Shown: positions 1 through 64,000 of the stretch, piece after piece | How positions within the stretch are numbered: the first letter of the stretch is position 1 | Layout: every line of letters starts with the position of its first letter | NCBI GenBank assembly: GCA_031276195.1 | Contig: JAISNN010000053.1 | Location: 38,896-102,895, forward strand | Length of the DNA: 64,000 bases | Source: Clostridiales bacterium | GTDB taxonomy: Bacteria; Bacillota; Clostridia; Christensenellales; JAISNN01 | Reading direction: 5' to 3' | Position numbers and translations under genes: made by a program | Notes under the pieces: model-generated | Told to the model about the DNA's origin: nothing | Database searches by the model: none | The model's input: the letters and a program-made list of their open reading frames with translations, nothing else

Positions 1-285
1 CATAAAAAGTTTATCTCCCGCGCCCTCTTTCAAAGACTTTCGGTAATTTTTAGTTTTAAAAAACTACGGAAAAAACCCCCTCTCTCAAAATGAGGAAGGA
101 GTTTTTTCAATCCATTGACGTTTCAAGCGTTTTGCCGGCTCTTTTGTTTTTCTTTAATTCTCAATTAATCTTTCGTCGTCTTTTTTAGTTTTTGTTTAAT
201 CCTTATCGACGGCTTACTAACTTTTTTAATTTTCGCTCTCTTACCGACGGTTATTAACCCTTTGTTTTTGTTTTTTCCTTAACGC

Positions 286-3200
286 TTAACCGATATCGTC
301 GAAAGCCTCTTTCGTTACTCCGTATACCACCGTACACCCGCTCCAATTCCAATCGCTTGCCCAACTTGATTTTATCTCGTTCTCGCTCGCTTCCGTATAA
401 ACCGTCAAGTTATCCTTGCAATCCCGGAAAGCGAAACCCTCGACTTTGGTTACGGTTTTCGGAATATAGATTTTCGTTAAAGAGGTGCAACCCGTGAACG
501 TATTACCGTAGATTGTCGTTACTTTGCTCGGAATATTGATTTCCGTCAACCCCGAACAACTGTGGAACGCGCCGCCGCTGTTCGCGCCGCTTCCGATCTC
601 CGTTACGCTCTCGGGAAGAGTGATTTTCGTCAAACTTTTACAGCCGCTGAACGCCGCGTTACCGATCGTCGTTACGCCGTCCGGAATATTGATCTCCGCC
701 AAGTTCGAACAACCGATAAACGCCTGCTCTCCGATCTCCGTTACTTTTTCGGGAAGCGCGATTTCCGTCAAACTTTTACAGCCGCTGAACGCGCCGTATT
801 CGATTACCGTTACGCTTTCGGGAATTGTGATTTTCTCCAAACTTTCACATCCCGTGAACATACCTCTGTCCACTTGCGTTCTGCCCTCTTCAATTATGAC
901 TTCTTTCAAGTTTTTGCAGCCGCCGAACACGTGCGTTTCGAATTCGACGTCTTTCGGGATCGTGATTTTCTTCAAACCGTCGCATCCCCCGAAAGCCGAC
1001 GCTCCGATCGTCTTTACGCCGTTTGGAATTGCGAATTCTTTCAAGCCCGCGCCGTGGAACGCGTTTTCTCCGATCGTCGTTACGCCGTCGGGAAGACTGA
1101 TTTCCGTCAGACCCGAACAACCGTAGAACGCATACTTTCCGATTTCGGTTATGCCGCCGGAAATTTCAACATTTGTCAAACTCCCGCAGTTATAGAAAGT
1201 GTAGTCCTCGATTTTCGTCATTCCGTCGGGAATTTTGATATCGGTCGTCAAACTCTTGCAATCCTTGAACGCCTTTTCCCCGATCGACGTTATATTGTCT
1301 TTAATGTCGATCGTTTTCAAATCCGTACAGCCCTCGAACACGCTCGCGGCGATTGCCGTTACTTTTTCGGGGATTGTGATGCTCTCCAAACTCACGCAGT
1401 TCATAAACGCGGCGGGTTGGATATCCGCGACGCTATCCGGGATATTTATTTCCTTTAAATTTTTACAGTCATAGAACGCCGAACTTCCGATTGACGTTAC
1501 TTCGCCTGAAATTACGACCTTCGTCAAGCCCGTACAGCCAAGGAACATGGCGGGGCTGATTACCGTTACCGCGCTCGGGATTGTGATTTCCGTCAAGCCC
1601 GTGCAGAAACCGAACGCGATAACGCCGATCGACTCTACGCCGTCGGGGATTACGATCTTTGTCAAGCCCGCGCAGCCGTAGAACGTATTGTTCTTGATTT
1701 CGGTTACGCCTTTCGGAATATTAATTTCTTTCAAGCCCACGCAGCCGTTAAAAGCGTTTCCACCGATTGCCGTTACGCTGTCCGGAATGTCGAGCGCGGT
1801 CAAGCCCTCGCAGCCCCAAAACGCGCCCTCTCCGATCGACTTTACGCCGTTGGGGATTATGATCTTCGTCAAGCCCGCGCAGCCTTTGAAAGTATTGTCG
1901 CCGATTGCCGTCGCGCCGTCCGGAATTTTGATCTCCGTCGTCAAGCCCGCGCAGTCGTTGAACGCGCCCTCTCCGATTTCGGTTAAGTTTTTAGAGAGAT
2001 CGACCGACTCCAATTTCGCGCAGCCGTTGAAAGCGTAATTCCCGATTTTTTCCGCGCCGCCGTTGATATTGACCGATTTCAATTCGGAGCAATAGGAGAA
2101 CGCTTCCTCGCCGATTTTTTCCGCGCCGCCGGGAATGTCGACCGTCTTTAAACTCGTGTTAAAATAGAACGCTTTCTTGCCGATTTCGACCGCGCCGCCC
2201 TCGATTGTAATTTGCTCTAATTTTGGGCAGTTAGCGAACGCCTCCTCGCCGATCGTTCCCGCGTTCCCGTGAATTGCGACCGCCGTCAAGTCCGTTGTTA
2301 TATAGAACGCTTGATGTCCGATTTCACCTACGTTTCCGAAAATCTCAACCGTCGTCAAGCCCGTGCAAAAGGCGAACGCGCTCGCGCCGATTCTGTTCTT
2401 ATCGCCGTAAATCACGACCTTTTTTAAGCCGCCGTTATAGAAGGTAAAGTCCTTAATTTCCTTCACGCTTTCGGGAATTTCGATCGAAGTAACGTCTTTT
2501 CTGTGTCCAAAACTAACGTCGTCTATTCCCGTTACGGGCTTGCCCAAATATACCGCCGGGATAATTATATCTCCCCCCTCGCCGCCGCAATACATAACGT
2601 ATCCGTTTCCGTCCTCCGATTCGATATAGGGCAATAACGTAAAGTTAATGCTTGCGACCGCCTCCTCCATACTTTCAAGCGCGGTGTTATAAGCCGTTTC
2701 GATCGCGTCCGAACTATCCGCCGCCTCGATATTCGCGATACCTCTTGCGTGAGCCGCGTTCAACGCGTTAAGCGCGGACTGATCGAACCCGATATTCTCC
2801 GTCAGCGACTCGTCATACCGCTCGTTCAGACTCTTTGTATACGCCGCTTTTAGCAAAGCCAGCAATTTCGGCTTTTCCGCATCGACATCGACCGCGATCC
2901 ATTTCGCGGCAAAAATCAGCGTTTCGCCCGACGCGCCGTCCGCGTAGCCTCCGCTCTCGAATTCCCAGCCGCCGAATATGAAACCGTCCTTTGAGGGCGC
3001 GGAAGGATATTTTATTTTCTCTCCCTTTTTGACGGATATTTGATATTTCGCCTCGCCGTCCACGGTAAAGACGACGGTATAACCCTCGTTTTTGATCTTT
3101 TCCTTTTCGTAATAACTTCCGCCCCACGCGCCGGCGGCGAGAGAAATAGCGGCCAAAAGGATCAGCCCGACGAAGGCGGTCAAAATCCTGCCCCCTATCA

Positions 3201-3501
3201 CTCTGCGCGGAAGAATTTGAGTTTTAGTATCCGCCGTTCCCTTGCGTGAAAGAGGTTGAGTTTGAGCGTCCGGTATTCCGCGCGGTTGGACGTCCTCCGT
3301 TCCCCTCCGTTGAAGGGATTGGGGCGAAACAACCGTTTTCGGCGCGGCGGGATCACGCGGCGTAATTTTCGGCGCGGCATACGACGAAGGTTCGGGCGGC
3401 GCATAGACGAAGCCGCGCGAAATCAGACCCTTTACGTTCGGCGCGGTGTTGTAATCTCCTTTGCCGAACGCCGCACGGCTTGACGTATCGATATCTTTCA
3501 T
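286..3501 (-). CDS. BspA-type leucine-rich-repeat surface protein (Pro-rich N-terminal tail, single TM anchor, Listeria/Bacteroides-repeat-like beta domain, long LRR array)
   Basis: 1071-aa ORF. A ~23-aa unit (I.IP.gVt.IG..AF.gC..L) is iterated about 30 times. Hydrophobic anchor ILTAFVGLILLAAISLAAGAW follows a P/K-rich N-terminus. YTVVFTVDGE...GWEF motif precedes the LRRs. Confidence 0.8.
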   Translation of the reverse strand: MKDIDTSSRAAFGKGDYNTAPNVKGLISRGFVYAPPEPSSYAAPKITPRDPAAPKTVVSPQSLQRRGTEDVQPRGIPDAQTQPLSRKGTADTKTQILPRRVIGGRILTAFVGLILLAAISLAAGAWGGSYYEKEKIKNEGYTVVFTVDGEAKYQISVKKGEKIKYPSAPSKDGFIFGGWEFESGGYADGASGETLIFAAKWIAVDVDAEKPKLLALLKAAYTKSLNERYDESLTENIGFDQSALNALNAAHARGIANIEAADSSDAIETAYNTALESMEEAVASINFTLLPYIESEDGNGYVMYCGGEGGDIIIPAVYLGKPVTGIDDVSFGHRKDVTSIEIPESVKEIKDFTFYNGGLKKVVIYGDKNRIGASAFAFCTGLTTVEIFGNVGEIGHQAFYITTDLTAVAIHGNAGTIGEEAFANCPKLEQITIEGGAVEIGKKAFYFNTSLKTVDIPGGAEKIGEEAFSYCSELKSVNINGGAEKIGNYAFNGCAKLESVDLSKNLTEIGEGAFNDCAGLTTEIKIPDGATAIGDNTFKGCAGLTKIIIPNGVKSIGEGAFWGCEGLTALDIPDSVTAIGGNAFNGCVGLKEINIPKGVTEIKNNTFYGCAGLTKIVIPDGVESIGVIAFGFCTGLTEITIPSAVTVISPAMFLGCTGLTKVVISGEVTSIGSSAFYDCKNLKEINIPDSVADIQPAAFMNCVSLESITIPEKVTAIAASVFEGCTDLKTIDIKDNITSIGEKAFKDCKSLTTDIKIPDGMTKIEDYTFYNCGSLTNVEISGGITEIGKYAFYGCSGLTEISLPDGVTTIGENAFHGAGLKEFAIPNGVKTIGASAFGGCDGLKKITIPKDVEFETHVFGGCKNLKEVIIEEGRTQVDRGMFTGCESLEKITIPESVTVIEYGAFSGCKSLTEIALPEKVTEIGEQAFIGCSNLAEINIPDGVTTIGNAAFSGCKSLTKITLPESVTEIGSGANSGGAFHSCSGLTEINIPSKVTTIYGNTFTGCTSLTKIYIPKTVTKVEGFAFRDCKDNLTVYTEASENEIKSSWASDWNWSGCTVVYGVTKEAFDDIG

Positions 3502-3527
3502 ATTAAAATCTCCTGTTTATGATATTG

Positions 3528-3776
3528 TTATAAATTTTGTATAAGGACAGCCCTCACTCTCCAAACCTTTTTTGCAATTTTGTATGAGGTATTGTCCGCG
3601 TAAGATTTAAGCCGCCGTATTTACGCTTTTTCGGACATCCCCCCGCGTCCCAAACCTTTTTTTGTAATTTTGTATGAGGTATTGCCCGCGTAAGATTTAA
3701 GCCGCCGTATTTACGCTTTTTCGGACATCCCCCCCGCGTCCCAAACATTTTTTTGTAATTTTGTATAAGGATAGCC
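3528..3776. repeat. ~88-bp tandem direct repeat (about 2.5 copies) upstream of the LRR gene
   Basis: CCAAACCTTTTTTGYAATTTTGTATGAGGTATTGYCCGCGTAAGATTTAAGCCGCCGTATTTACGCTTTTTCGGACATCCCCCC is read twice in full, with partial copies on both sides. Confidence 0.85.
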
Positions 3777-3882
3777 TTTCAACCTTTATTTTACCTTTGT
3801 TTTTCAATTTTGAAAGCGAAACGGTATTAAGACTATCCTTGACAAACCTTTTACTTTGTTACTATGATTGAACGCCGTCCGT

Positions 3883-6800
3883 TTACCACAACGTCGGAAC
3901 TCCTCCCACATCGCGCCAACAACCCGCCTTTTCGATATCGGAATAATAATATATATTGCCGGTAAAGCCGTTGTTCCAATTAGCGTTCCACCCGTCGGAC
4001 GAACCCTTAATGTAAATCGTCAAATTGTCGCAAGCCCAAAACGCTTCGACTCCGATTTTCGTTACGCTCTCTGGAATTATGATCTCCGTCAACGCTACGC
4101 AATTCGAGAACGCATAATTTCCGATTTCATCCAAACCTTCGGCAAGATTGACCGTCGTTAAAGAGGTACAGCCCCAGAACGCCGAGATCCAAATATATTC
4201 TACGCTTTGCGGAATCGTGATCTCCTCCTTCAACGCCGTACAACCATAGAACGCATACGCCCAAATCTCTTCAACGCCGTCGGCAATAGTAACCGATGAC
4301 AAATTAGTGCAATTCTCAAACGCGCTTGATCCGACTATTTTTACTGTGGAGGGAATTAGAATCTCCGTCAATCCTTTTTGACCATAGAACGCGAAATCAC
4401 CAATTTTCGTTACGCCGTTCGGAATTATAAAATCGTTCGCCTTTGTTTCGGGACAGAATATCAGTTCAGTTTTTGCTTTGTTATACAAAACTCCGTCCTC
4501 GGACGCATAGTAATTATTGTTTATGTCAACGTTAATACTATCCGCTCCGCAGCCGCCGAACGCGCCATACGAAATATTCGTTACTCCGCTGTGTATGTCG
4601 ATTGCCGTCAAGTTTTCACAGCCCCTGAACGCCCATGACCAAATATATGTTACGCCGCTCGGTATTGCAAAACGATCCGCCCTCTTTCCCGCGGGATAGC
4701 ATATCAGTTCGGTTTTTGCTTTGTTATACAAAACTCCGTCTTCGGACGCATATTTTGGGTTCTCTTTGTCAACGGTAACGCTTTCTAACGAAGCGCAATC
4801 CGTAAACACGCGATTCCCGATTGCCGTTACGCCCTTATGGATCGTGATCGAAGTCAAACTCTTGCAACCCTCGAACGTTGAGAAAGGAATTGCCGTTACA
4901 CCGTCGGGTATTTTTGTGACCGAAGTCAATTTTTCGCAGCCGTAGAACGCATTTCCGTTTCCGCCGAGTGTCGTCAAACCTTCGGGAAGATTGATCGTCG
5001 TCAATTCCTTGCATTCGTAAAACGCGCGCGTTTCAATCTTTGTCAAACTTTCCGGAAGAGTAACGGTTTGCAACGCCGCGCAACCCTCAAACGCCCCGTT
5101 GTGTATTCTCTCTATGCCTTCGGAAATTATTACCGTCTTTAAATTCGTACAATTCTTAAACGCGTTGTCCCAAACCGTCCCCGGTCCGCCGTCTCTGTAT
5201 GAACCTACGATTCCCGGAATTGTGATAGATTCCAATTTTGAACAGCCAAAGAACGCTTCCTTATTGATTCTGTCCAAGCCTTTTGACAGTTTGACCTCCG
5301 CTAAACTTACGCAATACTTAAATGCGTAATACCCGAGTTCGGTTACGCTGTCGGGAATTACGATCGCCTCCAATTTTGAACAACCGTAAAACGCGCTCGC
5401 GCCGATTTTTTCCAAACCGTCGGCTATATTCACCGTCGTCAACTCATAGCAATACCTAAACGCGCCCTCCCCGATCGTTTCCGCGCCTAATATATCGGCT
5501 TTCGCCAACGTTATGCAATACTCGAACGCGAGATCCCCGATGGTTTTCACGCTTTTCGGGATTGCGATCGATTTCAATTCCAAGCAATTCCAAAACGCCT
5601 CTTTCCCGATCGTTTCCAACCCTTCGGAAAGATTGACCGCCGTCAAGCCCTCGCAATACTCGAACGCGTAATTCCCGATCTCTTTTACGCTTTCCGGAAT
5701 TGTAATAGATCCCAAATTCAAGCAATTCCAAAACGCGTTCGCGCCGATTGTTTCCACGCCGAAAGGAATTTCAACGGACGTAATATCCGCGTTCAAAAAT
5801 CCTCCGTCCGCGATTTTCACAACCTTTTTGCCCTTGTAGAGCGCGGGGATTATAATCTTTGTATCAACCGCGCTTCCGTAAGAAACCTCATAGCCGCCCG
5901 CGACCTCCGTATATGCCAGCCCGTCGGAGAATACGCTTTGAACCGCCTCCATTTCCGCGACCGCAGCGTCCGCCGCCGCCATTAATTCGTCGAGCACCGT
6001 TTCGCCGTACGCGTCCGCCCCGTCTATATATTTTACCGCCGCTTCAAAAATCGCCGTCAACGACGCCAACTCCGTCTCGGTATAACTCCCGTCCCCGATT
6101 AATTCGTCGTATTTATCTTGCAATATCGCTTTCATCTGCGCTTTGACCAAACTAACTCTCGCCGAATTATCCTTGACCCAAACCGCTTCCAGCGTCAAAT
6201 CTCCCTTCACCTTGCCGTCGGCAAGCGGCGCGCCGCTCACGAAGACCCAGCCGTCGAATATAAAGCCGTCTTTGGCGGGATCGGCGGCGGGATATTCTAT
6301 TTCCGCGCCGTTTTTGATTTTCGCCGTATAATATTCCGCTCCGTCGACCGTAAAGACGACGGTATATTCCGCGTTTTTAATCTTTTCACTCTCTATGTAG
6401 TTTCCGATCAACGCGCCCGATACCATAGAAATAAATACCAAAAGGATCAAACCCGTCAAGACCGACGCCGCCTTTACTTTTTTTCCGAACTCCGCCGGAT
6501 CAAACGGCTTTTTAGGTTTTTTAGGCTTAATCGGCTTAATAGGCTTTTCGGCGGCCGCAAGTTTCGGCGCGCTTTGCGTAGACTTAGCCGCGCTTTGCGT
6601 GGGCTTAGCCGCTTTCGGCGCGGAATTCAATTCGGCTTTCGGTTCCGCTTTCGGCGCGGCTTCCGCTGGTTTCGGCGCGGCCAAATCCCGCGAAACGGTC
6701 TTCGGCGGCGCGGCTTTCGGCGGCGCGTAGGACGACGGTACGGATTTCGTATATACTAAATTACTCCCGACCGCCGAAGGGATTTCCACGCCGTTCGTCG

Positions 6801-6957
6801 CATACGCCCCCCTCGGCGCGACTTTCGGCGGCGCGTAGGACGACGGCGCGGGTTTCGTATAGACGACTCCGCGCGATATTAATCTTTGGGCGTTCGGCGC
6901 GGCGTTGTACCCGCCGGGTTTAACAACCGCTTTACGCTCCGTGATCGAGTTTTCCAT
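3883..6957 (-). CDS. BspA-type leucine-rich-repeat surface protein, paralog of 286..3501
   Basis: 1024-aa ORF with the same architecture: P/A/K-rich N-terminus, TM segment VLTGLILLVFISMVSGALIG, YTVVFTVDG beta domain, then an LRR array. Confidence 0.8.
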   Translation of the reverse strand: MENSITERKAVVKPGGYNAAPNAQRLISRGVVYTKPAPSSYAPPKVAPRGAYATNGVEIPSAVGSNLVYTKSVPSSYAPPKAAPPKTVSRDLAAPKPAEAAPKAEPKAELNSAPKAAKPTQSAAKSTQSAPKLAAAEKPIKPIKPKKPKKPFDPAEFGKKVKAASVLTGLILLVFISMVSGALIGNYIESEKIKNAEYTVVFTVDGAEYYTAKIKNGAEIEYPAADPAKDGFIFDGWVFVSGAPLADGKVKGDLTLEAVWVKDNSARVSLVKAQMKAILQDKYDELIGDGSYTETELASLTAIFEAAVKYIDGADAYGETVLDELMAAADAAVAEMEAVQSVFSDGLAYTEVAGGYEVSYGSAVDTKIIIPALYKGKKVVKIADGGFLNADITSVEIPFGVETIGANAFWNCLNLGSITIPESVKEIGNYAFEYCEGLTAVNLSEGLETIGKEAFWNCLELKSIAIPKSVKTIGDLAFEYCITLAKADILGAETIGEGAFRYCYELTTVNIADGLEKIGASAFYGCSKLEAIVIPDSVTELGYYAFKYCVSLAEVKLSKGLDRINKEAFFGCSKLESITIPGIVGSYRDGGPGTVWDNAFKNCTNLKTVIISEGIERIHNGAFEGCAALQTVTLPESLTKIETRAFYECKELTTINLPEGLTTLGGNGNAFYGCEKLTSVTKIPDGVTAIPFSTFEGCKSLTSITIHKGVTAIGNRVFTDCASLESVTVDKENPKYASEDGVLYNKAKTELICYPAGKRADRFAIPSGVTYIWSWAFRGCENLTAIDIHSGVTNISYGAFGGCGADSINVDINNNYYASEDGVLYNKAKTELIFCPETKANDFIIPNGVTKIGDFAFYGQKGLTEILIPSTVKIVGSSAFENCTNLSSVTIADGVEEIWAYAFYGCTALKEEITIPQSVEYIWISAFWGCTSLTTVNLAEGLDEIGNYAFSNCVALTEIIIPESVTKIGVEAFWACDNLTIYIKGSSDGWNANWNNGFTGNIYYYSDIEKAGCWRDVGGVPTLW

Positions 6958-6998
6958 AAATTGATCTCCTTTTCCTTTATTTTTTAATTAACTGTTTC

Positions 6999-7400
6999 TT
7001 GCCGTATTACCTTTTTCCGTTTATCTTTTCGTTTTTCGGCTTATTTTTTCCTAATCGTTTTTCCGTCGTATTATCTTTTTCCCCTTTGTTTTTTGTTTTT
7101 GGTTTATTTTTTCCTAATCGTTTTTATATCGTATTACCTTTTTCCGTTTGTCTTTTTGTTTTTCGGCTTATTTTTTCCTAATCGTTTTTCCGTCGTATTA
7201 TCTTTTTCCCCTTTGTTTTTTGTTTTTGGTTTATTTTTTCCTTAATCGTTTTTCCGTCGTATTATCTTTTTCCCCTTTGTTTTTTGTTTTTCGGTTTATT
7301 TTTTCCTTAATCGTTTTTCCGTCGTATTATCTTTTTCCGTTTGTTTTTTTGTTTTTCGGTTTATTTTTTCCTAATCGTTTCTTATTGTATAATCTTTTTG
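6999..7400. repeat. T-rich tandem repeat, unit ~60-65 bp, about 6 copies
   Basis: CGTATTATCTTTTTCCCCTTTGTTTTTTGTTTTTGGTTTATTTTTTCCTAATCGTTTTTCCGT is reiterated with small variations. The ORFs called here are low-complexity artefacts. Confidence 0.85.
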
Positions 7401-7530
7401 CTCTTTGCTTTTTCATTTTTTACGCTTGTTTATCCACGATTAACCGCTTACTTTTCTATCGTTCCGCCTTTTATATTTATCAATTTTTCGTTTAATTTTT
7501 TCACGTTTTTCCGCCTTTTTTGCGGATAGT

Positions 7531-7586
7531 AAAAAACAGCCGCCTACGCCTCGAAATTAGCCGATTTCAAGGCGTAAGCAACTGTT
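7531..7586 (-). terminator. Rho-independent terminator about 340 nt downstream of the recG stop
   Basis: 16-bp imperfect stem AACAGCCGCCTACGCC / GGCGTAAGCAACTGTT. It is followed on the minus strand by U6 (plus-strand A6 at 7531-7536). Confidence 0.6.
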
Positions 7587-7928
7587 TTGAGATTTTTTAT
7601 AAAACTTTTTCGTAGCCGAAAAAGACCCCTTTAAGGAGCAAAAATGCCCCCCCCCCGTATGACATCTGTTATATCAAAACCGACCTTTTTTACAAAACTT
7701 TCCCTCGTCATATATAAACACTCTCTCTTTTATATAGTCTTTCATAGTTCATTATATCACAGATTTTACAGTTTGTAAATAGAAATTTTAAAATTTTTTC
7801 AGTTTTTTTAAGTTGTCAAAAATTGTTAAAAAAGAAAGAATTAAGAGAATGAGAATATAAGAATGAAAATATAAATATAAAATAACGCGTGAGAAAACTT
7901 TCAATAATTTTTATTAAAAAACATCCTC

Positions 7929-10193
7929 CTACATCGGAACGGTATTTTTTATTATATTATAATATTTTTGGTAGTTCATTCTGCGGAACGCTTTTTCCGT
8001 TTCCCCGTTCAACGGAATTCTTTCGGCGGTTTTTTTTGCGGCGGCGATCAATTCCTTATCGATTTCGATAATATAATCGTTCAAGACCTCGAAGCCCCCG
8101 CTCTGGCGTTCCCCGAGAAAATTACCGCCGCCGCGAAGTTCAAAATCCTTTTCGGCGACGCGGAAGCCGTCCGAAAATTCGGTCAATACGCGCAGCCTTT
8201 CGCACCCGTCCCTCGCCGTATGCAAAAAACAATACGCCTTTTCGCTCCCTCTGCCCACGCGCCCTCTCAACTGATGCAGAGTGGCGAGTCCGTAGCGGTC
8301 GGCGTTCATAACCGCCATAACGTTAGCGTTTTTGACGTCGATTCCGACCTCGATGACGGTGGTGCTGATCAAAACCTTTATCTCGCCGCTTTGAAATCCG
8401 TTCATAATCCTTTCTTTTTCGGCTTTTTCCGTCTTTCCGTGGAGGAGGGCGGCGTTTACATCCTTAAAAATCCCTTCTTTCAATTCCTTATACAACGCCT
8501 TTACGGTATCGGTTTCGATTCCCTCCGCATCCTCGATTCTCGCGGCGACGATATACGCCTGTCCGCCCGCCGCGGCTTGTTTTCTTATGTATTCAAACAT
8601 ATCGTTCCGTTTTTTCGCGGGGACGATTCTTGTCGCGATTATCTCGTCGATTTTGCTCCGCCGTTCGATCGTCGAAACGTCGAGTTCGCCCAAAAGAGCC
8701 AGCGACAGCGCGCGCGGAATGGGCGTCGCGCTCATCGTCAAAACGTCGGCGGCGCGGCTTTTTTCTTTTAAGGCGTTTTTTTCCGAAACGCCGAATTTGT
8801 GCTGCTCGTCGACTATGATAAGCCCGGGATTTTTATACCTCACGCCCTCCGAAAAAAGCGAATGCGTGCCGATTACGATATCCGCGCTCCCGTCCTCCAA
8901 GGCTCTCAGCGCGTCTTTTTTTTCGGCGGGCGCGCAAGAGGCGGCGAGAAATTTCACGGAAAGCCTCAGCGGCGCGAAAATCTCCGAAGCCGTCTTATAA
9001 TGCTGTCTTGCGAGCAGTTCCGTGGGAGCCAAAAACGCCGTTTGCATACCGGACTTCGCGGCGAAATACGCGGCGGCGAACGCGACGGCCGTCTTTCCCG
9101 AACCAACGTCGCCCATAAGGATTCTGTTCATATAGGTTCGCGACGTCATATCGGAGAGGATTTCGCCTATCGCGGTTTTCTGGGAATCGGTCAGAGAGAA
9201 CGGCAGCGCGGCAAAATAATCTTTCATAACGTCCGTTGAGGCTTGCTTGCCGCCGTTTCGCGGTTCTTTCGCTTCTTTCAGGAGTTTGTAGGTGAAAATC
9301 AACTTGACGAAATCCTCAAACGCAAGCCGCCGCTGCGCCGAATACGCCTCGTCGATATCACGCGGAAAATGCGCTTTTTTGTACGCCTCGTCAAGCGTCA
9401 TCTTTGTTTCGGAATTTTCTTTTCCGGTATCGCTTAAAGATTTTATTTTTCCGTACGCTTCGCTTGCCGTAATGTTCTTTTCCGTATTTTCTTTTCCGGT
9501 ATCGTTTTCGTACGCTTCGCTTGCCGCAATATTCTTTTCCGTGTTTTCTTTTCCGGTATCGTTTCCGCACGCTTCGCTTGCCGCAATATTCTTTTCCGTA
9601 TTTTCTTTTCCCGCGCCGCTTAAAAGGCTTTCCGTTTTATATGCCGTATCGATCGCGTTATCCCTCTCCGCATACTCCGAAATGCCCTCGAAACGGCAAA
9701 ATTCCAAAGCGGTTCTCAAAAATTTCCGCATCGCCCCTTGCGGAATAAGCCCCTTCGTCCTATAAATCGGCATAATTCCCGTCAAGGCTTTCGGTTCGTC
9801 CGCGCTCTCGAAAACGGGATTCGTCAAGGCTAATTTTCCGTCCAAGTCCGCGGCTTTCCCGAAAAAATTATATTCGCCCGTCTTGATCTTGTCCTTTATA
9901 TACGGCCGGTTAAACCAAAAAGCGGACAAAACGACACGCTTGTCCCCTTCTCCGCTCACGACTTTCAAAACCGCTTTCACAACCCTTTTCCTTGGATTAA
10001 ACTCCGTTTTTTCGACCTCCGCTTTGACGAAAATGTACCGCCCCGCGCCGATCTCGTCCGTCTTAGTATGACTTCTGAAATCTATATACCCGCTCGGTAA
10101 AAAATTCGCCAAATCGTCTACGGAAAAAACGCCCAAAAGGTTTAGTTTTTCGCGGTAGGCGTTCCCTATTCCTTTTATATCGGTAAGCCGCAT
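7929..10193 (-). CDS. recG: ATP-dependent DNA helicase RecG (carries an in-frame repeat insertion)
   Basis: Walker A GDVGSGKT, DEQHKFG (DEAH-type box), SATPIPR motif and an N-terminal wedge-like region. Synteny with yloV/asp23. Confidence 0.9.
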   Translation of the reverse strand: MRLTDIKGIGNAYREKLNLLGVFSVDDLANFLPSGYIDFRSHTKTDEIGAGRYIFVKAEVEKTEFNPRKRVVKAVLKVVSGEGDKRVVLSAFWFNRPYIKDKIKTGEYNFFGKAADLDGKLALTNPVFESADEPKALTGIMPIYRTKGLIPQGAMRKFLRTALEFCRFEGISEYAERDNAIDTAYKTESLLSGAGKENTEKNIAASEACGNDTGKENTEKNIAASEAYENDTGKENTEKNITASEAYGKIKSLSDTGKENSETKMTLDEAYKKAHFPRDIDEAYSAQRRLAFEDFVKLIFTYKLLKEAKEPRNGGKQASTDVMKDYFAALPFSLTDSQKTAIGEILSDMTSRTYMNRILMGDVGSGKTAVAFAAAYFAAKSGMQTAFLAPTELLARQHYKTASEIFAPLRLSVKFLAASCAPAEKKDALRALEDGSADIVIGTHSLFSEGVRYKNPGLIIVDEQHKFGVSEKNALKEKSRAADVLTMSATPIPRALSLALLGELDVSTIERRSKIDEIIATRIVPAKKRNDMFEYIRKQAAAGGQAYIVAARIEDAEGIETDTVKALYKELKEGIFKDVNAALLHGKTEKAEKERIMNGFQSGEIKVLISTTVIEVGIDVKNANVMAVMNADRYGLATLHQLRGRVGRGSEKAYCFLHTARDGCERLRVLTEFSDGFRVAEKDFELRGGGNFLGERQSGGFEVLNDYIIEIDKELIAAAKKTAERIPLNGETEKAFRRMNYQKYYNIIKNTVPM
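9400..9625 (-). repeat. In-frame ~57-nt tandem repeat inside recG (TGKENTEKNIAASEAYxND, about 4 copies)
   Basis: The peptide unit GKENTEKNI(A/T)ASEA is read four times between the wedge region and the helicase core. The DNA unit is visibly reiterated. Confidence 0.85.
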
Positions 10194-10573
10194 ACGGTAT
10201 CTTTCCCCTTTTTTAAAAACGCCGTCCGTTTTTTCGCCTTAGAATTTACGGTTATAAAGTATTTTTTGAGTTTGTGTTTATATACGTTGACATTTAAGAC
10301 GCGCCGCGCTTTCTCCGCAGAATTTTTTCGCCTTAAAATTTCATTCCGCATTTATAAATTGCCTTTCATATTTAACTATGCGTTATTTTTTTCTTTCGCG
10401 TAACGGCATAAAATAATTCTTAACGCCGTTTTCTTACGGCATTCAAAAATATTCCAAGAAAAATTGCCGCGCGTTTTCTCCGCATTCAAAAGCGTTCAAA
10501 AAACGTTTTCTCTTTCGGCATACGTTCGTCATACAAAAACATTTCAAACGTTATTCAATTGGACCCGTTTTCA

Positions 10574-12220
10574 CTATTCCGCCGATATAAAATAATAATA
10601 GTGGGGCTGTCCGCCGTTCGCCGCCGCGATTTCGAGATTCGGAAAAGCCTCTCTCAATTTTTCCGTATCCGCCGCCGCCTCCTCGTCCGTTACGCCGTTT
10701 CCGTAAAAAAGCGTCAGCACCTCGGAGGATTCGTCTATCATCTTTTCCACCGTCTTTTTCAAAACGGGAAAAACGTTTTTGTCCTTCGCGACGATCCCCT
10801 TTCCCGTCATACCGATCACGTCGCCGATTTTGAGTTTAAATCCGTCGACGGAGGTGTTCCTGACCGCGTAAGTAACCTGCCCGTCCTTGACCCTTTTCAT
10901 CGCGCGCGTCATAGCCTCCGCGTTTTCGTCTATCGGCATATCGGGCGAAAAGACGACCAGCGCGGCAAGCCCCTCCGAAATATTCGTGCTGGGAACGACG
11001 ACGACCTTTTTTTCGGCGAGTTCCTTTGAACCCTCCGCCGCCATAATGATATTCTTGTTGTTCGGCAATATTATAACGCTGTCCGCGTTGACCGCGTTTA
11101 TCGCGCTCGTAAAATCCGTAACGCTGGGGTTCATCGTCTGCCCCCCCTCGATGATTCTGTCCGCGCCGTAGTCCTTAAAGACCGATTCCAGCCCCGCGCC
11201 GCTCAAAACCGATATGATTCCGATCGGTTTTCTGTCCGCTTTGAGCCTTTCTTTCAGCGCGCGGTTTTGTTCCAGCATATTTTCGATCTTGATTTTGTCG
11301 ATTTCGCCCAGCCTAAGCGCGTGTCCGAGGGCGATATCGGGGTTGTTCGTATGGACGTGAACCTTGACGAGATAGAGATCGCCTATGACGATCACGCTGT
11401 CGCCGATCCCGCAGAGCGCGTCGCGGAATTTATCGATATCCGATTCGGTGGTTTTCGGGAATATATTCGTGACAAAAAACTCCGTGCAGTAGCCGAAAGT
11501 GATTTCGTCCAAGTCGTGAATGTCGGCGTAAGGCGCGTCCTCTTCGTTTTCGCCTTTTTGCGTTTCGTCGGGTTCGGCGGGGATTTCGATTCCCGCCATA
11601 ACGTTATAAAAGCCGCGGATTACATAGATCAAACCCTTGCCGCCCGAGTCGACTACGCCCGCTTTTTTCAAAACGGGGAGCATTTCGGGAGTTTCTTTCA
11701 AGACCGCTTCGGCTTTTTCGAGAATTCTCTGCATAAAGACGAGAAAATCCGCGTTTTTAGCCGCCGCTTCCGCCGAATATTCGGCGGTCATTCTGACGAC
11801 GGTCAAGATTGTCCCTTCTTTCGGTTTCGTTACCGCGCCGTAGGCGATTTCGGTTCCGCGTTTTAGAGCGGCGGAAAAGACCTTTGTCGTAAATTCTTTC
11901 GAGTTTATGACGACCTCGCAAAAACCCTTCAAAATCTGCGACAAAATAACGCCCGAATTTCCGCGCGCGCCTTTCAGCGAGCCTTTTGAAACGGCTAAGG
12001 CAAGCGCGGCGATATCGCCGCCGGCGGCTTGATCCAATTCTTTGACCGCGGCTTGCATCGTGAGCGACATATTCGTTCCGGTGTCGCCGTCCGGGACGGG
12101 AAAAACGTTTAGGGTATCGACGGCTTCTCTGTGGTTCGCGAGAAGTTGCGCGCCGCCCCGTATCATTTCCCCGAATAATTTAGCGTCTATATTATTCAGC
12201 ATAATTCCAAACAATTCCAA
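10574..12220 (-). CDS. yloV: DAK2-domain fusion protein (YloV family)
   Basis: N-terminal Dak phosphatase-type motif FPVPDGDTGTNM. 548 aa. Conserved position between asp23/yloU and recG. Confidence 0.85.
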   Translation of the reverse strand: MELFGIMLNNIDAKLFGEMIRGGAQLLANHREAVDTLNVFPVPDGDTGTNMSLTMQAAVKELDQAAGGDIAALALAVSKGSLKGARGNSGVILSQILKGFCEVVINSKEFTTKVFSAALKRGTEIAYGAVTKPKEGTILTVVRMTAEYSAEAAAKNADFLVFMQRILEKAEAVLKETPEMLPVLKKAGVVDSGGKGLIYVIRGFYNVMAGIEIPAEPDETQKGENEEDAPYADIHDLDEITFGYCTEFFVTNIFPKTTESDIDKFRDALCGIGDSVIVIGDLYLVKVHVHTNNPDIALGHALRLGEIDKIKIENMLEQNRALKERLKADRKPIGIISVLSGAGLESVFKDYGADRIIEGGQTMNPSVTDFTSAINAVNADSVIILPNNKNIIMAAEGSKELAEKKVVVVPSTNISEGLAALVVFSPDMPIDENAEAMTRAMKRVKDGQVTYAVRNTSVDGFKLKIGDVIGMTGKGIVAKDKNVFPVLKKTVEKMIDESSEVLTLFYGNGVTDEEAAADTEKLREAFPNLEIAAANGGQPHYYYFISAE

Positions 12221-12239
12221 TTTTCGTATTTTTTAAACT

Positions 12240-12500
12240 AATACTATCCTTGATATCCGATAGTTTTTTCGTTCGCGTTTCCGCCTTTTTAATCTCCGGT
12301 TTTTTTTTGTATTTAAAATCTTTTTTTTGCCTTTGTAATATTGCTTTCTTGTCTTTTAAATCTTGATTTTTTTATCTTTTAAATCCCTTTTTTCTGTGTT
12401 TTTTATCTTAATTTTCCGCCTTTTTAATTCTTTTTTCTGTCTTTTTAATCCCTTTTTTCCGCCTTTTTTATCTTAATTTTCTGTCTTTTTTCCTATAATT
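12240..12500. repeat. T-rich degenerate tandem repeat in the asp23-yloV spacer
   Basis: Reiterated TTTTCCGCCTTTTTAATC / TTTTCTGTCTTTTTAATCCC-type units. Confidence 0.7.
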
Positions 12501-12643
12501 TCCCGTTAATATTTCTATATTTTCGACCGTAAAATTCAATTCTTTTACTATGAAATAATTAAACCGCCAACCGCCGATCGCCATTCGATAACCGCCGCCG
12601 CTACCGCCGGCTGCCGCGCTTAGCAATACCGCCTATCACTAAC

Positions 12644-12994
12644 TTATACCTTATACCCGACGATATTCACGTCGACGGACTTAACCCTCATTCCCGTAAA
12701 ACTCTCGACCTGATACGTTACCGCCCGTTTCAAAGATTCTTTCACCGCGTCGGCGTTGATATCCCGGTTTAAAGTTACGTACACGCTCAAAAAAACCCTG
12801 TTGTCCGAAGTCGTAACCCGAACGCCTTTCCCGTATTTGCTCCTGTGAAAAAGATCGGCTATGATGTCGCTGAACCGATTCGAGATAAGCTCCGCCACGC
12901 CGTAGCACTCGGACGCGGCATATGCCGCGACCATAGCGACGGCGTCATCGGATATGGTAATTCTTCCGTAAATATTCGATGTCGCCAGAGCCAT
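12644..12994 (-). CDS. Asp23/Gls24-family alkaline shock protein (YloU-like)
   Basis: 116 aa. GRITISDDAVAMVAAYAASECYGV and C-terminal VDVNIVG resemble the Asp23 family. Synteny with yloV. Confidence 0.8.
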   Translation of the reverse strand: MALATSNIYGRITISDDAVAMVAAYAASECYGVAELISNRFSDIIADLFHRSKYGKGVRVTTSDNRVFLSVYVTLNRDINADAVKESLKRAVTYQVESFTGMRVKSVDVNIVGYKV

Positions 12995-13049
12995 AAAATC
13001 TCCCTTTTTGTTTTTTTAATACCGCGGTATAAAAGCATTACGATATACA

Positions 13050-13300
13050 ACGCCGCAAGTATGTAGTATTACGATATATCTCTTTGCATTTTACAGTATT
13101 ACGATTATAGTATTACGATATATCTCTTTGCAATTTTATAGTATTGCGATTATAGTATTATGACATATTTCTTTGCAAGTTTTATAGTATTACGGTATAT
13201 TGCTTCGCTTTTATAGCGTTACGGTATTATAGTATTACGATATATTTCTTTGCGACTATAACCTTACGGTATAGAATATTGTAATATAAAGTATTACGAT
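13050..13300. repeat. AT-rich tandem repeat (TATTACGATATAT-containing units)
   Basis: AGTATTACGATATATCTCTTTGCA and TATAGTATTACG motifs are reiterated at least 6 times. Confidence 0.75.
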
Positions 13301-13417
13301 ATATAGTATTATTAAATATTTTACATTAAAAACAAAAAAAATTCAACTAAAAATTATTACTAAATTATAAATACTAAAAAAAAGCGGGCGAATTAACCGA
13401 AAAATATCATAAATCAT

Positions 13418-13549
13418 TTGACAAAACCTTAATAATCTTGTATGCCGTGTACGCAAAATAAAATTTGTTTCCGATAGGGAGGAATAATGACCCTTAACCG
13501 TTACGGCATAAGACAGCCTTGCATTATTTAATGCAAGGCTGTTTTTTTC
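13418..13549 (+). other. Stand-alone mini transcription unit: promoter-like TTGACA, strong SD, 14-codon ORF (MTLNRYGIRQPCII), intrinsic terminator
   Basis: TTGACA at 13418, then a 17-nt spacer and a weak -10 TATGCC. AGGGAGG lies 6 nt before ATG 13487. Stop at 13529-13531 sits inside a 14-bp perfect hairpin (13513-13542) followed by T7. Confidence 0.3.
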
Positions 13550-13704
13550 ATTTAATAATTAATCGGCTTTTTCCGGGTATTCGCAATTCTTTAAAACTTT
13601 TCCGCCGTTCGCCTCTTAAACTTCCGGCTTACTCTTTCTCCTCTTTCGCTTCCTCTTTTGCGGTTTTTCAAAAAACTTTTTCCTATCGTTCGCCGCTTAA
13701 AATC

Positions 13705-14685
13705 CTAACTTCCTACCTTTTCCTTTTCCGCTTCCTCTTTTGCTATTTTCAAAAACTTTTCCGTCATCAATCTTTCAAACTTATCCGCTTCCTCCGAAAA
13801 CGGACCGTGCGCGGAATTTTCAAACCAAACCAAGTCCTTATCGGGCGCGTCCACGGCGTTATAAAATTCTTCGATGAGTTCCGAGGGCGTATTCATATCG
13901 TGTCTGCCCTGAAAGATATAGTACGGTACGGAAAATTTATTGCATTGCGAAACAAAATCGTAGTCCGTAACGCTCTCCCACATCGCCGAAAGCACGACCT
14001 TATACCCTTTTAAACTCCCGTATATGTCGCCGTAAGTATATTCGCGCAGATCCAGCCGCGGCAAAACCGCGCTCTTAAAAAAACCGCCGCCCTTTACGGA
14101 ACTTCCCCGATATTTTTGGAGGATTTTCCGTTGCGTCATCAGCCCTTTAAAGCCGCCTTTATACTGTCCTTTCACGGGCGGACCGCATTCTTTCAATTTC
14201 TCGACCGACTTTTCGTCGCCCGCTTTTACGGCTTGTTCCATTGTGAAATTCCAACTCAATTCCTCGTTTTTGACGCCGTTTACGACCTGTCCGAACCCGA
14301 GATAAGCGGCGATTTTTTCGGGATAGCGGTATGCCAAAAAGGTACCCAATTCCGTCCCGAAACTTCCTCCGACGATAAATATTTTCTCTTTTTTCAATTC
14401 CTTGCAAAGATATTCGACCAATTCCTTCGCGTCCTCTACCAGACGGTCGAGAGTGAGCGTCGACACGTCCACACCCTTATACGAGCCGCACGTTCCGCGC
14501 TGATCCCACGCGACGAGAGTAAAATCGCGGCGTAAGCCCGCGTGTTTTTGCATAACGCCCGCCCTGTTGGTGATGCCCGGTCCGCCGTGCAAAAACAGAA
14601 TTACGGGATTTTTTTCATCGTTTCCCTTGATATGAATCTTTTGCGGAAAGCCGCCCAAAGTTACCTTTTTGATTACGTCGATCAT
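13705..14685 (-). CDS. Alpha/beta hydrolase (prolyl aminopeptidase-like)
   Basis: 326 aa. HGGPG oxyanion motif, nucleophile elbow GGSFG, late His in ENSAHGPF. Confidence 0.75.
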   Translation of the reverse strand: MIDVIKKVTLGGFPQKIHIKGNDEKNPVILFLHGGPGITNRAGVMQKHAGLRRDFTLVAWDQRGTCGSYKGVDVSTLTLDRLVEDAKELVEYLCKELKKEKIFIVGGSFGTELGTFLAYRYPEKIAAYLGFGQVVNGVKNEELSWNFTMEQAVKAGDEKSVEKLKECGPPVKGQYKGGFKGLMTQRKILQKYRGSSVKGGGFFKSAVLPRLDLREYTYGDIYGSLKGYKVVLSAMWESVTDYDFVSQCNKFSVPYYIFQGRHDMNTPSELIEEFYNAVDAPDKDLVWFENSAHGPFSEEADKFERLMTEKFLKIAKEEAEKEKVGS

Positions 14686-15083
14686 TTTATTTTCCCCCGT
14701 TTGATTTTATTGATTTTGTTTTTTAGTCGTAAAATTTTATGTTTTTTGTATTTTGTATTTGATTTTCATTTCTTGTTTTTGCTTCCGTTATTTCTTAATA
14801 TCGCGTTTTTTGCTTCTTGTTTTTTGTATTTATTGCTTTTTGTACCGCGTTTTCACTTCCGGATGTTATTATATTTTTACTCCAAAAACGCGGTATAGTA
14901 CCGCCTTTTTTGCAGCGTTTAACACACCCTCCGGCAACCGCATTCACCGACCCTCCAACCACCGATATACAGCCGGCAAATATCTACTAACCGCATTCAC
15001 CGGCCGCTAATCACCTATATACCGCCGGCCGCCGATATGCCGCTAATCACCGACCGTCGACGCGCCAAACCGCTAACCGTTAA

Positions 15084-15770
15084 TTACAAATACACCAGAC
15101 AAAGCGCGAACAACCCCTGCGCGATATAATACGGTATAAAGACGCAATACACGAACCATTTACCCCTAAGCTCTTTGACTCTCTCGCTCCCGAAATTAAA
15201 TATGAAAAGAGCGGTATCGGACAGAACAAAGAGTATCCCCGCAATCAAAGCGAAAATCCCTCCGCCGTTACCGGAAACCGCGAGATTGACGACGGACGTC
15301 GCCATCGCGCCCAAAACCGCGCTGTAAATCATCACGGGAAGGGTGTTTTTTCCGGGGTTTATCAACTTTTTTTTCACTAATACCGCGTATGCCGCCGGCA
15401 GAATCAAAAACACGGGAATAAGATACGGCTTCAACGGCTCCGCCGACAGGAAAACGACGATATACATTATATGCCCGATGAGAAACGCCGCGCCGCCGAC
15501 CGCCGAAAAAAAGGTATTGCTTTTTTCGTCCACAAAGCCCGCCAAGGCCAAAAGAATATCCCCCGCGAACGCCAAAAAAAACGCCGCGAGCATAAGCGCG
15601 GACTGCGGATCTATACCGCGCTCCAAGACGGCGAAAAGCCCCGCTATGCAAAACAAAAACGAAGCCAAAACCTTACACCCGAAACCGATCAATTTTCCGC
15701 TTTTAAAAAACAACTGCCTGACCAAAACCGCCGCGACGCTAAGCGCGCCGCATACTATAACCGGAATCAT
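15084..15770 (-). CDS. YhhN-family (lysoplasmalogenase-like) membrane protein
   Basis: 228 aa with about 7 hydrophobic helices. GDILLA and SDTALF motifs are typical of YhhN. Confidence 0.7.
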   Translation of the reverse strand: MIPVIVCGALSVAAVLVRQLFFKSGKLIGFGCKVLASFLFCIAGLFAVLERGIDPQSALMLAAFFLAFAGDILLALAGFVDEKSNTFFSAVGGAAFLIGHIMYIVVFLSAEPLKPYLIPVFLILPAAYAVLVKKKLINPGKNTLPVMIYSAVLGAMATSVVNLAVSGNGGGIFALIAGILFVLSDTALFIFNFGSERVKELRGKWFVYCVFIPYYIAQGLFALCLVYL

Positions 15771-15794
15771 CTTTCACCCTCCCGTATTTTAATC

Positions 15795-16140
15795 TTTCAA
15801 ATTTCTTATCCGAATCTCCGCAAAACACGCCGTCCGCCCTTCCGTGGTCCCGCATTCTATCCGCTTAAATTCATTATTTAAAACTCTAAAAACGTATTAT
15901 TCGCCCTTCCTGAATTACGTGTTCTATTCGTCTGAATTCTTTACTGAAAACGGCGGTACTATACCGCGTTTTTATTCCTATAAATCCCTTACACGAATCT
16001 CCGCAAAACACGCCGTCTGCCCTTCCGTAGTCCCGCATTCTATCCGCTTAAATTCATTACTTAAAACTCTGAAAACGCATTATTCGCCCTTCCTGAATTC
16101 CGTATCCTAATCTTCCAAATCCCTTATCCAAATCTCCGCC
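15795..16140. repeat. ~180-bp tandem repeat derived from the nadE 3' end (2 intergenic copies plus the coding copy)
   Basis: TTATCCGAATCTCCGCAAAACACGCCGTCCGCCCTTCCGT...CGCCCTTCCTGAATT occurs at 15806 and 15986. The last nadE codons (CTTATCCAAATCTCCGCCGCC) form the start of a third copy. Confidence 0.8.
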
Positions 16141-18452
16141 GCCGCGTCGGACGGCATTCTGAAATCCCCTCGCGGCGACAGCGAAACGCTCCCGATTTTC
16201 ACTCCGTCCGGCACGCAATTCCTTTTAAATTGATTGTTGAAAAATCTTTTTATAAACAATTTCAGCCATTTTTTCACGGTCTTTTCGTCGTATATTCCCT
16301 CGAAAGCCCGAACCGCGATTCTCAAAACTTTCGCCGGCGAAAATCCGAATCTGACGGTATAAAAGAGGAAAAAATCGTGCAGTTCATACGGCCCGACGAT
16401 ATCCTCCGTCCTCTGGACGATCCCGCCGCCGCCCGAAACGGGCAAAAGTTCGGGGCTTATCGGCGTGTCGAGAATCTCATTCAAAACCGCGCCCGCGCGG
16501 CCGCCCAGACGCGCGCCCTCGTATGCCGCGAGATACTTGACAAGTGTTTTCGGCACTGAGGAATTCACGGCGTACATACTCATATGATCGCCGTTATACG
16601 TGCAAAAACCCAAAGCCGCTTCCGAAAGGTCGCCCGTTCCGACGACGATCCCGCCCGCGGCGTTCGCGATATCCATAAGAACCTGCGTTCTCTCCCGCGC
16701 CTGCGCGTTTTCGTAGGACGCGTCGAAAAGTTCTTTTTTTCGGTACTTCCCGATGTCGGCGAGGTGGAGTTTTACGCTCTCTTTTATGTCTATCGTATCG
16801 AACGTTACGCCGAGCGCTTTCATCAGTTCGAGAGAATTTTTGTATGTCCGCTCCGACGTCCCGAAACAGGGCATCGTGATCCCGATTATGTCCTTGCGCG
16901 AACGTCCGAGAAAGTCCATAGCGCGAACCGCGACAAGCAAAGCAAGAGTGGAATCCAGCCCGCCGCTAACGCCGACGACCGCCTTAAAACCGCTCAAAAG
17001 CCGCTTTTTTAAAGCGTGCGACTGCATATCGAGTATCAATTCGGCGCGGCCGTACAACTCCTCTTTTCCTTCGGGAACGAACGGTCTTTTCGGGTATTCT
17101 CTGGTCAGCGAAACGGGCGTGTTTTTTAAGGCAAAATTGACGGTTCTATACCGCGTTTTTCCGTCCGTTTCGAGGGCGTAATTCGCAAGTTTCGAGCGTT
17201 CAAAATTGAGGGCGGAAAGGTCGATTTCCGATATTATCATTCCGCATCCGAACAACCTATTTTCACGCTCCGCGGTCTTGCCGAAAGCATTTTCGCAAGG
17301 CGTACTCTTTTCATTTTCGATAACGGCTTTTTTATTTAAAACCGCTTGCGGCGGTTTATCTAATCCGCATTCGCAAGACGTACTTTTTTCGTTTTTTAAT
17401 TCGTTTGACGGACGCGCGAACGGCTTTCTCTCAGCCAAAATCCTGCCGTTTTCGGCGATTATATTATGCCCTCCGAAGACTAAATCGCTTGTCGATTCTC
17501 CCTCTCCCGCCGACGCGTATATATATGCGGAGATCAGTCTCGCGGACTGTCCCGTAACGAGAGAGCGGCGGTATTCGGCTTTGCCGACCGTTTCGTTGCT
17601 CGCGGAAAGATTGACCAAAACGACCGCGCCGGCCTCCGCATGCGAGGAAGACGGCGGCGACATAACCCAAAGATCTTCGCAAATCTCCGCGGAAACCAAA
17701 AGTCCTCCGACGTTTTCGCATTCGTATATAATCCGATCGGAAAACGGCGTTTCTATACCGCGGTTTTCCGCGCTTTTCCCCGAGATTTTTCCGCTTGAAA
17801 TTCCAAAATCCTCCGATGACTTTCCGCTTCCGTTGCCGCGTTTCAACGCTTCCGCGCAATCGGTTTTTATAATCTCGTCTATATTTTTTCCGCTCGAAAA
17901 CTGTCTTTTGTCATAAAATTCATTATAATTCGGAAGGTACGATTTCGGAGTCAAGCCCAAGATTTTTCCGCCCTTGACCGCCGCCGCGACGTTATAAATT
18001 TTCGATTTAAACATAAACGGCAGTCCGACGAAAACCAATATATCATCGCGTCCGCCGTTCTTTCCTTCCGCCGAATCATCCGAAAGCGCGGAATTGCCCG
18101 AGGCGGTCAAACCGCCGTCTTTTTTCGCCGAACCGTCATAACGCGCGGAATTGCCCGAGCCGTTCTTTCCTTCCGCCGAACCGTCCGAAACGTAAGAATG
18201 ATCATCCGAACCAACCGCCGTAAAATCTCTGATTTCTAAAAGAGCGTCCCAAGCCGCTTTCAAAAGCGTTCCTTGATAAAATAGGTCGCCGCAAGTATAG
18301 CCCGTAATGCAAAGTTCGGGCAGAACGAGTATTTTGACTCCCTCCGCCGCCGCGAGGGAAACGCACTCCTTTATTTTCTTTGCGTTGTGCCGCGTATCGG
18401 CGACGACGATATGCGGCGTCGCCGCGGCAACCTTGATAAAGCCGTCTTTCAT
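16107..18452 (-). CDS. nadE: Glutamine-dependent NAD+ synthetase (CN-hydrolase domain plus NAD synthetase domain) with in-frame insertions
   Basis: VLPELCITGY (nitrilase-type domain), SGGLDS PP-loop, C-terminal NAD synthase region. 781 aa, longer than I recall for this family. Confidence 0.9.
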   Translation of the reverse strand: MKDGFIKVAAATPHIVVADTRHNAKKIKECVSLAAAEGVKILVLPELCITGYTCGDLFYQGTLLKAAWDALLEIRDFTAVGSDDHSYVSDGSAEGKNGSGNSARYDGSAKKDGGLTASGNSALSDDSAEGKNGGRDDILVFVGLPFMFKSKIYNVAAAVKGGKILGLTPKSYLPNYNEFYDKRQFSSGKNIDEIIKTDCAEALKRGNGSGKSSEDFGISSGKISGKSAENRGIETPFSDRIIYECENVGGLLVSAEICEDLWVMSPPSSSHAEAGAVVLVNLSASNETVGKAEYRRSLVTGQSARLISAYIYASAGEGESTSDLVFGGHNIIAENGRILAERKPFARPSNELKNEKSTSCECGLDKPPQAVLNKKAVIENEKSTPCENAFGKTAERENRLFGCGMIISEIDLSALNFERSKLANYALETDGKTRYRTVNFALKNTPVSLTREYPKRPFVPEGKEELYGRAELILDMQSHALKKRLLSGFKAVVGVSGGLDSTLALLVAVRAMDFLGRSRKDIIGITMPCFGTSERTYKNSLELMKALGVTFDTIDIKESVKLHLADIGKYRKKELFDASYENAQARERTQVLMDIANAAGGIVVGTGDLSEAALGFCTYNGDHMSMYAVNSSVPKTLVKYLAAYEGARLGGRAGAVLNEILDTPISPELLPVSGGGGIVQRTEDIVGPYELHDFFLFYTVRFGFSPAKVLRIAVRAFEGIYDEKTVKKWLKLFIKRFFNNQFKRNCVPDGVKIGSVSLSPRGDFRMPSDAAAEIWIRDLED

Positions 18453-18519
18453 TAGCGGTCATTTCCTCCGGCAAGTATTTTTAAAGAAAATTTCGATCGG
18501 ATATATCCGTCCGTTTTAT

Positions 18520-18770
18520 ATAGCGTATATTATATAATTCAACGCCTTACGCAAGACATATTTCTATAATATATATTATATAATTCAGCGGTTTGCGCCC
18601 GTCTGTTTTTATAACGTATATCATATAATTCAACACCCCGTACGGGCTTATTTTTGTGATATATGCTATATAATTCAACGGTTTTATATATGGTATTTAT
18701 ATGATATATATCATATAATCCGACCTTGAAATGCGTACGATTTACATAATATACTTTATATAATTTCCCG
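18520..18770. repeat. AT-rich tandem repeat (unit ~60 bp; TATATCATATAATTCAAC core)
   Basis: ATATATTATATAATTCA(A/G)CG-type cores recur about 5 times. Confidence 0.75.
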
Positions 18771-18842
18771 TATGTTTCTTATGCAAAAAAACTCTTTTTT
18801 TATCATTTTCATATATTTTTTATGCAAAAAAAGCCCCTTTTT

Positions 18843-19498
18843 CAAAAAAAGTCCCGGGGCGGTCTTTCGGATAAACCTTGCGCCTTAGGTCCGGTTGGAT
18901 TTCCCATTCATACCGCGCGCCCGCCGTCGCCGAAACGAGCCGTTTCCGATTAGCGCGGCGTCCGGGGGCGAAGCCCCGAATACCGGATTACCACTTAGTA
19001 CACACTATAATCCCCGAAAGACCAAAATAAATTTCAGCCTAGAAGTTTTCCTTATTACGGCGCACGGATACATTTAGCTTTATTTTGCAAAGACAGGTTT
19101 CACGGAGCAACCGGCGAATATCCTTTGGCCAAGGATGTCCGCGCGTAATCCCCGATTCTCCCGCATCACTCAAAGCAGGCTACTCTGCACACAGCAAAGT
19201 CTTGCCGCGATGCAGGTTTAATCCTAAGAGGTAGCCTTTATGTGTTATTACGCCACCCCGATAGGTCTCCGCGAAAAATGGGACGGATCCGCCATGCCGT
19301 TGACGGCCGCCCATAATTCTTAACTTCCAGCACAAGCCCCAATTTGGCGATTAAAGCCCGCACAAGAAACTTCATCGATGTGCCCTTTTGCGTTTTGTAA
19401 CGACCCGCTTTTCAATGCAACCCGCGCCGACTAGGATACTGCGCCGCCGGGATAAGGTGCCGCCCGAGGCAAACTTTTTGCGTTAAGCCCCGAACGCC
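18843..19498 (-). ncRNA. Candidate large (~650 nt) structured non-coding RNA, class unassigned
   Basis: GC-rich island between AT-rich repeat spacers with no ORF of 60 aa or more on its strand. A near-consensus promoter lies immediately 5'. It has many local hairpins (e.g. GGGGC-UUCG-CCCC 18964-18977, GAAACG-GCU-CGUUUC 18932-18946, AUCCUU-GGCCA-AAGGAU 19120-19136). A U7 tract sits at the 3' side (18844-18850). Confidence 0.45.
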
Positions 19499-19505
19499 AT
19501 AATAT

Positions 19506-19534
19506 AGTATATCAAAAATAAGCGCAATAATCAA
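19506..19534 (-). promoter_or_regulatory. Sigma-70-type promoter for the candidate ncRNA
   Basis: On the minus strand: TTGATT (19534-19529), a 17-nt spacer, then TGaTATACT (-10 at 19511-19506). The GC-rich segment starts about 7 nt downstream. Confidence 0.55.
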
Positions 19535-19661
19535 TCTTTTTTAGTAACTTTTTATACCGTATCTTTGAATTGCAGATTAAATTGCCGCCGTTTTGCCCGA
19601 AAATGTAATTTAATCAAGAAAAAATTGTAAAAATTTCAATGAAAATACGGCATTTTTCATA

Positions 19662-19698
19662 CAAAAAACGGAAGCCGCAATTTGCCGCTCCCGTTTTT
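19662..19698 (-). terminator. Intrinsic terminator after the 19751..20467 membrane-protein gene
   Basis: Imperfect hairpin ACGGGAGCGGCAAAUUGCGGCUUCCGU followed by U6 on the minus strand. Confidence 0.6.
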
Positions 19699-19750
19699 AG
19701 AACCCGTATTGATGAATAAGAGGTAAACAACTAATCTATATTAATCCTCT

Positions 19751-20467
19751 TTACGAAACCGAAATAAAAATCAAAACCGCGATAAAAAACAGAATGAAAG
19801 CGACGTTAAAGCCCGCGCCGTCCAAATACGGCGAGCCGATTTTGGTATATTTTCTTAAAACCGCCAACGCGGGCACGATGAAAATCGGCGTAAAAAAACC
19901 GAAAAACCAAGGCATTTCCGTCTGTCCCGCGAAAATCAAAACGGAAAAAATTATCCATCCCGACGCGGTCGCGCCGATCGCGGAAAACCACGTGATAAAC
20001 AAAAACTTCACATATTCGTCGAAAGTTCCGACCGCGTCCGCGCTTATCTTTTCGCCCGATTTATAGGTTTCATAGAGGTTTTTGCTCTCAACTCCGACAT
20101 AATAAAAGGCGATATGGGCGGGCGGCGACAACGTAAACCCCGCGCCCAGCAAAACCAAAGCGGCGGCAGACCAAAATGACGGGACGGACAAGGCGTACTG
20201 AGAATACAGCGAAAAAAGCATAAACGGCGCGCCGAAAAAGCCGCAAAGCGCGCCGGCGCGAAACCTTTTAACCGAACCTTCAAGCATATAATACGCGAAT
20301 TTCTTCTCCTTTACGGGAAGATTTTTCAAATAATCCGTATATTTATTTGCGTCCGGAGCAAAGCCGACGAGGAATATATCCCCGAACATCCATATAATTC
20401 CGCTCAAAAGTCCCGCGATAACGGCCGCTTCAACCATTTCGACACCTCCGCTTTTGCCGTTCGGCAA
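19751..20467 (-). CDS. Hypothetical polytopic membrane protein
   Basis: 238-aa ORF with about 6 hydrophobic segments. No motif I recognise. The true start may be the internal Met (MVEAAVIAG). Confidence 0.6.
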   Translation of the reverse strand: MPNGKSGGVEMVEAAVIAGLLSGIIWMFGDIFLVGFAPDANKYTDYLKNLPVKEKKFAYYMLEGSVKRFRAGALCGFFGAPFMLFSLYSQYALSVPSFWSAAALVLLGAGFTLSPPAHIAFYYVGVESKNLYETYKSGEKISADAVGTFDEYVKFLFITWFSAIGATASGWIIFSVLIFAGQTEMPWFFGFFTPIFIVPALAVLRKYTKIGSPYLDGAGFNVAFILFFIAVLIFISVS

Positions 20468-20552
20468 TGATAAAATTTATTTTTTGTGATTTGATATTTT
20501 TTCTTTTTTTATTTCCCGTCGTTTTTCGCGTCTTTACCGCCGTTTTTGATAC

Positions 20553-20668
20553 TTTCGCATTTTCATTTTTCGCTGTCTTTCTTGCATTTTTACCGACGTT
20601 TTTGATACTTTCGCGTTTTCATTTTTCGCTGTCTTTCTTGCATTTTTATCGACGTTTTTTGATATTTT
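20553..20668. repeat. 58-bp tandem duplication
   Basis: TTCGC(A/G)TTTTCATTTTTCGCTGTCTTTCTTGCATTTTTA(C/T)CGACGTTTTTGATA is read twice. Confidence 0.8.
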
Positions 20669-20674
20669 AGTGTT

Positions 20675-21031
20675 TCAACCTTCGTTTTCCAAAAACGCTT
20701 TTACGAACGCGGCGTCCGCTTCCGTCCCCTCGCCCTCGATGTTTCTAATGACCTTAATGCCGTATTCCTTTTCTATTTTCAGCCCCGCGGCGCAAAAAAA
20801 TCTTCCGAATCTTTTATCGCCGTTGACCACGACTCCCTTGACGAAACCCGAATAACTCTTCAAAAATGTTTTCGTCGCTTTGGATATTTTCCCCAGCCCC
20901 TCGTTACGCGTGATCAAAATGCAATCCCCGTCCGCCCCGTCGGCAACCGAACGCGCTCCGGACGACAACTTTTCGGCGAATTTTTTTCCTTTTCCGCTTC
21001 GACTGTCATATACGATCAGATACATAAACAT
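20675..21031 (-). CDS. nrdI: NrdI-like flavodoxin-fold protein
   Basis: 118 aa. N-terminal LIVYDSRSGKGKKF and ILITRNEG...GVVVNGDKRFG match the NrdI pattern as I remember it (YDS.TGN..RF ... SGN.N.G). No nrdEF genes in the window. Confidence 0.55.
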   Translation of the reverse strand: MFMYLIVYDSRSGKGKKFAEKLSSGARSVADGADGDCILITRNEGLGKISKATKTFLKSYSGFVKGVVVNGDKRFGRFFCAAGLKIEKEYGIKVIRNIEGEGTEADAAFVKAFLENEG

Positions 21032-21543
21032 TTCTCCTTGTATATATTGTATAGCGGTTAAACTTTTAAATCAAACGTGCGGTTGATTTAAAGCCGCTCT
21101 ATAAAATGCGGCGGCACAGTGTTTGCAATTTGCCGGGTTTACCGCTATGACGGCATTAAAACGGGCGCAATCCCCTCCCTCCTCCGTATTTAAAGACGGC
21201 GGATTTTAATCCGCACACCGTACGGATTAAAAGTTTAATTAGTATAAAACCGAAATTAGGATTATACGCATTCGATCTTAATCCGCGCGGCGTACGGATT
21301 GAAAATTTAACGGGTACGCCTAATCAAAAATATAGTTACCTATGGCTAACTATATTAATTATATCAAAAAAATAAACTCATTGCAAGCGTTTTAATATAG
21401 TAATTACACTATTTTTATACCTCATTGCTTTATTTCGTGTAAATTTCTTTGATTTTTTCATATAATAATGCTATACTAATTAAAGTTTCAAATCCGACAA
21501 TGCCGGATTCCGTTTCACGGGAACTATACGAGGAGGATAAAAT

Positions 21544-21741
21544 ATGTCCGAGAAAAAACTGTACAAGATAAAAAGCCAAAGGAAAATTTGCGGAGTATGC
21601 GCCGGCGCCGCCGAATATCTAAACATCGACGTTTCTATCATCCGTATAATATGGGCGGCTTGCGTACTTTTCGCGGGTACGGGGCTGTTTTTGTATATCA
21701 TCGCCGCCATAATCCTGCCCGAAAAAAACGAGGAATTATAG
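21544..21741 (+). CDS. PspC-domain membrane protein
   Basis: 65 aa. LYKIKSQRKICGVCAGAAEYLNIDVSIIRIIW is the canonical PspC-domain N-terminus, followed by one TM helix. Confidence 0.8.
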   Translation: MSEKKLYKIKSQRKICGVCAGAAEYLNIDVSIIRIIWAACVLFAGTGLFLYIIAAIILPEKNEEL

Positions 21742-21950
21742 TCCGTATGCTTGCTTTACTTTTGCGTATCACCGCCGCCATAATCCTGCCCGAAAAAAAC
21801 GAGGAATTATAGTCCGTATGCTTGCTTTACTTTTGCGTATCACCGCCGCCGCAGTCTTGCCCGAAAAAAACGAGGAATTATAGTCCGTATGCTTGCTTTA
21901 CTTTTGCGTATCACCGCCGCCGCAGTTTCGCCGAAAAAAACGATAACTTA
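21700..21950. repeat. ~70-bp tandem repeat (3 full copies plus a partial fourth) beginning inside the pspC-domain gene 3' end
   Basis: The unit ATC(G/A)CCGCCGCCATAATCCTGCCCGAAAAAAACGAGGAATTATAGTCCGTATGCTTGCTTTACTTTTGCGT is repeated. Each copy re-encodes ...AAIILPEKNEEL*. Confidence 0.9.
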
Positions 21951-22213
21951 CAGCCCTTATCGACGAAACGAAAGAACGCCTTTTCAAACCTTTTCACGCC
22001 CCTGCGCGAGCGGACATAAATCTATGCGCGCAAAAAAAGGACAACCCGTAAAGCCGTCCTTTTTGCGTTTATATTATCAATATTTATATTTTTAAAGTTA
22101 TCGCGATTTTAAATTTTGCGCTTAAATTCCGCGGTATAGTACCGCTAATCTTTCCGCATTTAAAAGCGCATTTTATCTTTGGAATTCCATACCGTAATTT
22201 CACATTTTTCCGC

Positions 22214-23917
22214 TTAAATCCCGCGGTATAGTACCGCGAATCCTTCGCCTTTGGAAAGGCATTTTTCTCCTTGAAATTCCATATTGTTGCTTATGATTTT
22301 ATAGCCGCTTATATCGCCTAATTTTTTGATACTAAACGTCTTTTCCTCTTTTTTCGGATAAAGAATTACGATCACCTCGTCGGCGTCGCTCGTCCGCTTA
22401 TATATATGCGGAAGTCCCGAGAGATTAAATGACAAGAGTTTATAAGGGCTTTCCGCACGGAGGCATTTCAATTTTCTTTTCAGCCCGATCAACTCTCTGA
22501 CCGTTTCGAGCAGAGAATTTTTGTCGCCGGTTTGACTTTCGACGGAGTGCGCGGCGGCGTTATTTATGTTTACGCTTTTGCTTTCGGCGGCTCCGTTTTC
22601 GGCAATTTTACTTTCCGTGATTTTGTCGGCGGCGGTTTTGTCCGCGCCTCCCGCTTTTCCCTTTTCGTTTTCGGCGGTTTCCGTCCCGAATTTCTCCACG
22701 GGCAGATAAAGATCCTTTTCGTCCGCGGTCGAAAACCCTCTGTTTTTCCCGTTCGTCCACTGCATAGGCGTTCTGGAACCCGTCCTATGGTAGCCGCCGT
22801 CCTTAGATTTTATATCGCGGTTGTAACTCATTCCGATCTCGTCGCCGTAGTATATAAACGGGACGTGCGGCATCGTCAAATGAAACGCGAAAGCCGTTTT
22901 CATTTGGTCAAAACTCCTCCCGAGCGACATTCTGTGTCTGTCGTGATTCCCGAGTGTAATCGCCTGGTAACCTCTTTTTTTGACCTTTGCGCCCGCGGCG
23001 TAGATCTGAGTGATAGCGGGTATAAAGTCCTCTCCGTTTTCGCCTAAATAGGCGGTTTTCGAGAAATTTTCGAGGTTGTTTCCGCACCATTTATAATACA
23101 AAAAATAGCCGCTTGAAAAGTCGATATCAAAGGAGGATTTTTGAACGGACTGACTCGGGTTGAACCATTCCGAAACAAAAACGGCGTCGGGAAATTCCGC
23201 CTTTATACGCGGTATGACGTCGTTCCAAAACTCTATATTTCCCTTTCTTTTAGGATCGTTTTTGATCATATGGTTCGCCATATCCACGCGGAAACCCGCC
23301 GCTCCCATCGCCAGCCAAAACTTGCACACGTCGATCAATCTTTCGCGGTTTTTCATGGGCGCGGGCGCGTTTGCGGCATCCTGCCAGCCCTCTTTCGGCT
23401 TATAATAGCCGTAGTTTATGGCGGGCTGAATGGAATAGTAATTGACGCGGAACATCTCGGGACGCTCTGACATTCCGCAAAGAAACTGCCCCGATTTGCT
23501 TTCGGCGGGGTTGTCCATCGGCTTCCAGATATATGTCTTTGTATGCTCGTTTTTTTCGTCCTTTTGGGATTCTTCGAACCACGGGTGGCGTATGGACGTA
23601 TGCCCCATAACAAGGTCGAGAAGGATTTTGATTCCCATTTTTTCCGCTTTTTCGAAAAGTTCTTTCATATCCTTATTCGTGCCGAATTTCTTGCCGGCCG
23701 TATAATAGTCGCTTATGTCGTAACCGCCGTCTTGAAAGGGCGACTCAAAGCACGGATTGAGCCAGATTCCGTTCGCGCCCAAGTCTTTTATGTAGTCTAA
23801 TTTTTCGATAATTCCGCGGATATCTCCCGTTCCGTCGCCGTCGGAGTCATAGAAACTCGTCGGATACACTTCGTAAAAAACCGCGCTTTCCAGCCAATCG
23901 TATTTCATTATTTCCAC
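22214..23917 (-). CDS. GH13 alpha-glucosidase / oligo-1,6-glucosidase-like glycoside hydrolase
   Basis: YEVYPTSFYDSDGDGTGDIRGI..KLDYIKDLGANGIWLNP, GFRVDMANH and EW..P motifs fit the GH13 oligo-glucosidase subfamilies. Confidence 0.85.
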   Translation of the reverse strand: MEIMKYDWLESAVFYEVYPTSFYDSDGDGTGDIRGIIEKLDYIKDLGANGIWLNPCFESPFQDGGYDISDYYTAGKKFGTNKDMKELFEKAEKMGIKILLDLVMGHTSIRHPWFEESQKDEKNEHTKTYIWKPMDNPAESKSGQFLCGMSERPEMFRVNYYSIQPAINYGYYKPKEGWQDAANAPAPMKNRERLIDVCKFWLAMGAAGFRVDMANHMIKNDPKRKGNIEFWNDVIPRIKAEFPDAVFVSEWFNPSQSVQKSSFDIDFSSGYFLYYKWCGNNLENFSKTAYLGENGEDFIPAITQIYAAGAKVKKRGYQAITLGNHDRHRMSLGRSFDQMKTAFAFHLTMPHVPFIYYGDEIGMSYNRDIKSKDGGYHRTGSRTPMQWTNGKNRGFSTADEKDLYLPVEKFGTETAENEKGKAGGADKTAADKITESKIAENGAAESKSVNINNAAAHSVESQTGDKNSLLETVRELIGLKRKLKCLRAESPYKLLSFNLSGLPHIYKRTSDADEVIVILYPKKEEKTFSIKKLGDISGYKIISNNMEFQGEKCLSKGEGFAVLYRGI

Positions 23918-24002
23918 CTCTTTTTTATATATTGCGTTATATGATTTTCCGCGGTTCTGTACCGCGTTTTTTTAGTTCCGTATTCCATATTTTTTTAAGC
24001 GT

Positions 24003-24872
24003 TTATTCCAATTCCTTTAACTCCTCGCCCTCGTCGTCGGAAATTTCTTTTTCGGACTGTTTGACCATCGCCTTCAACTCTTTGAGTTTATAATTTCTGA
24101 TGTCGAAAGACCCGTCGGCAAGGCGGATTTTGATCTTCGACGTTTGGCGCAGAATATCGTTCGACTCGACCGTTCCGTCGCCGTCGGGAGTCAAAGCCGT
24201 CGTCCCCACTCTCGGCAGTTCCTTGTACATTTCCTTATAATAGGCGTTTTCATAAGCCAAGCAGCACATCAGCCGTCCGCAGATTCCGCTTATTTTCGCG
24301 GGATTTAAGGAAAGCCCTTGAATTTTCGCCATTTTGATAGACACCTTTTCAAAGTCGGGGAGATGGTTGTTACAGCAGCACGGACGGCCGCAAGGAGCCA
24401 TTGCCCCGCGCATTTTGGCTTCGTCGCGTTCATAGATCTGTCTAAGTTCTATGCGGACGCGGAAAATAGCCGCCAAATCCTTGACCAATTCGCGGAAATC
24501 GACCCGCCCCGGCGCGGTAAAATATATGACGAGTTTGGTTCTGTCGAACGTGTATTCCGCGTCGACGAGTTTCATAACCAGTCCGCGCGCGCGGATTTTT
24601 TCGCCGACGGCGCGCAAGACCCCGGGTTTATCGGCTTTGTTGCGCCGATAAACCGCGTCGTCGTCCTCCGTCGCCTTTCGGATTATGCTCTTTAAGGGCG
24701 CGACGATTTCGCTGTCTTTGACCTCGCGGTTCGCGACGGCGACGGTTCCGTATTCCTCGCCCTTCGCGGTGTCGACTATGACGCCGCCGCCCTCCGAAAA
24801 ACTCTCGGAAAGCGGATCGAAATAGTATATTTTTCCTCTGTTGTTAAACTTTACTCCTATGATAATAGGCAT
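24003..24872 (-). CDS. ricT: PSP1-domain protein YaaT/RicT
   Basis: The N-terminus IIGVKFNNRGKIYYFDP and the Cys cluster CGRPCCC/CGRLMCC match the family. It lies directly downstream of holB, as in Bacillus. Confidence 0.85.
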   Translation of the reverse strand: MPIIIGVKFNNRGKIYYFDPLSESFSEGGGVIVDTAKGEEYGTVAVANREVKDSEIVAPLKSIIRKATEDDDAVYRRNKADKPGVLRAVGEKIRARGLVMKLVDAEYTFDRTKLVIYFTAPGRVDFRELVKDLAAIFRVRIELRQIYERDEAKMRGAMAPCGRPCCCNNHLPDFEKVSIKMAKIQGLSLNPAKISGICGRLMCCLAYENAYYKEMYKELPRVGTTALTPDGDGTVESNDILRQTSKIKIRLADGSFDIRNYKLKELKAMVKQSEKEISDDEGEELKELE

Positions 24873-24928
24873 AAACGTTCCCCCGTTTTTTGTAAATTGA
24901 TGATTAAGCGATATTTTTTTATACTAAA

Positions 24929-25930
24929 TTAAGAAAGAAACCCCGTTTCCAGCATACTCATCAGCAAACTTTCCGCAACGGATACGCAACCGACGTTGAA
25001 CGAAAGTTTCTTTTTTGCCTCGGCGATCAAAAAAATATATTTATTGAGTTTGTTTACGTCCGTATTTTCGATGAAAACCAACCCGTCATCCCCTTCCGAA
25101 ACGCCGCGAACCGCCGCGTTTATGATCGCTTCTAAAATGCCCAGCGTAGTTTTGATATGTTCTTTTTCAAAAAGCGGACGAAAGATATATTTCACGATAT
25201 CGCCGCTTTTTTTCAGCCCGTTCATAAGGGCGGTACATTCATAAAAAAGCCGCCGGAACTCTGCGTCCGCGATCATATTCTCGGCGTTGTTCACAAAGCC
25301 GCCCGCGCACAAAACCGCCTTTTCGACAAAATCGTCGTTCGGGAATTTCGCCTTTAAGATACGCGCCGCCGCGCCGGCGTCGCAATAGGTTTCGTACAAT
25401 TTTTCGCATCTCGACGTGACGGTTTTTAAAACTCCGTCCTCATTTTTTGCGGCGAGAAAAAAAACGACGTATTCGGGCGGTTCTTCCAATGATTTCAAGA
25501 GCCGGTTTTGGACGACGGGTTGAACGGCGTCGAAGGCGTTTATAAAATACAGTTTATAATCGCCGTCGATGGGCTTTATGTACATATCCTCGATCAGCGC
25601 GTCGGCGGCTTCGGCGTTGAATTTCGCCGTATAACTCCGCACGCCCGAATGGTTTCCCGTCAGGATTTTCCGGCATTCCGCGCAAGTCATACAAGGAATT
25701 TTTCCTCTTTTTTCCGGATCTCCGAACCGCGCGCCGTCATACGGATTATTTCCGTTCTTTTCCGCGCGCACGCCTCCGCAATGCAAAAGCAAAGAAAAAA
25801 GCATAAAAATATCCTCGGCGGCGTTTTGGTCGGGAGTTATCAAAAGGTAACTATGTTTTAATGTTTTGCGAACGATTTGCCCTCTCAGGTGCTTTATCGC
25901 GCGCGAATTTTTAAACGCTTCGGTATTCAC
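24929..25930 (-). CDS. holB: DNA polymerase III delta-prime subunit
   Basis: HSYLL..P, Zn module CMTCAECRKI, SRC motif (TSRCEK). GTG start with no obvious SD. Confidence 0.75.
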   Translation of the reverse strand: MNTEAFKNSRAIKHLRGQIVRKTLKHSYLLITPDQNAAEDIFMLFSLLLHCGGVRAEKNGNNPYDGARFGDPEKRGKIPCMTCAECRKILTGNHSGVRSYTAKFNAEAADALIEDMYIKPIDGDYKLYFINAFDAVQPVVQNRLLKSLEEPPEYVVFFLAAKNEDGVLKTVTSRCEKLYETYCDAGAAARILKAKFPNDDFVEKAVLCAGGFVNNAENMIADAEFRRLFYECTALMNGLKKSGDIVKYIFRPLFEKEHIKTTLGILEAIINAAVRGVSEGDDGLVFIENTDVNKLNKYIFLIAEAKKKLSFNVGCVSVAESLLMSMLETGFLS

Positions 25931-26169
25931 GAAAATATTATATCACACTTTAAGAAAAATTACAAATATAATTATATAGCGGTTAAACTTTTAATCCTTT
26001 CAAATATAAGGCTTAAAATACGCGCGGTCAAATAAAATAAGAGCGTACATATTGATTGCGTTTTCAAAGTTTTCGATTTATACTTTTGAGATTTTGGAAT
26101 TGAAAGACTATAAAAACAAGCGGAAAATGAAAAATTTTAATTTTTTTTTAAAAAACATATAAAAATTTG

Positions 26170-26198
26170 TTGACAAACTTTAAAAATCGTGTTAAAAT
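26170..26198 (+). promoter_or_regulatory. Sigma-70 promoter of the rubrerythrin gene
   Basis: TTGACA (26170-26175), 17-nt spacer, TGtTAAAAT (-10 at 26193-26198). Confidence 0.6.
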
Positions 26199-26210
26199 AT
26201 AACCGTTATC

Positions 26211-26228
26211 AAGAATAATTATTAATAA
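26211..26228. promoter_or_regulatory. Possible PerR/Fur-family operator between the -10 and the RBS
   Basis: AT-rich palindrome AATAATTATT (26214-26223) within AAGAATAATTATTAATAA. It resembles the TTATAATnATTATAA Per box as I remember it. Confidence 0.3.
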
Positions 26229-26242
26229 GGAGTTTAAAGATT

Positions 26243-26800
26243 ATGAAAAAATTTATTTGTTCAGTATGCGGTTATGTTCACGAAGGCGGCGACGCGCCCG
26301 ATTTCTGCCCCCAATGCAAAGCGCCTAAGGCGAAATTCAGCGAAGCGGCGGGCGGAAGCAAGTCGTTCGACGTCCCCTTTGCCGACGAACATAGGATCGG
26401 CGTCGCGGCGGGTTTGGACGCGGAGATCGTCGCCGGTTTAAAAGAGAACTTTATGGGCGAATGCACGGAGGTCGGAATGTACCTTGCGATGAGCAGACAA
26501 GCGGACAGAGAGGGTTATCCCGAGATCGCGGAGGCGTACAAGCGTTACGCGTTCGAGGAAGCCGACCACGCGTCGAGATTTGCCGAACTTTTGGGCGAGG
26601 TTTTGACGGGATCGACGAAGAAAAATCTCGAACTCAGAGCGATGGCGGAGAACGGAGCATGCGAGGGAAAGATGAAGATCGCAAGACGCGCCAAAGAACT
26701 CGGCTACGACGCGGTACACGACACGGTTCACGAGATGGCAAAAGACGAAGCGCGCCACGGAAAGGGCTTTATCGGTCTTTTGAAAAGATATTTTAATTAA
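26243..26800 (+). CDS. rbr: Reverse rubrerythrin (N-terminal rubredoxin-like CxxC...CxxC plus ferritin-like di-iron domain)
   Basis: [17 protein letters not shown], then the E..H di-iron ligand motif EEADHASRF and a second acidic helix motif [10 protein letters not shown]. Confidence 0.85.
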
Positions 26801-26953
26801 CGCGCGTCCGCGTAACGCACCCTAAGAATCCGTAAGGGATAAATATTGCCTACATAAGATTTAATATATAACACAAAAGAAAACTTTTAAAAGATATCCG
26901 TATATATTTGCGGCATTTTCTAAAACGCGGCACAAAAGAAAACTTTTAAAAAT

Positions 26954-26984
26954 CTTCGCGAAAATTAAACGCGAAGGTTTTTTA
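26954..26984 (+). terminator. Intrinsic terminator downstream of rbr
   Basis: CTTCGCG-aaaattaaa-CGCGAAG followed by GTTTTTTA. Confidence 0.65.
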
Positions 26985-27112
26985 TTTTAAATCCCCTTTT
27001 TCACTTTTTCATCAAAAAACTCATAACGTAGCCGTACCCTTTTTCGGTATGCAAAAATCATACGATTACCATAATCTTTCAGACGGATACCCTTTTATTT
27101 TAAATCCCTTTT

Positions 27113-27337
27113 TCACTTTTTCATCAAAAAACTCATAACGTAGTCATACCCTTTTTCGGTATGCGGAATCATACAATTACTGCAATCTTTTAATCCGTTT
27201 TGAAGGGTAACAAAATGCCCCTTGCAGTCGAGATTATACAGCGGACAAAAGCAAAACATACAATTTTTTTCGACTCCGCCGTGGCAGACCGAATAGTATT
27301 CGCAATCCGTATTTGAAAAATATCTATAACTATTCAT
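27113..27337 (-). CDS. Cysteine-rich small-domain protein (putative metal-binding)
   Basis: Cys-dense sequence CEYYSVCHGG..KNCMFCFCPLYNLDCKG...CSNCMIPH. I prefer the internal Met (MNSYRYF, AAAGGA 9 nt upstream) over the 117-aa ORF start at 27466. Confidence 0.6.
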   Translation of the reverse strand: MNSYRYFSNTDCEYYSVCHGGVEKNCMFCFCPLYNLDCKGHFVTLQNGLKDCSNCMIPHTEKGYDYVMSFLMKK

Positions 27338-27703
27338 AAGTATTAATCCTTTTTTTGTTAACCCTATTTTTCTTTTCATTATATCACGCAATGAAAATTT
27401 AATCAATAAATAAACCGTAAAATACAAGCGGAATATTCGATTTCCGAGAAAAAAACGCGCGGACAAGCGTTAATAAACGCGGAATAACGACCTATAAACA
27501 CGGAATTTCGGATTTTATCGGGAAATGCGCTGTTTTTTTTTGCCTTTTTTTATTGACAAGTTCTTTTTATGTGGTATAATAAATATATCGCGGTTTAACG
27601 ACCCCGCGCGGCACGGGTTAAAATATAGCGTTTTACCGGATTTATGCCGGCGGACATTACACAATCTCCGCGTGAAAGTTTATATTAAAGGTGAAAAAAA
27701 ATT

Positions 27704-28621
27704 ATGAATTGTTTGATAATAAATAACCCCGTAAGCGGGCATTCTAAAACCGATGAGGAAATAAAGGACATAATAAATTTATTGAAAAAAAAGTACGAAA
27801 CCGTGGACATCGTGTCCACAAGCGAAACGCTGAACGCCGAGGAAATCTCGAAAGACAACCTCGGAAAGTATGACGCTTACATCGTTTTGGGCGGCGACGG
27901 AACGTTCAGCGAAACCGTTCGGAGCATCGCGGGCAAGGAAAACAGACCGCTTATCGGCTACGTTCCGAGCGGCACGGTCAACGATATCGCCCTTTCGAAC
28001 GGCATCCCCTTCAACTACAAAAAGGCGGTCAACGTCATTTTGACGGGCAAGCCTTTGACCAGAAGTTCGATGTTTTTGAACGGCGTACCCGTGGGCTTTT
28101 TGATCTCGGCGGGCATATGCACGAGCATAAGTTACACGACCAATCAAAACATAAAACGCAAAATCGGCAAACTCGCCTACTATTTCGATATCGTGTTCCG
28201 CGACAAGGGGCGGCGCGGAGAGTTACTCGAAGTAACTTTCGGCGACGAAACCAGAAGCGGACGTTTTTTATTCGCCGCCGCGCTCAATAACGTCAGCGTG
28301 GGCGGACTCCGCGTAATGAACAAAAAAGTTCAAAACGAGGAACAGTTTTATTTGATTCTCGTCAGGAGAAGCAAAGGACCTTTGGGCTTTTTCGCGGCAT
28401 TTTTCGCTATGGCGCGCGCGATTTTGAAAAGAGTGGACAGATTCGGAGACGAAACGCCGCATATCTTGATGAAAAAGGTGGACGCGGTAACCTTTAAATG
28501 CCTTTCAAATACGACGTGGAATACCGACGGCGAAAAAGGTCCGACGGGCGGAAGCATCGACGTTACGTATAAACGCGGTCAATTCGAACTTATAGTGCCG
28601 GAAAGCCAATTTAACGTTTAA
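27704..28621 (+). CDS. Diacylglycerol/lipid kinase family protein (DagK/YegS-like)
   Basis: NP.SG N-terminus, the GGDGT motif (VLGGDGTFSE) and GTVND. Confidence 0.85.
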   Translation: MNCLIINNPVSGHSKTDEEIKDIINLLKKKYETVDIVSTSETLNAEEISKDNLGKYDAYIVLGGDGTFSETVRSIAGKENRPLIGYVPSGTVNDIALSNGIPFNYKKAVNVILTGKPLTRSSMFLNGVPVGFLISAGICTSISYTTNQNIKRKIGKLAYYFDIVFRDKGRRGELLEVTFGDETRSGRFLFAAALNNVSVGGLRVMNKKVQNEEQFYLILVRRSKGPLGFFAAFFAMARAILKRVDRFGDETPHILMKKVDAVTFKCLSNTTWNTDGEKGPTGGSIDVTYKRGQFELIVPESQFNV

Positions 28622-28651
28622 AAAAGGCGTTTTAAGGCGGCATTATGAAGT

Positions 28652-29000
28652 GAATTATATGACTTATATTATATAATTTGTATTATATAAATACCCCTTT
28701 AATAGGCGGCGGACATTATAACATAAGCGATATAATTACGCCGCAAAAAACATAATACTTTGCCGCCCGTTTACGGAGCGGATATTATAACGCAAACGGT
28801 ATAATTACGCCGCAAAAACATAATACTTTGCCGCTCGTTTACGGAGCGGATATATAATATAAGCGATATAATTACGTACAAAACGTAATACGGTACCGCC
28901 CGTTTACGTATGGATTTTTATATAACGATTACACTTTAATTCCGCGGATTTACACGCGGAATTATATAATACAAATTATATAATTTATGTTATATAATTC
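28652..29000. mobile_element. MITE-like element: ~38-bp imperfect terminal inverted repeats around three ~62-bp direct repeats, no ORF
   Basis: The left arm GAATTATATGACTTATATTATATAATTTGTATTATATA (28652-28689) is the reverse complement (30/38 matching) of the right arm TATATAATACAAATTATATAATTTATGTTATATAATTC (28964-29000). Confidence 0.4.
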
Positions 29001-29213
29001 ATATCGGTTTTAACTATGGCGCGTTCACACAACGCGCCCCGATAAAAAAATTCACAGAGTTTATTAGTTCATATATAATTCATATGTTTGCGTTAAAATT
29101 ATTGTTATTATATATATATCATCGTAACTGTACGCGGCTTTAAAGCCGAAAATATTCGGCGGACACACAAATTTTCAGAAAAAATATCGATTAAAAAGGG
29201 AAAACTACTCACT

Positions 29214-30128
29214 ATGAATTGCTTAATAATAAACAACCCGGTCAGCGGTCATTCAAAGACCGAAAAAGAACTAAACGAAATTGCCGCGCTTTTAAAAACG
29301 AAATACGAAACGGTCGACCTAAAAACTACGCAAAACGATTTATCGGCGGAGGACATTTCAAAGGCGAACGCCGGACTTTACGACCTCTTCGTCGTGATCG
29401 GCGGCGACGGAACTTTCAACGAAACTCTGCGCGGCGTCGTCGGAAGTCAAAACCCTCCGAAAATCGGTTACGTTCCCAGCGGCACGGTCAACGACTTCGC
29501 GCTGTCGAATAAAATCCCCTTCGACTACAAAAAAGCCGTCGAATTGATCTTAAACGGGACGCCCGTAAAGAAAAGCGCGATGTTTTTGAACGGCATTCCC
29601 GCGGGATATCTCATCGCGGCGGGTATGTTCACGTCGGTTAGTTATACGGCGGGAACGAAAGCCAAACGTAAACTCGGTAAAATGGCATACTATTGGGAGG
29701 TCGTCTTTAAGGACAAAGGACGGCACGGCGAAAGGCTGGAAGTTACGGTAGACGGCGAAAAGCACGACGGCTATTTTACTCTTATCGTAGGTTTAAACAA
29801 CCGCTACGTCGGCGGATTCCTCTCGTCGAGGGAAAACTTCGTAAACGCCGACGAATTCTTTTTGGTTATGATAAAGAAAAAGAAGGGCGTTTTCGGGACT
29901 ATCGCCTCGCTTTTTGCGTTGGCGAAAACCTATCTGAAAAAAGTTGAAAATATACAACCTTCCAAACACGTCGTGGTCAAAAAAGTCAAATCCTTTTCGG
30001 TGAAATCTCTGTCGAACACGACGTGGAATATCGACGGCGAAAAAGGTCCGTCGGGCGACGCGGAAGTTACGTACGCGCAAAACCAATTCGAGGTCTTTTT
30101 GCCGAACGGGCAAGAAACGAACGAATAA
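29214..30128 (+). CDS. Diacylglycerol/lipid kinase family protein, tandem paralog of 27704..28621
   Basis: Identical N-terminus MNCLIINNPVSGHSKT, GGDGT, and collinear similarity throughout. Confidence 0.85.
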   Translation: MNCLIINNPVSGHSKTEKELNEIAALLKTKYETVDLKTTQNDLSAEDISKANAGLYDLFVVIGGDGTFNETLRGVVGSQNPPKIGYVPSGTVNDFALSNKIPFDYKKAVELILNGTPVKKSAMFLNGIPAGYLIAAGMFTSVSYTAGTKAKRKLGKMAYYWEVVFKDKGRHGERLEVTVDGEKHDGYFTLIVGLNNRYVGGFLSSRENFVNADEFFLVMIKKKKGVFGTIASLFALAKTYLKKVENIQPSKHVVVKKVKSFSVKSLSNTTWNIDGEKGPSGDAEVTYAQNQFEVFLPNGQETNE

Positions 30129-30291
30129 ACGAATACTAATAAATATGATAAACGAATGCAAATGAATAAAACGGTTAAATAAATGAATAAACGACAATAA
30201 ATGACGAATGAATAAATGAACAAACGGTAAATCACTAACCGCCGGATACTAACCGCTAAATACGCCACTAACCATACGGAGGAATCAACTT

Positions 30292-32937
30292 ATGTTATCA
30301 TTGCCGCACACCAAAACCCCCGCCGAACTTGCCGCCGAATTCGACGTCGATCTAAAAAACGGCATAGAAAGCGAAAAACTCCCCTATCTCGCCGAAAAAT
30401 TCGGAAAAAATAAGTTGGCGGAAGTCAAGAAAAAAAGTTATCTGATGAAATTTCTCGCCCAATTTAAGGACGTAATGATCATCATTCTGCTTCTTGCCGC
30501 CGCGGTTTCGTTCGTTTTGGCGGCGATAAGCGGCGAAGCGGGCGAATTTTTCGAACCCGCGCTCATCGTCGCGATCGTCGTCATAAACGCGATTATGGGC
30601 GTTTCGCAGGAAAACAAAGCGGAAAAAGCCTTGGACGCTCTGAAAAATATGACCGCCCCCCACGCGAAAGTCGTCCGCGAAGGCAAAGAATCGGTCATCG
30701 ACGCGGCGGACTTAGTTCCGGGCGACATAATCCTTTTGGAAGCGGGCGATTTCGTCCCCGCGGACGCGCGCCTCATCTCCTCCTCCTCTTTGCAGTCCGA
30801 AGAGTCCGCTTTGACGGGCGAATCGGTCGCCGCGGAAAAGGCTTTCGACATAATCCCCTTGGAAAACGCCCCCTTGGGCGACAGAAGCAATATGGTTTTT
30901 TCGGGGTGCAGCATAACCTACGGCACGGCAAAGGCGATCGTAACGTCCACGGGAATGAATACCGAAATGGGCAAGATCGCGGGGCTCCTCCAAAATCAAG
31001 AGGACGGTTCCACCCCTCTTCAAAAAAAACTCGCCGCAATGGGCAAGTATATGGGCATCGCCGCCCTCGCCGCCTGCGCTTTGATATTCGTCATCGGGCT
31101 TTTTATGGATCTCGATATTAAAATGCTCTTTATGACCGCGGTATCTCTCGCGGTTTCCGCGATTCCCGAGGGACTTCCCGCCGTCGTAACCATCGTTTTG
31201 GCGATCGGCGTGCAAAAAATGGTCAAGCGGAACGCGATCATCCGCCGCCTTCCCGCCGTCGAGACTTTGGGTTCCGCGACGGTCATCTGTTCCGACAAGA
31301 CGGGTACGCTGACTCAAAACAGAATGACGCTTTTAAAGGCTTATACCGACGGCGCGGATCTCCCCGCCGACATATCCAACGACAACGACGGCACGGTAAG
31401 GCATCTCTTAAAATACGCGGTTTTATGCTGCAACGGCAGCGTAACCTACGACGAAAACGAAAAAGAAGTCCACGTAGGCGATCCGACCGAAACCTCCGTC
31501 GTCGCCGCCGCCATGAAAAACGGACTCTTTAAAGAGTCCTTGAACGCGGATTTTCCGCGCGTCGCGGAACTTCCCTTCGACTCCGACAGAAAACTTATGA
31601 CATCCGTAAACGCCGTCGGCGGAAAAAGAATCGCGATCGTAAAGGGCGCGTTCGATATGCTGATCAAACGTTGCGTAAAAGGCGATTTGAAAGCCGCGTC
31701 CGCCGTAAACGACGCGCTGGGAAGAAACGCGCTCCGCGTCATAGCGGTCGCCTTTAAGGAACTTCCCGAAGGCGATTTGAAACTCGATGAATTAGAAACG
31801 GATCTGACCTTTATGGGTCTGCTCGGAATGATCGATCCGCCGCGTCCAGAAGCGAAGGCGGCGGTCAAGGAATGCCGTATGGCGGGCATAAAACCCGTTA
31901 TGATAACGGGCGACCACGTCATCACCGCGTCCGCGATAGCGAAGGAATTAGGAATTTTAGCGGAGGGCGACGAAGCGGTTACGGGCGAAGAACTTGCGGC
32001 GATGTCCGACGAAGAACTGACCGCGAGAATAAGGAAAATTTCCGTCTACGCGCGCGTTTCCCCCTCCGACAAAATCCGTATCGTAAAAACCTGGCAGGCG
32101 TTGGGAGAGATCGTCTCTATGACGGGCGACGGCGTAAACGACGCTCCCGCCCTAAAAGCCGCCGACATCGGCTGCGCGATGGGCATAACGGGGACGGACG
32201 TCGCAAAGGGCGCGGCGGACATCACCTTGACGGACGACAATTTCGCGACCATAGTCCACGCCGTCAAAGAGGGACGCGGAATCTACGACAACATAAAAAA
32301 GGTTATCGGCTACCTCTTAGGCACGAATATCGGCGAGATTTTGACGGTATTTTTCGCGATGATCATATTCAAAACCCCTCCTCTGCTCTCTATGCAACTG
32401 CTGTGGATCAATCTGGTTACGGACAGCCTGCCCGCGATCGCCCTCGGTATGGAGGATATCGACGACGGCATTATGAAACGGAAACCGAAACCCGCGAACG
32501 AAGGGATTTTTGCGAACGGTTTCGGCTTGCGCATCTTGATTCAAGGCATAATGTTCGGTGCGCTGACGCTGATAGGCTACTATATCGGAAAAGAATTCGG
32601 CGGCGCGGACACGTTAGACGCTCAAATAATAAGCGGTCAAACGACGGCTTTTATCATTCTCGCGCTGACGCAAGTCATTCATTCATTCAATATGCGTTCT
32701 GAACGCTCGCTGTTCAAACTCAACCCGTTTTCGAACAAAAAACTGAATTTCGCCGCGCTGATAGGTTTCGTTATGATGCTGTTCGTCGTGTTCGTTCCGG
32801 GCGTGAATACGGCGTTCGGGCTTACCTACCTGCCTTGGCATCTCTATCCCATCGCCCTCGGAATCGCCTTTATCCCCATTCCGGTTTTGGAAACCGTCAA
32901 ACTTATCGACAGAATCAAAGCGAAAAAAACGGCTTAG
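30292..32937 (+). CDS. P-type (P2A-like) calcium/cation-transporting ATPase
   Basis: Phosphorylation motif CSDKTGTLT. Also TGES, MITGD and GDGVNDAPALK. About 10 TM segments. Confidence 0.9.
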   Translation: MLSLPHTKTPAELAAEFDVDLKNGIESEKLPYLAEKFGKNKLAEVKKKSYLMKFLAQFKDVMIIILLLAAAVSFVLAAISGEAGEFFEPALIVAIVVINAIMGVSQENKAEKALDALKNMTAPHAKVVREGKESVIDAADLVPGDIILLEAGDFVPADARLISSSSLQSEESALTGESVAAEKAFDIIPLENAPLGDRSNMVFSGCSITYGTAKAIVTSTGMNTEMGKIAGLLQNQEDGSTPLQKKLAAMGKYMGIAALAACALIFVIGLFMDLDIKMLFMTAVSLAVSAIPEGLPAVVTIVLAIGVQKMVKRNAIIRRLPAVETLGSATVICSDKTGTLTQNRMTLLKAYTDGADLPADISNDNDGTVRHLLKYAVLCCNGSVTYDENEKEVHVGDPTETSVVAAAMKNGLFKESLNADFPRVAELPFDSDRKLMTSVNAVGGKRIAIVKGAFDMLIKRCVKGDLKAASAVNDALGRNALRVIAVAFKELPEGDLKLDELETDLTFMGLLGMIDPPRPEAKAAVKECRMAGIKPVMITGDHVITASAIAKELGILAEGDEAVTGEELAAMSDEELTARIRKISVYARVSPSDKIRIVKTWQALGEIVSMTGDGVNDAPALKAADIGCAMGITGTDVAKGAADITLTDDNFATIVHAVKEGRGIYDNIKKVIGYLLGTNIGEILTVFFAMIIFKTPPLLSMQLLWINLVTDSLPAIALGMEDIDDGIMKRKPKPANEGIFANGFGLRILIQGIMFGALTLIGYYIGKEFGGADTLDAQIISGQTTAFIILALTQVIHSFNMRSERSLFKLNPFSNKKLNFAALIGFVMMLFVVFVPGVNTAFGLTYLPWHLYPIALGIAFIPIPVLETVKLIDRIKAKKTA

Positions 32938-33075
32938 CCTTTACCTCGATTCAAATCTAAAAAACACCAAACCTCACGACGGAATTAAAGCGAAAAAAAA
33001 CGGCTTAGCCTTTACCTCGATTCAAATCTAAAAAACGCCAAACCTCCGACGGAATTAAAGAAAAAAACGGCGATA
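32907..33075. repeat. 71-bp tandem repeat (about 2.4 copies) starting in the last codons of the ATPase gene
   Basis: CGAC(A/G)GAAT(C/T)AAAGCGAAAAAAACGGCTTAGCCTTTACCTCGATTCAAATCTAAAAAAC(A/G)CCAAACCTC is repeated. Confidence 0.9.
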
Positions 33076-33355
33076 AACGATTAAAAACTTTTCTCCCGCT
33101 AAATAGTATCCGGTTAAAAAATTGCAATTAAATCATAGAAAATTCCATCCCGTTAAACGGAGCGGAATTTTTTTTATTCACACTTGCCGCAAAAATCACT
33201 AAATTCTAACCACATTCACCGACCGCTAACCGCCTTAACTAACCGCTAACCATTGACCGCTATATATATTACTTATAAAACCGGCAAAACCTATCACGCG
33301 GACGCGCTTGACCGCATATAGTATATTATAAACGAATCACGGAGGTACATATTTT

Positions 33356-34015
33356 ATGTCTTTTTTAAATAACAATCCGCGTCCCGAAAGGACTCCCGGC
33401 CCCATAAACGGCAATCCGATCAACGGATTAAACGAGAGGGTTTGTATTCAGGTCAAGAAAGTTTTCGACGCTTGCATAAGGCAGGAGACTCTCGAAAACG
33501 AAAACATCGCCGTAACGTCCTATACGCCGACCGCAAGCACGCCCGTCGAACCTTTTCGGTTTGTCAGCGCGGCGAGTTCTACATATATCGGCACGATTTC
33601 AAACCTTACGATCGAGCCTTTGAGCGACGGCAAGGGCTGTTCGCGCTGCAAGTTCAACATAACCGTTCCTCTCAACGTCATCTTTTTTGACGCGACGAAT
33701 ACGCGCTATACGGGCGCGGCGGAATTGACCGTTTCGGCGGACATTCTGCTGTTCATTCCCGAACCGTCGATTATGCCGTTCGAGATCGATACGGTCGTGA
33801 ATTGCAACTGTCCCGAGGGGTCGTACATCGGCGCGAACACTTTCAACGTTACCTGCTGTTTGACGATTATCACGAAGGTCGTAATCGAAGTCGAATTACT
33901 CGTTCCGTCATACGGCTATTGCTTTATCCCCCCCTGCCAAGAATTCACCGAAGAAGTCTGCACGGGCGCGTTCGACCTGCCGATTTTCCCGTCGGGAAAC
34001 GTCCGGCGCGGATAG
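33356..34015 (+). CDS. Cysteine-rich hypothetical protein (possible spore coat/exosporium-type structural protein)
   Basis: 219 aa with 13 Cys, several in pairs (CSRC, CNC, CC; CIQVKKVFDAC). SD GGAGG lies 10 nt upstream of the ATG. A sigma-K-like AC-17-CATAtagTA sits at 33296-33323. Confidence 0.7.
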   Translation: MSFLNNNPRPERTPGPINGNPINGLNERVCIQVKKVFDACIRQETLENENIAVTSYTPTASTPVEPFRFVSAASSTYIGTISNLTIEPLSDGKGCSRCKFNITVPLNVIFFDATNTRYTGAAELTVSADILLFIPEPSIMPFEIDTVVNCNCPEGSYIGANTFNVTCCLTIITKVVIEVELLVPSYGYCFIPPCQEFTEEVCTGAFDLPIFPSGNVRRG

Positions 34016-34090
34016 GAAAACGAGAAGCGTTAGTAAAGCAAAAAGCGTTAGTAAAACAAAAAACGGAAGGGCTAAATATAGACGGCTTTA

Positions 34091-34417
34091 TACGCCATAG
34101 CCAACTCTATACGCCGCAACCAAAATTCCCCTCCGCAGGAGGGGTGTAGGGGTGGGGCGACCGAATAACGAATTCCGTACGTCATAACCAACTCTATACG
34201 CCGCAACCAACTCCATACGTCATAACCAAAATTCCCCTCCGTGGGAGGGGTGTAGGGGTGGGGCGACCGAATAACGAATTCCGCACGTCATAACCAACTC
34301 TATACGCCGCAACCAACTCCATACGTCATAATCAAAATTCCCCTCCGTGGGAGGGGTGTAGGGGTGGGGCGACATTATTATAATTCAGCAACCAAAATTC
34401 CCCTCCGCAGGAGGGGA
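34091..34417 (+). repeat. Hairpin plus G-tract repeat family, 4 cores, ~118-bp period
   Basis: AAAATTCCCCTCCG(T/C)(G/A)GGAGGGGTGTAGGGGTGGGGCGACCGAATAACGAATTCCG...CATAACC is reiterated. Confidence 0.9.
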
Positions 34418-34504
34418 ATTTATAAGGCTCTAAATACAATTTCTTTCTTACTTAACTCTTTTATCTATCAAACACGCCGCGCCGCGTTTTCCGCTAAAAA
34501 CCGA

Positions 34505-35677
34505 TTAATTCGGCGCGCCGCATTCGGGGCAGAATCTCGCTCCGTCGCCGAGAGCCGCGCCGCATTTCTTGCACACCGCCGCCCCCGCGCCGAGTTTTTC
34601 TCCGCAGGTATTACAAAACTTTGCCGACGGATTATTCGCCGCGCCGCATTTTAAGCATTTGACCGTAACGCTGACCACCGCGCCGCACACGCCGCAAAAC
34701 TTGCTTCCCGCCGGCACAGCCGCGCCGCATTGATAGCATTTTACGGAGGGAGCGGGCGGGTTTTGGGGCGAAGACGGCGCGTTATTAGACGGCGCGTTAT
34801 TATTCGACCCGTTCAGCGCGTCGGACACGTTTTTCATCATTGAAAAGCCCATTCCCATACCGACGCCCATCGCCGCCATACCGCCGCCGCCCGGGTTTTT
34901 CGCCGCTTCTGGGATTGCCTGCGCGGTTTGGAAGCCGATCAACTTATTCATATCGCCTTCGCTGAACATACCGACCGACGTTCTGGAATCGAGGGCTTTC
35001 GAGACTTCGTCCGGGAGTGTGATTCCCTCTATAAAAATGGATGTAACTTCGATTCCGAAAGCGTCGAAGTCCGCCGTCGCGTGTTCCTTTGTGATCGCGC
35101 CGAACTCGCGGTAATTCGCGGCGAGATCCAAAACGGGGATTTTGGCTTCGCCGATACTGTCCGCGAAATTGTGAACGATGATTTGTTTGAGTTGTTCGTA
35201 GACGTCCTCCGTCTTGTAGGACGACCCCGTGCCGCTCAACTCGCGCATTAGTTTTGCGGGATCGTTGACGCGGAAAGAGAACGTTCCGCGCGCTCTGATA
35301 CGCGCCATTCCGAAATCCTTATCGCGGACGGGTATGGGCGAGGGCGTTCCCCACGGCTGGTTTATGAACTGTTTCGTGTTGACGAAATAAATCTCGCCCT
35401 TATAAGGGCTTTCAAAGGCGTATCCCCAAGAAAAAAGCCTCGTCAAAATCGGCAAGTTATCCGTATGTAACTTGTATTTTCCGGGCTCAAACACGTCGGC
35501 GATCTGCCCCTTCGCGACAAAAATCGCCTTTTGCGACTCCCTGACGGTGAGTTGCGAACCCTGCATAATCTCTTCTCTGTCCGTGATCGGATAGCGGTAG
35601 ACGATCGTATTCGACGACTCGTCCGACCACTCGATTACCTTAGGCAGCTGCCTTTTTAACTTATCAAAAATTCCCAT
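34505..35677 (-). CDS. SPFH/band-7-like domain protein with three C-terminal zinc-ribbon modules (YdjI/COG4260-like)
   Basis: The N-terminus GIFDKLKRQL..VIEW....N.IVYRYP is typical of the family as I remember it. The C-terminus has repeated C..CG...P....FC..CG motifs. Confidence 0.7.
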   Translation of the reverse strand: MGIFDKLKRQLPKVIEWSDESSNTIVYRYPITDREEIMQGSQLTVRESQKAIFVAKGQIADVFEPGKYKLHTDNLPILTRLFSWGYAFESPYKGEIYFVNTKQFINQPWGTPSPIPVRDKDFGMARIRARGTFSFRVNDPAKLMRELSGTGSSYKTEDVYEQLKQIIVHNFADSIGEAKIPVLDLAANYREFGAITKEHATADFDAFGIEVTSIFIEGITLPDEVSKALDSRTSVGMFSEGDMNKLIGFQTAQAIPEAAKNPGGGGMAAMGVGMGMGFSMMKNVSDALNGSNNNAPSNNAPSSPQNPPAPSVKCYQCGAAVPAGSKFCGVCGAVVSVTVKCLKCGAANNPSAKFCNTCGEKLGAGAAVCKKCGAALGDGARFCPECGAPN

Positions 35678-35689
35678 TTTTCGTGTCTC

Positions 35690-36010
35690 CTATTTTTTCC
35701 GCATTTTTTTATTATGCGTTTTTGGTCTTTACCTCTGCGGTATGCGTTATTAGTAGCGTGTTTTTTATTCGTATGCGTTATTATAGTATGCGTTTTTTAG
35801 TCTTTACATCTGCGGTATGCGTTATTAGTAGCGTGTTTTTTATTCGTATACGTTATTATTGTATGCGTTTTTGGTTTTTCCCTTTCGGTATGAGTTATTA
35901 ATAGTGCATTTTTTATTCGTATACGTTATTATTGTATGCGTTGTTTGGTTTGTCCTTTTCGGTATGAGTTATTAATAGTGCATTTTTTATTCGTATACGT
36001 TATTATTGTA
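35690..36010. repeat. ~65-bp tandem repeat, about 5 copies
   Basis: TATTCGTATACGTTATTATTGTATGCGTTTTTGGT...CGGTATG(C/A)GTTATTA(G/A)TAG is reiterated. Confidence 0.85.
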
Positions 36011-36080
36011 TGCGTTTTTTAGCCTTTATCTTTCGGTATGCTATTAATAATCCGCACTTCTCAGCCTTTATATTTTCTAT

Positions 36081-36348
36081 AATTCCCCTCCGTGGGAGGG
36101 GCAGGGGTGGGGCGAACTTCCCTTATTATCCTTATATTCCCCTCCGTGGGAGGGGATCAAAGGGGTGGGGCGAACTTCCATCACTTTCCTTACATTCCCC
36201 TCCGTGGGAGGGGATTCAAGGGGTGGGGCGAACTTCCCTTATTATCCTTATATTCCCCTCCGTGGGAGGGGATTCAAGGGGTGGGGCGAACTTCACTCAT
36301 TATCCTTACATTCCCCTCCGTGGGAGGGGATCTAAGGGGTGGGGCGAC
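36081..36348 (+). repeat. Hairpin plus G-tract repeat family, 5 copies, ~59-bp period
   Basis: Unit ATTCCCCTCCGTGGGAGGGGAT(T)CAA(A)GGGGTGGGGCGAACTTCCCTTATTATCCTTAT. Confidence 0.95.
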
Positions 36349-36713
36349 CGATTAGCATACATATTTTTATATATATTCCAATCAATCTTTCTATCTTTCA
36401 TATTTATTATACCACATTATGCAACTCAACGCAATAGTTTTTTATATATTTTTTAATCACGGTTCATATTTCTCGACCGCCGACCGCTAACCGCCGACCG
36501 CCGACTTGCTAAATAATACCGCCGCCGCTCAGTTGCTAACCGCGGCAATAAATAAAAACCCTCTCGATCAAGAGGGTAAAACGCCGCGTAATTTCCTTAT
36601 TGCCAAGATATATCGGTGCAAAGGACGCTTATTTCTCCGCGCGTTCGCCTCTTCCCGCGTCAAATACTTAGACTGCCCCGTTTCTTTCGCGGCGACGGCT
36701 TCCGCATATGCCG

Positions 36714-37226
36714 TCAAATTAGTTTTCCCCACTTCTCCGCTTGCGAGACTATCTCTTTCGTTTTAGCGGCGGCGCGTTCCGCATAATCGGCGTATTCCTT
36801 TTCCAATTCCGCTTTCTGTTCGGGCATCGCCACCGAGCGCGCTTTCTTTAAATATTCCAAATGAATTTTATCATATAAATCCGTAAGATTGTCCGTATAA
36901 AACCGCACAAATCCGAACCATACGCGCCAATCTCCGGGGTTCGCGTCGACGGCTTGCTTGTAGGCTTCCTTTGCCTTCGCGTAATCTTTCAACGCCAAAA
37001 GCGTATCGCCGTTCCTGAGAAACTCCTCCGCTTCTGTTTTTTCCCTGCCGTGAATGATCTTAGTAATATGTTGCTGCGTGCTGTACGTGGTGTTATACGA
37101 AATGTTTTGAATTTCCTCTTGTATCAAAATCTTTGTACCGCAATGTAAACAAAACCCGAACTCCCTTGAATCGTCCAGCGTGATACTTCCTCCGCATTGC
37201 TTGCATACCAATGTAACTACCGACAT
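36714..37226 (-). CDS. Zinc-ribbon plus TPR-like helical protein
   Basis: CKQCGG...CLHCGT ribbon, then TPR-like ALKDYAKAKEAYKQAVDANPGDWRVWFG. Start placed at MSVVTL because AAGGAGA lies 8 nt upstream; the ORF track starts 18 codons earlier. Confidence 0.65.
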   Translation of the reverse strand: MSVVTLVCKQCGGSITLDDSREFGFCLHCGTKILIQEEIQNISYNTTYSTQQHITKIIHGREKTEAEEFLRNGDTLLALKDYAKAKEAYKQAVDANPGDWRVWFGFVRFYTDNLTDLYDKIHLEYLKKARSVAMPEQKAELEKEYADYAERAAAKTKEIVSQAEKWGKLI

Positions 37227-37378
37227 AATAAAACTCTCCTTATAAAATGTTTCTTTCGGCTTAGAATATATATTAAACAATGTCCGCGCGGTGGTAAAGA
37301 AGCGGATATGCTTTTGCTAATATTTTCCTCTCCGTTCGCCGATTTTTAATCCCAATTTCTCAAAAAAACCCTTTGCTT

Positions 37379-38281
37379 TTACATTATACTTTTCAATTTT
37401 TCCAAGATTTCTTTTCCTTTTTCTTTTTCTTTTCTCTCGCTTATCAAAAGATTGATCCCGTCTTTTAAAGATTCCACCCTATGGTTTTCAAAATAGCCTA
37501 TTAAACTATTCAAACTTTCCATATCGGCGTATTCGCGCGGCATACCGCAGATTGAGATCAACTTGTCAAATCTTTCCTCTAATTCTTTTATTGCGGTGAA
37601 AAGCGTATCCCTTTTTGCAACCCATTCGGGAATCATTCCTTGCTTTAAGCGCACTTTGTCATTATATTGTTTAGCACGCGCACGAGCGGTGTGCAAGCCT
37701 ATGATCAGCCCTATGACACCCACGATAATCACCCCGACTCCGAACCATCCCGATTTTGCCGACACCTCGGCCGCATCCGCCCATATCTCTGCCACCGGTT
37801 CGTCTGAAAGCGAGTCATGAAGACTCTCTCTTAAACTACTGTGACCTATAAGAGTCAACACACCCACTATCAAGATAAACCCAAAAAGCGTTTCTATGAT
37901 ACCCCCTATCTTCTCATATCCCTTGCGCTTGAAATACTCACCTATGAGGGCGCCAACTATTCCAACCGCTATAAGCGCGCCGCTTACGAACCACGTAAAC
38001 CCTTCTATAAATACATCCATCGCTTTCTCGTAAGCCAAGTTTCCGAAACTACCGCTTAACGCGCTCATTAAAAAACTTATTCCAAAAGCAAGCGTGCCCA
38101 AAACGACGCAGATCACGCCGAATTTCCAAACGCCCCCTAATAAATTTTTCACTTTGCGCTCTTGGAGTTTTTGGGCTTCATTAACGGCATCGTCGATTAT
38201 TCTCTTTTCTTTACGCAAATTTTCAAGTTCCTCGCAGTATCTAAATTGCTCTCTAAGTTCCAACAACGTGCCGTTTTCCAT
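37379..38281 (-). CDS. Hypothetical membrane protein (N-terminal coiled coil, multi-TM core, conserved C-terminal ERFDKLISICGMPREYAD domain)
   Basis: 300-aa ORF. Paralog of 38638..39501 at both termini. Confidence 0.65.
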   Translation of the reverse strand: MENGTLLELREQFRYCEELENLRKEKRIIDDAVNEAQKLQERKVKNLLGGVWKFGVICVVLGTLAFGISFLMSALSGSFGNLAYEKAMDVFIEGFTWFVSGALIAVGIVGALIGEYFKRKGYEKIGGIIETLFGFILIVGVLTLIGHSSLRESLHDSLSDEPVAEIWADAAEVSAKSGWFGVGVIIVGVIGLIIGLHTARARAKQYNDKVRLKQGMIPEWVAKRDTLFTAIKELEERFDKLISICGMPREYADMESLNSLIGYFENHRVESLKDGINLLISERKEKEKGKEILEKLKSIM

Positions 38282-38637
38282 ATTCGTTTTTGCGTGAACG
38301 CTAATATTGCTTACCGTTTAAAGTAAAACGCCATTAGTTATCCACATCCTCCCGTTATTTTATTATCAACAAATATTGTACGTCGTCGTCGTCGTCGTCT
38401 ATGTCAAGCGTTTTTATGCCGATTTTTTACCTTTTTTTACTTTTTTTTCGGATTTTTTACTTTCACTTCTGTTTTTCACGGCAACCTTTTCCACATTTTT
38501 CCTCATCTTATCAATATAAAATATTTTTCGGCTTAGAATATATATTAAACAATGTCCGCGCGGGGGGCAAAGAAGCGGATTTGAGGGATTTTATTTTGCG
38601 TTTAAAATTCCGCGCGGACACTGCCTAACAACCGATT

Positions 38638-39501
38638 CTAATACCCTTCTTTTTTCAATCTTTCCATTTCTTCCTTTTCCAATTGTTCCAACTCTTTCAA
38701 CTCTTTCTCCCATTCGTCTTTAAGCTGTTTTGGCGACTTACCTAAAAAAGGATCGGGTATAGATTTACCGTTTTGATAATACCGGATAACTCCCGTATAT
38801 TCGCCTTTCCAATTCTTTTCGCTTGTATACGTTATTCCGTGCTTTTCCATCCAAGCCGCGTGGTTATTTCGCCATAAATATTCGTCTTTTTCCTCCTCTT
38901 GTTTGGACAGTATTTCATCCGCTTTTTGTTCCTCGACCAAGAGGTTGATCCCGTCTCTTAACGAACCGACTCTGTTTTTCTCAAAATAGCCGATCAAACG
39001 TCTCAGGCTTTCCGCGTCCGCATACTCGCGCGGCATCCCGCAGATTGAGATCAACTTGTCAAATCTTTCCTCCGATTCCTTTATCCTATCTGACAACTTA
39101 TCTCTTTGGACGGTCCATTCGGAAATCTTGTTTTTTTCAATCTCGTACTTTTCTAACTTAGAGCGTTCCTCCGCGTTCTCTTTTTCCGCTTCTTTTTTGG
39201 CGCGCGCAACGCTTATAACCAACCCTAAAATGCCTACGAGAATCGCTCCGATACCGAACGGTACAGACCCGTTTTTCAACGAAAGTATGCCCGCAACTAT
39301 GCCGACCGCGCCGACCGCCAACAAAAATTTAGCAAAGCCCCCTTCCCAGATGTAAAATATTACTCCCAATTTGACAACATGCGGTTTTGCTTGCGTCTTG
39401 CTGATTTTATCGTCGAGCGTTTTCTTTTCTTTGATCAACCCGTCAAGTTCCGCGCGACATCTCGCCTGCTCTCTCAGTTCCAACAACGTGCCGTTTTCCA
39501 T
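38638..39501 (-). CDS. Hypothetical membrane protein, paralog of 37379..38281 with a different C-terminal extension
   Basis: Shares MENGTLLELREQ... and ...ERFDKLISICGMPREYADxESL..LIGYFE.NRV.SL.DGINLL. Has 2-3 TM segments and a charged coiled-coil tail. Confidence 0.65.
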   Translation of the reverse strand: MENGTLLELREQARCRAELDGLIKEKKTLDDKISKTQAKPHVVKLGVIFYIWEGGFAKFLLAVGAVGIVAGILSLKNGSVPFGIGAILVGILGLVISVARAKKEAEKENAEERSKLEKYEIEKNKISEWTVQRDKLSDRIKESEERFDKLISICGMPREYADAESLRRLIGYFEKNRVGSLRDGINLLVEEQKADEILSKQEEEKDEYLWRNNHAAWMEKHGITYTSEKNWKGEYTGVIRYYQNGKSIPDPFLGKSPKQLKDEWEKELKELEQLEKEEMERLKKEGY

Positions 39502-39715
39502 ATTCGTTTTTGCGTGAATAGCCTAAGTTATCCACATCCTCCCGTTAGTTTATTGTCTACGAATATTGTACGTCGTCGTCGTCGTCGTCTATGTCAAGCG
39601 TTTTTACGCCGATTTTTTAACTTTTTTTACTTTTTTTTCGGATTTTTCAATTTTCTTTCCGTTTTTTGCAACGACTTTTTCCACATACCCCCTACCCCTA
39701 TAAATTTTCCATCAA

Positions 39716-39924
39716 AAATTCCCCTCCGTGGGAGGGGATAAAAGGGGTGGGGCGGTCTCTCTTTACCCTTATATTCCCCTCCGTGGGAGGGGTCAAGGGG
39801 TGGGGCGAACTTCCCTTATTATCCTTACATTCCCCTCCGTGGGAGGGGATCTAAGGGGTGGGGCGAAACTTCCCTTATTATCCTTACATTCCCCTCCGTG
39901 GGAGGGGATCAAGGGGTGGGGCGG
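39716..39924 (+). repeat. Hairpin plus G-tract repeat family, 4 copies
   Basis: CCCCTCCGTGGGAGGGG(A)T(C/A)(A)AAGGGGTGGGGCG cores with a ~58-bp period. Confidence 0.95.
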
Positions 39925-40019
39925 ACTCTCTTATTTTCCGCAAAATCCCTCCGTTCGGGATAATAAAAAAAGCGTATTTAAACGCCGCAAAGTTACTAAA
40001 AGTTTTTGAAAGAGGGCGC

Positions 40020-40052
40020 GGGAGAAAACTTTTTACGAAAAAGTTTTCTCTC
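40020..40052 (-). terminator. Long perfect hairpin downstream of the comEC stop (member of a shared terminator module)
   Basis: GAGAAAACTTTTT-acg-AAAAAGTTTTCTC. The same module with the same left flank ACTAAAAGTTTTTGAAAGAGGG recurs at 50845-50908. Confidence 0.5.
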
Positions 40053-40143
40053 GCATTAAAAGCACCCCCATATCAAAAACACACTGACATTACCCCCCTA
40101 TTAAAGACATTCCGCTTCGCATTAAAATCCCCCTCTCTCTCTC

Positions 40144-42261
40144 TTACTCTTTCTTTTTAAAGAACTTTTTTATACGTTTGCGCAGGTACAATTTCGGACC
40201 GATATAGACGTTCGAGAGGTAGACGAGCAGAGCGTAATACAAGACGGCGAACCAAAACGCGGATCCTTCTCCGAAAATCGACGTCCAAACGTTCAAAAAC
40301 CCGTCCGTTATAAAGAACGGCGACCGCGAAAAGAAGTACACCGCGCCGTTTATCCAATCGATTACCGTCCGCGCCGGCAAAAAGAAAAGGTTTAGCGGAG
40401 GTATAAACATTGCGGCGATCCCGACGGTCAAGAGGTACGGAAAGAGGATTGAGACGGCTGGGACGACGAATAGGTTCGAGACGAACGAAACGAGCGGAAT
40501 TCCGCCGAAATAGATACAGAGAATGGGAAAAACGCCGATATTCGCCGCGAAGGTCATCGCGAGTGATTCTTTGACTGCGCCGGCGAGTTTTTTCGCCGCC
40601 TTTACGGAGCGCGGGAGGTTTTCTTTTTCGTTTTCGGATTTTTTGGAATTAAATGATTTCAAGTGTTTTTCGACGTCTATTTTTCGCGAATTTAGGGCGG
40701 CGTTTACGTCTTTCAAATATTGTACGGTATTTTCGTATTGCGAATTCAAGGCGGCGTTTACCTCTTTCAGATACCGTTCGGAATTTTTATTTTTCAAATC
40801 CTTTTCCGTTTTTCCGTCATTCAAATCCGCTTCCGCGCTTTCGTATCGCGGATTCGTTTCCGTATTTCCCTCTTTCACCCTCGATTCTATATTTCTATCA
40901 TTCAAATTCGTTTTTACATTTCTATCTTTCAGCCTTGATTCTGCGTTTCCGTCTTTCAAACCCGATTCGGTATTTGTGTTTATCGGATATCTTTCGTTTG
41001 CGTTTCTCAACGTCAATTCGGAATCTCTATCATTTAAATTCGTTTCTATATTTCCCTCTTTCGCTCCCGTTTCCGCTTTTCCTCTCTTTAAATACCTTTC
41101 GGCGTTCTTGTCCGCCGTCTTGCCGTCCCTCTCCTCTCCCGTCGGATATCCGCGTAAAATCCTCGGCATAATTTTATTTTCGATCGCGGTAAAGGTATGC
41201 GAAAAGGTTTTTGAAAACAAAATCAGCCCCAAAAGCCCCGAAAAACTCAAAAGAAATCCCAAATCCATTATATAAAAAGGATTTGAAAGCAAAATCACGA
41301 CCGCCGCAAAACAGAGTGAATTCAGCCCGTCGTTTTTTCTGCCCGCTCTGCCGGCGTACATATAGACGGTGATCATAATAATCGACCGCGTAACGGACGG
41401 CGAAAAGCCGCAAGCGTACGCGAACGCCAAAAACGCGGCGAACGCGATGAGGTCCTTTATTTTCCGCGCCTTAGTTTTGAACATTTTCAGATTGAACACC
41501 GCCGAAAGAGCGGCGAACAAAAAGGTAAAATGCAAACCCGAAACCGCGTAGGCGTGCGCAAGCCCCGTATTGCGGTACGCCGCGATAAGTTCGCCCGACA
41601 TCTCCGTATCGTCCCCGAAAATCAATGCGTAGGCATAACCCGCCTGCTCCCTTGAAAGATATTCGGACAGCCCCTCGAAAATCTTTTGACGGAACGCGGG
41701 CGCGCCGCCCGATTTCGGTTCTCCTACGACGGCGATATAGTACGCGTCGACGGAATAATAAATCCCGTGGTTATACATCGAAACCCCGATCGACACGGTG
41801 GGATCCAATTTATTTTTTGAAACGCCGCCGGCGAAATGAACGGTATTTCCCTGTTTCAACTCCGCGCCGGTGATTACGACGTCCGCGTACATCTTGACGG
41901 AAGCGCGTCCGGGATATTTTTCGCCGCCGATCAAAACGTCTTTTATGACGAATTTGCAAGCGCCGTCTCCCTCGTCGAAAATCAAACCGTCTATCTGCCC
42001 GTAAACTTCGGCGTAAATCCTGCCTTCCGGCGCTTTTTTGGCATACGCGTTCTTAGCGATCGGAACGTACAGCGCGCCGATTATGAAAAAGACGACGAAA
42101 CCCCTTCTTTTCTTGAACAAAAACAACGCGGCAAGGGCAAAAAACGCCGAATACGCAAAATCAAGAAAAACGGCGGTGAAAATACCCCCTATGAGCATCA
42201 ACGCCGCCGCCGCGTAAAACCTGTAATTAAACGACTTCGCACCCTTTTTCATTACAGACAT
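40144..42261 (-). CDS. comEC: ComEC/Rec2-family membrane channel protein (no metallo-beta-lactamase domain; large in-frame repeat insertion)
   Basis: LIFGDDTEMSGELIAAYRNTGLAHAYAVSGLHF is the hallmark competence-domain motif. Polytopic. Confidence 0.75.
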   Translation of the reverse strand: MSVMKKGAKSFNYRFYAAAALMLIGGIFTAVFLDFAYSAFFALAALFLFKKRRGFVVFFIIGALYVPIAKNAYAKKAPEGRIYAEVYGQIDGLIFDEGDGACKFVIKDVLIGGEKYPGRASVKMYADVVITGAELKQGNTVHFAGGVSKNKLDPTVSIGVSMYNHGIYYSVDAYYIAVVGEPKSGGAPAFRQKIFEGLSEYLSREQAGYAYALIFGDDTEMSGELIAAYRNTGLAHAYAVSGLHFTFLFAALSAVFNLKMFKTKARKIKDLIAFAAFLAFAYACGFSPSVTRSIIMITVYMYAGRAGRKNDGLNSLCFAAVVILLSNPFYIMDLGFLLSFSGLLGLILFSKTFSHTFTAIENKIMPRILRGYPTGEERDGKTADKNAERYLKRGKAETGAKEGNIETNLNDRDSELTLRNANERYPINTNTESGLKDGNAESRLKDRNVKTNLNDRNIESRVKEGNTETNPRYESAEADLNDGKTEKDLKNKNSERYLKEVNAALNSQYENTVQYLKDVNAALNSRKIDVEKHLKSFNSKKSENEKENLPRSVKAAKKLAGAVKESLAMTFAANIGVFPILCIYFGGIPLVSFVSNLFVVPAVSILFPYLLTVGIAAMFIPPLNLFFLPARTVIDWINGAVYFFSRSPFFITDGFLNVWTSIFGEGSAFWFAVLYYALLVYLSNVYIGPKLYLRKRIKKFFKKKE

Positions 42262-42344
42262 TATAACAAACTCTTAGCGTTTCTCAAACCGTTTTACACG
42301 CCCTTTCTTAAAATCCGCCCTTAGTTTGCAATTTTTTCCCCGTT

Positions 42345-42665
42345 ATTTTAGGATTTCCGTATTAATCCGCCTTTTTTCTCGCCGTCGTTTTAGAATTCCG
42401 TATTAATCCGTCTTTTTTCTCCGTCGTTTTAGAATTCCGTATTAATCCGTCTTTTTTCTCCGTCGTTTTAAAATTTCGCTTTAATCCGCCTTTTTTTCTC
42501 CGTCGTTTTCAAATTTCGCTTTAATACGCTTTTTTTCTCCGTCGTTTTAGAATTCCGTATTAATCCGTTTTTTTCTCCGTCGTTTTAAAATTCCGTATTA
42601 ATCCGTCTTTTTTCTCCGTCGTTTTAAAATTTCGCTTAAATCCGTTTTTTTCTCCGCTATTCTGA
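42345..42665. repeat. ~40-bp tandem repeat, about 8 copies, in the clpC-comEC spacer
   Basis: Unit TCCGTATTAATCCGTCTTTTTTCTCCGTCGTTTTAGAAT with variants. Confidence 0.9.
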
Positions 42666-42669
42666 AATT

Positions 42670-45231
42670 TTAAACCTTCTTCGCTGTTTTTACCGCTTTG
42701 CGTTTGAATTGCAATCCGCCGTCCTCGTAGTCGATCGTTATATTGTCGCCGAATTTGCATTTCCCCGTTATTATATCCTCCGAAAGTCTGTCCTCGATCA
42801 TTTTTTGAATAGTTCTGCGGAGGTTTCTCGCGCCGTATTCCGCGTCGTAGCCTTTATCGACGAGGTATTCCACCGCCCGATCTGTTATGGTGATCGAGAT
42901 ATTCCGGTCTTTTAAGCGTTTGGATATATTCGCGACCATGATCCCCGCGATCTTTTTTATGTCGTCTTTGGAGAGTTTTCTGAATATGATTATATCGTCT
43001 ATACGGTTCAAAAATTCGGGTTTAAAGGTGGTTTTGAGCGCGTCCATCTGTTTTTCTTTCATCGCCTCATATTCGTCGCGTTCGCCGCCTTTACTGAATC
43101 CCAGCGCGTTTTTTATATCCGCCGCGCCGGCGTTCGACGTCATTATGATGATTGTATTTTTAAAACTGACGGCGCGTCCGTGCGAATCGGTGAGTATTCC
43201 GTCCTCCAAGATTTGGAGCAGGATATTGAACACGTCGGGGTGCGCCTTTTCGATTTCGTCGAACAGCACCACCGAATAGGGTTTTCTCCTGATTTTTTCG
43301 GTGAGTTGTCCGCCCTCGCCGAAGCCGACGTAGCCCGGCGCGGAACCGATGATTTTGCTGACGTTAAATTTTTCCATATATTCCGACATATCGACTCTGA
43401 CGAGTAGGTTTTCGTCGCCGAACATCGCCTCCGCGACCGCCTTTGAGAGTTCGGTTTTGCCCACGCCGGTGGGACCCAAGAATATGAAAGAGCCTATCGG
43501 GCGTTTGGGATCTTTGATGCCGGCGCGCGCTCTTCTTATGGCGCGCGAGAGTGATTGCACCGCCTCGTCCTGCCCTATAATTCTCTTTTTTATGACGGAT
43601 TCCAAGTTCATCAATTTTTCCGCTTCGTCTTCGACCAATTTTTTCACGGGGATAGACGTCCACGTCGAGACGATATCGGCGATTTCGTTTTCGCCGATCG
43701 CAAGTTTCGTATTCGCCATTTCCTCCCTCCAAATTTCGTTTTTCAAGCGTATTTCGACGGCGAGTTTACGTCTTTCCTCTTTGATTTCGCTTGCCTTATC
43801 AAACTCTTGTTTTTTGATCGCGGAACTCAAAGAGGCGTTTATGCCGTCCAATTTGTCCTCCAACTTTCTCAATTCGTCGGGTTTGGAATAACTTTTCAAG
43901 CGTATTCTGCTTGCCGCCTCGTCGATTAGATCGATCGACTTATCGGGCTGGAATCTGTCGGGTATATACCTGTCGGACAGCACGGCGGCGGCGTCTATCG
44001 CCTCGTCGGTGATCGTAACCTTGTGGTGCGCCTCATACTTATCCCTCAACCCTTTCAAGATGATTTTCGTATCCTCGACGTTCGGCGGATCGACCATAAC
44101 GGGTTGGAATCTGCGTTCCAAGGCGGCGTCTTTTTCGATATATTTTCTATATTCCGTGATCGTCGTCGCTCCGATCGTCTGCAATTCGCCGCGCGACAGC
44201 ATAGGTTTCAATATATTTGCCGCGTCGACCGCCCCATCCGACGAACCCGCGCCGACGATCATATGAATTTCGTCGATAAAGACGATCATATTTCCGTTTT
44301 TCATAAGCGCGCCGACCGCTTTTTTCAAACGCTCCTCAAACTCGCCGCGGTATTTCGTTCCCGCGACGACGCTGCCGATATCCAGCGAAAATATATGCTT
44401 ATTTTTCAAAGTTTCGGGAATATTCCCCGATACGATCATCTGCGCCAAGCCCTCCGCGATCGCGGATTTTCCCACGCCGGGTTCGCCGATAAGGACGGGA
44501 TTATTTTTCGTTCTGCGCGACAAGATTTGAATGACTCTTTCGATTTCTTTTGTACGTCCGATGACGGGATCGAGTTTTCCGTCGCGGGCTTTGTCCGTCA
44601 GATCCACGCCGAGCGAGGCGTAATCGGGATTTGCCCAGTCTTTTCTTTCAAATTTTTTTGCGCCGTTTTTTGTTTCGTTCATTCCCGTTTTTTTTTCATC
44701 TTCCGCATAAAACCGCGCTAACAGAAACGCGCCGGGATCTTGTTTCGCGTGAATTTCGCGAATCCGTAATTGAAAGCCCAATCCGTGAACCTCGTCCAAG
44801 ATATCGTCGTCCTCCGCGTTGTCCAAGAGGTAATTAAATGTGGAATAAGACAGAGCCGCCGCGTCTATGCCGGCATTTCTGATGATTCTGTAAGCGACGC
44901 TTTCGGTGTCTTGCAGGAGATTGAACAGCAGATGTTCCGTGCCGATAAACGACGCCTTGCTGGCGAACATCGTAACCGTCTTATCGATAATCCGCTTGAC
45001 GCGCGGCGAATAGACGAACACGCTTTGGGACTCGCCGCCGTTTTTGGGGAAAATGCGTTCTACGATCCCTAAATTCATACCGGCTTTTTTGAGGAGTTCC
45101 GCCGCCGCGCTGTCTTCGACCCTCAGCATTCCGTACAAGATATGTTCCGTCCCGATGACGCCGCCCGTCGCGCGCGCTTTTTCCTCCGCGATACGCATAA
45201 CCCTATTGTAATTCAAAGTAAATTTGTTCAT
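42670..45231 (-). CDS. clpC: ATP-dependent Clp protease ATP-binding subunit ClpC
   Basis: Clp_N repeats, two AAA+ modules (GEPGVGKS; GPTGVGKT), GAR.L.R sensor. Confidence 0.9.
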   Translation of the reverse strand: MNKFTLNYNRVMRIAEEKARATGGVIGTEHILYGMLRVEDSAAAELLKKAGMNLGIVERIFPKNGGESQSVFVYSPRVKRIIDKTVTMFASKASFIGTEHLLFNLLQDTESVAYRIIRNAGIDAAALSYSTFNYLLDNAEDDDILDEVHGLGFQLRIREIHAKQDPGAFLLARFYAEDEKKTGMNETKNGAKKFERKDWANPDYASLGVDLTDKARDGKLDPVIGRTKEIERVIQILSRRTKNNPVLIGEPGVGKSAIAEGLAQMIVSGNIPETLKNKHIFSLDIGSVVAGTKYRGEFEERLKKAVGALMKNGNMIVFIDEIHMIVGAGSSDGAVDAANILKPMLSRGELQTIGATTITEYRKYIEKDAALERRFQPVMVDPPNVEDTKIILKGLRDKYEAHHKVTITDEAIDAAAVLSDRYIPDRFQPDKSIDLIDEAASRIRLKSYSKPDELRKLEDKLDGINASLSSAIKKQEFDKASEIKEERRKLAVEIRLKNEIWREEMANTKLAIGENEIADIVSTWTSIPVKKLVEDEAEKLMNLESVIKKRIIGQDEAVQSLSRAIRRARAGIKDPKRPIGSFIFLGPTGVGKTELSKAVAEAMFGDENLLVRVDMSEYMEKFNVSKIIGSAPGYVGFGEGGQLTEKIRRKPYSVVLFDEIEKAHPDVFNILLQILEDGILTDSHGRAVSFKNTIIIMTSNAGAADIKNALGFSKGGERDEYEAMKEKQMDALKTTFKPEFLNRIDDIIIFRKLSKDDIKKIAGIMVANISKRLKDRNISITITDRAVEYLVDKGYDAEYGARNLRRTIQKMIEDRLSEDIITGKCKFGDNITIDYEDGGLQFKRKAVKTAKKV

Positions 45232-45470
45232 ATATTTCCTCCCCGAACGGCATAAGCCGCTTGTTTTTGATTTTGAATTTCTGTATTTTATCCTTTCGGT
45301 GTTTTTTCTTTTTTTGATAATTCTAACCCGAACGGCATAAGCCGCTTGTTTTTGATTTTAAATTTCTGTATTTTATCCTTTCGGTGTTTTTTTTTTGATA
45401 ATTCTAAAAATGTATGATAAAATAGTGGTCAGCGGTCGGCGGCGGTTATTTACCGCTTAGCGGTTCTCTA

Positions 45471-45800
45471 TCCTTATATTCCCCTCCGTGGGAGGGGTAG
45501 GGGTGGGCGAATCCTCTCACTTTCCTTATATTCCCCTCCGTGGGAGGGGATCAAAGGGGCGGGGTGAAACTTCCCCCACTTTCCTCATATTCCCCTCCGT
45601 GGGAGGGGATCAAAGGGGTGGGGTGAAACTTCCCCCACTTTCCTCATATTCACCTCCGTGGGAGGGGATCCAAGGGGTGGGGAGAAACTTCCCCCACTTT
45701 CCTCATCTTCCCCTCCGTGGGAGGGGTAGGGGTGGGGCGACACTTCCCCCACTTTCCTCATATTCCCCTCCGTGGGAGGGGATCAAAGGGGTGGGGCGAC
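45471..45800 (+). repeat. Hairpin plus G-tract repeat family, 6 copies
   Basis: CCCCTCCGTGGGAGGGG...GGGG(T/C)GGGG...ACTTCCCCCACTTTCCTCATATT units with a ~58-bp period. Confidence 0.95.
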
Positions 45801-45958
45801 CGTTTTGGATTTATACCGATTTTTATCACTCATTTTGAAAACTGCCTTTTTTAAATTTCCGTATTTCCGTTTATCTTTCTTTCTTGAAATTTGGATATTA
45901 TTTCCCTCAATACTTGCGCCCGCAATCACTCTCCCGTAATTCTCCGCGCTTCCCGTTC

Positions 45959-46435
45959 TCACTTAAATTCTCCGCGTTCTCCGTTCTCGTTTTCTTTCCA
46001 AAGTTTGACTACGACTTCGCTCAAAATATCCCGTCTGATTTCTCCGCCGTTTTTAAGACCGCAAAGAGCCTTCGCGCTCAAAGCCGAGGACAAAATTTCG
46101 CCTTCTTTGACGGACAGAACGCCGTCTATAATCATTCTCTCTATAATATGCGCACACTTATTATAGGATAAAGGCGCGTTTTTTATGCCGTCCAAAATAT
46201 TCTTGAAGTAGTCGCCGCCGCACATTCTGAAAAGACGTATATATCCTCCGCCCCCTCTGCGGCTTTCGATCGCGTAACCCTTTTCCACGGTGAACCTTGT
46301 GTTCAAAACGTAATTAATCTGACTGTACGCGCATTCAAAACGATTTGCAAGATCGTTCCGGTTGATGATAATCTCTCCGCTTCCGCCTATAACTCCGAGA
46401 ATAAATTTTTCAATTAAATCGCTTATATTCGTCAT
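45959..46435 (-). CDS. ctsR: Class III stress-gene repressor CtsR
   Basis: NISDLIEKF...INRNDLANRFECAYSQINYVLNTRFTVEKGYAIESRRGGGGYIRL matches CtsR closely. Confidence 0.9.
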   Translation of the reverse strand: MTNISDLIEKFILGVIGGSGEIIINRNDLANRFECAYSQINYVLNTRFTVEKGYAIESRRGGGGYIRLFRMCGGDYFKNILDGIKNAPLSYNKCAHIIERMIIDGVLSVKEGEILSSALSAKALCGLKNGGEIRRDILSEVVVKLWKENENGERGEFK

Positions 46436-46602
46436 ACGAAAACCCTTCCCGTTACGTTGATAATAATCTCTCCTCTTCCGCCTATAACTCCGAGAATAAA
46501 TTTTTCAATTAAACCGCTTATATCCGTCATACGAACGCCTTTCCCGTCGTTTCGCGTATCCGCCTATATTTTTCAATTCCGCCGGGTGAAGCCGTATTTG
46601 TC

Positions 46603-46619
46603 TTTGACTTTCTTTGACC
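46603..46619 (-). promoter_or_regulatory. CtsR operator
   Basis: The minus strand reads GGTCAAAGAAAGTCAAA, matching the consensus (A/G)GTCAAAnAn(A/G)GTCAAA. It lies directly downstream of the -10. Confidence 0.75.
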
Positions 46620-46630
46620 TTTACGCACCC

Positions 46631-46659
46631 ATTATACACCTCAAAAATATTTCCGTCAA
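46631..46659 (-). promoter_or_regulatory. Sigma-70 promoter of ctsR
   Basis: On the minus strand: TTGACG (46659-46654), 17-nt spacer, TATAAT (46636-46631). Confidence 0.7.
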
Positions 46660-46849
46660 GCGTTTTCATTAAAGTTTTTTATTTTTTTTACTTTCCGTTT
46701 CGCAATTTTTTCTTTAAACCGAAAATTAAACTAACGGGAAATAATATCAAATCATAGGTTTTTCTATTGAAAAATCTAAAATTTTATGATATAATAATAT
46801 AAATTATATCTTAATACAATTTTCAATTTAACGTAAGGAGCGTCTAAAT

Positions 46850-48586
46850 ATGTTTGAACACGCAAAACTGTCGATAAAATACTCCGTAGACGGAACAAAA
46901 AAGGTTTTTTCCGCGGACAACGACGACGTCACCGTCAAAAAGGACTTCAAAAACGGTCTTTTCAATCTATACGTCGAGACCAAAAAGCCTATTTCGATTG
47001 AAAATATCGCCTTAACGGTCAATTATAATTTCACGGGCGGCACGGTTTTTTTCGGCAACGGTCATCAATCCTGGACGGACACCAGAGAATACGTAAAAGC
47101 GGACAAGATGCGCGATTTGGGCGCGGTCGGGAAGGACGGAAGCAAGTTTCAATTTTGGCAGAGGCTTTGCGGAATGAACGGTTCGAGTCTTTTCAAAAAG
47201 AACGAAACGAGTCCTTTGGGACCTATTTTCATCAACGCGGGCGACTACCGCTACGCGCGCTACACCAACCGCCGCGGATATTTTCACAGCATATCGTATA
47301 CGTACGTTAAGGAGAACGGCGAATACACTCTGATCGGCTCTCTGAACGAAAAAAACGGCTACACCGTCATCTACGCCGATATGCCGGAAAACAGAATTTC
47401 CGTCGAAAAGGATTTGGAGGGCGTAGTCATAGACGGCGCGTACCACGTCTTTTCGCTGCTGGTCAAAAAGGGGGGCTACGACGAGATTTTCGACGCGTAT
47501 TTCGGAAAAATGGGCGCGGAACCGCGTGCGAAAAAGATTTTAAAGGGCTACACCTCTTGGTATAACTACTATCAAGACATAAGCGAGGAAATCATTCTCC
47601 GCGATCTCGACGCTCTGACCGCAAAATCGAATAAATTCAATACATTCCAGATCGACGACGGCTATCAAACCGCGGTCGGCGACTGGCTGTCCGTCGACGG
47701 AAAAAAATTCCCTAACGGTATGAAAACTATCGCGGACGCGATTCACAAAAAAGGCTTAAAAGCGGGGCTTTGGCTGGCTCCTTTGGGGGCGCAGTTGGGT
47801 TCTAAGGTCTTGGCTGAACATCCCGAATGGTTCATAAAGAACGAAAAAGGCGAAAATCTCGTTATGGGTCCGAATTGGGGCGGTTTTTGCGGTCTTAATT
47901 TTTATCTGCCCGAGGTTCGCGAGCATATAAAACACTTTTTCGACGTCGTTTTGAACGAATGGGGCTACGACCTTGTGAAACTCGATTTTCTCTACGCCGC
48001 GAGCGTCATACCTCTTTGCGGCAAGTCCCGCGCCGAAAATATGTACGACGCGATTAACTTTATCCGCGAATGCGTGGGCGAAAAAGAGATTTTAGGATGC
48101 GGCGTACCGATCATCCCTTGCGTAAATAAGGTCGAATATATGAGAATCGGCGCGGATATGGGGCTTTCTTGGAGTCAATTCATATTCGGAATGACGACAC
48201 ACAGAGAGGACGTCAACACACGCGGCGCGATCCATAACGGGCTGAACCGCCGCCACTTAAACGGCAGAGTTTTTTTGAACGACCCCGACGTCTTTTTGCT
48301 GCGCGGCTATAATATCGGGCTGAAATTTTCCCAACGCAAACTGATCGCGACGCTGATAAAACTTACGGGCGGAGTGCTTTTCACTTCCGACGACGTAAAC
48401 CGGTACGGCGAAGAGCAGAATAAAACGCTCGAATATATGCTTTCCGACGCAAAAATAAAAATCCGCTCCGTCGATTTCAAAAACAATTCTTATACCGTCC
48501 GCTATACGGAAAACGGAGAAGACAAAACCCTGAAATTCAGCCTCTTTAACGGCGCGGTCAAAAGGACGCCCGAAAAAGCGAAATAA
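46850..48586 (+). CDS. Alpha-galactosidase-like glycoside hydrolase (clan GH-D, GH36-like)
   Basis: FQIDDGYQ..GDW, KAGLWLAP and KLDFLY catalytic-region motifs. Confidence 0.75.
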   Translation: MFEHAKLSIKYSVDGTKKVFSADNDDVTVKKDFKNGLFNLYVETKKPISIENIALTVNYNFTGGTVFFGNGHQSWTDTREYVKADKMRDLGAVGKDGSKFQFWQRLCGMNGSSLFKKNETSPLGPIFINAGDYRYARYTNRRGYFHSISYTYVKENGEYTLIGSLNEKNGYTVIYADMPENRISVEKDLEGVVIDGAYHVFSLLVKKGGYDEIFDAYFGKMGAEPRAKKILKGYTSWYNYYQDISEEIILRDLDALTAKSNKFNTFQIDDGYQTAVGDWLSVDGKKFPNGMKTIADAIHKKGLKAGLWLAPLGAQLGSKVLAEHPEWFIKNEKGENLVMGPNWGGFCGLNFYLPEVREHIKHFFDVVLNEWGYDLVKLDFLYAASVIPLCGKSRAENMYDAINFIRECVGEKEILGCGVPIIPCVNKVEYMRIGADMGLSWSQFIFGMTTHREDVNTRGAIHNGLNRRHLNGRVFLNDPDVFLLRGYNIGLKFSQRKLIATLIKLTGGVLFTSDDVNRYGEEQNKTLEYMLSDAKIKIRSVDFKNNSYTVRYTENGEDKTLKFSLFNGAVKRTPEKAK

Positions 48587-48720
48587 AAAAATCATCGGCC
48601 GCCGCTATATCTTCAAAAAACGCTTTGAAAAGTGGAAAAATCTCTCGCTGATCCGATATTTTCATCCGGGTACGCGGGTTCTAAAAAACATATTCAAAAT
48701 ACTAAAAGGAGCGCGAAGCG

Positions 48721-49677
48721 ATGGACGAGTCCCGTAATAAAGAATTTTCAAGGTTTTTCATTAAAAGGCTTTTGCCTGCGTTTGCCGTAATAGCGGTCTC
48801 GCTTATCGCGATGTGTTCGTGCGAATTTTTAAAAGGGATTTTCAACCCGGAAAAAAACGCGAAAGAGCCGGCTAAATATGCCGTTACATATATTATGAAC
48901 GGCGGAACAAACAACGCGGATAATCCGACCGAATATACCGAAGAGGACGGAATAACCTTGAAAGATCCGACGCAAAAGGTGTGCGTTTTCAAGGGCTGGC
49001 GCGAAGACGGAAAATTCGTTTCGGGGATAGAAAAAGGAAGCGCGGGGAATAAAACCTTTACCGCCGAATGGGAATTGGCGGATTCTTTTGAATACGGATT
49101 AGAATTTGAAGACACGGCGGCGGATTCATATGAGGTAACGGATTATAACGGAAAGGCGGCGGACGTAATAATACCGAGTATGTATTACGGTAAGCCCGTA
49201 ACGGGCATCGGCTCGTTCGCGTTTTCTTCATGCAAATCATTAAGCGGTATAGTAATACCGAATAGCGTTAAGAACATAGGTTCTAATGCTTTCAACGGTT
49301 GTTGGTCATTATCTATCGTAGCGATACCGGACGGCGTGGAGAGTATAGGCGCGAATGCGTTCTATGAGGCGGGTATATGGAACAATGCGGGCAGAGGAGT
49401 AGTATATGCCGACAAATGGGCGGTGGGATACAAAGAGGACGGCCGGACGGATATAACGTTAAAGGCGGAAACCGTCGGGATAGCCTCAAACGTGTTCTAT
49501 CGGTTTGAAACATTACGGAGCATAGAGATACCGAACGGGGTCAAAAGGATAGGCGCGAAAGCGTTCGCTTATTGCCCCGAATTAACGATATACTGCGAAG
49601 CGGACGGAGCACAGGGCGGATGGGATTCTGCTTGGAATTATAGTAATAGACCCGTAATATGGGGATATAGAAAATAA
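48721..49677 (+). CDS. Small BspA-type LRR surface protein with Listeria/Bacteroides-repeat domain
   Basis: Signal/anchor FAVIAVSLIAMCSC, YAVTYIMNGGTNN...FKGWRE...FTAEWE domain, then 4-5 LRR units. Confidence 0.75.
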   Translation: MDESRNKEFSRFFIKRLLPAFAVIAVSLIAMCSCEFLKGIFNPEKNAKEPAKYAVTYIMNGGTNNADNPTEYTEEDGITLKDPTQKVCVFKGWREDGKFVSGIEKGSAGNKTFTAEWELADSFEYGLEFEDTAADSYEVTDYNGKAADVIIPSMYYGKPVTGIGSFAFSSCKSLSGIVIPNSVKNIGSNAFNGCWSLSIVAIPDGVESIGANAFYEAGIWNNAGRGVVYADKWAVGYKEDGRTDITLKAETVGIASNVFYRFETLRSIEIPNGVKRIGAKAFAYCPELTIYCEADGAQGGWDSAWNYSNRPVIWGYRK

Positions 49678-49856
49678 TGCGAAATGCAAAATTGCGGATA
49701 AAAATAAAACAAATAAACAACGTACAATATATACGTTTGCGGAAATTTTTTTATGGGAATCTCCGATAACTAAACGGGATTTAGGGATATTTTGGCATAT
49801 CCTCCCGCCGCGGTTCACAACTCCCTCAACCGCAATCTAAAAAAACATTAACCAAA

Positions 49857-49886
49857 ACCGTCGGTTTATCCGGCGGTTTATTTCTT
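49857..49886 (+). terminator. Intrinsic terminator of the 48721..49677 gene
   Basis: ACCGTCGG-tttat-CCGGCGGT followed by TTTATTTCTT. Confidence 0.5.
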
Positions 49887-49921
49887 AAAAAAAAACACCG
49901 CCCAACGAAAAGCGGGCGGGC
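49887..49921 (-). terminator. Intrinsic terminator for an unannotated minus-strand transcript
   Basis: The minus strand reads GCCCGCCCGCUUUUCGUUGGGCGGUG followed by U9. Confidence 0.6.
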
Positions 49922-50869
49922 AAAAACTTTCTCAAAAGGATTCAAATAAAACGGGAAACGACCTTCGGAACAATTCGCGCGCCGACCGAAAAGACCGCCG
50001 CCGATCAAAAAAAAACGATATGTTTCAAGAAATTTTTTCCGGTATAAACACGCCGAGATAAAAAACCGCCCGGAAAACCCGAGTACGGGCATAAACGCTT
50101 GCGCGGTTATTCACGGGGCGATAAAAACCTTTCGCGGCATAACCAGTCCGTAAAAAAAACTTTTCGGAGAGTCAAAAAATCCGCCGCGTATAACGAAAAC
50201 TATTTAAATCCTTTTAGAAAAACGTATTGCGCTTTGCCGCCGCCGGGAAATTTAATATCCCCCGTTCGGCTTCTTTAAAAAAAAACGTATTACACTTTGC
50301 ATATGTACGCGTCCGATAATCTCTAACAATCACCGCCGCCGACCGCCGATCACCAAAATACCGCCGTTCACCGACCGCTAAAATGCCTCCGCCGCTAACC
50401 GCCGACCGCCGATTACTAAAATACAAACGTCCGCCGTTCACCGAACTACCGCCGGCACGCCGCCGATCGTTAATATCAAAAAAAATATGAGACAAGCGTA
50501 AGACGAGTTGCAGTCGGCAAAGCAAGCAAAACAAGCAATACAAAAGACACTTCCCTTTTTTGGACCCGTCAAAGCCGCGCCGAAATTATTCCCTTTTTAC
50601 AAAGCGCGCTTCCGTATTCGTTACGCTTGATCTCGGATATATTATAAACTAACAAGCGTTAGTTTGTCAAGCGATTTAATTCTAATTATTCCTTATGTAC
50701 TGATAAGAACAACTTATATGCCCGCCTTTTCGGCGCATTATACCGATGCGGAATCACTAAAAGTTTTCTCACGCATATTCCTTCAAATTTTTATTATTTT
50801 CTTAAACAACGAATAAAAAAAACGAAAATAAAAAAACACCCTTCACTAAAAGTTTTTGAAAGAGGGTAC

Positions 50870-50903
50870 GGGAGAAAAACTTTTTTCAAAAAGTTTTCTC
50901 CCG
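50870..50903 (-). terminator. Long hairpin downstream of the pepF stop (shared terminator module)
   Basis: GGGAGAAAAACTTTTT-tc-AAAAAGTTTTCTCCC. Confidence 0.5.
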
Positions 50904-50988
50904 TATTCCTTATTTTCAAATTTTTATTATTTCTTTTTTTAAAAAAGTTTTTTCACGCACTAATTCCCCGCTCTGTCTAAAAAAAACT

Positions 50989-52770
50989 CTATAAAATCTC
51001 TTTTTTCAATTCGTTCAAAACTCTTTTAAAGACGCCCATCGCCTTTTCGAACGGTTCTTTTTTCGTCAGATCCACGCCGGCGAGTTTCAAGATTTCCACG
51101 GGCGGCGCGCTTCCTCCCGCGGACAAAAATTTTTTATATTCCGCGACGGCGTCCGCGCCTTTTTTCAGGATTGAATCGGCGATTGACACGGCGGATATTA
51201 TGCCCGTCGAATATTTATAGACATAGAACGCGTTATAAAAATGCGGAATTCTCGCCCACTCGTATGAAATCAACCCGTCGTGTTCGATATCCTCTCCGTA
51301 ATATTTTTTTCCCAACTTCGCGTAGCCGCCGCAGAGTGAAACCGCGTTTAAGGGTTCGTCTTTTTCCGCCAGCCCGTGCGCGAACCGTTCAAACTCCGCG
51401 AACATCGCCTGACGGAATAGAGTCGTCCGGAACATATCGAGATAATAGGAAAGGAAATATTTTTTCGATTTCGCGTCCGCGTTTTCGATGAGATATTCGA
51501 GGAGCAACACTTCGTTGACGGTACTTGCGACTTCCGCGACGAAAATTTCGTAGCCCGCCTTAGCGAACGGCTGATTTTTATTTGAATAATAGGAATGCAG
51601 GGCGTGTCCCATTTCGTGGGCGATCGTAAAGACGTCGTGCGTCGTTTTTTGGTAATTCAGCATAACGTAAGGGTGAACGCCGTAAGCGTCGGCGGAGTAC
51701 GCGCCGCTTCTTTTGTTACGGCTTTCGCAAACGTCGATCCAACCGTTTTCGTATGCTTCGCCGAGCAGCCCCGAATATTCCGCGCCCATAGGCGACAGGG
51801 CTTTTTTGACGAGCGCGTAAGCGTCTTCGTATTCGAGTTTGACGTCGGCGTTTTCGACTAATGGTACGTGGAGGTCATAGAAGGTGATTTTTTTCAATTT
51901 CAAGGCTTTTTTTCTGAGCGCGATATAGTCGTGCAGGGCGGCGGTATTTTCGCCGACCGATTCTATGAGGTTATCGTACACCGAAACGTCCACATTTTCG
52001 CCCGACAAAGCCCTATCGAGCGCGCTTTTATAGTTTCGGACGCGTGAAACGAACACGTTTTTCATAACGTTTCCGGAATAATTCGCCGCGAGGGTATTGA
52101 TATTGCGTTTAAACGCGGAAAACATCGAGGTATAGGCGCGTTTTCTGACCGTTCTGTTTTCGTTTTGGAGGAGTACGCCGTACAGTCCGTGCGTCAAATC
52201 GACCGAACCGTTTTCCGTTTTAACCTTATCGAAAACGATATCCGCGTTGTCGAACATATTAAATGTTTCTTTGAATTTCGACGAAAAGGAATACATTTCG
52301 GTCAGCAATTTTTCCTCTTTTTCGGAGAGGATGTGCGCTTTATTTCTCAAAATTTCGGTCAGCATATAGTCGTAGTCGCAAAAATCCTTATCCGCGATCA
52401 ATTCTTTTAAGTATTCTTCGCCGAACGACGACAATTCGGGCGTCAAAAAGGACGAATCCGAGCCGATTTTGACGGACAGCGCGATTAATCTGTCGAACAT
52501 TTCGCCGTAAATGTTATTTTTTGTGTCCTCATCCTTTTTCATATGGGCGTAGAGTCCGAGGAGATTGAGGTCGTATGAAATTTTGTCGCTTTCCTTTAAG
52601 CATTCCAAGAGGATTTTTTTATCGCCCAGCCGCCCCTTATAGGCGGAGATTGCGTTCGTTTTTTTTGAAAGCGCGTCCAGCGCGGCATAAAACGCCCCGT
52701 CGCTCTCAAAAATATCTTTGGTCGCCCATTTATATTTTTCATCGATTTCGCTTCTTTTTAGAACTTTCAT
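50989..52770 (-). CDS. pepF: Oligoendopeptidase F (M3B)
   Basis: HEMGHALH zinc motif, 593 aa, family-typical N-terminus (W.T.D.F...). Confidence 0.9.
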   Translation of the reverse strand: MKVLKRSEIDEKYKWATKDIFESDGAFYAALDALSKKTNAISAYKGRLGDKKILLECLKESDKISYDLNLLGLYAHMKKDEDTKNNIYGEMFDRLIALSVKIGSDSSFLTPELSSFGEEYLKELIADKDFCDYDYMLTEILRNKAHILSEKEEKLLTEMYSFSSKFKETFNMFDNADIVFDKVKTENGSVDLTHGLYGVLLQNENRTVRKRAYTSMFSAFKRNINTLAANYSGNVMKNVFVSRVRNYKSALDRALSGENVDVSVYDNLIESVGENTAALHDYIALRKKALKLKKITFYDLHVPLVENADVKLEYEDAYALVKKALSPMGAEYSGLLGEAYENGWIDVCESRNKRSGAYSADAYGVHPYVMLNYQKTTHDVFTIAHEMGHALHSYYSNKNQPFAKAGYEIFVAEVASTVNEVLLLEYLIENADAKSKKYFLSYYLDMFRTTLFRQAMFAEFERFAHGLAEKDEPLNAVSLCGGYAKLGKKYYGEDIEHDGLISYEWARIPHFYNAFYVYKYSTGIISAVSIADSILKKGADAVAEYKKFLSAGGSAPPVEILKLAGVDLTKKEPFEKAMGVFKRVLNELKKEIL

Positions 52771-52789
52771 TTTTTACGCTCCCTATTTT

Positions 52790-53040
52790 TTTGTTAGGCG
52801 GAATTTTTTATAGTATTTTTTTTGTTATACGGAATTTTTTATTATGTTCTTTGTTTTATTCCCGAATTTTTTATTATGTTCTTTGTTTTATTCCCGAATT
52901 TTTCATTGCGTTCTTTGTTTTTATTCCCGAATTTTTTATTGCGTCCTTTATTTTATTCCCGAATTTTTTATTGCGTCCTTTGTTTTATTCCCGAATTTTT
53001 CATTGCGTTCTTTGTTTTTATTATGTCTTTTATTTTTATG
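52790..53040. repeat. ~33-bp tandem repeat, about 7 copies
   Basis: Unit TTTGTTTTATTCCCGAATTTTT(T/C)ATT(A/G)(T/C)GTTC. Confidence 0.9.
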
Positions 53041-53100
53041 CCGTATACCCGACTCCATATCCTTTTAAAAAGTTGAGATTAAGAGTGTAAGTCCGTCCTC

Positions 53101-53255
53101 AAATTCCCCTCCGTGGGAGGGGCAAGGGGTGGGGCGAAACTTCCCTCACTTTCCTTATATTCCCCTCCGTGGAATGGGATCAAAGGGGTGGGGCGAAACT
53201 TCCCTCACTTTCCTTATATTCCCCTCCGTGGAATGGGATCAAAGGGGTGGGGCGA
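53101..53255 (+). repeat. Hairpin plus G-tract repeat family, 3 copies (2 with a disrupted hairpin arm)
   Basis: Copy 1 is CCCCTCCGTGGGAGGGG. Copies 2-3 are CCCCTCCGTGGAATGGG. Confidence 0.95.
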
Positions 53256-53462
53256 ATTTACCCGACGCTTCCAAGTGCGGGGCGTTTATATAACGCATTA
53301 TATCATACTTATATAACGTTTTTAGCGGTACTATACCGCGAAAAACAATCCGTACGGCAAGGCGCGCGGTATTATCAAAAAACTCTCGTTCCCATAATAA
53401 AAAACACCTTTTCCTCGCGGTACTATACCGCGAAAAACGTTATATAAACGCCCTACGATACG

Positions 53463-56400
53463 TCAAGCGAAATACTTCACTCCGTTTTTAAACAAATCCC
53501 CGTTCTTATCGCCGTAAACATTCTTATAAAGCCCATCGCCCGTCCTTTCGTTATGCCCCATTTTGCCCAAAATCCTTCCGTCGGGGCTGCACAAGGCTTC
53601 GACCGCCATAACCGATCCGTTCGGATTAAACTCGCCCAGCATAGTGGGATTTCCGTCGAGGTCGGCATACTGCGCGCAGATCTGCCCGTTTTCGATCCAA
53701 TTTTTCACGAGATTTTGCGGCGCGGCGAGTCTGCCCTCTCCGTGGCTCATGGCGGTATAGTGAATATCGCCCGGCTTAAAGCCGTAAAACCAGGGCGATT
53801 TATTCGACGCGATTCTGACGGGTACGATTTTCGCAACGTGCCGTCCGATCGCGTTATAAGTCAGCGTCGCCGAGCCTTCGTTTTGCGGAGTGATTTTTCC
53901 GTTCGGCACAAGTCCGCTTTTTATGAGGGCTTGAAAGCCGTTGCAAACGCCGAGGATCAGCCCGTCCCGCGCCAAAAACTCGTTTATCGCGTCTGCGGTT
54001 TTGGCGTTTCTTATGACGTTCGCGATATATTTCGCGCTCCCGTCCGGTTCGTCGCCCGCCGAGAAGCCGCCGGGGAACATAATTATCTGCGCGCTTTTGA
54101 TCTCTCGCACGAGATTGTCGATCGACTCTTCGATGACCTTAGGGGAGAGCGTGCGGAATATCGGAACGGACACTTCCGCTCCCGCGTTTAAGAACGCGCT
54201 TTCCGAATCGTATTCGCAATTCGTCCCGTAAAAGGCGGGTATAACGACCTTTGGTTTTGCGTATTTAAAAGCAGCGAACGACGGTTCCGCCGTAAAGTTG
54301 ACGGGAACGACGTTGCGTCCCAAGTCTTTTTTGCTCGGGAATACGCTCTCGAAAGTCGAACGATACGCAAGGAGAGCCTCATCCCGTTCGATTTTTTCCC
54401 CGTTGATCTCCATATATCCGCTTTCCGTCGTGCGTCCGATTTTGAGCGCGCCCGGAAAGTCTATCTCGTCTTTGGACTCGGCGGCGATCGCGCCGTAACG
54501 GAATTCAAAAAGCCCGTCCGCGTCGAAATTCACCTCGAATCCGATCCCGTTTCCGAACGACATTTTCGCCAACGCTTCGCCGACGCCGCCGAATCGAACC
54601 GCCGCCGCCGCCGATATGCTCCCCTTTTTAATTCTTTCCGTAATTTCCGAAAAGTTATCTTTCAGCCTTTCAAAATCGATGATTCCGCAGTCGTCTGAGG
54701 GCGCGGAAAAGAGGTATATATTCCGTCCCGCCTTTTTGAATTCCGCGCTTATTACGTCGTCCGTATTCACGGTTTTGACGGCGAAACTGATGAGCGTAGG
54801 GGGTACGTCTATATTTTTAAACGTGCCGCTCATAGAGTCCTTGCCGCCGATAGAGGGCAATCCTAAGGCTTGCTGCGCGGCATACGCCCCGAGCAGGGCG
54901 GCAAGCGGTTTACCCCATCTTTTTTTGTCCGTTCCGGGTTTTTCAAAGTATTCCTGAAAGGTGAAGCGTATTCCCGAAAAGCCCGCGCCGGCGGCTACGA
55001 TTTTCGCGGCGGACTCGACGACGGCATACAGCGCGCCGTGAAAGGGCGACCGCTCCGAAAGGTACGGATTATAGCCGTAGGCGGCGATACTCGCGGTTTT
55101 AGTCCGGCCCCTTACGGGCAGTTTTTGAACCGAAACGTCCGCCGGAGTCTCCTGATATTTCCCTCCGAACGGCATCAAAACCGTGGACGCGCCGATCGTA
55201 TTGTCAAACGTTTCGACCAATCCTTTTTGGCTTGCGACGTTGAATTGAGCGAGATTTTTCAAGAATTTTTCCTTTATATTTCCATTTAAATTCCGCGGTT
55301 CTATACCGCCGTTTTCGGAATACGCGGAATCCGAAAAACGTCCGTCTTTCTCACCGTCTATTCCGCCCCCCGAATTCAAAAAGCGTCCGTCTTTCTCACC
55401 GTCTATCCCCGTCCCCGAATTCAAAAAGCGTCCGTCTTTCGCGCCGTCTATTCCCGTCCCCGAATTCAAAAAGCGTCCGTCTTTCGCTTTCCTTATTTCA
55501 AAAGCGGGATTCAAAAACAACCCGTTTTTCGGCGTTCCGTTTTCCTCCTCCGCGTTCGGAAACGCTCCGTCCTTCGGGGCTTCGATTTCCGCCGCGACGC
55601 GCGCCCGAACGCCGTTCGTATTCAAAAAGTCGCGTCTGAGGTCCACGATCGGTTTTCCGCCGTATTTCATTTCGAGCCGTCCGCCGCCCGTTATTTCGGC
55701 GACGACGTCCGCCTCCAAATTTTCCTCCGCGGCGAGCGCGATAAACCTTTCCGCGTCGGCTTTATCGGTTACGACGGCCATACGCTCCTGCGATTCTGAG
55801 ATTGCGAGTTCCGTTCCGCTCAGCCCGTCGTATTTCGTCGTAACCTTATCGAGGTCGATTTTTATGCCGTCCGCGAGTTCGCCGATCGCGACGCTGACGC
55901 CGCCCGCGCCGAAGTCGTTGCATTTTTTAATCAACCGCGACGCGGCGGGATTTCTAAACAGCCGTTGAATTTTTCTTTCTTCGGGCGCGTTGCCCTTTTG
56001 GACTTCGGACGCGCTTTTTTCGGTGGAGAGGGCGTCGTGTTCTTTGCTGCTTCCCGTCGCGCCGCCTATGCCGTCGCGGCCGGTGCGTCCTCCCAATAAG
56101 ATCACGACGTCGCCCGGGGAGGGTTCTTCGCGTCTGACGTTTTCCGCTTTCACCGCGCCCGCGACAAAGCCGGCCTCCAATCTTTTCGCCGTATAGCCCT
56201 CGTGGTAGATTTCGCTTATATGCGTCGCGGCGAGTCCGATTTGATTTCCGTAAGCGGAAAAGCCTTGCGCCGCCTTTTTGGTTATGACGCGCTGAGGGAG
56301 TTTGCCCTCGATCGCGCTTGAAACGGGCGCGGTTGGGTCGCCCGCTCCGCTCACTCTCATAGATTGATAGACGTAGGCGCGCCCCGAGAGCGGGTCGCGG

Positions 56401-57797
56401 ATCGCGCCGCCGATACACGTACTCGCGCCGCCGTAAGGTTCGATCTCCGTCGGGTGGTTATGGGTTTCGTTTTTGAACTGCAAGATCCATTTTTCGACGC
56501 CGTTTTCCGTTTCCGCGTCGACGTAGAGCGAGCAGGCGTTGACCTCTCCCGAGACTTCGATATCGTTCAGCCGTCCGTCTTTCCGCATCTCCTTTCCGCA
56601 TACGGTAGCCAGATCCATAAGGGTTACCGCGCGGTTTTTCTCCTTATCGCCGTATACGTTTTTGCGGCTTCTTATATAGTTTTCGTAAGTTTTTTTAAAC
56701 AAATCGCCGTATTTTCCCTTTGGAAATTCGATTTCGGCGATCTCCGTCTCGAAAGTCGTATGGCGGCAATGGTCGCTCCAATAGGTATCGAGGACGCGTA
56801 TTTCGGTTTCGGACGGGTCGCGTCTTTCGATATTTTGGAAATACTTTTGAATGAAAGCCAGGTCCGCGGTATTCATAGCCAGCCCCATATTCTTTTTCAT
56901 CCCGTCCAATCCCTTGACGGACAACCCGTTAAAGCCCTTCAAGACGGGTACGGCGCGATCCGCGCGCGCGCTTTTGGGCGGTTCGAGGACGAAGAGATTT
57001 TTTTCGCGGCTTTCGATGGGGTTTATGACCTGTTTTTTGATAAATTCGAGATCGGACGGGCTGATTTTCCCTTCCAAAACGAAGAGTTTACCGCTCTTTA
57101 TGACGGCGTTGCCGTCGGGACGGATCAAACGCACGCACTGCTCCGCGCTGTCGCCCCTTTGGTCGTACTGCCCGGGCAAAGACTCGACCGCAAAAAAGAC
57201 CTTTCCCCTCAAATCGACGGCATTTTTTGACAATCCGCCCTTACTTCCGTCAAGCCGCTCCCCTTTGGAATAGTTTTCTCCGTTTTCGTTATGAATTTCA
57301 CCGATTTTTTGCCCTTTTCCGGCATAATTTCCGCCGTTTTTTAGTCCGTTTTCAACGTAATTTCCGCCGTTTTTTGCTCCGTTTTCAACGCAATTTTCAC
57401 CGTTTTTTATACATTTTTCGGTATAATTTTCACAGTTTTTCAGCCCGTTTTCAACGCAATTTTCACCGCTTTTTATACCTTTTTCGGCATAATTTTCACC
57501 GTTTTTTTGATTATTTTCGACGCAATTATTCCCGTTTTTTACCGATTTTTCCGCGTTAAGCGCACTTCCGTCCAAAATAATTCCGTCCGTGTACAAAATA
57601 TCCGCGGGCGGTTCCGAAAATACCGTATCGCAAGCGGCTTTAAAAACGTTCTCATCGATATTAAAAACGTCATAAATATTAATAACGCGAACGGCTTCAA
57701 GCCCCTCGATATTCAAAACCGACTTAAAATTCTCCGTCAAACCCGCCGCTTCGACGTCAAAATTCTCCTTTTTCTCAACAAAAACCCTGTAATTCAA
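53463..57797 (-). CDS. purL: Phosphoribosylformylglycinamidine (FGAM) synthase, single-chain type, with two in-frame repeat insertions; TTG start
   Basis: N-terminal PurS-like region (FVEKKENFDVEA...), LPGQYDQRGDSA, AIR-synthase-like repeats, C-terminal GATase (GVCNGFQ, ..HGEG). 1444 aa. Confidence 0.9.
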   Translation of the reverse strand: MNYRVFVEKKENFDVEAAGLTENFKSVLNIEGLEAVRVINIYDVFNIDENVFKAACDTVFSEPPADILYTDGIILDGSALNAEKSVKNGNNCVENNQKNGENYAEKGIKSGENCVENGLKNCENYTEKCIKNGENCVENGAKNGGNYVENGLKNGGNYAGKGQKIGEIHNENGENYSKGERLDGSKGGLSKNAVDLRGKVFFAVESLPGQYDQRGDSAEQCVRLIRPDGNAVIKSGKLFVLEGKISPSDLEFIKKQVINPIESREKNLFVLEPPKSARADRAVPVLKGFNGLSVKGLDGMKKNMGLAMNTADLAFIQKYFQNIERRDPSETEIRVLDTYWSDHCRHTTFETEIAEIEFPKGKYGDLFKKTYENYIRSRKNVYGDKEKNRAVTLMDLATVCGKEMRKDGRLNDIEVSGEVNACSLYVDAETENGVEKWILQFKNETHNHPTEIEPYGGASTCIGGAIRDPLSGRAYVYQSMRVSGAGDPTAPVSSAIEGKLPQRVITKKAAQGFSAYGNQIGLAATHISEIYHEGYTAKRLEAGFVAGAVKAENVRREEPSPGDVVILLGGRTGRDGIGGATGSSKEHDALSTEKSASEVQKGNAPEERKIQRLFRNPAASRLIKKCNDFGAGGVSVAIGELADGIKIDLDKVTTKYDGLSGTELAISESQERMAVVTDKADAERFIALAAEENLEADVVAEITGGGRLEMKYGGKPIVDLRRDFLNTNGVRARVAAEIEAPKDGAFPNAEEENGTPKNGLFLNPAFEIRKAKDGRFLNSGTGIDGAKDGRFLNSGTGIDGEKDGRFLNSGGGIDGEKDGRFSDSAYSENGGIEPRNLNGNIKEKFLKNLAQFNVASQKGLVETFDNTIGASTVLMPFGGKYQETPADVSVQKLPVRGRTKTASIAAYGYNPYLSERSPFHGALYAVVESAAKIVAAGAGFSGIRFTFQEYFEKPGTDKKRWGKPLAALLGAYAAQQALGLPSIGGKDSMSGTFKNIDVPPTLISFAVKTVNTDDVISAEFKKAGRNIYLFSAPSDDCGIIDFERLKDNFSEITERIKKGSISAAAAVRFGGVGEALAKMSFGNGIGFEVNFDADGLFEFRYGAIAAESKDEIDFPGALKIGRTTESGYMEINGEKIERDEALLAYRSTFESVFPSKKDLGRNVVPVNFTAEPSFAAFKYAKPKVVIPAFYGTNCEYDSESAFLNAGAEVSVPIFRTLSPKVIEESIDNLVREIKSAQIIMFPGGFSAGDEPDGSAKYIANVIRNAKTADAINEFLARDGLILGVCNGFQALIKSGLVPNGKITPQNEGSATLTYNAIGRHVAKIVPVRIASNKSPWFYGFKPGDIHYTAMSHGEGRLAAPQNLVKNWIENGQICAQYADLDGNPTMLGEFNPNGSVMAVEALCSPDGRILGKMGHNERTGDGLYKNVYGDKNGDLFKNGVKYFA
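55285..55590 (-). repeat. In-frame ~45-nt tandem repeat inside purL ((A/E)KDGRFLNSGTGIDG, about 4 copies)
   Basis: The DNA unit AAAAAGCGTCCGTCTTTC(T/G)C(A/G)CCGTCTATTCC(C/G)... and the peptide unit are both visibly reiterated. Confidence 0.9.
57213..57572 (-). repeat. In-frame 33-nt tandem repeat inside purL (KNGENCVENGx, about 9 copies)
   Basis: The peptide reads KNGNNCVENNQ KNGENYAEKGI KSGENCVENGL KNCENYTEKCI KNGENCVENGA KNGGNYVENGL KNGGNYAGKGQ ... Confidence 0.9.
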
Positions 57798-58375
57798 AGC
57801 CTTTTCCCCCGAAATTTATTTTTTGATAGTTCTAAGTTTGTGTGATGATTTTGCTTGACCGGTATGACTTTTTATCACACAGATTTAGAACTCCCTATTT
57901 TTTATACCCGGTCAATTTAATACTTTTTTCAATCCGTATCGCCCGCCCGCCCGATAAAACAACCCGAACGGAAATCTAAATACGCTATATTATTGCAACT
58001 CTTAACTTTATTTTCCGCCCGTTTTTCACTCTTTGCAAACACTGCCGCCCATCCGCCAGATAAAACAACCCGAACGGAAATCTGATATGTTATTATTGTA
58101 ACTCTTTTCGCCAAAATTTGCAATTCTTTTGCTTGCAATTTGCAAAATTCTCAACTCTTTCACGGTAAACGCCCGCTTACGGCGGATTTTTTATATGCCG
58201 GCGTGTAATTTCACTTCTCAATTTTGCCTATTTTTATTTTTAAAACTATCGACTTTTTTCGCTTTTTTCCTAAAAATCATTGACTTATTCCCAAACCTTT
58301 TCATTAAAACTATTGACTTATTCCGTTTTTTTTCCTAAAAATATTGTTTTTTCAAAAAAATTTTTTCAAAAACTA

Positions 58376-58404
58376 TTGACTTTCTCCGGTTTACCGTGTA
58401 TACT
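58376..58404 (+). promoter_or_regulatory. Sigma-70 promoter P1 (truncated module)
   Basis: TTGACT, 17-nt spacer, TATACT. Confidence 0.5.
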
Positions 58405-58447
58405 ATTATCGAAAATCAGCGGATTTAAATCCTCCTCTTTATTTCCG

Positions 58448-58476
58448 TTGACTTTCAAAATTAGATATGCTATATA
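58448..58476 (+). promoter_or_regulatory. Sigma-70 promoter P2 (drives tracr-like unit A)
   Basis: TTGACT, 17-nt spacer, TGcTATATA(AT). Confidence 0.55.
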
Positions 58477-58482
58477 ATAGAC

Positions 58483-58550
58483 TCCTCTTAAATTACTCAA
58501 CGGACTAAAATAATATGGCTTATTCCGAATTTTTCAGATAATAATCTCCT
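58483..58550 (+). ncRNA. tracrRNA-like unit A (anti-repeat plus nexus)
   Basis: The transcript would read (AGA)CUCCUCUUAAAUUACUCAACGGACUAAAAUAAUAUGGCUUAUUCCGAAUUUUU. The CUAAAAU-AA-GGCUUAUUCCG layout mirrors the Sa/Sp sgRNA scaffolds as I remember them (ACUAAAACAAGGCAAAAUGCCG; UUAAAAUAAGGCUAGUCCG). Confidence 0.4.
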
Positions 58551-58558
58551 TATTTCCG

Positions 58559-58587
58559 TTGACTTTAAAAATTAACCGTGCTATAAT
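58559..58587 (+). promoter_or_regulatory. Sigma-70 promoter P3 (drives tracr-like unit B)
   Basis: TTGACT, 17-nt spacer, TGcTATAAT (extended -10). Confidence 0.6.
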
Positions 58588-58593
58588 AGACAT

Positions 58594-58684
58594 ATCTTAA
58601 ATAACTCAACGAGTTCAAATAATATGATTTATCCCGATTTTTAGGTAATGGCCAAACAAAAAGACACTAACGTGTCTTTTTTGC
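58594..58684 (+). ncRNA. tracrRNA-like unit B (diverged anti-repeat and nexus, terminator hairpin)
   Basis: Homologous to unit A over about 110 bp. It reads AUCUUAAAUAACUCAACGAGUUCAAAUAAUAUGAUUUAUCCCGAUUUUUAGG...AAGACAC-UAAC-GUGUCUU-U6. Confidence 0.4.
58659..58684. terminator. Bidirectional intrinsic terminator (ends the cas operon on the minus strand and tracr-like unit B on the plus strand)
   Basis: AAGACAC-taac-GTGTCTT flanked by A5 on the 5' side and T6 on the 3' side. Confidence 0.7.
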
Positions 58685-58754
58685 GTATATAGCATTAACA
58701 TAATATCGTTTTAAATAATTTTGCATATTTTACAAGAACATAATGTCGTTTTAT

Positions 58755-59450
58755 TTATTTTCTAAAAATTTCGCATAAATCGGAGTCTATAATCAGTTCT
58801 TGAATTTCTATATTTTCGATTGTTTTTATATTAACGCTCCCGTCCTCGATTAAGATTAAGGATACGTCTTGAATTTCGCAATGCTTTAAAAACAATTTCA
58901 ATTCCTCGTTTGACAAAAATTTTGTTAAAAAAAGGAATATAAATATTTTAGTTTTTAAAAGTTCCGCGCACGCGTTGACATACGCCGTCAATTTTTCTAA
59001 CAAGCGTTTATAGTTTTCTTTTAATTCAAGCGAGAACAATTTAAAAACGCCGCCCGCATCGCAATCTTCGTTTAAAACGACGTCGTACCCGACGTCCGTA
59101 CTGATTTTTTTGCAAAAACAATACAATTCCTCGACTTTACTTTTAAATTCGTACTCATATTCGGGTTCGGCGGTTATCGCGCCGTATTTTTTATATAGCG
59201 CGGTTATGAGTTTTTTTGAATTCAGCGTCAAGCCGGGCAAATTCGTTTCGATCCGGCAAAATTTTTGAATCGATTGTTTTTCGTATTTTTTATCGGTCAA
59301 TAGAAAGCCGCTCTCTCCTCCCTCGCAAGCCTCCGTCAACTCGCTCAGGTACGACCACAACTTGCCTTTATTTTCTATGCTTACGACGGTCGCTCTGCCC
59401 GAAAAAACTTCCGGCGTATTCTCCCAGTCGTTATGCTTAAATAAAAACAT
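58755..59450 (-). CDS. csn2: Type II-A CRISPR-associated protein Csn2
   Basis: 231 aa, last gene after cas2. The C-terminal half (KIFIFLFLTKFLSNEELKLFLKHCEIQDVSLILIE) parallels S. pyogenes Csn2 ([34 protein letters not shown], from memory). Confidence 0.7.
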   Translation of the reverse strand: MFLFKHNDWENTPEVFSGRATVVSIENKGKLWSYLSELTEACEGGESGFLLTDKKYEKQSIQKFCRIETNLPGLTLNSKKLITALYKKYGAITAEPEYEYEFKSKVEELYCFCKKISTDVGYDVVLNEDCDAGGVFKLFSLELKENYKRLLEKLTAYVNACAELLKTKIFIFLFLTKFLSNEELKLFLKHCEIQDVSLILIEDGSVNIKTIENIEIQELIIDSDLCEIFRK

Positions 59451-59527
59451 CCGCGTTTTATCCGCCTTTTACTTTCAAATTTTGTCTTCGGTTTTTTCCG
59501 TATTTTTAAACCGCATGTATGCGCCGC

Positions 59528-59848
59528 CTAATATTCTGTCCATCTTTTGTCCGAATCCAAAATTTTTGTCTGTCCCTTGCCCGCCATATATTCGATATCC
59601 GCGTATTGTTTTTCGGTGATCTCGATACATTGGACAAGCCCGTTTTGCGGAACGTTTTTGCGGAGCAGAGCCTTAACGCTTTCAGCTTGCGTTCCGTTCA
59701 AAGCAAGTTTTGAATAGACGGAATATTGCTGCATAATAAAGCCGTTTTTTATTAAAAATTTATGAAATCCGCGATAAGCCTTGCCGTCGTTCGACGTGAG
59801 CGTCGGCAAATCAAAAAACACTAAAATCCTCATATATCTGTATCTCAT
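59528..59848 (-). CDS. cas2: CRISPR-associated endoribonuclease Cas2
   Basis: MRILVFFDLP...KAYRGFHKFLIKNGFIMQQYSVYSK is the canonical type II Cas2 pattern. Confidence 0.9.
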   Translation of the reverse strand: MRYRYMRILVFFDLPTLTSNDGKAYRGFHKFLIKNGFIMQQYSVYSKLALNGTQAESVKALLRKNVPQNGLVQCIEITEKQYADIEYMAGKGQTKILDSDKRWTEY

Positions 59849-59972
59849 ATCTTTCCGATTTTATCCGCCGTTTTATTGTGCGTTCATAAGCATAGCGGAC
59901 AAACCAAAAAGCCGCAATTCCGCATATCTATACCGCGCGGCCGTCGACTTTTACTAACGCAATTCCGCATAC

Positions 59973-60839
59973 CTATATCGCGTAACCCTCGACCATTACT
60001 AACTCGTCCGTCTCGCCCTTCATAAACCTAAGCGCGGAACGGACAAAAATTTCGCATGCGGAATCCAAATAAAATTCCCGTTTTTTAATCGTTATTTTCA
60101 TAGAAAGAAGTTTACTCGCCTCCGATTTAAAATCGTCGTCCTTGCAATACGTGATGACGAAATCGTCCGTGAGGGGACGGAAAACCTCCATTAAGTCGCA
60201 CGCCAAATTATATTCGTTAAACTGATTTTCGTGCCGGATTCCGAGCGCGTTTATATAGCCCGAAGCGGTTACGCACCTTGCGATTTCGCTCATCAAAACC
60301 GCGTAGGCATAATTTAGGGCGGAATTTATCCGCCCTCCGTTTCTTCTCGAAAAATTAACTCCGAATAAGGAATTAAAATAGACTTTCGCCGCGTGTCCCT
60401 CACGGTTTGTCGCGTCGTTTTCCGTTATCTCCCCGATGTATTTTTTTAACATATCGGCGGATTCCGCTTCGTTGTATTTTTCCAAAACTCTCATTTGCCA
60501 AAAAATCTTTTGCGAAACGATTTTCCTCCATAAAGCGGATTTTTTGTCCGCGTCCCAACGCGACTGCGTTTTAATATTCCCGCTGCTTCCGTAATTCGCG
60601 CTGAAAGGCGTCAATCCCGCGTACGGCATATGCTTTTCGTTGCAAAACACGACGTTTACGTTGGCGTTTAAAAGTTCCAGCAACGCCTGACAGGTAACGG
60701 CGCAACCGGTGGATTCGACAATCAAGGCGTCGATTTCCGAAATATTACACCACTTTTCCTCGTCGCCGCGTATAATCAAATATCCGAGTCTGGTTTCAAG
60801 TTTAGCCCTGTTTTTGACGACTATCGTTCTAAATCCCAT
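59973..60839 (-). CDS. cas1: CRISPR-associated endonuclease Cas1 (type II)
   Basis: 288 aa. REGHAAKVYF, NSALNYAYAVL, GIRH...N.YNLACDLMEVFRP motifs. Confidence 0.9.
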   Translation of the reverse strand: MGFRTIVVKNRAKLETRLGYLIIRGDEEKWCNISEIDALIVESTGCAVTCQALLELLNANVNVVFCNEKHMPYAGLTPFSANYGSSGNIKTQSRWDADKKSALWRKIVSQKIFWQMRVLEKYNEAESADMLKKYIGEITENDATNREGHAAKVYFNSLFGVNFSRRNGGRINSALNYAYAVLMSEIARCVTASGYINALGIRHENQFNEYNLACDLMEVFRPLTDDFVITYCKDDDFKSEASKLLSMKITIKKREFYLDSACEIFVRSALRFMKGETDELVMVEGYAI

Positions 60840-60992
60840 AATAATTCTTTTGCCCGAAAAGCCTTTAAAGGCTTTAAGCTAATCCCGTAATGATTTCGCA
60901 ATATCGGAACGGCGTTTTCCGCGCCGCGGTATAAATTTTCGTCCGTATAAAAACCGGAATCCGTATTAACGAATAAAAAACGAACGAAAAAA

Positions 60993-63900
60993 TTACGTTT
61001 CTTTATAACCGCAACCCTTAAAAGGATAGATCTGCGTCCGCTTAGTTTTGACGCCCGTAACCGATTCTTTGATCATAACCAGCGGCGCGTCTATCTTTGC
61101 GCTTCCCGTAAACCTGCCGAACGAACCGCTCGCGCCGATATCCGACAGATTCCCGCGTCCCGCGCCGCTTTTCAACACTTTCATAAGTTCCGCCAATATT
61201 TTTATTTGGGAGATTATGTCCAAGTCCTTAAATTTGTCCGCGTGTTCGCCGGTCAGTTTTCCGTACAATACCTTATTTCCCTTATAAATATTTTTTTCCA
61301 ACTGCGCCTTGATTTCGTTGAACAAATCAAGGTTCAACCGCTTGCTTATCGTTTGTTTTTTTGTGTTGTTTACGCCGTCGCCCGAAACGGTTATTTCGGT
61401 CTTATCCTTTACTTCGTTCTCTTTGAATATTTTCGCCTCTACGTACTTCTTATATTTCGCGAGCAGTTTTATATATTCCGCGGCGAAACCGCTTGCGAAC
61501 CACTCGACGGCGTTATGCCATTCGACGAACCCCGCCAACCTGACGGGAGTCCCGGACATCTCGAACAATGTATATTTATAGACCTTGGACGCGATGATTT
61601 TAGGATTTACAAGCCCGCAATCCTCACTCAAAAACTTCAAAGCGTCTTTTTCGATTCGGCTTTTGTCCAAAATCGGAACGGAAATAAACGTCCGCTCTTG
61701 AAATTCGCATTTTTTCTTGCCCTCGTTTTTTGTAACGGTATGCTCCGCGATCATAAAATACGCGGGGTTTTCGCTCTTAAAATACCCGTACTTCCGCATA
61801 TCGCCGCGCGGATTTTTATCACAGCCCTTTATCGGGACGGCGGCGTCTTTAATTTTTTTGAGTCCTCCGCCTTCTTTAAATTTCTTTTGCTTTACTTCCA
61901 CGCCGTAAATGGTTTCGTCATAGAACGCGCCCTTGTTTTCGACGACCTTTTTCGTGACGGTATAATACGGCTTCGATACGACGCCCTTTACGGTCTTTAT
62001 CGTCGGAGAGTTATCGAGCCATTCAGCGAATCCGCGCCGATATTCGTCCATAGCCCGCCGATATTGATCTTTATCGGGAAAATTCTCCTCTTTCGGTCTT
62101 ATGGGTTTCGGCGCGGAGTTAGCGCGCCAAGCGTCCTTAACGTTGTATTCAAACAGATGGTTTTGGTTATATTGCGCGAATTTATCCTCTTCATTTTTCC
62201 ACAAATTTATGTTATGATTAAAGCGTTCGTTATAGACGTTGCCCACTACGATATTCAAATACGCGTCGTAGGCGTGGTGCAAATCGTTTACGTCGCGGCA
62301 TTTTATTATATTGAATTTTTGACGGAAATCGCCGACGTTTCCGCCTTTGCTGTAAACGATTTCGGGTTTTTTGTTCGGCTGTTCGCCTTTTTTCGTAGAA
62401 GGTGTCTGTTCGACGCCGAATTTTCTCTTAAAAAGGCTTGCGGCAAGAATCGCGGACTGTCCCGTAAAATTTAACTGACGCGCGAGAAAGTTTTTTATTT
62501 CGTCTTCCGTCAACTCCGTAGTGCGCGTAAGCCTGTCAAATTTTTCAACCGAAATCAATTTTGCCTTTTTCCACGCCGCCCACATCGGCGTTAATTTCGA
62601 TATATTTTTATAAATCTCCTCGGTTTTTATTAACGGATATTTGTCGCTTTTTTTGTTGTTTAAGTCTTTTCTTACCAGCGCTTTGTTGTCAAGACTGCCG
62701 TCTTTTCTAAGCGTACGCGGAATGATATGATCTATATCATAAATATTATCGTCGTCTAAATTTTCAATTTTGATCGGTTCGCCGCTGTAAGCGCACTTGC
62801 CGCATTGCGTAAAATACAAAAATAATTTTTCTTTGCGAAGCCGCGAATCGCTTTGCTTTTCCAATTCCTTTTCCAATTCCGCGATGCCGATATCTTGTTT
62901 TTTGATCTCTTTATAAAGTTCTTTGATTTGTTCTTTTCTTGTCTTTGTCCGTTTGCCCTTCTTTTTATCGCCGGATTTTCCCTTCTTTTTATCGCCCGTT
63001 TCTCTCGTAACCTCGATAAAAATTTTGTCGGGAATTCTGCCCTCGTTGAGATCGATCAACTCGCCGCAAACTCTACACGCTTCCCAAACCGCCCTCTTGA
63101 CGCTCGGCGCGCCGTAACTTTCCTCGATGTCCGCGTATGAAAATCCGCCGTTTGAGTTTCCGTTCATTTGAGCCAGCGCATTTTGGATATTGTATTTGGA
63201 GTCATATAAAATTTCCATAAGGTTTTCGTTGGTATTCCATAGCAGATTTATGATCGAAGTATATTCCCCCGTTACCCCGTCCGAGACGAACTCCTCCGTC
63301 AAAAACCTCTTGCTCAGCCTGCCGAACGCCGATCCGTTTAAGCCTTTCAAATCCTTTATAATACCGTCCGGGATCGCCGCGTATTCTTTTTTTATTTTCC
63401 GGACAAGCATATCCTTATCGGAAAGCAACGCCCGCCATAAAATTACGTTTTCGATTATTTCGACGGCATATTCCTCCGGGATTTTGCAAGTCTCTTTCAA
63501 TTTTTCTACAATCGGACGGGAACAAATATGCGGCGAAAGCGAAGAATTAAAGCCCTTGCCGTCCTTATCGAATCCGGACAAATCCTCCGCCGTCAAACTC
63601 TTGTCGACCTTTACGGTTAAATATTTCAAAAGCCTGTTCGCGGTGATATTTTTCTCCTTTAAAAACAAATCGTTATATATATTTTGCTTTAATTGAACGT
63701 CGATTTTGCTTCCGCGGATTTTAACGTTATTGAGTTCGTTCAAAACGGCATATTTGCTATAAAAAAGCGAATATTTTGGCAGCACGTCTTCGGCGCGGAT
63801 ATAAGTACACTTCGCCAGCATACGCCGGATAAAATTCTCCGCGCTTTTGTCCTCGTCGATAACGCTATCAAACGTCCAAGGCGTAATCTTTACGCCGTTG

Positions 63901-64000
63901 ATTTTTCTCTCCGCCCACACGTGGCGTTTTCCGTCCGGATTGTAGACGTTCAGCCTCCCCGCGTAAAACGGAACTCTAAACGTCAGCAAGGAAATTATCT
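60993..64000 (-). CDS. cas9: Cas9 (type II-A), partial: N-terminal ~440 aa lie beyond the window edge
   Basis: FRVPFYAGRL matches SpCas9 FRIPYYVGPL (about residue 445). RuvC-II IFIEVTRE, HNH YDIDHIIPRT..LDNKALV..LNNKKSDKYP, RuvC-III NDLHHAYDAYLNIVVG. The reading frame stays open to position 64000. Confidence 0.9.
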   Translation of the reverse strand, partial: IISLLTFRVPFYAGRLNVYNPDGKRHVWAERKINGVKITPWTFDSVIDEDKSAENFIRRMLAKCTYIRAEDVLPKYSLFYSKYAVLNELNNVKIRGSKIDVQLKQNIYNDLFLKEKNITANRLLKYLTVKVDKSLTAEDLSGFDKDGKGFNSSLSPHICSRPIVEKLKETCKIPEEYAVEIIENVILWRALLSDKDMLVRKIKKEYAAIPDGIIKDLKGLNGSAFGRLSKRFLTEEFVSDGVTGEYTSIINLLWNTNENLMEILYDSKYNIQNALAQMNGNSNGGFSYADIEESYGAPSVKRAVWEACRVCGELIDLNEGRIPDKIFIEVTRETGDKKKGKSGDKKKGKRTKTRKEQIKELYKEIKKQDIGIAELEKELEKQSDSRLRKEKLFLYFTQCGKCAYSGEPIKIENLDDDNIYDIDHIIPRTLRKDGSLDNKALVRKDLNNKKSDKYPLIKTEEIYKNISKLTPMWAAWKKAKLISVEKFDRLTRTTELTEDEIKNFLARQLNFTGQSAILAASLFKRKFGVEQTPSTKKGEQPNKKPEIVYSKGGNVGDFRQKFNIIKCRDVNDLHHAYDAYLNIVVGNVYNERFNHNINLWKNEEDKFAQYNQNHLFEYNVKDAWRANSAPKPIRPKEENFPDKDQYRRAMDEYRRGFAEWLDNSPTIKTVKGVVSKPYYTVTKKVVENKGAFYDETIYGVEVKQKKFKEGGGLKKIKDAAVPIKGCDKNPRGDMRKYGYFKSENPAYFMIAEHTVTKNEGKKKCEFQERTFISVPILDKSRIEKDALKFLSEDCGLVNPKIIASKVYKYTLFEMSGTPVRLAGFVEWHNAVEWFASGFAAEYIKLLAKYKKYVEAKIFKENEVKDKTEITVSGDGVNNTKKQTISKRLNLDLFNEIKAQLEKNIYKGNKVLYGKLTGEHADKFKDLDIISQIKILAELMKVLKSGAGRGNLSDIGASGSFGRFTGSAKIDAPLVMIKESVTGVKTKRTQIYPFKGCGYKET

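Follow-up and report, generated by a model that had tools for sequence, protein, structure and literature searches.

What is encoded by the GC-rich island that separates a membrane-protein gene from nadE, and why it stands beside nadE, are the questions raised by this locus, which lies in a 64-kb stretch of DNA (the window) from a 104.8-kb source contig. An earlier note on this DNA had proposed a structured non-coding RNA of about 650 nt with its own promoter, belonging to OLE, ROOL or GOLLD, or to a new class. The setting is as described there: GC is 0.47-0.55 at 18800-19500, against 0.27-0.33 on both sides, the segment is placed between a DUF6796 membrane-protein gene (upstream) and nadE (downstream), and the three hairpins that had been singled out are all present (Table 1). 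The description of the minus strand as devoid of open reading frames beyond a few codons was too strong, given that the longest frame across the segment reaches 51 aa on this strand (and 60 aa on the plus strand), although none of the minus-strand frames is long.

The earlier note had suggested a comparison with Rfam, and our cmscan search of the whole window returned OLE RNA (RF01071) at 19463..18840 on the minus strand, with 355.8 bits (E 6.6e-101; the gathering score of the family is 50) and over model positions 1-616 of 616, that is, without truncation. In this match, 216 of the 249 upper-case (highly conserved) consensus positions of the model are retained and 140 of its 156 base pairs are canonical. 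We therefore regard it as practically certain that the segment is a gene for OLE (ornate, large, extremophilic) RNA, which bears out the proposed structured RNA over the full length of the model. OLE is the sole Rfam family above threshold in the 64 kb; ROOL, GOLLD, RNase P, tmRNA, SRP and group I/II introns give no match at gathering score anywhere in the window, in line with the reported lack of RNase P, tmRNA, SRP and group II signatures, and a permissive scan of 18300-19800 returns, besides OLE, weak matches only, far under their thresholds. Among the classes originally offered, OLE is thus the one that stood, whereas ROOL and GOLLD find no match and novelty falls away: the OLE class has been known since 2006, so the window RNA is not a new RNA. 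ROOL, GOLLD and raiA, like OLE, are large, highly structured and form homo-oligomers (PMC12286853), but the window RNA has no Rfam match to any of the three within 18300-19800, even at E <= 1.

Table 1. Features of the ole locus, in window coordinates.
Feature	Position	Strand	Remark
DUF6796 membrane-protein gene	19751..20467	-	Pfam PF20599; upstream of ole
ole promoter: -35 TTGATT, 17-nt spacer, extended -10 TGaTATACT	19506..19534	-	promoter scan
5' leader	19464..19499	-	variable among relatives, missing in L162
OLE RNA structured core	18840..19463	-	624 nt, Rfam RF01071
P1 closing helix, 5' strand UCCCGGCGGC	19443..19452	-	pairs with 18852-18860
First model hairpin (positions 54-73, P2-like)	19389..19408	-	degenerate here
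Hairpin AUCCUU-GGCCA-AAGGAU	around 19127-19130	-	sequence
GGCC, self-complementary, apical loop of long stem (P9)	19127..19130	-	invariant in 5/5 lineage members
P13 hairpin GGGGC-UUCG-CCCC, CUUCG cap replacing family GNRA tetraloop	18961..18980	-	sequence; model positions 487, 488, 491 (G, G, A) changed
Hairpin GAAACG-GCU-CGUUUC	about 18932-18946	-	sequence
GCGA tetraloop of P14.1	18927..18930	-	CGGCGACG invariant in 5/5 members
P1 closing helix, 3' strand GCCCCGGGA	18852..18860	-	first U7 tract directly 3'
Two U7 tracts, probable transcript end(s)	18826..18850	-	sequence
ole-nadE spacer array	18515..18778	.	six copies, 45-46-nt spacing, of AT-rich 22-nt near-palindrome TTATATRATATAYRYTATATAA, then TTCAAC
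nadE, glutamine-dependent NAD+ synthetase, 781 aa	16107..18452	-	Pfam CN_hydrolase + NAD_synthase

Probable signals of transcription lie on both sides of the RNA. Upstream, the DUF6796 gene ends with the terminator that had been assigned to it (19662-19698), a hairpin of -20.8 kcal/mol followed by a T-run (z = -4.9; 0 of 200 shuffles as good), and the near-consensus promoter announced for the RNA is also found, with a TG before its -10. Promoter-like sites in the region are not more numerous than expected from shuffled sequence; the -35, the spacing and the -10 of this one are invariant, at the same position of the alignment, in the window and in three related loci (L160, L161 and L162), and a fourth relative (L167) has TTGCTA-17-TATAAT in the same place, again with TG upstream of the -10. 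Transcription of ole would be expected to start near 19499. Downstream, the U7 tract near which the segment had been said to end is one of two (18844-18850 and 18826-18832), and U-rich tracts lie 3' of P1 in all relatives, so that the 3' ends of ole probably fall at these tracts; the hairpin ahead of the second tract is weak (z = -0.45). The closing helix P1 is absent from the Rfam structure line, and in L167, as read by eye, its strands are UCGU..GUGG and CCAC..ACGA, changed on both sides with the pairing kept.

Compared with canonical OLE RNAs, such as those of Halalkalibacterium halodurans, Clostridium acetobutylicum or C. botulinum, the 624-nt window RNA belongs to the same length class, forms the same helices and shares the blocks AAGGGCACAUCGAUGAAG, GGAUUAAACCUGC, CUAAGUGGUAAUCC and GGACCUAAG together with the GGCC loop of the long stem. 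The host is likewise a member of the Bacillota and the next gene is likewise co-oriented: the gene content fits Clostridia (CtsR, a ClpB-type AAA+ ATPase, a rubrerythrin and BspA-type LRR proteins), and the nearest NadE homologues carry the names of Clostridiales or Clostridia bacterium MAGs. The differences are a lower score (356 vs 444-557 bits), 20 changes at near-invariant positions, a degenerate P2-like hairpin, a non-GNRA loop in P13 and the placement of ole between the DUF6796 gene and nadE, without ispA upstream or oapA downstream.

[quoted passage not shown] Scanning GTDB species genomes with a 20-mer from the OLE core yielded at least 120 loci; nearly all of the 120 listed carry OLE (L105 has no OLE match), and the reading frame directly 3' of it codes for a membrane protein of 190-260 aa from a single family. 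An HMM for this family, OapA, was built from 86 such proteins; every member reaches at least 184 bits with it, and, in agreement with published work on OapA, Pfam CNNM is matched weakly. The protein is encoded downstream in 105 of the 120 loci listed, the other 15 being cut within about 100 nt past OLE or lacking the OLE match (L105), with the exception of L007, a 3-kb contig in which the 440 nt downstream (1-440) hold no OapA but short repeats up to the contig end (the genes upstream of its ole are the canonical xseA-xseB-ispA). Scanning metagenomes with a 25-mer that the window has in common with L007, the nearest OLE, gave 37 further loci, none of them close to the window; oapA lies directly downstream in the 25 where it was found, and every locus with enough room has it, except L123 and the low-coverage L142. 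L123 (1-1271), without OapA directly downstream, is possibly chimeric; beyond ole it turns GC-rich and carries a gene in the opposite orientation.

At the window locus, the gene that follows ole on its strand is not oapA. The OapA HMM, run with filters off on all six frames of the window, finds no match (best E 0.13, in a P-type ATPase), which leaves an oapA-free span of 18.8 kb downstream and 44.5 kb upstream of ole, nor is a CNNM domain found when the other window proteins are scanned against Pfam. The membrane protein encoded upstream was considered as a replacement partner and rejected: homologues of DUF6796 (at most 53% identity) occur in unrelated contexts without OLE, the relatives described below carry other genes upstream of ole, and the protein is encoded in 0 of 157 other OLE loci among the matches listed.

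The relatives were found via NadE, and not via DUF6796 (no tblastn-confirmed match in GTDB genomes) or the lineage-biased 25-mer used on metagenomes; exact-sequence look-ups of the window's own proteins gave no record. Four metagenome contigs, whose NadE is 66% (L160), 65% (L161), 56% (L162, JGI 3300042648) and 56% (L167, JGI 3300042615) identical in amino acids to that of the window, all have OLE directly upstream of nadE, with 344-371 bits, and share with the window the order nadE, YhhN, alpha/beta-hydrolase, then Asp23, FakA and RecG, as far as each contig permits. Within this lineage nadE is hence the conserved downstream neighbour of ole. The OapA HMM has no match in L160-L163 or L167. 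More distant NadE homologues (L164-L166, 50-54% identity) have neither OLE nor OapA nearby, and the ole-nadE linkage is therefore confined to the lineage, of which our sample holds five members, with part of each genome visible. The NadE of the window is 781 aa long, compared with about 635 aa in most homologues, and contains low-complexity insertions rich in Gly, Ser and Lys; the closest relatives also have a long NadE (681-748 aa).

An OLE RNA without its usual neighbour could be a relic, left over after the loss or relocation of oapA, non-functional and drifting. The score of the window RNA under the Rfam model, 90-200 bits below those of 18 other OLE RNAs, would fit such a history, as would its departures at near-invariant positions (of the 211 alignment columns in which 101 other OLE RNAs are at least 95% conserved, the window RNA keeps 191 and departs at 20, the mean of the others being 2.1, sd 3.1, maximum 20), the weak pairing of several distal helices in the lineage, and the published OLE genes, rare and apparently defective, in organisms lacking OapA (PMC11332333). 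The comparison of the five lineage members speaks against it. OLE is 79-96% identical among them, whereas the flanking genes show 69-84% nucleotide identity between the window and L160-L162, and NadE of the relatives is 56-66% identical; none of the flanking coding genes is as well conserved as OLE, and the divergence of these genes excludes that the five loci are near-clonal. When the Rfam structure is projected onto the five-sequence alignment, 87.5% of the cells are paired, vs 84.5% with shuffled partners and 38-44% with slid partners, and 23 pairs are changed on both sides, vs 9.8 +/- 2.1 with shuffled partners (0 of 500 shuffles reach 23) and 2-9 with slid ones. Twelve of the departures from near-invariant columns are common to the window, L160, L161 and L162 (the four compared), and are thus fixed characters of the lineage and not scattered changes. 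The promoter, the dimerisation loop and most of the conserved blocks are intact. Judging from these alignments, in particular from the identity of OLE relative to NadE and from the 23 compensatory pairs, the RNA is under purifying selection for structure and is not a decaying copy. The idea of a relic is already contradicted by the data, and we attach almost no probability to it. Three outcomes that the earlier note had set against its own proposal, namely a pseudogene remnant, a lack of homologues and a lack of covariation, fail as well, with more than 150 homologues and the compensatory pairs just described.

Selection has not preserved all parts of the RNA alike. Six departures from near-invariant family columns sit in the first hairpin of the model, which by its position would be P2; its loop, a near-invariant CUAAAAA in the wider OLE family, differs among the five lineage members, and 57% of its cells are paired, suggesting that this hairpin has lost its constraint. 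Of the two OapA contacts that have been mapped, one lies in or near P2 (PMC12265935, PMC9723947). OapB binds primarily at the GNRA loop of P13, and replacing this loop by UNCG abolishes binding (PMC7936274). This loop reads CUUCG in the window, is also non-GNRA in L160 and L161, and is GAAA in L162 and L167; as the window loop is CUUCG and not GNRA, binding of OapB at P13 has probably been lost in this genome. The tetraloop of P14.1, which is the secondary OapB site (PMC7936274), is kept throughout the lineage, and OapB is dispensable in some OLE clades (PMC11332333). Also kept in all five members is the GGCC of P9, which forms the kissing-loop contact of the dimer in cryo-EM models (PMC12265935).

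These changes bear on an alternative in which oapA has been lost altogether and the RNA either uses another membrane anchor or persists as a reduced particle tied to the expression of nadE. No oapA is seen in the 64 kb or in the contigs of the four relatives (altogether some 127 kb, partly syntenic), the P2-like hairpin, close to one of the mapped OapA contacts, is degenerate and differs between members of the lineage, the P13 loop has lost its GNRA form in three of the five members, and the RNA is nevertheless under strong purifying selection; the rare, apparently defective OLE genes of organisms without OapA (PMC11332333) are also in its favour. However, the sequence examined covers only a small part of each genome and a lost adjacency is not a lost gene, the surveys find near-complete co-occurrence of OLE and OapA and call OapA indispensable (PMC11332333), and L100 and L068, whose OLE RNAs are equally divergent, still have oapA adjacent. 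We consider the complete loss of oapA unlikely, and we are equally doubtful of the fuller claim that a conserved OLE lineage, three of whose five members lack the OapB loop, works without OapA and is transcribed with nadE. If it were true, OLE RNA would have a core function independent of a protein so far held indispensable.

The published subdivision of the class offers a further point of comparison. Based on Infernal scores, OLE RNAs have been divided into full-length (at least 390 bits), variant 1 (310-390) and variant 2 (235-310) forms (Fernando & Breaker 2024, PMC11332333), variant 1 having shortened distal stems, often lacking the OapB site at the end of P13, and being found in several clades of uncultured gut Clostridia (PMC11332333). 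The 344-371 bits of our lineage fall within the variant 1 range, a correspondence that is a proxy only, the scores coming from the Rfam model and not from the authors' model. Some features would fit variant 1, in that one distal stem (helix 5) is degenerate and the P13 GNRA loop is missing in three of the five members; the window RNA, however, is not shorter than full-length OLE, and the paper describes neither a nadE context nor a lost oapA adjacency for variant 1 (PMC11332333). With the apparently defective OLE genes reported in the same study, the window OLE has in common a lower score and the lack of an oapA nearby, but it differs from them in belonging to a conserved lineage with covariation and a conserved promoter. 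If the lineage is among the genes described there as defective, the present data show that it is not defective.

The position of ole suggests how it might be expressed. The two genes are co-oriented and tightly linked, the spacer in L167 measures 25 nt, and a promoter scan of the window spacer finds no promoter-like site on the minus strand, observations from which we infer that ole and nadE probably form one transcription unit. In L167 (4270-4296), the OLE match ends in a U8 tract and the start codon of nadE follows after only 25 nt, which include a ribosome-binding site; this implies co-transcription. Such a unit would mirror the usual ole-oapA arrangement. The same linkage could also mean that the RNA mainly controls the expression of nadE in cis, the OLE fold acting as a leader whose P1 and U-tract work as a regulated terminator or attenuator. 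P1 followed by U-tracts does resemble an intrinsic terminator, ole is directly adjacent to nadE on the same strand in 5/5 loci, separated from it by as little as 25 nt (L167) or 89 nt (L161), and the spacer of the window has, as said, no minus-strand promoter-like site of its own. But an attenuator requires far less than an RNA of 620 nt carrying the full complement of conserved OLE blocks, OLE acts in trans in every case studied, the spacer varies from 25 to 934 nt, and co-transcription is also usual for ole-oapA, where it carries no implication of cis-regulation. We judge a leader function to be decidedly improbable, although it would be compatible with the explanation that we prefer.

In that preferred explanation, the minus strand would be transcribed from a sigma-70-type extended -10 promoter belonging to ole itself, and the transcript would fold into the OLE architecture and end at the U-tracts, with partial termination at P1 and the U-tracts probably allowing read-through into nadE. 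The ole-nadE order replaces the usual ispA-ole-oapA order in this lineage of uncultured Clostridia, which is small and divergent but conserved. By homology with the RNA of other species, the molecule would dimerise through the kept GGCC kissing loop and serve as the scaffold of a membrane-associated OLE ribonucleoprotein, a particle that supports Bacillota under stress from alcohol, cold, Mg2+ and poor carbon sources. The oapA gene would lie at another place in the genome, which the published co-occurrence of OLE and OapA makes the most probable arrangement. We think that this statement as a whole (a functional OLE RNA, an ole-nadE lineage and an oapA that is elsewhere) is probably correct, with a fair measure of doubt; counting against it are the 90-200 bits that separate the RNA from 18 other OLE RNAs and the loss of constraint near the reported OapA contact.

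The value of the lineage is that of a natural experiment for this class of RNA, in which the RNA has stayed under strong selection while three features have changed: the adjacent oapA is lost, one hairpin near a mapped OapA contact is relaxed, and the OapB-binding loop is lost in some members. Should OapA prove truly absent from complete genomes, the view that it is indispensable would need revising, and the conserved parts of the RNA would mark its protein-independent core.

The ole-nadE spacers of the five loci (387 nt in the window, 934 in L160, 89 in L161, 301 in L162 and 25 in L167) are unrelated and cannot be aligned. In the window the spacer holds the TTATATRATATAYRYTATATAA array, and a motif search for this box gives 20 matches vs 0.07 expected by chance; similar boxes are found at 28655-28997, between two diacylglycerol-kinase paralogues. 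We considered whether these AT-rich repeats belong to the RNA or form a conserved element and rejected both, as they are not present in the ole-nadE spacers of the relatives and tandem arrays occur in many intergenic regions. The spacer of L160 (5893-6826) carries a different tandem array, with units of about 70 nt, which is annotated at source as a 155-aa gene. In this lineage, repeats seem to expand readily just downstream of ole.

Intergenic tandem arrays abound in this genome. One dispersed family, with units of 58-59 nt that contain the hairpin CCCCTCCGTGGGAGGGG, is present at five or more loci; arrays lie at 34231-34384, 36074-36402, 39718-39935, 45468-45809 and 53097-53265, besides many other regions, and the periods of further arrays are 22, 27, 32, 33, 39, 64, 71, 74 and 106 nt. 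Three BspA-type leucine-rich-repeat surface proteins are encoded at 286-6957 and 48721-49677, two of them longer than 1000 aa, with internal 69-nt repeats. Finally, type II-A CRISPR-Cas genes occupy 58755-63989 on the minus strand, coding for Cas1, Cas2 and Csn2 and for a Cas9 that runs past the end of the window.

Follow-up and report, generated by a model that had tools for sequence, protein, structure and literature searches.

Two in-frame tandem-repeat arrays at predicted subdomain junctions of a clostridial FGAM synthase (PurL), in a genome laden with tandem repeats

The FGAM synthase gene (purL) of a Clostridiales bacterium contains two in-frame arrays of tandem repeats, with units of 33 and 45 nt. 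These arrays are, quite probably, coding minisatellites: tolerated disordered loops produced by local duplication and passed through a filter for the reading frame. The following course of events can be suggested. A short stretch of a permissive linker between subdomains of PurL would have been duplicated locally, and the duplicated stretch would then have grown and shrunk through replication slippage or unequal exchange. Among these changes, only those in multiples of three bases would have survived. The resulting loop would be hydrophilic and disordered, with abundant Asn, Gly, Glu and Lys; it would lie between folded subdomains and spare catalysis. If correct, the purL arrays would be a local outcome of a burst of tandem repeats that affected the whole genome and was largely restricted to this species. 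The repeats and their kept frame, the predicted disorder and its place, the restriction to one lineage, the load across the genome and the near-neutral divergence are shown below; we infer that slippage generated the arrays and that the inserts have no dedicated function.

The window, i.e. the whole stretch of DNA that was analysed, is 64,000 nt long and belongs to a metagenome-assembled genome (MAG) of 93 contigs, 2.3 Mb and 45.5% G+C. Its relevant features are listed below.

53463..57797, minus strand: purL, encoding a single-chain FGAM synthase of 1444 aa, TTG start (TIGR01857, Pfam and fold match).
57585..57797, minus strand: first PurS-like half of the N-terminal domain, aa 1-71, beta-alpha-beta-alpha-beta (AF2 elements E3-9, H15-26, E33-45, H49-58, E66-69; pLDDT 78-90).
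57210..57572, minus strand: insert 1, aa 76-196, 33-nt in-frame array with decayed edges (unit register, orthologue alignment, low pLDDT).
57276..57539, minus strand: eight clear 11-aa units within insert 1, aa 87-174 (TRF, unit register, lag-33 identity).
56928..57209, minus strand: second PurS-like half, aa 197-290, with the topology of the first (AF2 elements E200-206, H213-225, E232-243, H247-257, E263-266).
55284..55574, minus strand: insert 2, aa 742-838, 45-nt in-frame array with decayed edges (TRF, unit register, low pLDDT, profile break).
55350..55484, minus strand: young core of insert 2, where a 15-aa unit (KDGRFLNSGTGIDGE) is present in three nearly identical copies, aa 772-816 (register, lag-45 identity).
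53469..54257, minus strand: glutamine amidotransferase domain, aa 1181-1443, unbroken (PF13507, 1.9e-74).
53411..53437, minus strand: terminator-like hairpin directly 3' of the purL stop codon (consensus scan, a pattern match only).

The score of the enzyme against TIGR01857 is 1698 bits (cut-off 1057), and the match falls into three stretches broken exactly at insert 1 and insert 2, the latter interrupting it between profile positions 616 and 625. The Pfam domains FGAR-AT_linker, AIRS_C and GATase_5 are present. For an AlphaFold (AF2) model that covers aa 1-1200, the solved structures of human PFAS and of the PurLs of Salmonella and Thermus are matches with E-values of 1e-35 to 5e-39, in keeping with a PurL fold. 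All invariant residues are retained in alignments of 13 and 39 sequences that include this protein. Among the invariant positions are the synthetase motifs DHCRHTTF, NHPTEIEP and GGRTGRDG, as well as C1285, H1415 and E1417 of the glutaminase domain, which we take to be the expected Cys-His-Glu catalytic triad. The genome has a single FGAM synthase match, this purL; a search of the 93 contigs found neither a second purL nor a split purL/Q/S set, and purM and purF are both present. Since purL is the sole copy in a genome that encodes PurM and PurF, and since it keeps its invariant residues, the enzyme is apparently intact and seemingly required, the inserts notwithstanding.

A preliminary description, made from the DNA letters, had reported an in-frame 33-nt array near the N-terminus of PurL, and TRF, the unit register and the lag analysis all bear this out. 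At 57296-57541, TRF reports an array of 33 nt x 7.5 copies, free of indels and with 72% matches, together with super-periods of 66 and 99 nt. A lag of 33 nt gives an identity of 0.714, compared with 0.323 +/- 0.028 in 5000 shuffles (maximum 0.437; z=14), and the neighbouring lags 30-32 and 34-36 give 0.31-0.47. The two motifs between which the array was said to lie, SEPPADILYTDG and VFFAVESLPGQYDQRGDSA, are both present in the translated gene, about 120 residues apart. Of the 11-aa units, described beforehand as nine or so, eight are clear, and those that flank them on either side are decayed. Units of the type KNGENCVENGx alternate with KNGENYAEKGI. Divergence between units is near neutral, with 5 synonymous and 14 non-synonymous changes, and A makes up 0.445 of the coding strand of the insert.

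The TRF array of insert 2 is 45 nt x 3.5 copies at 55327-55485 with 91% matches; lag-45 identity in the core is 0.761 (z=15.5 against shuffles). As expected of coding minisatellites, both purL arrays are direct head-to-tail repeats beyond chance, with units of 33 or 45 nt and the frame kept. No other copy of the insert 2 DNA was found across the genome, and neither insert matches a Pfam family. Judging by the similarity of the units, insert 2 is the younger of the two, with a core (91%) private to this species, and insert 1 (units about 72% alike) is older and appears to be common to sister lineages by descent. Insert 2 and the link to the genome-wide repeat load were not part of the preliminary description.

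We used low pLDDT as a proxy for disorder in both inserts. In the AF2 model, aa 78-188 and aa 749-834 have pLDDT values of 22-38 (below 50), about 25 for either insert, and no secondary structure; the flanks are folded. Insert 1 lies exactly between the two well-folded PurS-like halves. Insert 2 separates two halves of the synthetase domain, each of which aligns with Thermus PurL. Both inserts are thus predicted to be disordered loops at subdomain junctions, and, going by the model, insert 1 is most likely a tolerated and exposed loop. That the insert is tolerated in an essential enzyme and presumably exposed had been suggested beforehand, and the suggestion finds support in the single purL, in the invariant residues and in a loop with pLDDT of about 25. 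Structure prediction had been proposed as a check, and it returned such a loop without secondary structure between the PurS-like halves.

Comparison with relatives shows where the inserts belong. The two motifs that flank site 1 are separated by about 10-12 residues in insert-free orthologues and by about 121 here, in agreement with the earlier statement that ordinary PurLs run almost directly from one motif to the other; no equivalent non-repetitive domain appeared in the alignment with orthologues. At site 2 the corresponding figures are about 7 and about 97 residues. Inserts at these sites are confined to a four-member subclade (support 98/97) that comprises this protein and the metagenome proteins P0003, P0004 and P0007. 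They are absent from five of the nine genus-level aligned proteins (P0005, P0006, P0008-P0010), which are the remaining congeners, and from all more distant ones. Outside the inserts, the five insert-free PurLs of the genus are 67-72% identical to ours, and the likewise insert-free PurLs of the Leptotrichia/Sebaldella group 55-58%; domain order and all invariant residues are common to all of them. The purL frames of congeners encode 1250-1265 aa, with one exception of 1346 aa (G005), and PurL length varies among insert-bearing species (1444, 1349 and 1339 aa). In loop 2, P0004 has amplified an ENGGIEP-type segment and this genome has amplified KDGRFLNSGTGIDGE. The 90% protein cluster of this PurL has a single member, itself. 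A metagenome scan with very general patterns returned distant PurLs only, and a scan of genome contigs found no close relatives. One observation counts against our explanation: PurLs of the insert-bearing clade are only about 70% identical to each other, yet the insert persists at site 1, and so it could be kept for a reason.

The genome as a whole contains 1517 tandem arrays, amounting to 11.9% of its bases. Five congeners carry a load of 0-1.2% and order-level relatives 0-0.7%. Periods divisible by three are found in 335 of the 392 arrays internal to ORFs; outside ORFs the three classes modulo three are split 362/366/397. Arrays hit 247 of 1543 crude genes, or about one in six, and there are about 300 in-frame insertions of this kind, the two of purL among them. 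A crude count gives a coding fraction of 0.75, and tandem repeats make up 26% of the DNA between genes. Ordinary enzymes and transporters account for 16 of the 18 repeat-bearing ORFs checked; among these 16 are GlmS, PolA, RecJ, PriA, Lon, FtsK, AddAB, CopA and LacZ. Matches between units range from 60% to 100%, and just 57 of the 1517 arrays reach at least 99%. Mismatches are distributed over the codon positions as 0.30/0.33/0.37, against 0.33/0.33/0.34 in non-coding controls. Since the genome-wide synonymous fraction (0.35) is higher than the unweighted random expectation (0.22), some constraint on repeat peptides exists.

Two further observations on the genome do not sit easily with slippage. 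The sense-strand purine fraction is 0.607 in coding arrays and 0.614 in non-coding ones (488 of 590 above 0.5); such richness in non-coding arrays, which plain slippage does not predict, is a hint of a directional process. In addition, MutS, MutL, XseA, PcrA and RecJ are all encoded, and we found no loss of a repair gene to which the burst could be ascribed. For the RecQ family, none of the genomes of the genus gave a match above cut-off, so that RecQ offers no explanation for a species-specific trait.

What else might have produced the arrays? One suggestion is a dedicated, strand-directed process of repeat formation, as proposed for Borg elements, with the purL inserts as by-products on A-rich seeds. 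The purine and A richness just described, the 44.5% A of insert 1 and a load 10-30 times that of congeners in spite of retained MutS, MutL, XseA, PcrA and RecJ would all fit, and Borg repeats are likewise A-enriched, of 3n period and disordered (PMC9879509). We nevertheless hold this to be distinctly unlikely. No candidate machinery was identified, the ages of the arrays are widely spread (60%-100% matches) and not uniformly recent, and selection for hydrophilic codons could account for the bias on the coding strand. Moreover, the strand bias is confounded with gene orientation and local GC skew, themselves confounded with each other; where the two disagree, the bias follows the gene strand in only 61% of arrays. 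A bolder proposal can be made, in which the chromosome runs an active Borg-like, strand-directed repeat generator that adds disordered regions to core enzymes including PolA, PcrA, RecJ, PriA, AddAB and MutL. The purL arrays would then be its readable records and not passive scars of slippage; we regard this as conceivable, if unlikely. Coding minisatellites remain our preferred reading also when the insert is considered as a selected functional module of PurL, be it a flexible tether, a Cys-based redox or metal site, or a tag for assembly or condensation. Such a module would agree with the occurrence of an insert at one site throughout a subclade, with the slight genome-wide excess of synonymous changes and with the five Cys of insert 1, several of them regularly spaced (three at unit position 6, two inside one unit). 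The periodic Cys had in fact been singled out in the preliminary description as unusual for a simple linker. Their periodicity does not appear to be meaningful: the Cys at position 6 swaps with Tyr between units (TGC/TAT) as codons drift, the changes are near neutral, and the homologous site-1 insert of P0003 has zero Cys. As Cys positions are not conserved in orthologous inserts, the metal or redox motif was rejected. For the module in general, the length and sequence of the insert vary among sister lineages, the segments amplified at site 2 differ by lineage and five congeners lack inserts altogether. Disorder is predicted, Pfam gives no match, and similar N/G/E/K-rich repeats occur in dozens of unrelated enzymes, so that a selected function seems very doubtful to us.

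The inserts might also be mobile in-frame elements, RPE/REP-like or intein-like, that landed in purL. The DNA of insert 1 does match arrays on nine other contigs weakly (65-79%), and its peptide resembles repeats in ORFs on two contigs (C32 and C89). The matches on other contigs, however, are of low complexity and compositional, and are not copies of a single element; insert 2 has no further copy in the genome. We found no inverted repeats or hairpin in the insert and no intein or endonuclease domains in the Pfam search, and the internal build is that of a head-to-tail array with decayed edges. A mobile origin was rejected for the missing inverted repeats and the private units, and we give it next to no credence. 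No more believable is an assembly artefact or a decaying pseudogene. The genome is, to be sure, a MAG in 93 pieces, and tandem repeats are prone to error in assembly. But units that match at 72% and 91% have diverged, which means that they are neither collapsed nor duplicated reads, and independent metagenome proteins (P0003, P0004, P0007) carry inserts at the same sites. Assembly errors could not create the genome-wide 3n bias in ORFs. A pseudogene backed by a second intact purL had been named in advance as an outcome that would speak against a tolerated insert; this is not the case here, as an open frame extends through 1444 codons, the invariant residues are kept, and the only purL of the genome stands in a pathway that is present.

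Taken alone, the purL insert is an ordinary tolerated loop, and it is the surrounding genome that is notable. With about 12% tandem repeat in a 2.3-Mb chromosome and 10-30 times less in close congeners, the species offers, together with its sisters, a natural contrast. This contrast could reveal what triggers minisatellite bursts in prokaryotes and how much disordered sequence essential enzymes absorb. It could also tell whether a mechanism in common with Borg elements lies behind the purine bias of the sense strand. For annotation, there is a warning: long low-complexity stretches in proteins of this lineage are real and are not frameshifts.

We know other examples of genomes with comparable repeats. 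Plasmodium is a eukaryote with a genome of 81% A+T, and its insertions are mostly homopeptides. In contrast, the genome described here has 45.5% G+C and true minisatellites with units of 11-15 aa. Housekeeping proteins of Plasmodium falciparum, otherwise conserved, have hydrophilic, low-complexity, Asn-rich insertions with A-rich codons that are tolerated, much like those of purL (e.g. PMC7534687). In Ehrlichia ruminantium, whose chromosome is bacterial as here, a low coding ratio is reported to result from long intergenic regions filled with tandem repeats, which lengthen and shorten (Collins et al. 2005; Frutos et al. 2006, via PMC10710844). The process is described there as aimed at non-coding regions (PMC10710844), whereas here about one gene in six has an in-frame array. 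E. ruminantium is an obligate intracellular member of the Rickettsiales; the host of the present arrays is apparently a Clostridia anaerobe that is free-living or lives in the gut. The amino-acid tandem repeats (aaTRs) of Borgs, the extrachromosomal elements of Methanoperedens, offer another parallel (Schoelmerich et al. 2023, PMC9879509). As in this genome, Borg repeats are both intergenic and in ORFs, units in ORFs are divisible by three, the repeats are A-enriched, units rich in K/E and further disorder-promoting residues make disordered regions missing in homologues, and the trait is highly genome-specific (PMC9879509). There are differences as well (PMC9879509). Most Borg repeats are perfect and of recent origin, (near-)perfect units being expected of the type, whereas arrays here are diverged (60-100% matches) and those of purL have 72% (insert 1) and 91% (insert 2). 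Borg repeats are carried by extrachromosomal elements of archaea, occur preferentially in extracellular and membrane proteins and are nearly free of Cys, while the present ones occupy a bacterial chromosome (Clostridia), affect housekeeping enzymes of the cytosol and do contain Cys.

PurL, the FGAM synthase of this genome, is interrupted by two tandem-repeat arrays that keep the reading frame. The preliminary description had reported a 33-nt in-frame repeat near the N-terminus, and translation bears this out, since both motifs quoted there are present with about 120 residues between them. The gene and its inserts are laid out as follows (window coordinates).

53463-57797, minus strand: purL, a 1444-codon open frame
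57210-57572, minus strand: whole of insert 1 (aa 76-196), the clear units together with more decayed flanking units
aa 87-174 of PurL: eight clear 11-aa units of insert 1, in register, the KNGENCVENGx type alternating with the KNGENYAEKGI type
55284-55574, minus strand: whole of insert 2 (aa 742-838), about six 15-aa units in register
55327-55485, minus strand: array of insert 2, 45-nt unit, 3.5 copies, 91% matches

In insert 1 Tandem Repeats Finder (TRF) delimits a 33-nt array of 7.5 copies (57296-57541; 72% matches, zero indels) and also reports super-periods of 66 and 99 nt. Identity at lag 33 is 0.714 versus 0.323 +/- 0.028 in 5000 shuffles (z=14), with 0.31-0.47 at the neighbouring lags; together with the array structure, this places the repeat far beyond chance. 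The second in-frame array was absent from the preliminary description. Its lag-45 identity is 0.761 (z=15.5), and three nearly identical units (KDGRFLNSGTGIDGE) form its centre, the outer ones being decayed. Long antisense open frames also run across the purL repeat (57227-57559 and 56364-57230, both plus strand); they follow from the purine richness of the sense strand and should not be taken as evidence of genes.

Where the inserts lie in the protein was considered with an AF2 fold of residues 1-1200, for which a 39-sequence alignment was the input. The model is of moderate quality (mean pLDDT 67.8, pTM 0.68), with the folded domains mostly well predicted, and it matches the structures of human PFAS, Salmonella PurL and Thermus PurL (E 1e-35 to 5e-39). 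Two long stretches stand out, aa 78-188 and 749-834: neither contains any secondary structure, and pLDDT there is 22-38. Insert 1 falls exactly between two beta-alpha-beta-alpha-beta units (aa 3-69 and 200-266), which make up the N-terminal domain as its PurS-like halves; insert 2 falls between the halves of the synthetase domain, at the junction that also parts two aligned blocks in Thermus PurL. Low pLDDT is used here as a proxy for disorder, and a conserved catalytic loop (aa 570-612) is likewise of low confidence, yet is no insert. Taken with the lack of secondary structure and the placement at junctions, it suggests that both inserts are most likely disordered, solvent-exposed linkers, much as the earlier suggestion of an external loop had supposed for insert 1.

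Could purL be a pseudogene, with a second copy doing the work? In the whole assembly (2.27 Mb, 93 contigs, 94% complete) there is no other match to this FGAM synthase family, by a search that also detects split PurL in control genomes, and purM and purF were found. The protein scores 1698 bits against the single-chain FGAM synthase model TIGR01857 (cut-off 1057), the match being split into three stretches with breaks exactly at the two inserts. Pfam recognizes FGAR-AT linker, AIRS_C and GATase_5 domains, and no domain within either insert. Every residue invariant in alignments of 13 and 39 sequences is kept, including the synthetase motifs and, in the glutaminase domain, Cys1285, His1415 and Glu1417, which we take to be its expected triad. 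A terminator-like hairpin lies 3' of the stop codon. The absence of a second copy, the intact invariant residues and the presence of purM and purF all speak against a pseudogene; judged by its sequence, this purL is the sole one of the genome and looks functional. The claim that an essential enzyme tolerates an exposed in-frame insert is supported.

The nearest proteins in a large collection are P0003 (1349 aa), P0004 (cut N-terminally at a contig end) and P0007 (1339 aa), followed by proteins of 1240-1242 aa from 'Clostridiales bacterium' MAGs. All three carry an insert at site 2, P0003 and P0007 also one at site 1, and P0007 a third elsewhere. Neither the 1240-aa PurLs nor any of the more distant ones in the alignment have an insert or an equivalent domain. 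A whole-genome search of five congeners gave purL frames of 1250-1265 codons in four and 1346 in the fifth (G005). The four insert-bearing PurLs form one clade in a maximum-likelihood tree (support 98/97). At site 1 the units of our PurL, P0003 and P0007 look related (GGNY, GEIY and GGIY cores) and vary in copy number; at site 2 an ENGGIEP-type stretch is amplified in P0004 and KDGRFLNSGTGIDGE in our genome. By these comparisons the sites are permissive and the arrays turn over, the insert sequence itself being unconserved. Periodic cysteine had been singled out as unusual in insert 1. However, the insert of P0003 has no Cys, and unit position 6 of insert 1 alternates between Cys and Tyr (TGC/TAT); this speaks against a functional Cys motif, and the periodicity is better read as drift. 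Separately, in an unrelated Lachnospiraceae MAG (uncultured Anaerocolumna sp., CALDJN010000082.1) the purL match at 1545-5582 spans about 4040 nt, versus about 3700-3800 nt in most others, and this purL may carry insertions of its own.

The interest of the purL insert lies mainly in the genome behind it, and it is the genome-wide context that decides how the inserts are read. TRF finds 1517 non-overlapping arrays covering 11.9% of the assembly; with the same settings the cover is 0-1.2% in the five congeners (samples of 27-130 kb) and 0-0.7% in five order-level relatives (stretches of 17-20 kb). The period is a multiple of three in 335 of the 392 arrays well inside long open frames; outside them no residue class is preferred (362/366/397). 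After removal of leucine-rich-repeat and collagen-like proteins, 300 arrays, in which N, E, G, K and A abound, remain in 242 open frames. By a crude map of the genes, an in-frame array occurs in 247 of the 1543, tandem repeats account for 26% of the DNA between genes and 5.6% of that within coding sequence, and the coding fraction is just 0.75. Of the longest frames with repeats, 18 were searched with NCBIfam models, and 16 matched ordinary enzyme or transporter families; of the other two, one matched a leucine-rich-repeat adhesin well below cut-off and one had no match. The 16 families are these.

Replication, repair and cell division: AddA, AddB, FtsK, RecJ, DNA polymerase I, PriA
Protein and tRNA processing: Lon, TrhP/U32 peptidase
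Transport: Ca-ATPase, CopA
Metabolism: LacZ, glycogen phosphorylase, aconitase-family hydratase, glycosidase, acyl-CoA synthetase, GlmS

GlmS (contig C91:6843-9437) has 865 aa versus a 607-position profile and holds two 33-nt in-frame arrays with units rich in E, K, G, I and Cys. Repair and replication loci with inserts lie at C48:20840-23572, C82:25511-27814, C13:29519-32314, C86:14175-17192, C49:426-3035 and C67:7755-15202. MutL holds two in-frame arrays. The PcrA frame, 936 aa long (792-827 in congeners), leaves its profile for about 87 aa after position 100 and resumes at position 101. The purL arrays are typical members of this population, and the PurL insert is best read as a coding minisatellite that produces a disordered loop. 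A dispersed 59-nt family, marked by G-runs and a GC hairpin (core CCCCTCCGTGGGAGGGG...GGGGTGGGGCG), is a separate matter: unlike most arrays here it recurs at many loci (in the window at 34089-34373, 36082-36347, 39718-39939, 45471-45796 and 53096-53256), one of its arrays lying directly downstream of purL.

Several explanations can be offered for such arrays. A dispersed mobile element is excluded by units private to each locus and by the lack of inverted repeats within either insert: searched against the genome, insert 2 DNA has no match elsewhere and insert 1 only low-complexity matches of 65-79%, in other arrays. The same observations, with decayed edges around younger cores, fit local duplication, by which units would have arisen and later expanded and contracted. 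Matches within arrays range from about 60% to 100% (at least 99% in 57 arrays), and this broad spread of ages implies that the process is long-running and may still be active. Selection on the peptides seems weak. In 214 in-frame arrays free of indels, mismatches of neighbouring units at codon positions 1/2/3 are 0.30/0.33/0.37 versus 0.33/0.33/0.34 in non-coding control arrays, and 35% of single-base codon differences are synonymous versus 22% expected from unweighted random changes (5 synonymous and 14 non-synonymous in insert 1), which points to weak constraint, far below that of folded domains. The cause of the burst was not found among MutS, MutL, XseA, PcrA and RecJ, all present in open frames; no RecQ-family match exceeds the cut-off in the six genomes of the genus. 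Inserts in replication and repair proteins could be cause or consequence of the burst.

The sense-strand purine fraction is 0.607 in genic arrays and 0.546 in all genes together. Spacer arrays between co-directional genes reach 0.614 on the sense strand and exceed 0.5 in 488 of 590 cases (for example 7003-7413, 42332-42656 and 52832-53018 in the window), and there protein-level selection cannot explain the bias. Gene orientation and local GC skew are confounded signals; at loci where they point in opposite directions, the bias goes with the gene strand in 61% of arrays. Tandem repeats of Borgs are A-enriched (PMC9879509), and the resemblance keeps a directed repeat-forming mechanism in play, unlikely as we consider it.

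The amino-acid tandem repeats of Borgs are the closest described system. Both have pervasive repeats, intergenic and within ORFs, with units of 3n in the latter. Both are also A-enriched and specific to their genome, have K/E-type units that promote disorder, and show new disordered regions with no counterpart in homologues. Borg repeats, however, are mostly perfect, reside on archaeal extrachromosomal elements, favour extracellular proteins and nearly lack Cys. Ehrlichia ruminantium shares a low coding ratio and intergenic repeats that expand and contract (PMC10710844), but not the heavy in-frame load. The low-complexity inserts of Plasmodium are a eukaryotic analogue (PMC7534687).

Follow-up and report, generated by a model that had tools for sequence, protein, structure and literature searches.

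The type II-A CRISPR/Cas locus described here is an unusual architectural variant of a well-known system and not a new kind of system. It lies in a 64-kb stretch of DNA, the whole of which was analysed and which we call the window, and it carries downstream of csn2 two tandem tracrRNA-like units, A and B, on the plus strand. According to the explanation that we favour from the sequence, unit B is probably the working tracrRNA, unit A is a decaying copy, and the leader and the array have been lost from the site. We infer in this way the transcription of units A and B, the identity of the active copy and the fate of the array.

The genes that border the tracrRNA region are the following.

53463-57797, minus strand: purL (FGAM synthase; TIGR01857, 1698 bits), which bounds the 957-nt intergenic region
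58755-59450, minus strand: csn2, the type II-A signature gene (TIGR01866, 110.9 bits)
59528-59848, minus strand: cas2 (TIGR01573, 67.4 bits)
59973-60839, minus strand: cas1, type II (TIGR03639, 268 bits)
60993-64000, minus strand, continuing past the window end: cas9 (TIGR01865, 541 bits), with its C-terminal 1001 codons inside the window

The order cas9-cas1-cas2-csn2 on the minus strand is that of a type II-A operon. The matches to the NCBIfam equivalog models are all above the cut-offs, and the scores of Csn2, Cas2, Cas1 and Cas9 bear out the operon recognized in the original prediction. The full-length Cas9 (P0007) has 1516 aa and intact RuvC-I (GLDLGT), RuvC-II (IEVTRE), HNH (DIDHIIP...N) and RuvC-III (HHAYDAY) motifs. 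Its closest relative, from the locus L006 (Cas9 P0008), is 54% identical, and no relative with a higher Cas9 identity was found in the databases searched. The nearest relatives of Csn2 are 47-49% identical, and a Csn2 scan of genome contigs gave a sole match (L001, 49% identity). The four cas ORFs are uninterrupted and have a host-like G+C content of 43-45%, versus about 30% in the relatives, which argues for a long residence of the operon and for continued selection. On the other side of the intergenic region, the N-terminal part of PurL has the character of a true FGAM synthase N-domain.

Unit B is predicted to be the genuine tracrRNA of this locus. It comprises the following elements.

58559-58587, plus strand: P3, the promoter of unit B, TTGACT-17-TGcTATAAT (11/12 matches plus the TG extension)
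58594-58684, plus strand: unit B, predicted tracrRNA of about 91 nt, found with an nhmmer profile of relatives' tracrRNAs
58594-58620, plus strand: anti-repeat of unit B, with upper stem (58596-58610), bulge GAG (58611-58613) and lower stem TTCAAAT (58614-58620)
about 58618-58636, plus strand: nexus region
58637-58643, plus strand: U-rich linker
58644-58653, plus strand: hairpin 1, of 3 bp
58658-58682, plus strand: terminator, a 10-bp stem followed by a T run

The nhmmer profile was made from the relatives' tracrRNAs only. It matched unit B over model positions 4-91 of 94, with E=2.7e-8 when three relatives were used and E=1e-7 when four were used, and units A and B aside it had no match in the 64 kb. 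Unit B shares 86% identity over 51 nt with the tracrRNA of L006, its anti-repeat aligns column for column with the repeat-pairing anti-repeats of the relatives, and its lower stem, CGAGTTCAAAT, is identical in all four relatives aligned. The same alignment reverses one point of the original prediction, which had called the anti-repeat of unit B diverged: in the lower stem, unit B has the ancestral form and unit A the diverged one. Unit B also has the nexus, the 3' hairpin and the Rho-independent terminator of a tracrRNA, and the fold of 58658-58682 agrees with the earlier assignment of the hairpin and U-run terminator to this unit. Its hairpin 1 is weaker than those of the relatives (-2.3 versus -4.9 to -6.0 kcal/mol); in the MAFFT alignment of the relatives the hairpin 1 stems lie out of register. 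A search of Rfam (release 15) at E<=10 gave neither a tracrRNA-type match nor any other credible family match. The same was true of the L006 tracrRNA, which pairs with its repeats, so this negative result is uninformative for the lineage.

Judged by its match to the consensus, unit B has a putative promoter of its own. P3 is among the best promoter matches of the window, and about 7 nt separate its -10 box from the anti-repeat that follows, as in the relatives. The position of the tracrRNA, downstream of csn2 and on the opposite strand, is no anomaly in itself: L006 is arranged alike, with a leader and a 2-repeat array after csn2 and the tracrRNA beyond them on the opposite strand, and a place downstream of the array is a typical one for anti-repeats (PMC3737331). 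In the relative L004 the 10 kb upstream of cas9 contain no tracrRNA, and in L008 the 442 nt that are available on that side contain none.

The sequences that precede unit B are more heterogeneous.

57901-58106, strand not assigned: two direct repeats of about 106 nt with the core GATAAAACAACCCGAACGGAAATCT (families D2 and D7), in the purL upstream region
58240-58367, plus strand: 64/32-nt tandem reiteration with TTGACTTATTCC motifs (families D1 and D4)
58376-58434, plus strand: P1, or copy 0, a promoter-like TTGACT-17-TATACT (10/12) followed by the 12-nt palindrome GGATTTAAATCC
58448-58478, plus strand: P2, the copy of the promoter that precedes unit A, TTGACT-17-TATATA (alternatively TATAAT after a spacer of 19 nt)
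58483-58549, plus strand: unit A, a partial tandem tracrRNA paralogue, found by nhmmer and by identity to unit B
58482-58511, plus strand: anti-repeat of unit A, with upper stem (58487-58501), bulge GGA and lower stem CTAAAAT (58505-58511)
58536-58547, plus strand: hairpin-1 equivalent of unit A, AGATAATAATCT (fold -0.6 kcal/mol)

Units A and B are the two homologous modules of about 110 bp that had been noticed originally, and this homology is firm: 58435-58474 and 58546-58585 are 85% identical (family D5), 58473-58533 and 58582-58642 are 80% identical (family D3), and the global identity of the two units is 74%. Their description as tracrRNA-like also stands, with the precision that unit B is a full-length homologue of the relatives' tracrRNAs and unit A a homologue of their 5' half. 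The profile matched unit A over model positions 3-54 only (E=0.039 with three relatives, E=0.01 with four). The copy includes the promoter, the anti-repeat, the nexus and the first hairpin and nothing further. The 3' hairpin that every relative possesses is missing, as is a terminator, and the copy runs into the promoter of unit B. What had been read as its U5 terminator is the linker between nexus and hairpin, a U-run that the relatives conserve after the nexus (CCAAUUUUUAAAG). At the CGAGTTCAAAT site unit A differs at four of five consecutive bases. Its promoter P2 carries a 2-nt TA insertion relative to unit B, which damages the -10 box; P2 failed at the -10 box in the promoter scan and is absent from its list. 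The claim of three near-consensus promoters holds in part, for P3 and P1. Promoter-like sites are not enriched in the region, six having been found versus 4.8 +/- 2.8 expected.

The most likely status of unit A is that of a decaying paralogue, or at best of an accessory one. It is not obviously dead, given that nexus and linker are retained together with a small equivalent of hairpin 1 whose changes appear compensated, as well as, in the upper stem, an ancestral U that is A in unit B. The changes of unit A cluster in the lower stem and the bulge instead of being evenly spread, a pattern that could reflect functional divergence.

The original prediction had extended the module over the whole 0.75 kb as one amplified and partly decayed tracrRNA unit. 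Kinship is demonstrable for 58435-58690 only, and the similarities of the remainder lie around p~0.01. Both the 106-nt direct repeats and the 32/64-nt reiteration are present as described. On the plus strand the former show a marginal similarity to the -10/TSS region of unit A (p~0.008); comparison with the tracr module by nhmmer gave no significant match (E=12), so that of the weak resemblance claimed earlier a marginal one is left, and the kinship of these repeats to the module is doubtful. The 64/32-nt reiteration has a marginal similarity to the segment of A and B that leads from the nexus to the next unit (Smith-Waterman p~0.012). Copy 0 may be another copy of the module, the third, with an internal deletion, seen by eye only; its similarity to units A and B is not significant beyond TTGACTTTC (p=0.38). 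By nhmmer, neither the reiteration nor copy 0 matched the module significantly. Altogether, the 957-nt spacer contains four separate tandem duplications. Local duplication seems to be a habit of this genome, as the window holds 27 tandem arrays with a period of at least 25, about 18 of them intergenic. Reiteration of promoters as a general trait of these arrays was considered and rejected, such sites being found in only one other array (13064-13272).

A leader and an array normally follow csn2 directly, and five relatives have them at this place. Neither was found within the window, which ends inside cas9. Repeat finding, TRF and a k-mer chain search detected no repeat/spacer periodicity in 57798-58754 or in the rest of the 64-kb window. 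The search for the predicted repeat that had been proposed as a check returned nothing in the 64-kb window, either exactly or with 3 mismatches, and the predicted repeat together with those of the relatives had no match there even with up to 12 mismatches. The original observation that no array lies downstream of csn2 is thereby confirmed by all of these methods. A leader profile built from six relatives likewise found no match or remnant in the 64-kb window. The place that the leader and array occupy in the relatives corresponds here to a short gap:

58683-58754, strand not assigned: 72 nt separating the tracrRNA terminator from the csn2 stop codon

This gap contains a 40-nt tandem duplication (family D6) and, by approximate matching, no repeat-like sequence. 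A metagenome scan with GTTGAGTWATTTAAGA gave at least 120 single chance matches. For none of the matches listed did nhmmer or blastn show homology to the region, and none of them was an array of either repeat type. Patterns of the repeat and tracr types had 0 matches in viral contigs. It seems somewhat probable that an array exists elsewhere, outside the window; that the array was lost recently is a serious possibility. A complete loss would be a small step, because arrays in this family can be minimal, with two repeats in L006 and one in L002.

A plausible scenario for the favoured explanation can be outlined. The downstream, antisense position of the tracrRNA would have been inherited from an arrangement like that of the closest relative, in which a leader and a short array lie between csn2 and the tracrRNA. 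The leader and array between csn2 and the tracrRNA would have been lost in the lineage of the window, and the local duplication process would have tandemly duplicated a segment of about 110 nt containing the promoter, anti-repeat, nexus and first hairpin. Unit B would be transcribed from the strong P3 toward csn2 and would end 72 nt before the csn2 stop codon at a bidirectional terminator, and an RNA of unit A, if made, would read through into unit B. The tracrRNA of unit B would pair with pre-crRNA repeats of the predicted form GTTTGAGAGTTGAGTTATTTAAGA..., the duplex would be processed by RNase III, and Cas9 would then be loaded. An array belonging to unit B, outside the window, would show a ATATTTTCAAAATTTGAG-like leader followed by repeats starting with GTTTGAGAGTTGAGTTATTT.

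The absence from the 64 kb of any leader, repeat or repeat-like partner also fits a rather unlikely alternative, in which the locus is a decaying remnant: array and leader would have been deleted recently, the cas genes would not yet have acquired lesions, and both tracr copies would be relics. The reduction of the relatives' arrays to one or two repeats, the weak hairpin 1 of unit B and the churning of the spacer by four tandem duplications are consistent with it. However, the uninterrupted cas ORFs, the intact catalytic motifs of the 1516-aa Cas9, the quality of P3 and the perfect terminator of unit B argue against a relic, and an array may lie upstream of cas9, beyond the end of the window.

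Pairing between tracrRNA and repeat bears on a second alternative. The tracrRNAs of the relatives pair with the repeats of their own arrays in a single geometry, a 7-bp lower stem, a bulge and an upper stem of 16-17 bp, with duplex energies of -18.6 to -26.3 kcal/mol, and the repeats of all six relatives are of the GTTTGAG type. Since the duplex of this family has a bulge between its stems, the repeat cannot be an exact reverse complement of the anti-repeat, from which it had originally been predicted; more generally, an anti-repeat without its array does not yield the repeat by simple reverse complementation. A repeat starting GTTTTAG..GTTGAGTAATTT is predicted to suit unit A and not unit B. 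Two hypothetical repeats that differ at 2 positions each fit one unit in the geometry of the family: GUUUGAGAGUUGAGUUAUUUAAGA fits unit B (-24.2 kcal/mol) and GUUUUAGAGUUGAGUAAUUUAAGA fits unit A (-23.9 kcal/mol), and in the cross pairs the lower stem is lost (-16.7 kcal/mol). Both units might be functional tracrRNAs for two repeat variants, carried outside the window by two arrays or by one array with mixed repeats, the duplication having given rise to two anti-repeats that are partly orthogonal. The nexus, linker and hairpin-1 equivalent still present in unit A agree with this, a type II-A locus of Lactobacillus gasseri likewise carries two anti-repeats that are not identical (PMC3737331), and second tracrRNAs have been proposed (bioRxiv 10.1101/2020.09.02.279885). 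We nevertheless regard it as unlikely. No array of either type was found in the window, among the metagenome matches listed (at least 120) or in viral contigs, unit A has neither a terminator nor the 3' hairpin of the relatives and its -10 box is impaired, and GTTTGAG repeats are the rule in all six relatives. Decidedly unlikely is the related proposal that two co-expressed and partly orthogonal tracrRNAs (B of the ancestral GTTTGAG type, A of GTTTTAG type and devoid of 3' hairpins) enable one Cas9 to use two repeat variants, or that the truncated RNA of unit A acts as a modulator or decoy of crRNA loading, the adaptation module being kept in full and the array being elsewhere or absent.

A regulatory use of Cas9 resembling that of tracr-L or scaRNA had also been suggested. 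In such a system without an array, the tracrRNA, or a long read-through isoform from P1 or P2, would pair with a scaRNA-like RNA or a non-canonical crRNA of the host. The stacked P1, P2 and P3 could yield long isoforms, the RNA from P1 to the terminator folds better than shuffled sequences (z=-4.1), cas9 is intact although an array is lacking locally, and scaRNAs regulating Cas9 occur near type II-A loci (bioRxiv 10.64898/2026.06.01.729453). Still, neither anti-repeat has a repeat-like partner: the strongest pairing with upstream sequence amounts to 8 bp and -12 kcal/mol (p~0.03), versus -19 to -26 kcal/mol for natural pairs, and the folds of the long isoforms contain no helix of the repeat:anti-repeat kind. 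A duplex scan for a scaRNA-like partner across the window returned only the units' own antisense and one chance ORF site; this best partner, at 37814 (-22.1 kcal/mol), lies inside a 300-aa ORF, has the wrong geometry and was rejected. The cas9 promoter, the expected target, is outside the window, and intact cas1-cas2-csn2 genes argue for a role in adaptive immunity. We regard the regulatory reading as highly improbable.

If unit A is functional, the locus would show the duplication of a tracrRNA and the divergence of its anti-repeat caught in the act, which would bear on the co-evolution of tracrRNAs with repeats and on the origin of orthogonal guide scaffolds. The locus would also add a new lineage of Cas9 (1516 aa) whose tracrRNA is compact, at about 91 nt. 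If unit A is non-functional, the locus would indicate that a II-A system can drop its leader and array and keep cas9-cas1-cas2-csn2 together with the tracrRNA, and that tandem duplication throughout a genome can remodel a CRISPR locus.

Among known systems, the natural single guide tracr-L was reportedly described by Workman in 2021. The window resembles it in that long isoforms are possible and in that the elements adjoin a type II-A operon. In contrast, tracr-L and the scaRNAs carry a part that resembles the repeat and pairs with the anti-repeat, as well as a short guide to the cas9 promoter. The window has no such repeat-like part, and unit A differs from them in having the same sense as unit B. 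With the canonical type II-A tracrRNA (Deltcheva 2011; Chylinski 2013, PMC3737331), unit B shares a promoter of its own, by prediction, and a location near the cas operon; as in the S. pyogenes type, the 5' anti-repeat ends in ..AAAU, and after it come a nexus (..GGCU.A.UCCG-like), 3' hairpin(s) and an intrinsic terminator. The canonical locus likewise contains csn2, but its tracrRNA lies upstream of cas9, whereas that of the window lies downstream of csn2. The presence of two differing anti-repeats in a single type II locus is shared with L. gasseri, where they have been read as intermediates of duplication or relocation (PMC3737331). In L. gasseri one copy precedes cas9, the other lies between cas9 and cas1, and the locus has an array, whereas the copies of the window are head-to-tail, include promoter copies and have no array nearby. 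Second, alternative tracrRNAs have been proposed in type II loci (bioRxiv 10.1101/2020.09.02.279885). The closest likeness is to L006, from an uncultured member of the Bacillota (Logan SRR23925013_14032), which shares with the window the order cas9-cas1-cas2-csn2, a tracrRNA that lies downstream, on the strand opposite to csn2 and convergent with it, and the make-up of this tracrRNA, with anti-repeat, AU-rich nexus, U-rich linker, small hairpin and terminator. The upper stems of the two differ (CACTAC in L006, CTCAAC in the window), and where in L006 a conserved leader and a 2-repeat array accompany a single tracrRNA, the window has no leader or array and carries a tandem partial copy of the tracrRNA instead.

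The genes csn2, cas2, cas1 and cas9 lie on the minus strand from 58755 to beyond 64000. Their NCBIfam scores, all far above the cut-offs, identify a type II-A operon. Although cas9 extends past the window edge, the full protein (P0007, 1516 aa) retains all the RuvC-I/II/III and HNH catalytic motifs. The G+C content of the cas genes (43–45%) is host-like (window ~46%) while that of their relatives is ~30%, and such a composition argues for a long residence in the host genome. A 45-nt tandem duplication (59913-60003; two copies, 82% identical) covers the 3' end of cas1 and the cas1–cas2 spacer. A direct-repeat search of the 957-nt csn2–purL intergenic region (57798-58754) revealed four separate tandem duplications, listed here together with purL:

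53463-57797, minus strand: purL, the next gene after the cas operon, on the same strand as csn2
57901-58106: ~106-nt units (repeat families D2, D7), tandem duplication
between csn2 and purL: 64/32-nt units (D1, D4), tandem duplication
58435-58690, plus strand: ~110-nt units (D3, D5) with unit A (58483-58549) and unit B (58594-58684), tandem duplication
at the csn2 stop codon: 40-nt units (D6), tandem duplication

None of the four is built like a CRISPR array, with repeats alternating with unique spacers. The original observation that array periodicity is missing after csn2 was borne out, and it extends to the entire 64-kb window, in which no CRISPR-like array was detected.

The relatives found through Csn2 and Cas9 searches are all distant (Csn2 47–49% identity, Cas9 at most 54%). 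In L001, L002, L003, L004, L006 and L130, csn2 is followed by a conserved leader ending ..ATATTTTCAAAATTTGAG and then by repeats beginning GTTTGAGAGTAGTGTAATT. L001, L003 and L130 carry the tracrRNA ahead of cas9, on the other strand; none was found within 10 kb upstream of cas9 in L004 or in the 442 nt available in L008. The closest Cas9 relative, L006, has the order csn2, leader, two-repeat array, opposite-strand tracrRNA, rpsB. Each anti-repeat in the relatives pairs with the repeat of its own locus (-18.6 to -26.3 kcal/mol), and the duplexes share one layout: 7 bp in the lower stem, 16–17 bp in the upper stem and, between them, a bulge of 1 nt in the repeat and 3 nt in the anti-repeat. These loci have peculiarities of their own. 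In L002 (5070-6553) only one repeat of the array is left, with a partial repeat (GTTTGA) ahead of it and, directly after it, a phage-type integrase and prophage-like genes, which suggests integration at or beside the array. Between csn2 and the leader of L001 (10720-10890), a consensus promoter and a terminator flank ~150 nt of structured sequence that is richer in G+C; together these may represent a small RNA or riboswitch-like element. L004 carries three tandem ~120-nt units ~1.4 kb upstream of cas9 (8260-8600), each with a terminal hairpin GTGATACT..AGCATCAC.

Judged by its sequence, unit B is the predicted tracrRNA of the type II-A locus. A profile built from the relatives' tracrRNAs only matches 58600-58684 (+) over practically the entire model (nhmmer; E=2.7e-8 with three relatives, 1e-7 with four), and blastn aligns unit B with the L006 tracrRNA at 86% identity over 51 nt. 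The anti-repeat core ACGAGTTCAAATAA is identical to that of all relatives in the alignment, and is followed by an AU-rich nexus, a ..UUCC(A/G)A..U-rich linker, a small hairpin and a terminator. Its promoter site P3 is of the near-consensus extended -10 type (11/12 + TG), ~7 nt ahead of the anti-repeat. With just 72 nt between it and the csn2 stop codon, the terminator (A5-stem-T6) can presumably end both convergent transcripts. Rfam gave no credible match for unit B, and none for the L006 tracrRNA either.

Unit A is, on alignment, a partial tandem paralogue of unit B (74% identity over ~111 nt, 80–85% in blocks). What was duplicated starts ~15 nt ahead of the -35 box and reaches the first hairpin; only unit B has a terminator. 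In unit A the relatives' profile matches 58490-58541, and there no more than model positions 3–54 (nhmmer; E=0.039 and 0.01). Several details had been read differently. The U5 run taken for the unit A terminator is instead a linker that the relatives also keep (L006 has CCAAUUUUUAAAG), so that the predicted transcript from P2, the unit A promoter site, most likely passes a weak counterpart of hairpin 1 (AGAUAAUAAUCU, -0.6 kcal/mol) and continues into unit B. P2 itself, described as near-consensus, is weaker: it has a TA insertion in the -10, is absent from the promoter scan list, and reads either as TATATA without the conserved final T or as TATAAT with a 19-nt spacer. Nor is the unit B anti-repeat the diverged one; it is unit A that departs from the family in bulge and lower stem (GGA-CUAAAAU versus GAG-UUCAAAU); unit B is derived at one upper-stem position (AAAUAAC versus AAAUUAC). 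Both units share the derived CUCAAC replacing CACUAC, which places the duplication later than the divergence of this lineage's repeat.

An amplified, decayed tracrRNA module is demonstrable for 58435-58690 only, and not for the remainder of the region to which it had been extended. A profile of units A and B found no significant match in 57800-58434, and Smith–Waterman comparison with shuffling gave per-test p~0.012 for 58240-58359 against the nexus-to-next-unit segment, p~0.008 for the plus strand of the 106-nt repeats against the unit A -10/TSS segment, and p=0.38 for the putative copy at the promoter-like site P1 (58376). The 106-nt repeats, which have CCGAAC cores and a minus-strand promoter-like site (TTGCAA-17-TACAAT), may equally be part of a purL control region; 57901-58195 may be this or an unannotated small transcript. 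A terminator-like plus-strand hairpin (58173-58195) follows them. Directly upstream of the purL start, an inverted repeat without a match to any Rfam family (57828-57892; a 27-nt loop between 19-nt arms of 89% complementarity) is probably an operator or a structure in the 5' UTR. Inside purL, an in-frame 33-nt tandem repeat (57296-57541, minus strand; ~7.5 copies of 11-aa ENGxKNGENYV-like units) lies at the boundary between the N-terminal domain and the remainder of FGAM synthase.

Tandem duplication is not restricted to this region. The window holds 27 tandem-repeat arrays of period at least 25 (9% of bases; ~18 outside long ORFs, and one the in-frame repeat of purL), which makes local tandem duplication characteristic of this genome; as a rule the arrays lack promoter-like sites. 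Examples, together with the loci of a dispersed family, are:

7003-7413, 21689-21921, 42332-42710 and 52786-53067: tandem-repeat arrays
34089-34373, 36082-36347, 39718-39939, 45471-45796 and 53096-53256: the five loci of a dispersed family

The dispersed family consists of tandem 58–59-nt units (106-nt at the first site) that have ATTCCCCTCCGTGGGAGGGG...GGGGTGGGG, a hairpin with G-runs, in common. Crude coding density is ~73%, and the intergenic DNA is unusually repeat-rich for a bacterium. A full-length OLE (ornate large extremophilic) RNA lies at 18840-19463 (-) (355.8 bits, E=6.6e-101) and assigns the source to anaerobic or extremophilic Bacillota.

Guide partners were sought throughout the window. 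A profile of six relatives' leaders detected no leader remnant there; with many mismatches allowed, the 64 kb still contains no copy of the relatives' repeat and no further match to the predicted repeat, the reverse complement of the anti-repeats. In public collections, the predicted repeat or tracrRNA gave chance matches or none among the matches listed. A window-wide duplex scan returned only the units' own antisense and one -22 kcal/mol site, rejected for its wrong geometry and position inside a 300-aa ORF.

The best-supported scenario starts from an L006-like ancestor with csn2, leader, short array and antisense tracrRNA. Leader and array would have been lost from the csn2–tracrRNA site, and a tandem duplication would have copied the tracrRNA module's 5' two-thirds, with unit B still in use as the tracrRNA and unit A either accessory or in decay. 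We lean slightly towards a cognate array outside the window, because cas9-cas1-cas2-csn2 is intact, P3 strong and the terminator perfect. Alternatively, units A and B might each serve one of two repeat families: in computed duplexes, hypothetical repeats differing at two positions each fit one unit and cross-pair poorly, which leaves this reading a low probability. For the suggested tracr-L-like or scaRNA-like use there is no such element in the sense of the literature: the longest pairing between the anti-repeats and the sequence ahead of either unit is 8 bp (-12 kcal/mol).

Our limited literature search found no type II-A locus that lacks a local array and has tracrRNA copies arranged head to tail, each with a promoter; we therefore rate the architecture (tandem tracrRNA copies, no local array) as new, the underlying type II-A system being known. 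Second tracrRNAs have been suggested in other loci (bioRxiv 10.1101/2020.09.02.279885). Downstream of the array is one of four typical tracrRNA/anti-repeat locations in type II systems (PMC3737331), comparable to the opposite-strand tracrRNA after csn2 here, and two non-identical anti-repeats are on record for the type II-A locus of L. gasseri (PMC3737331).
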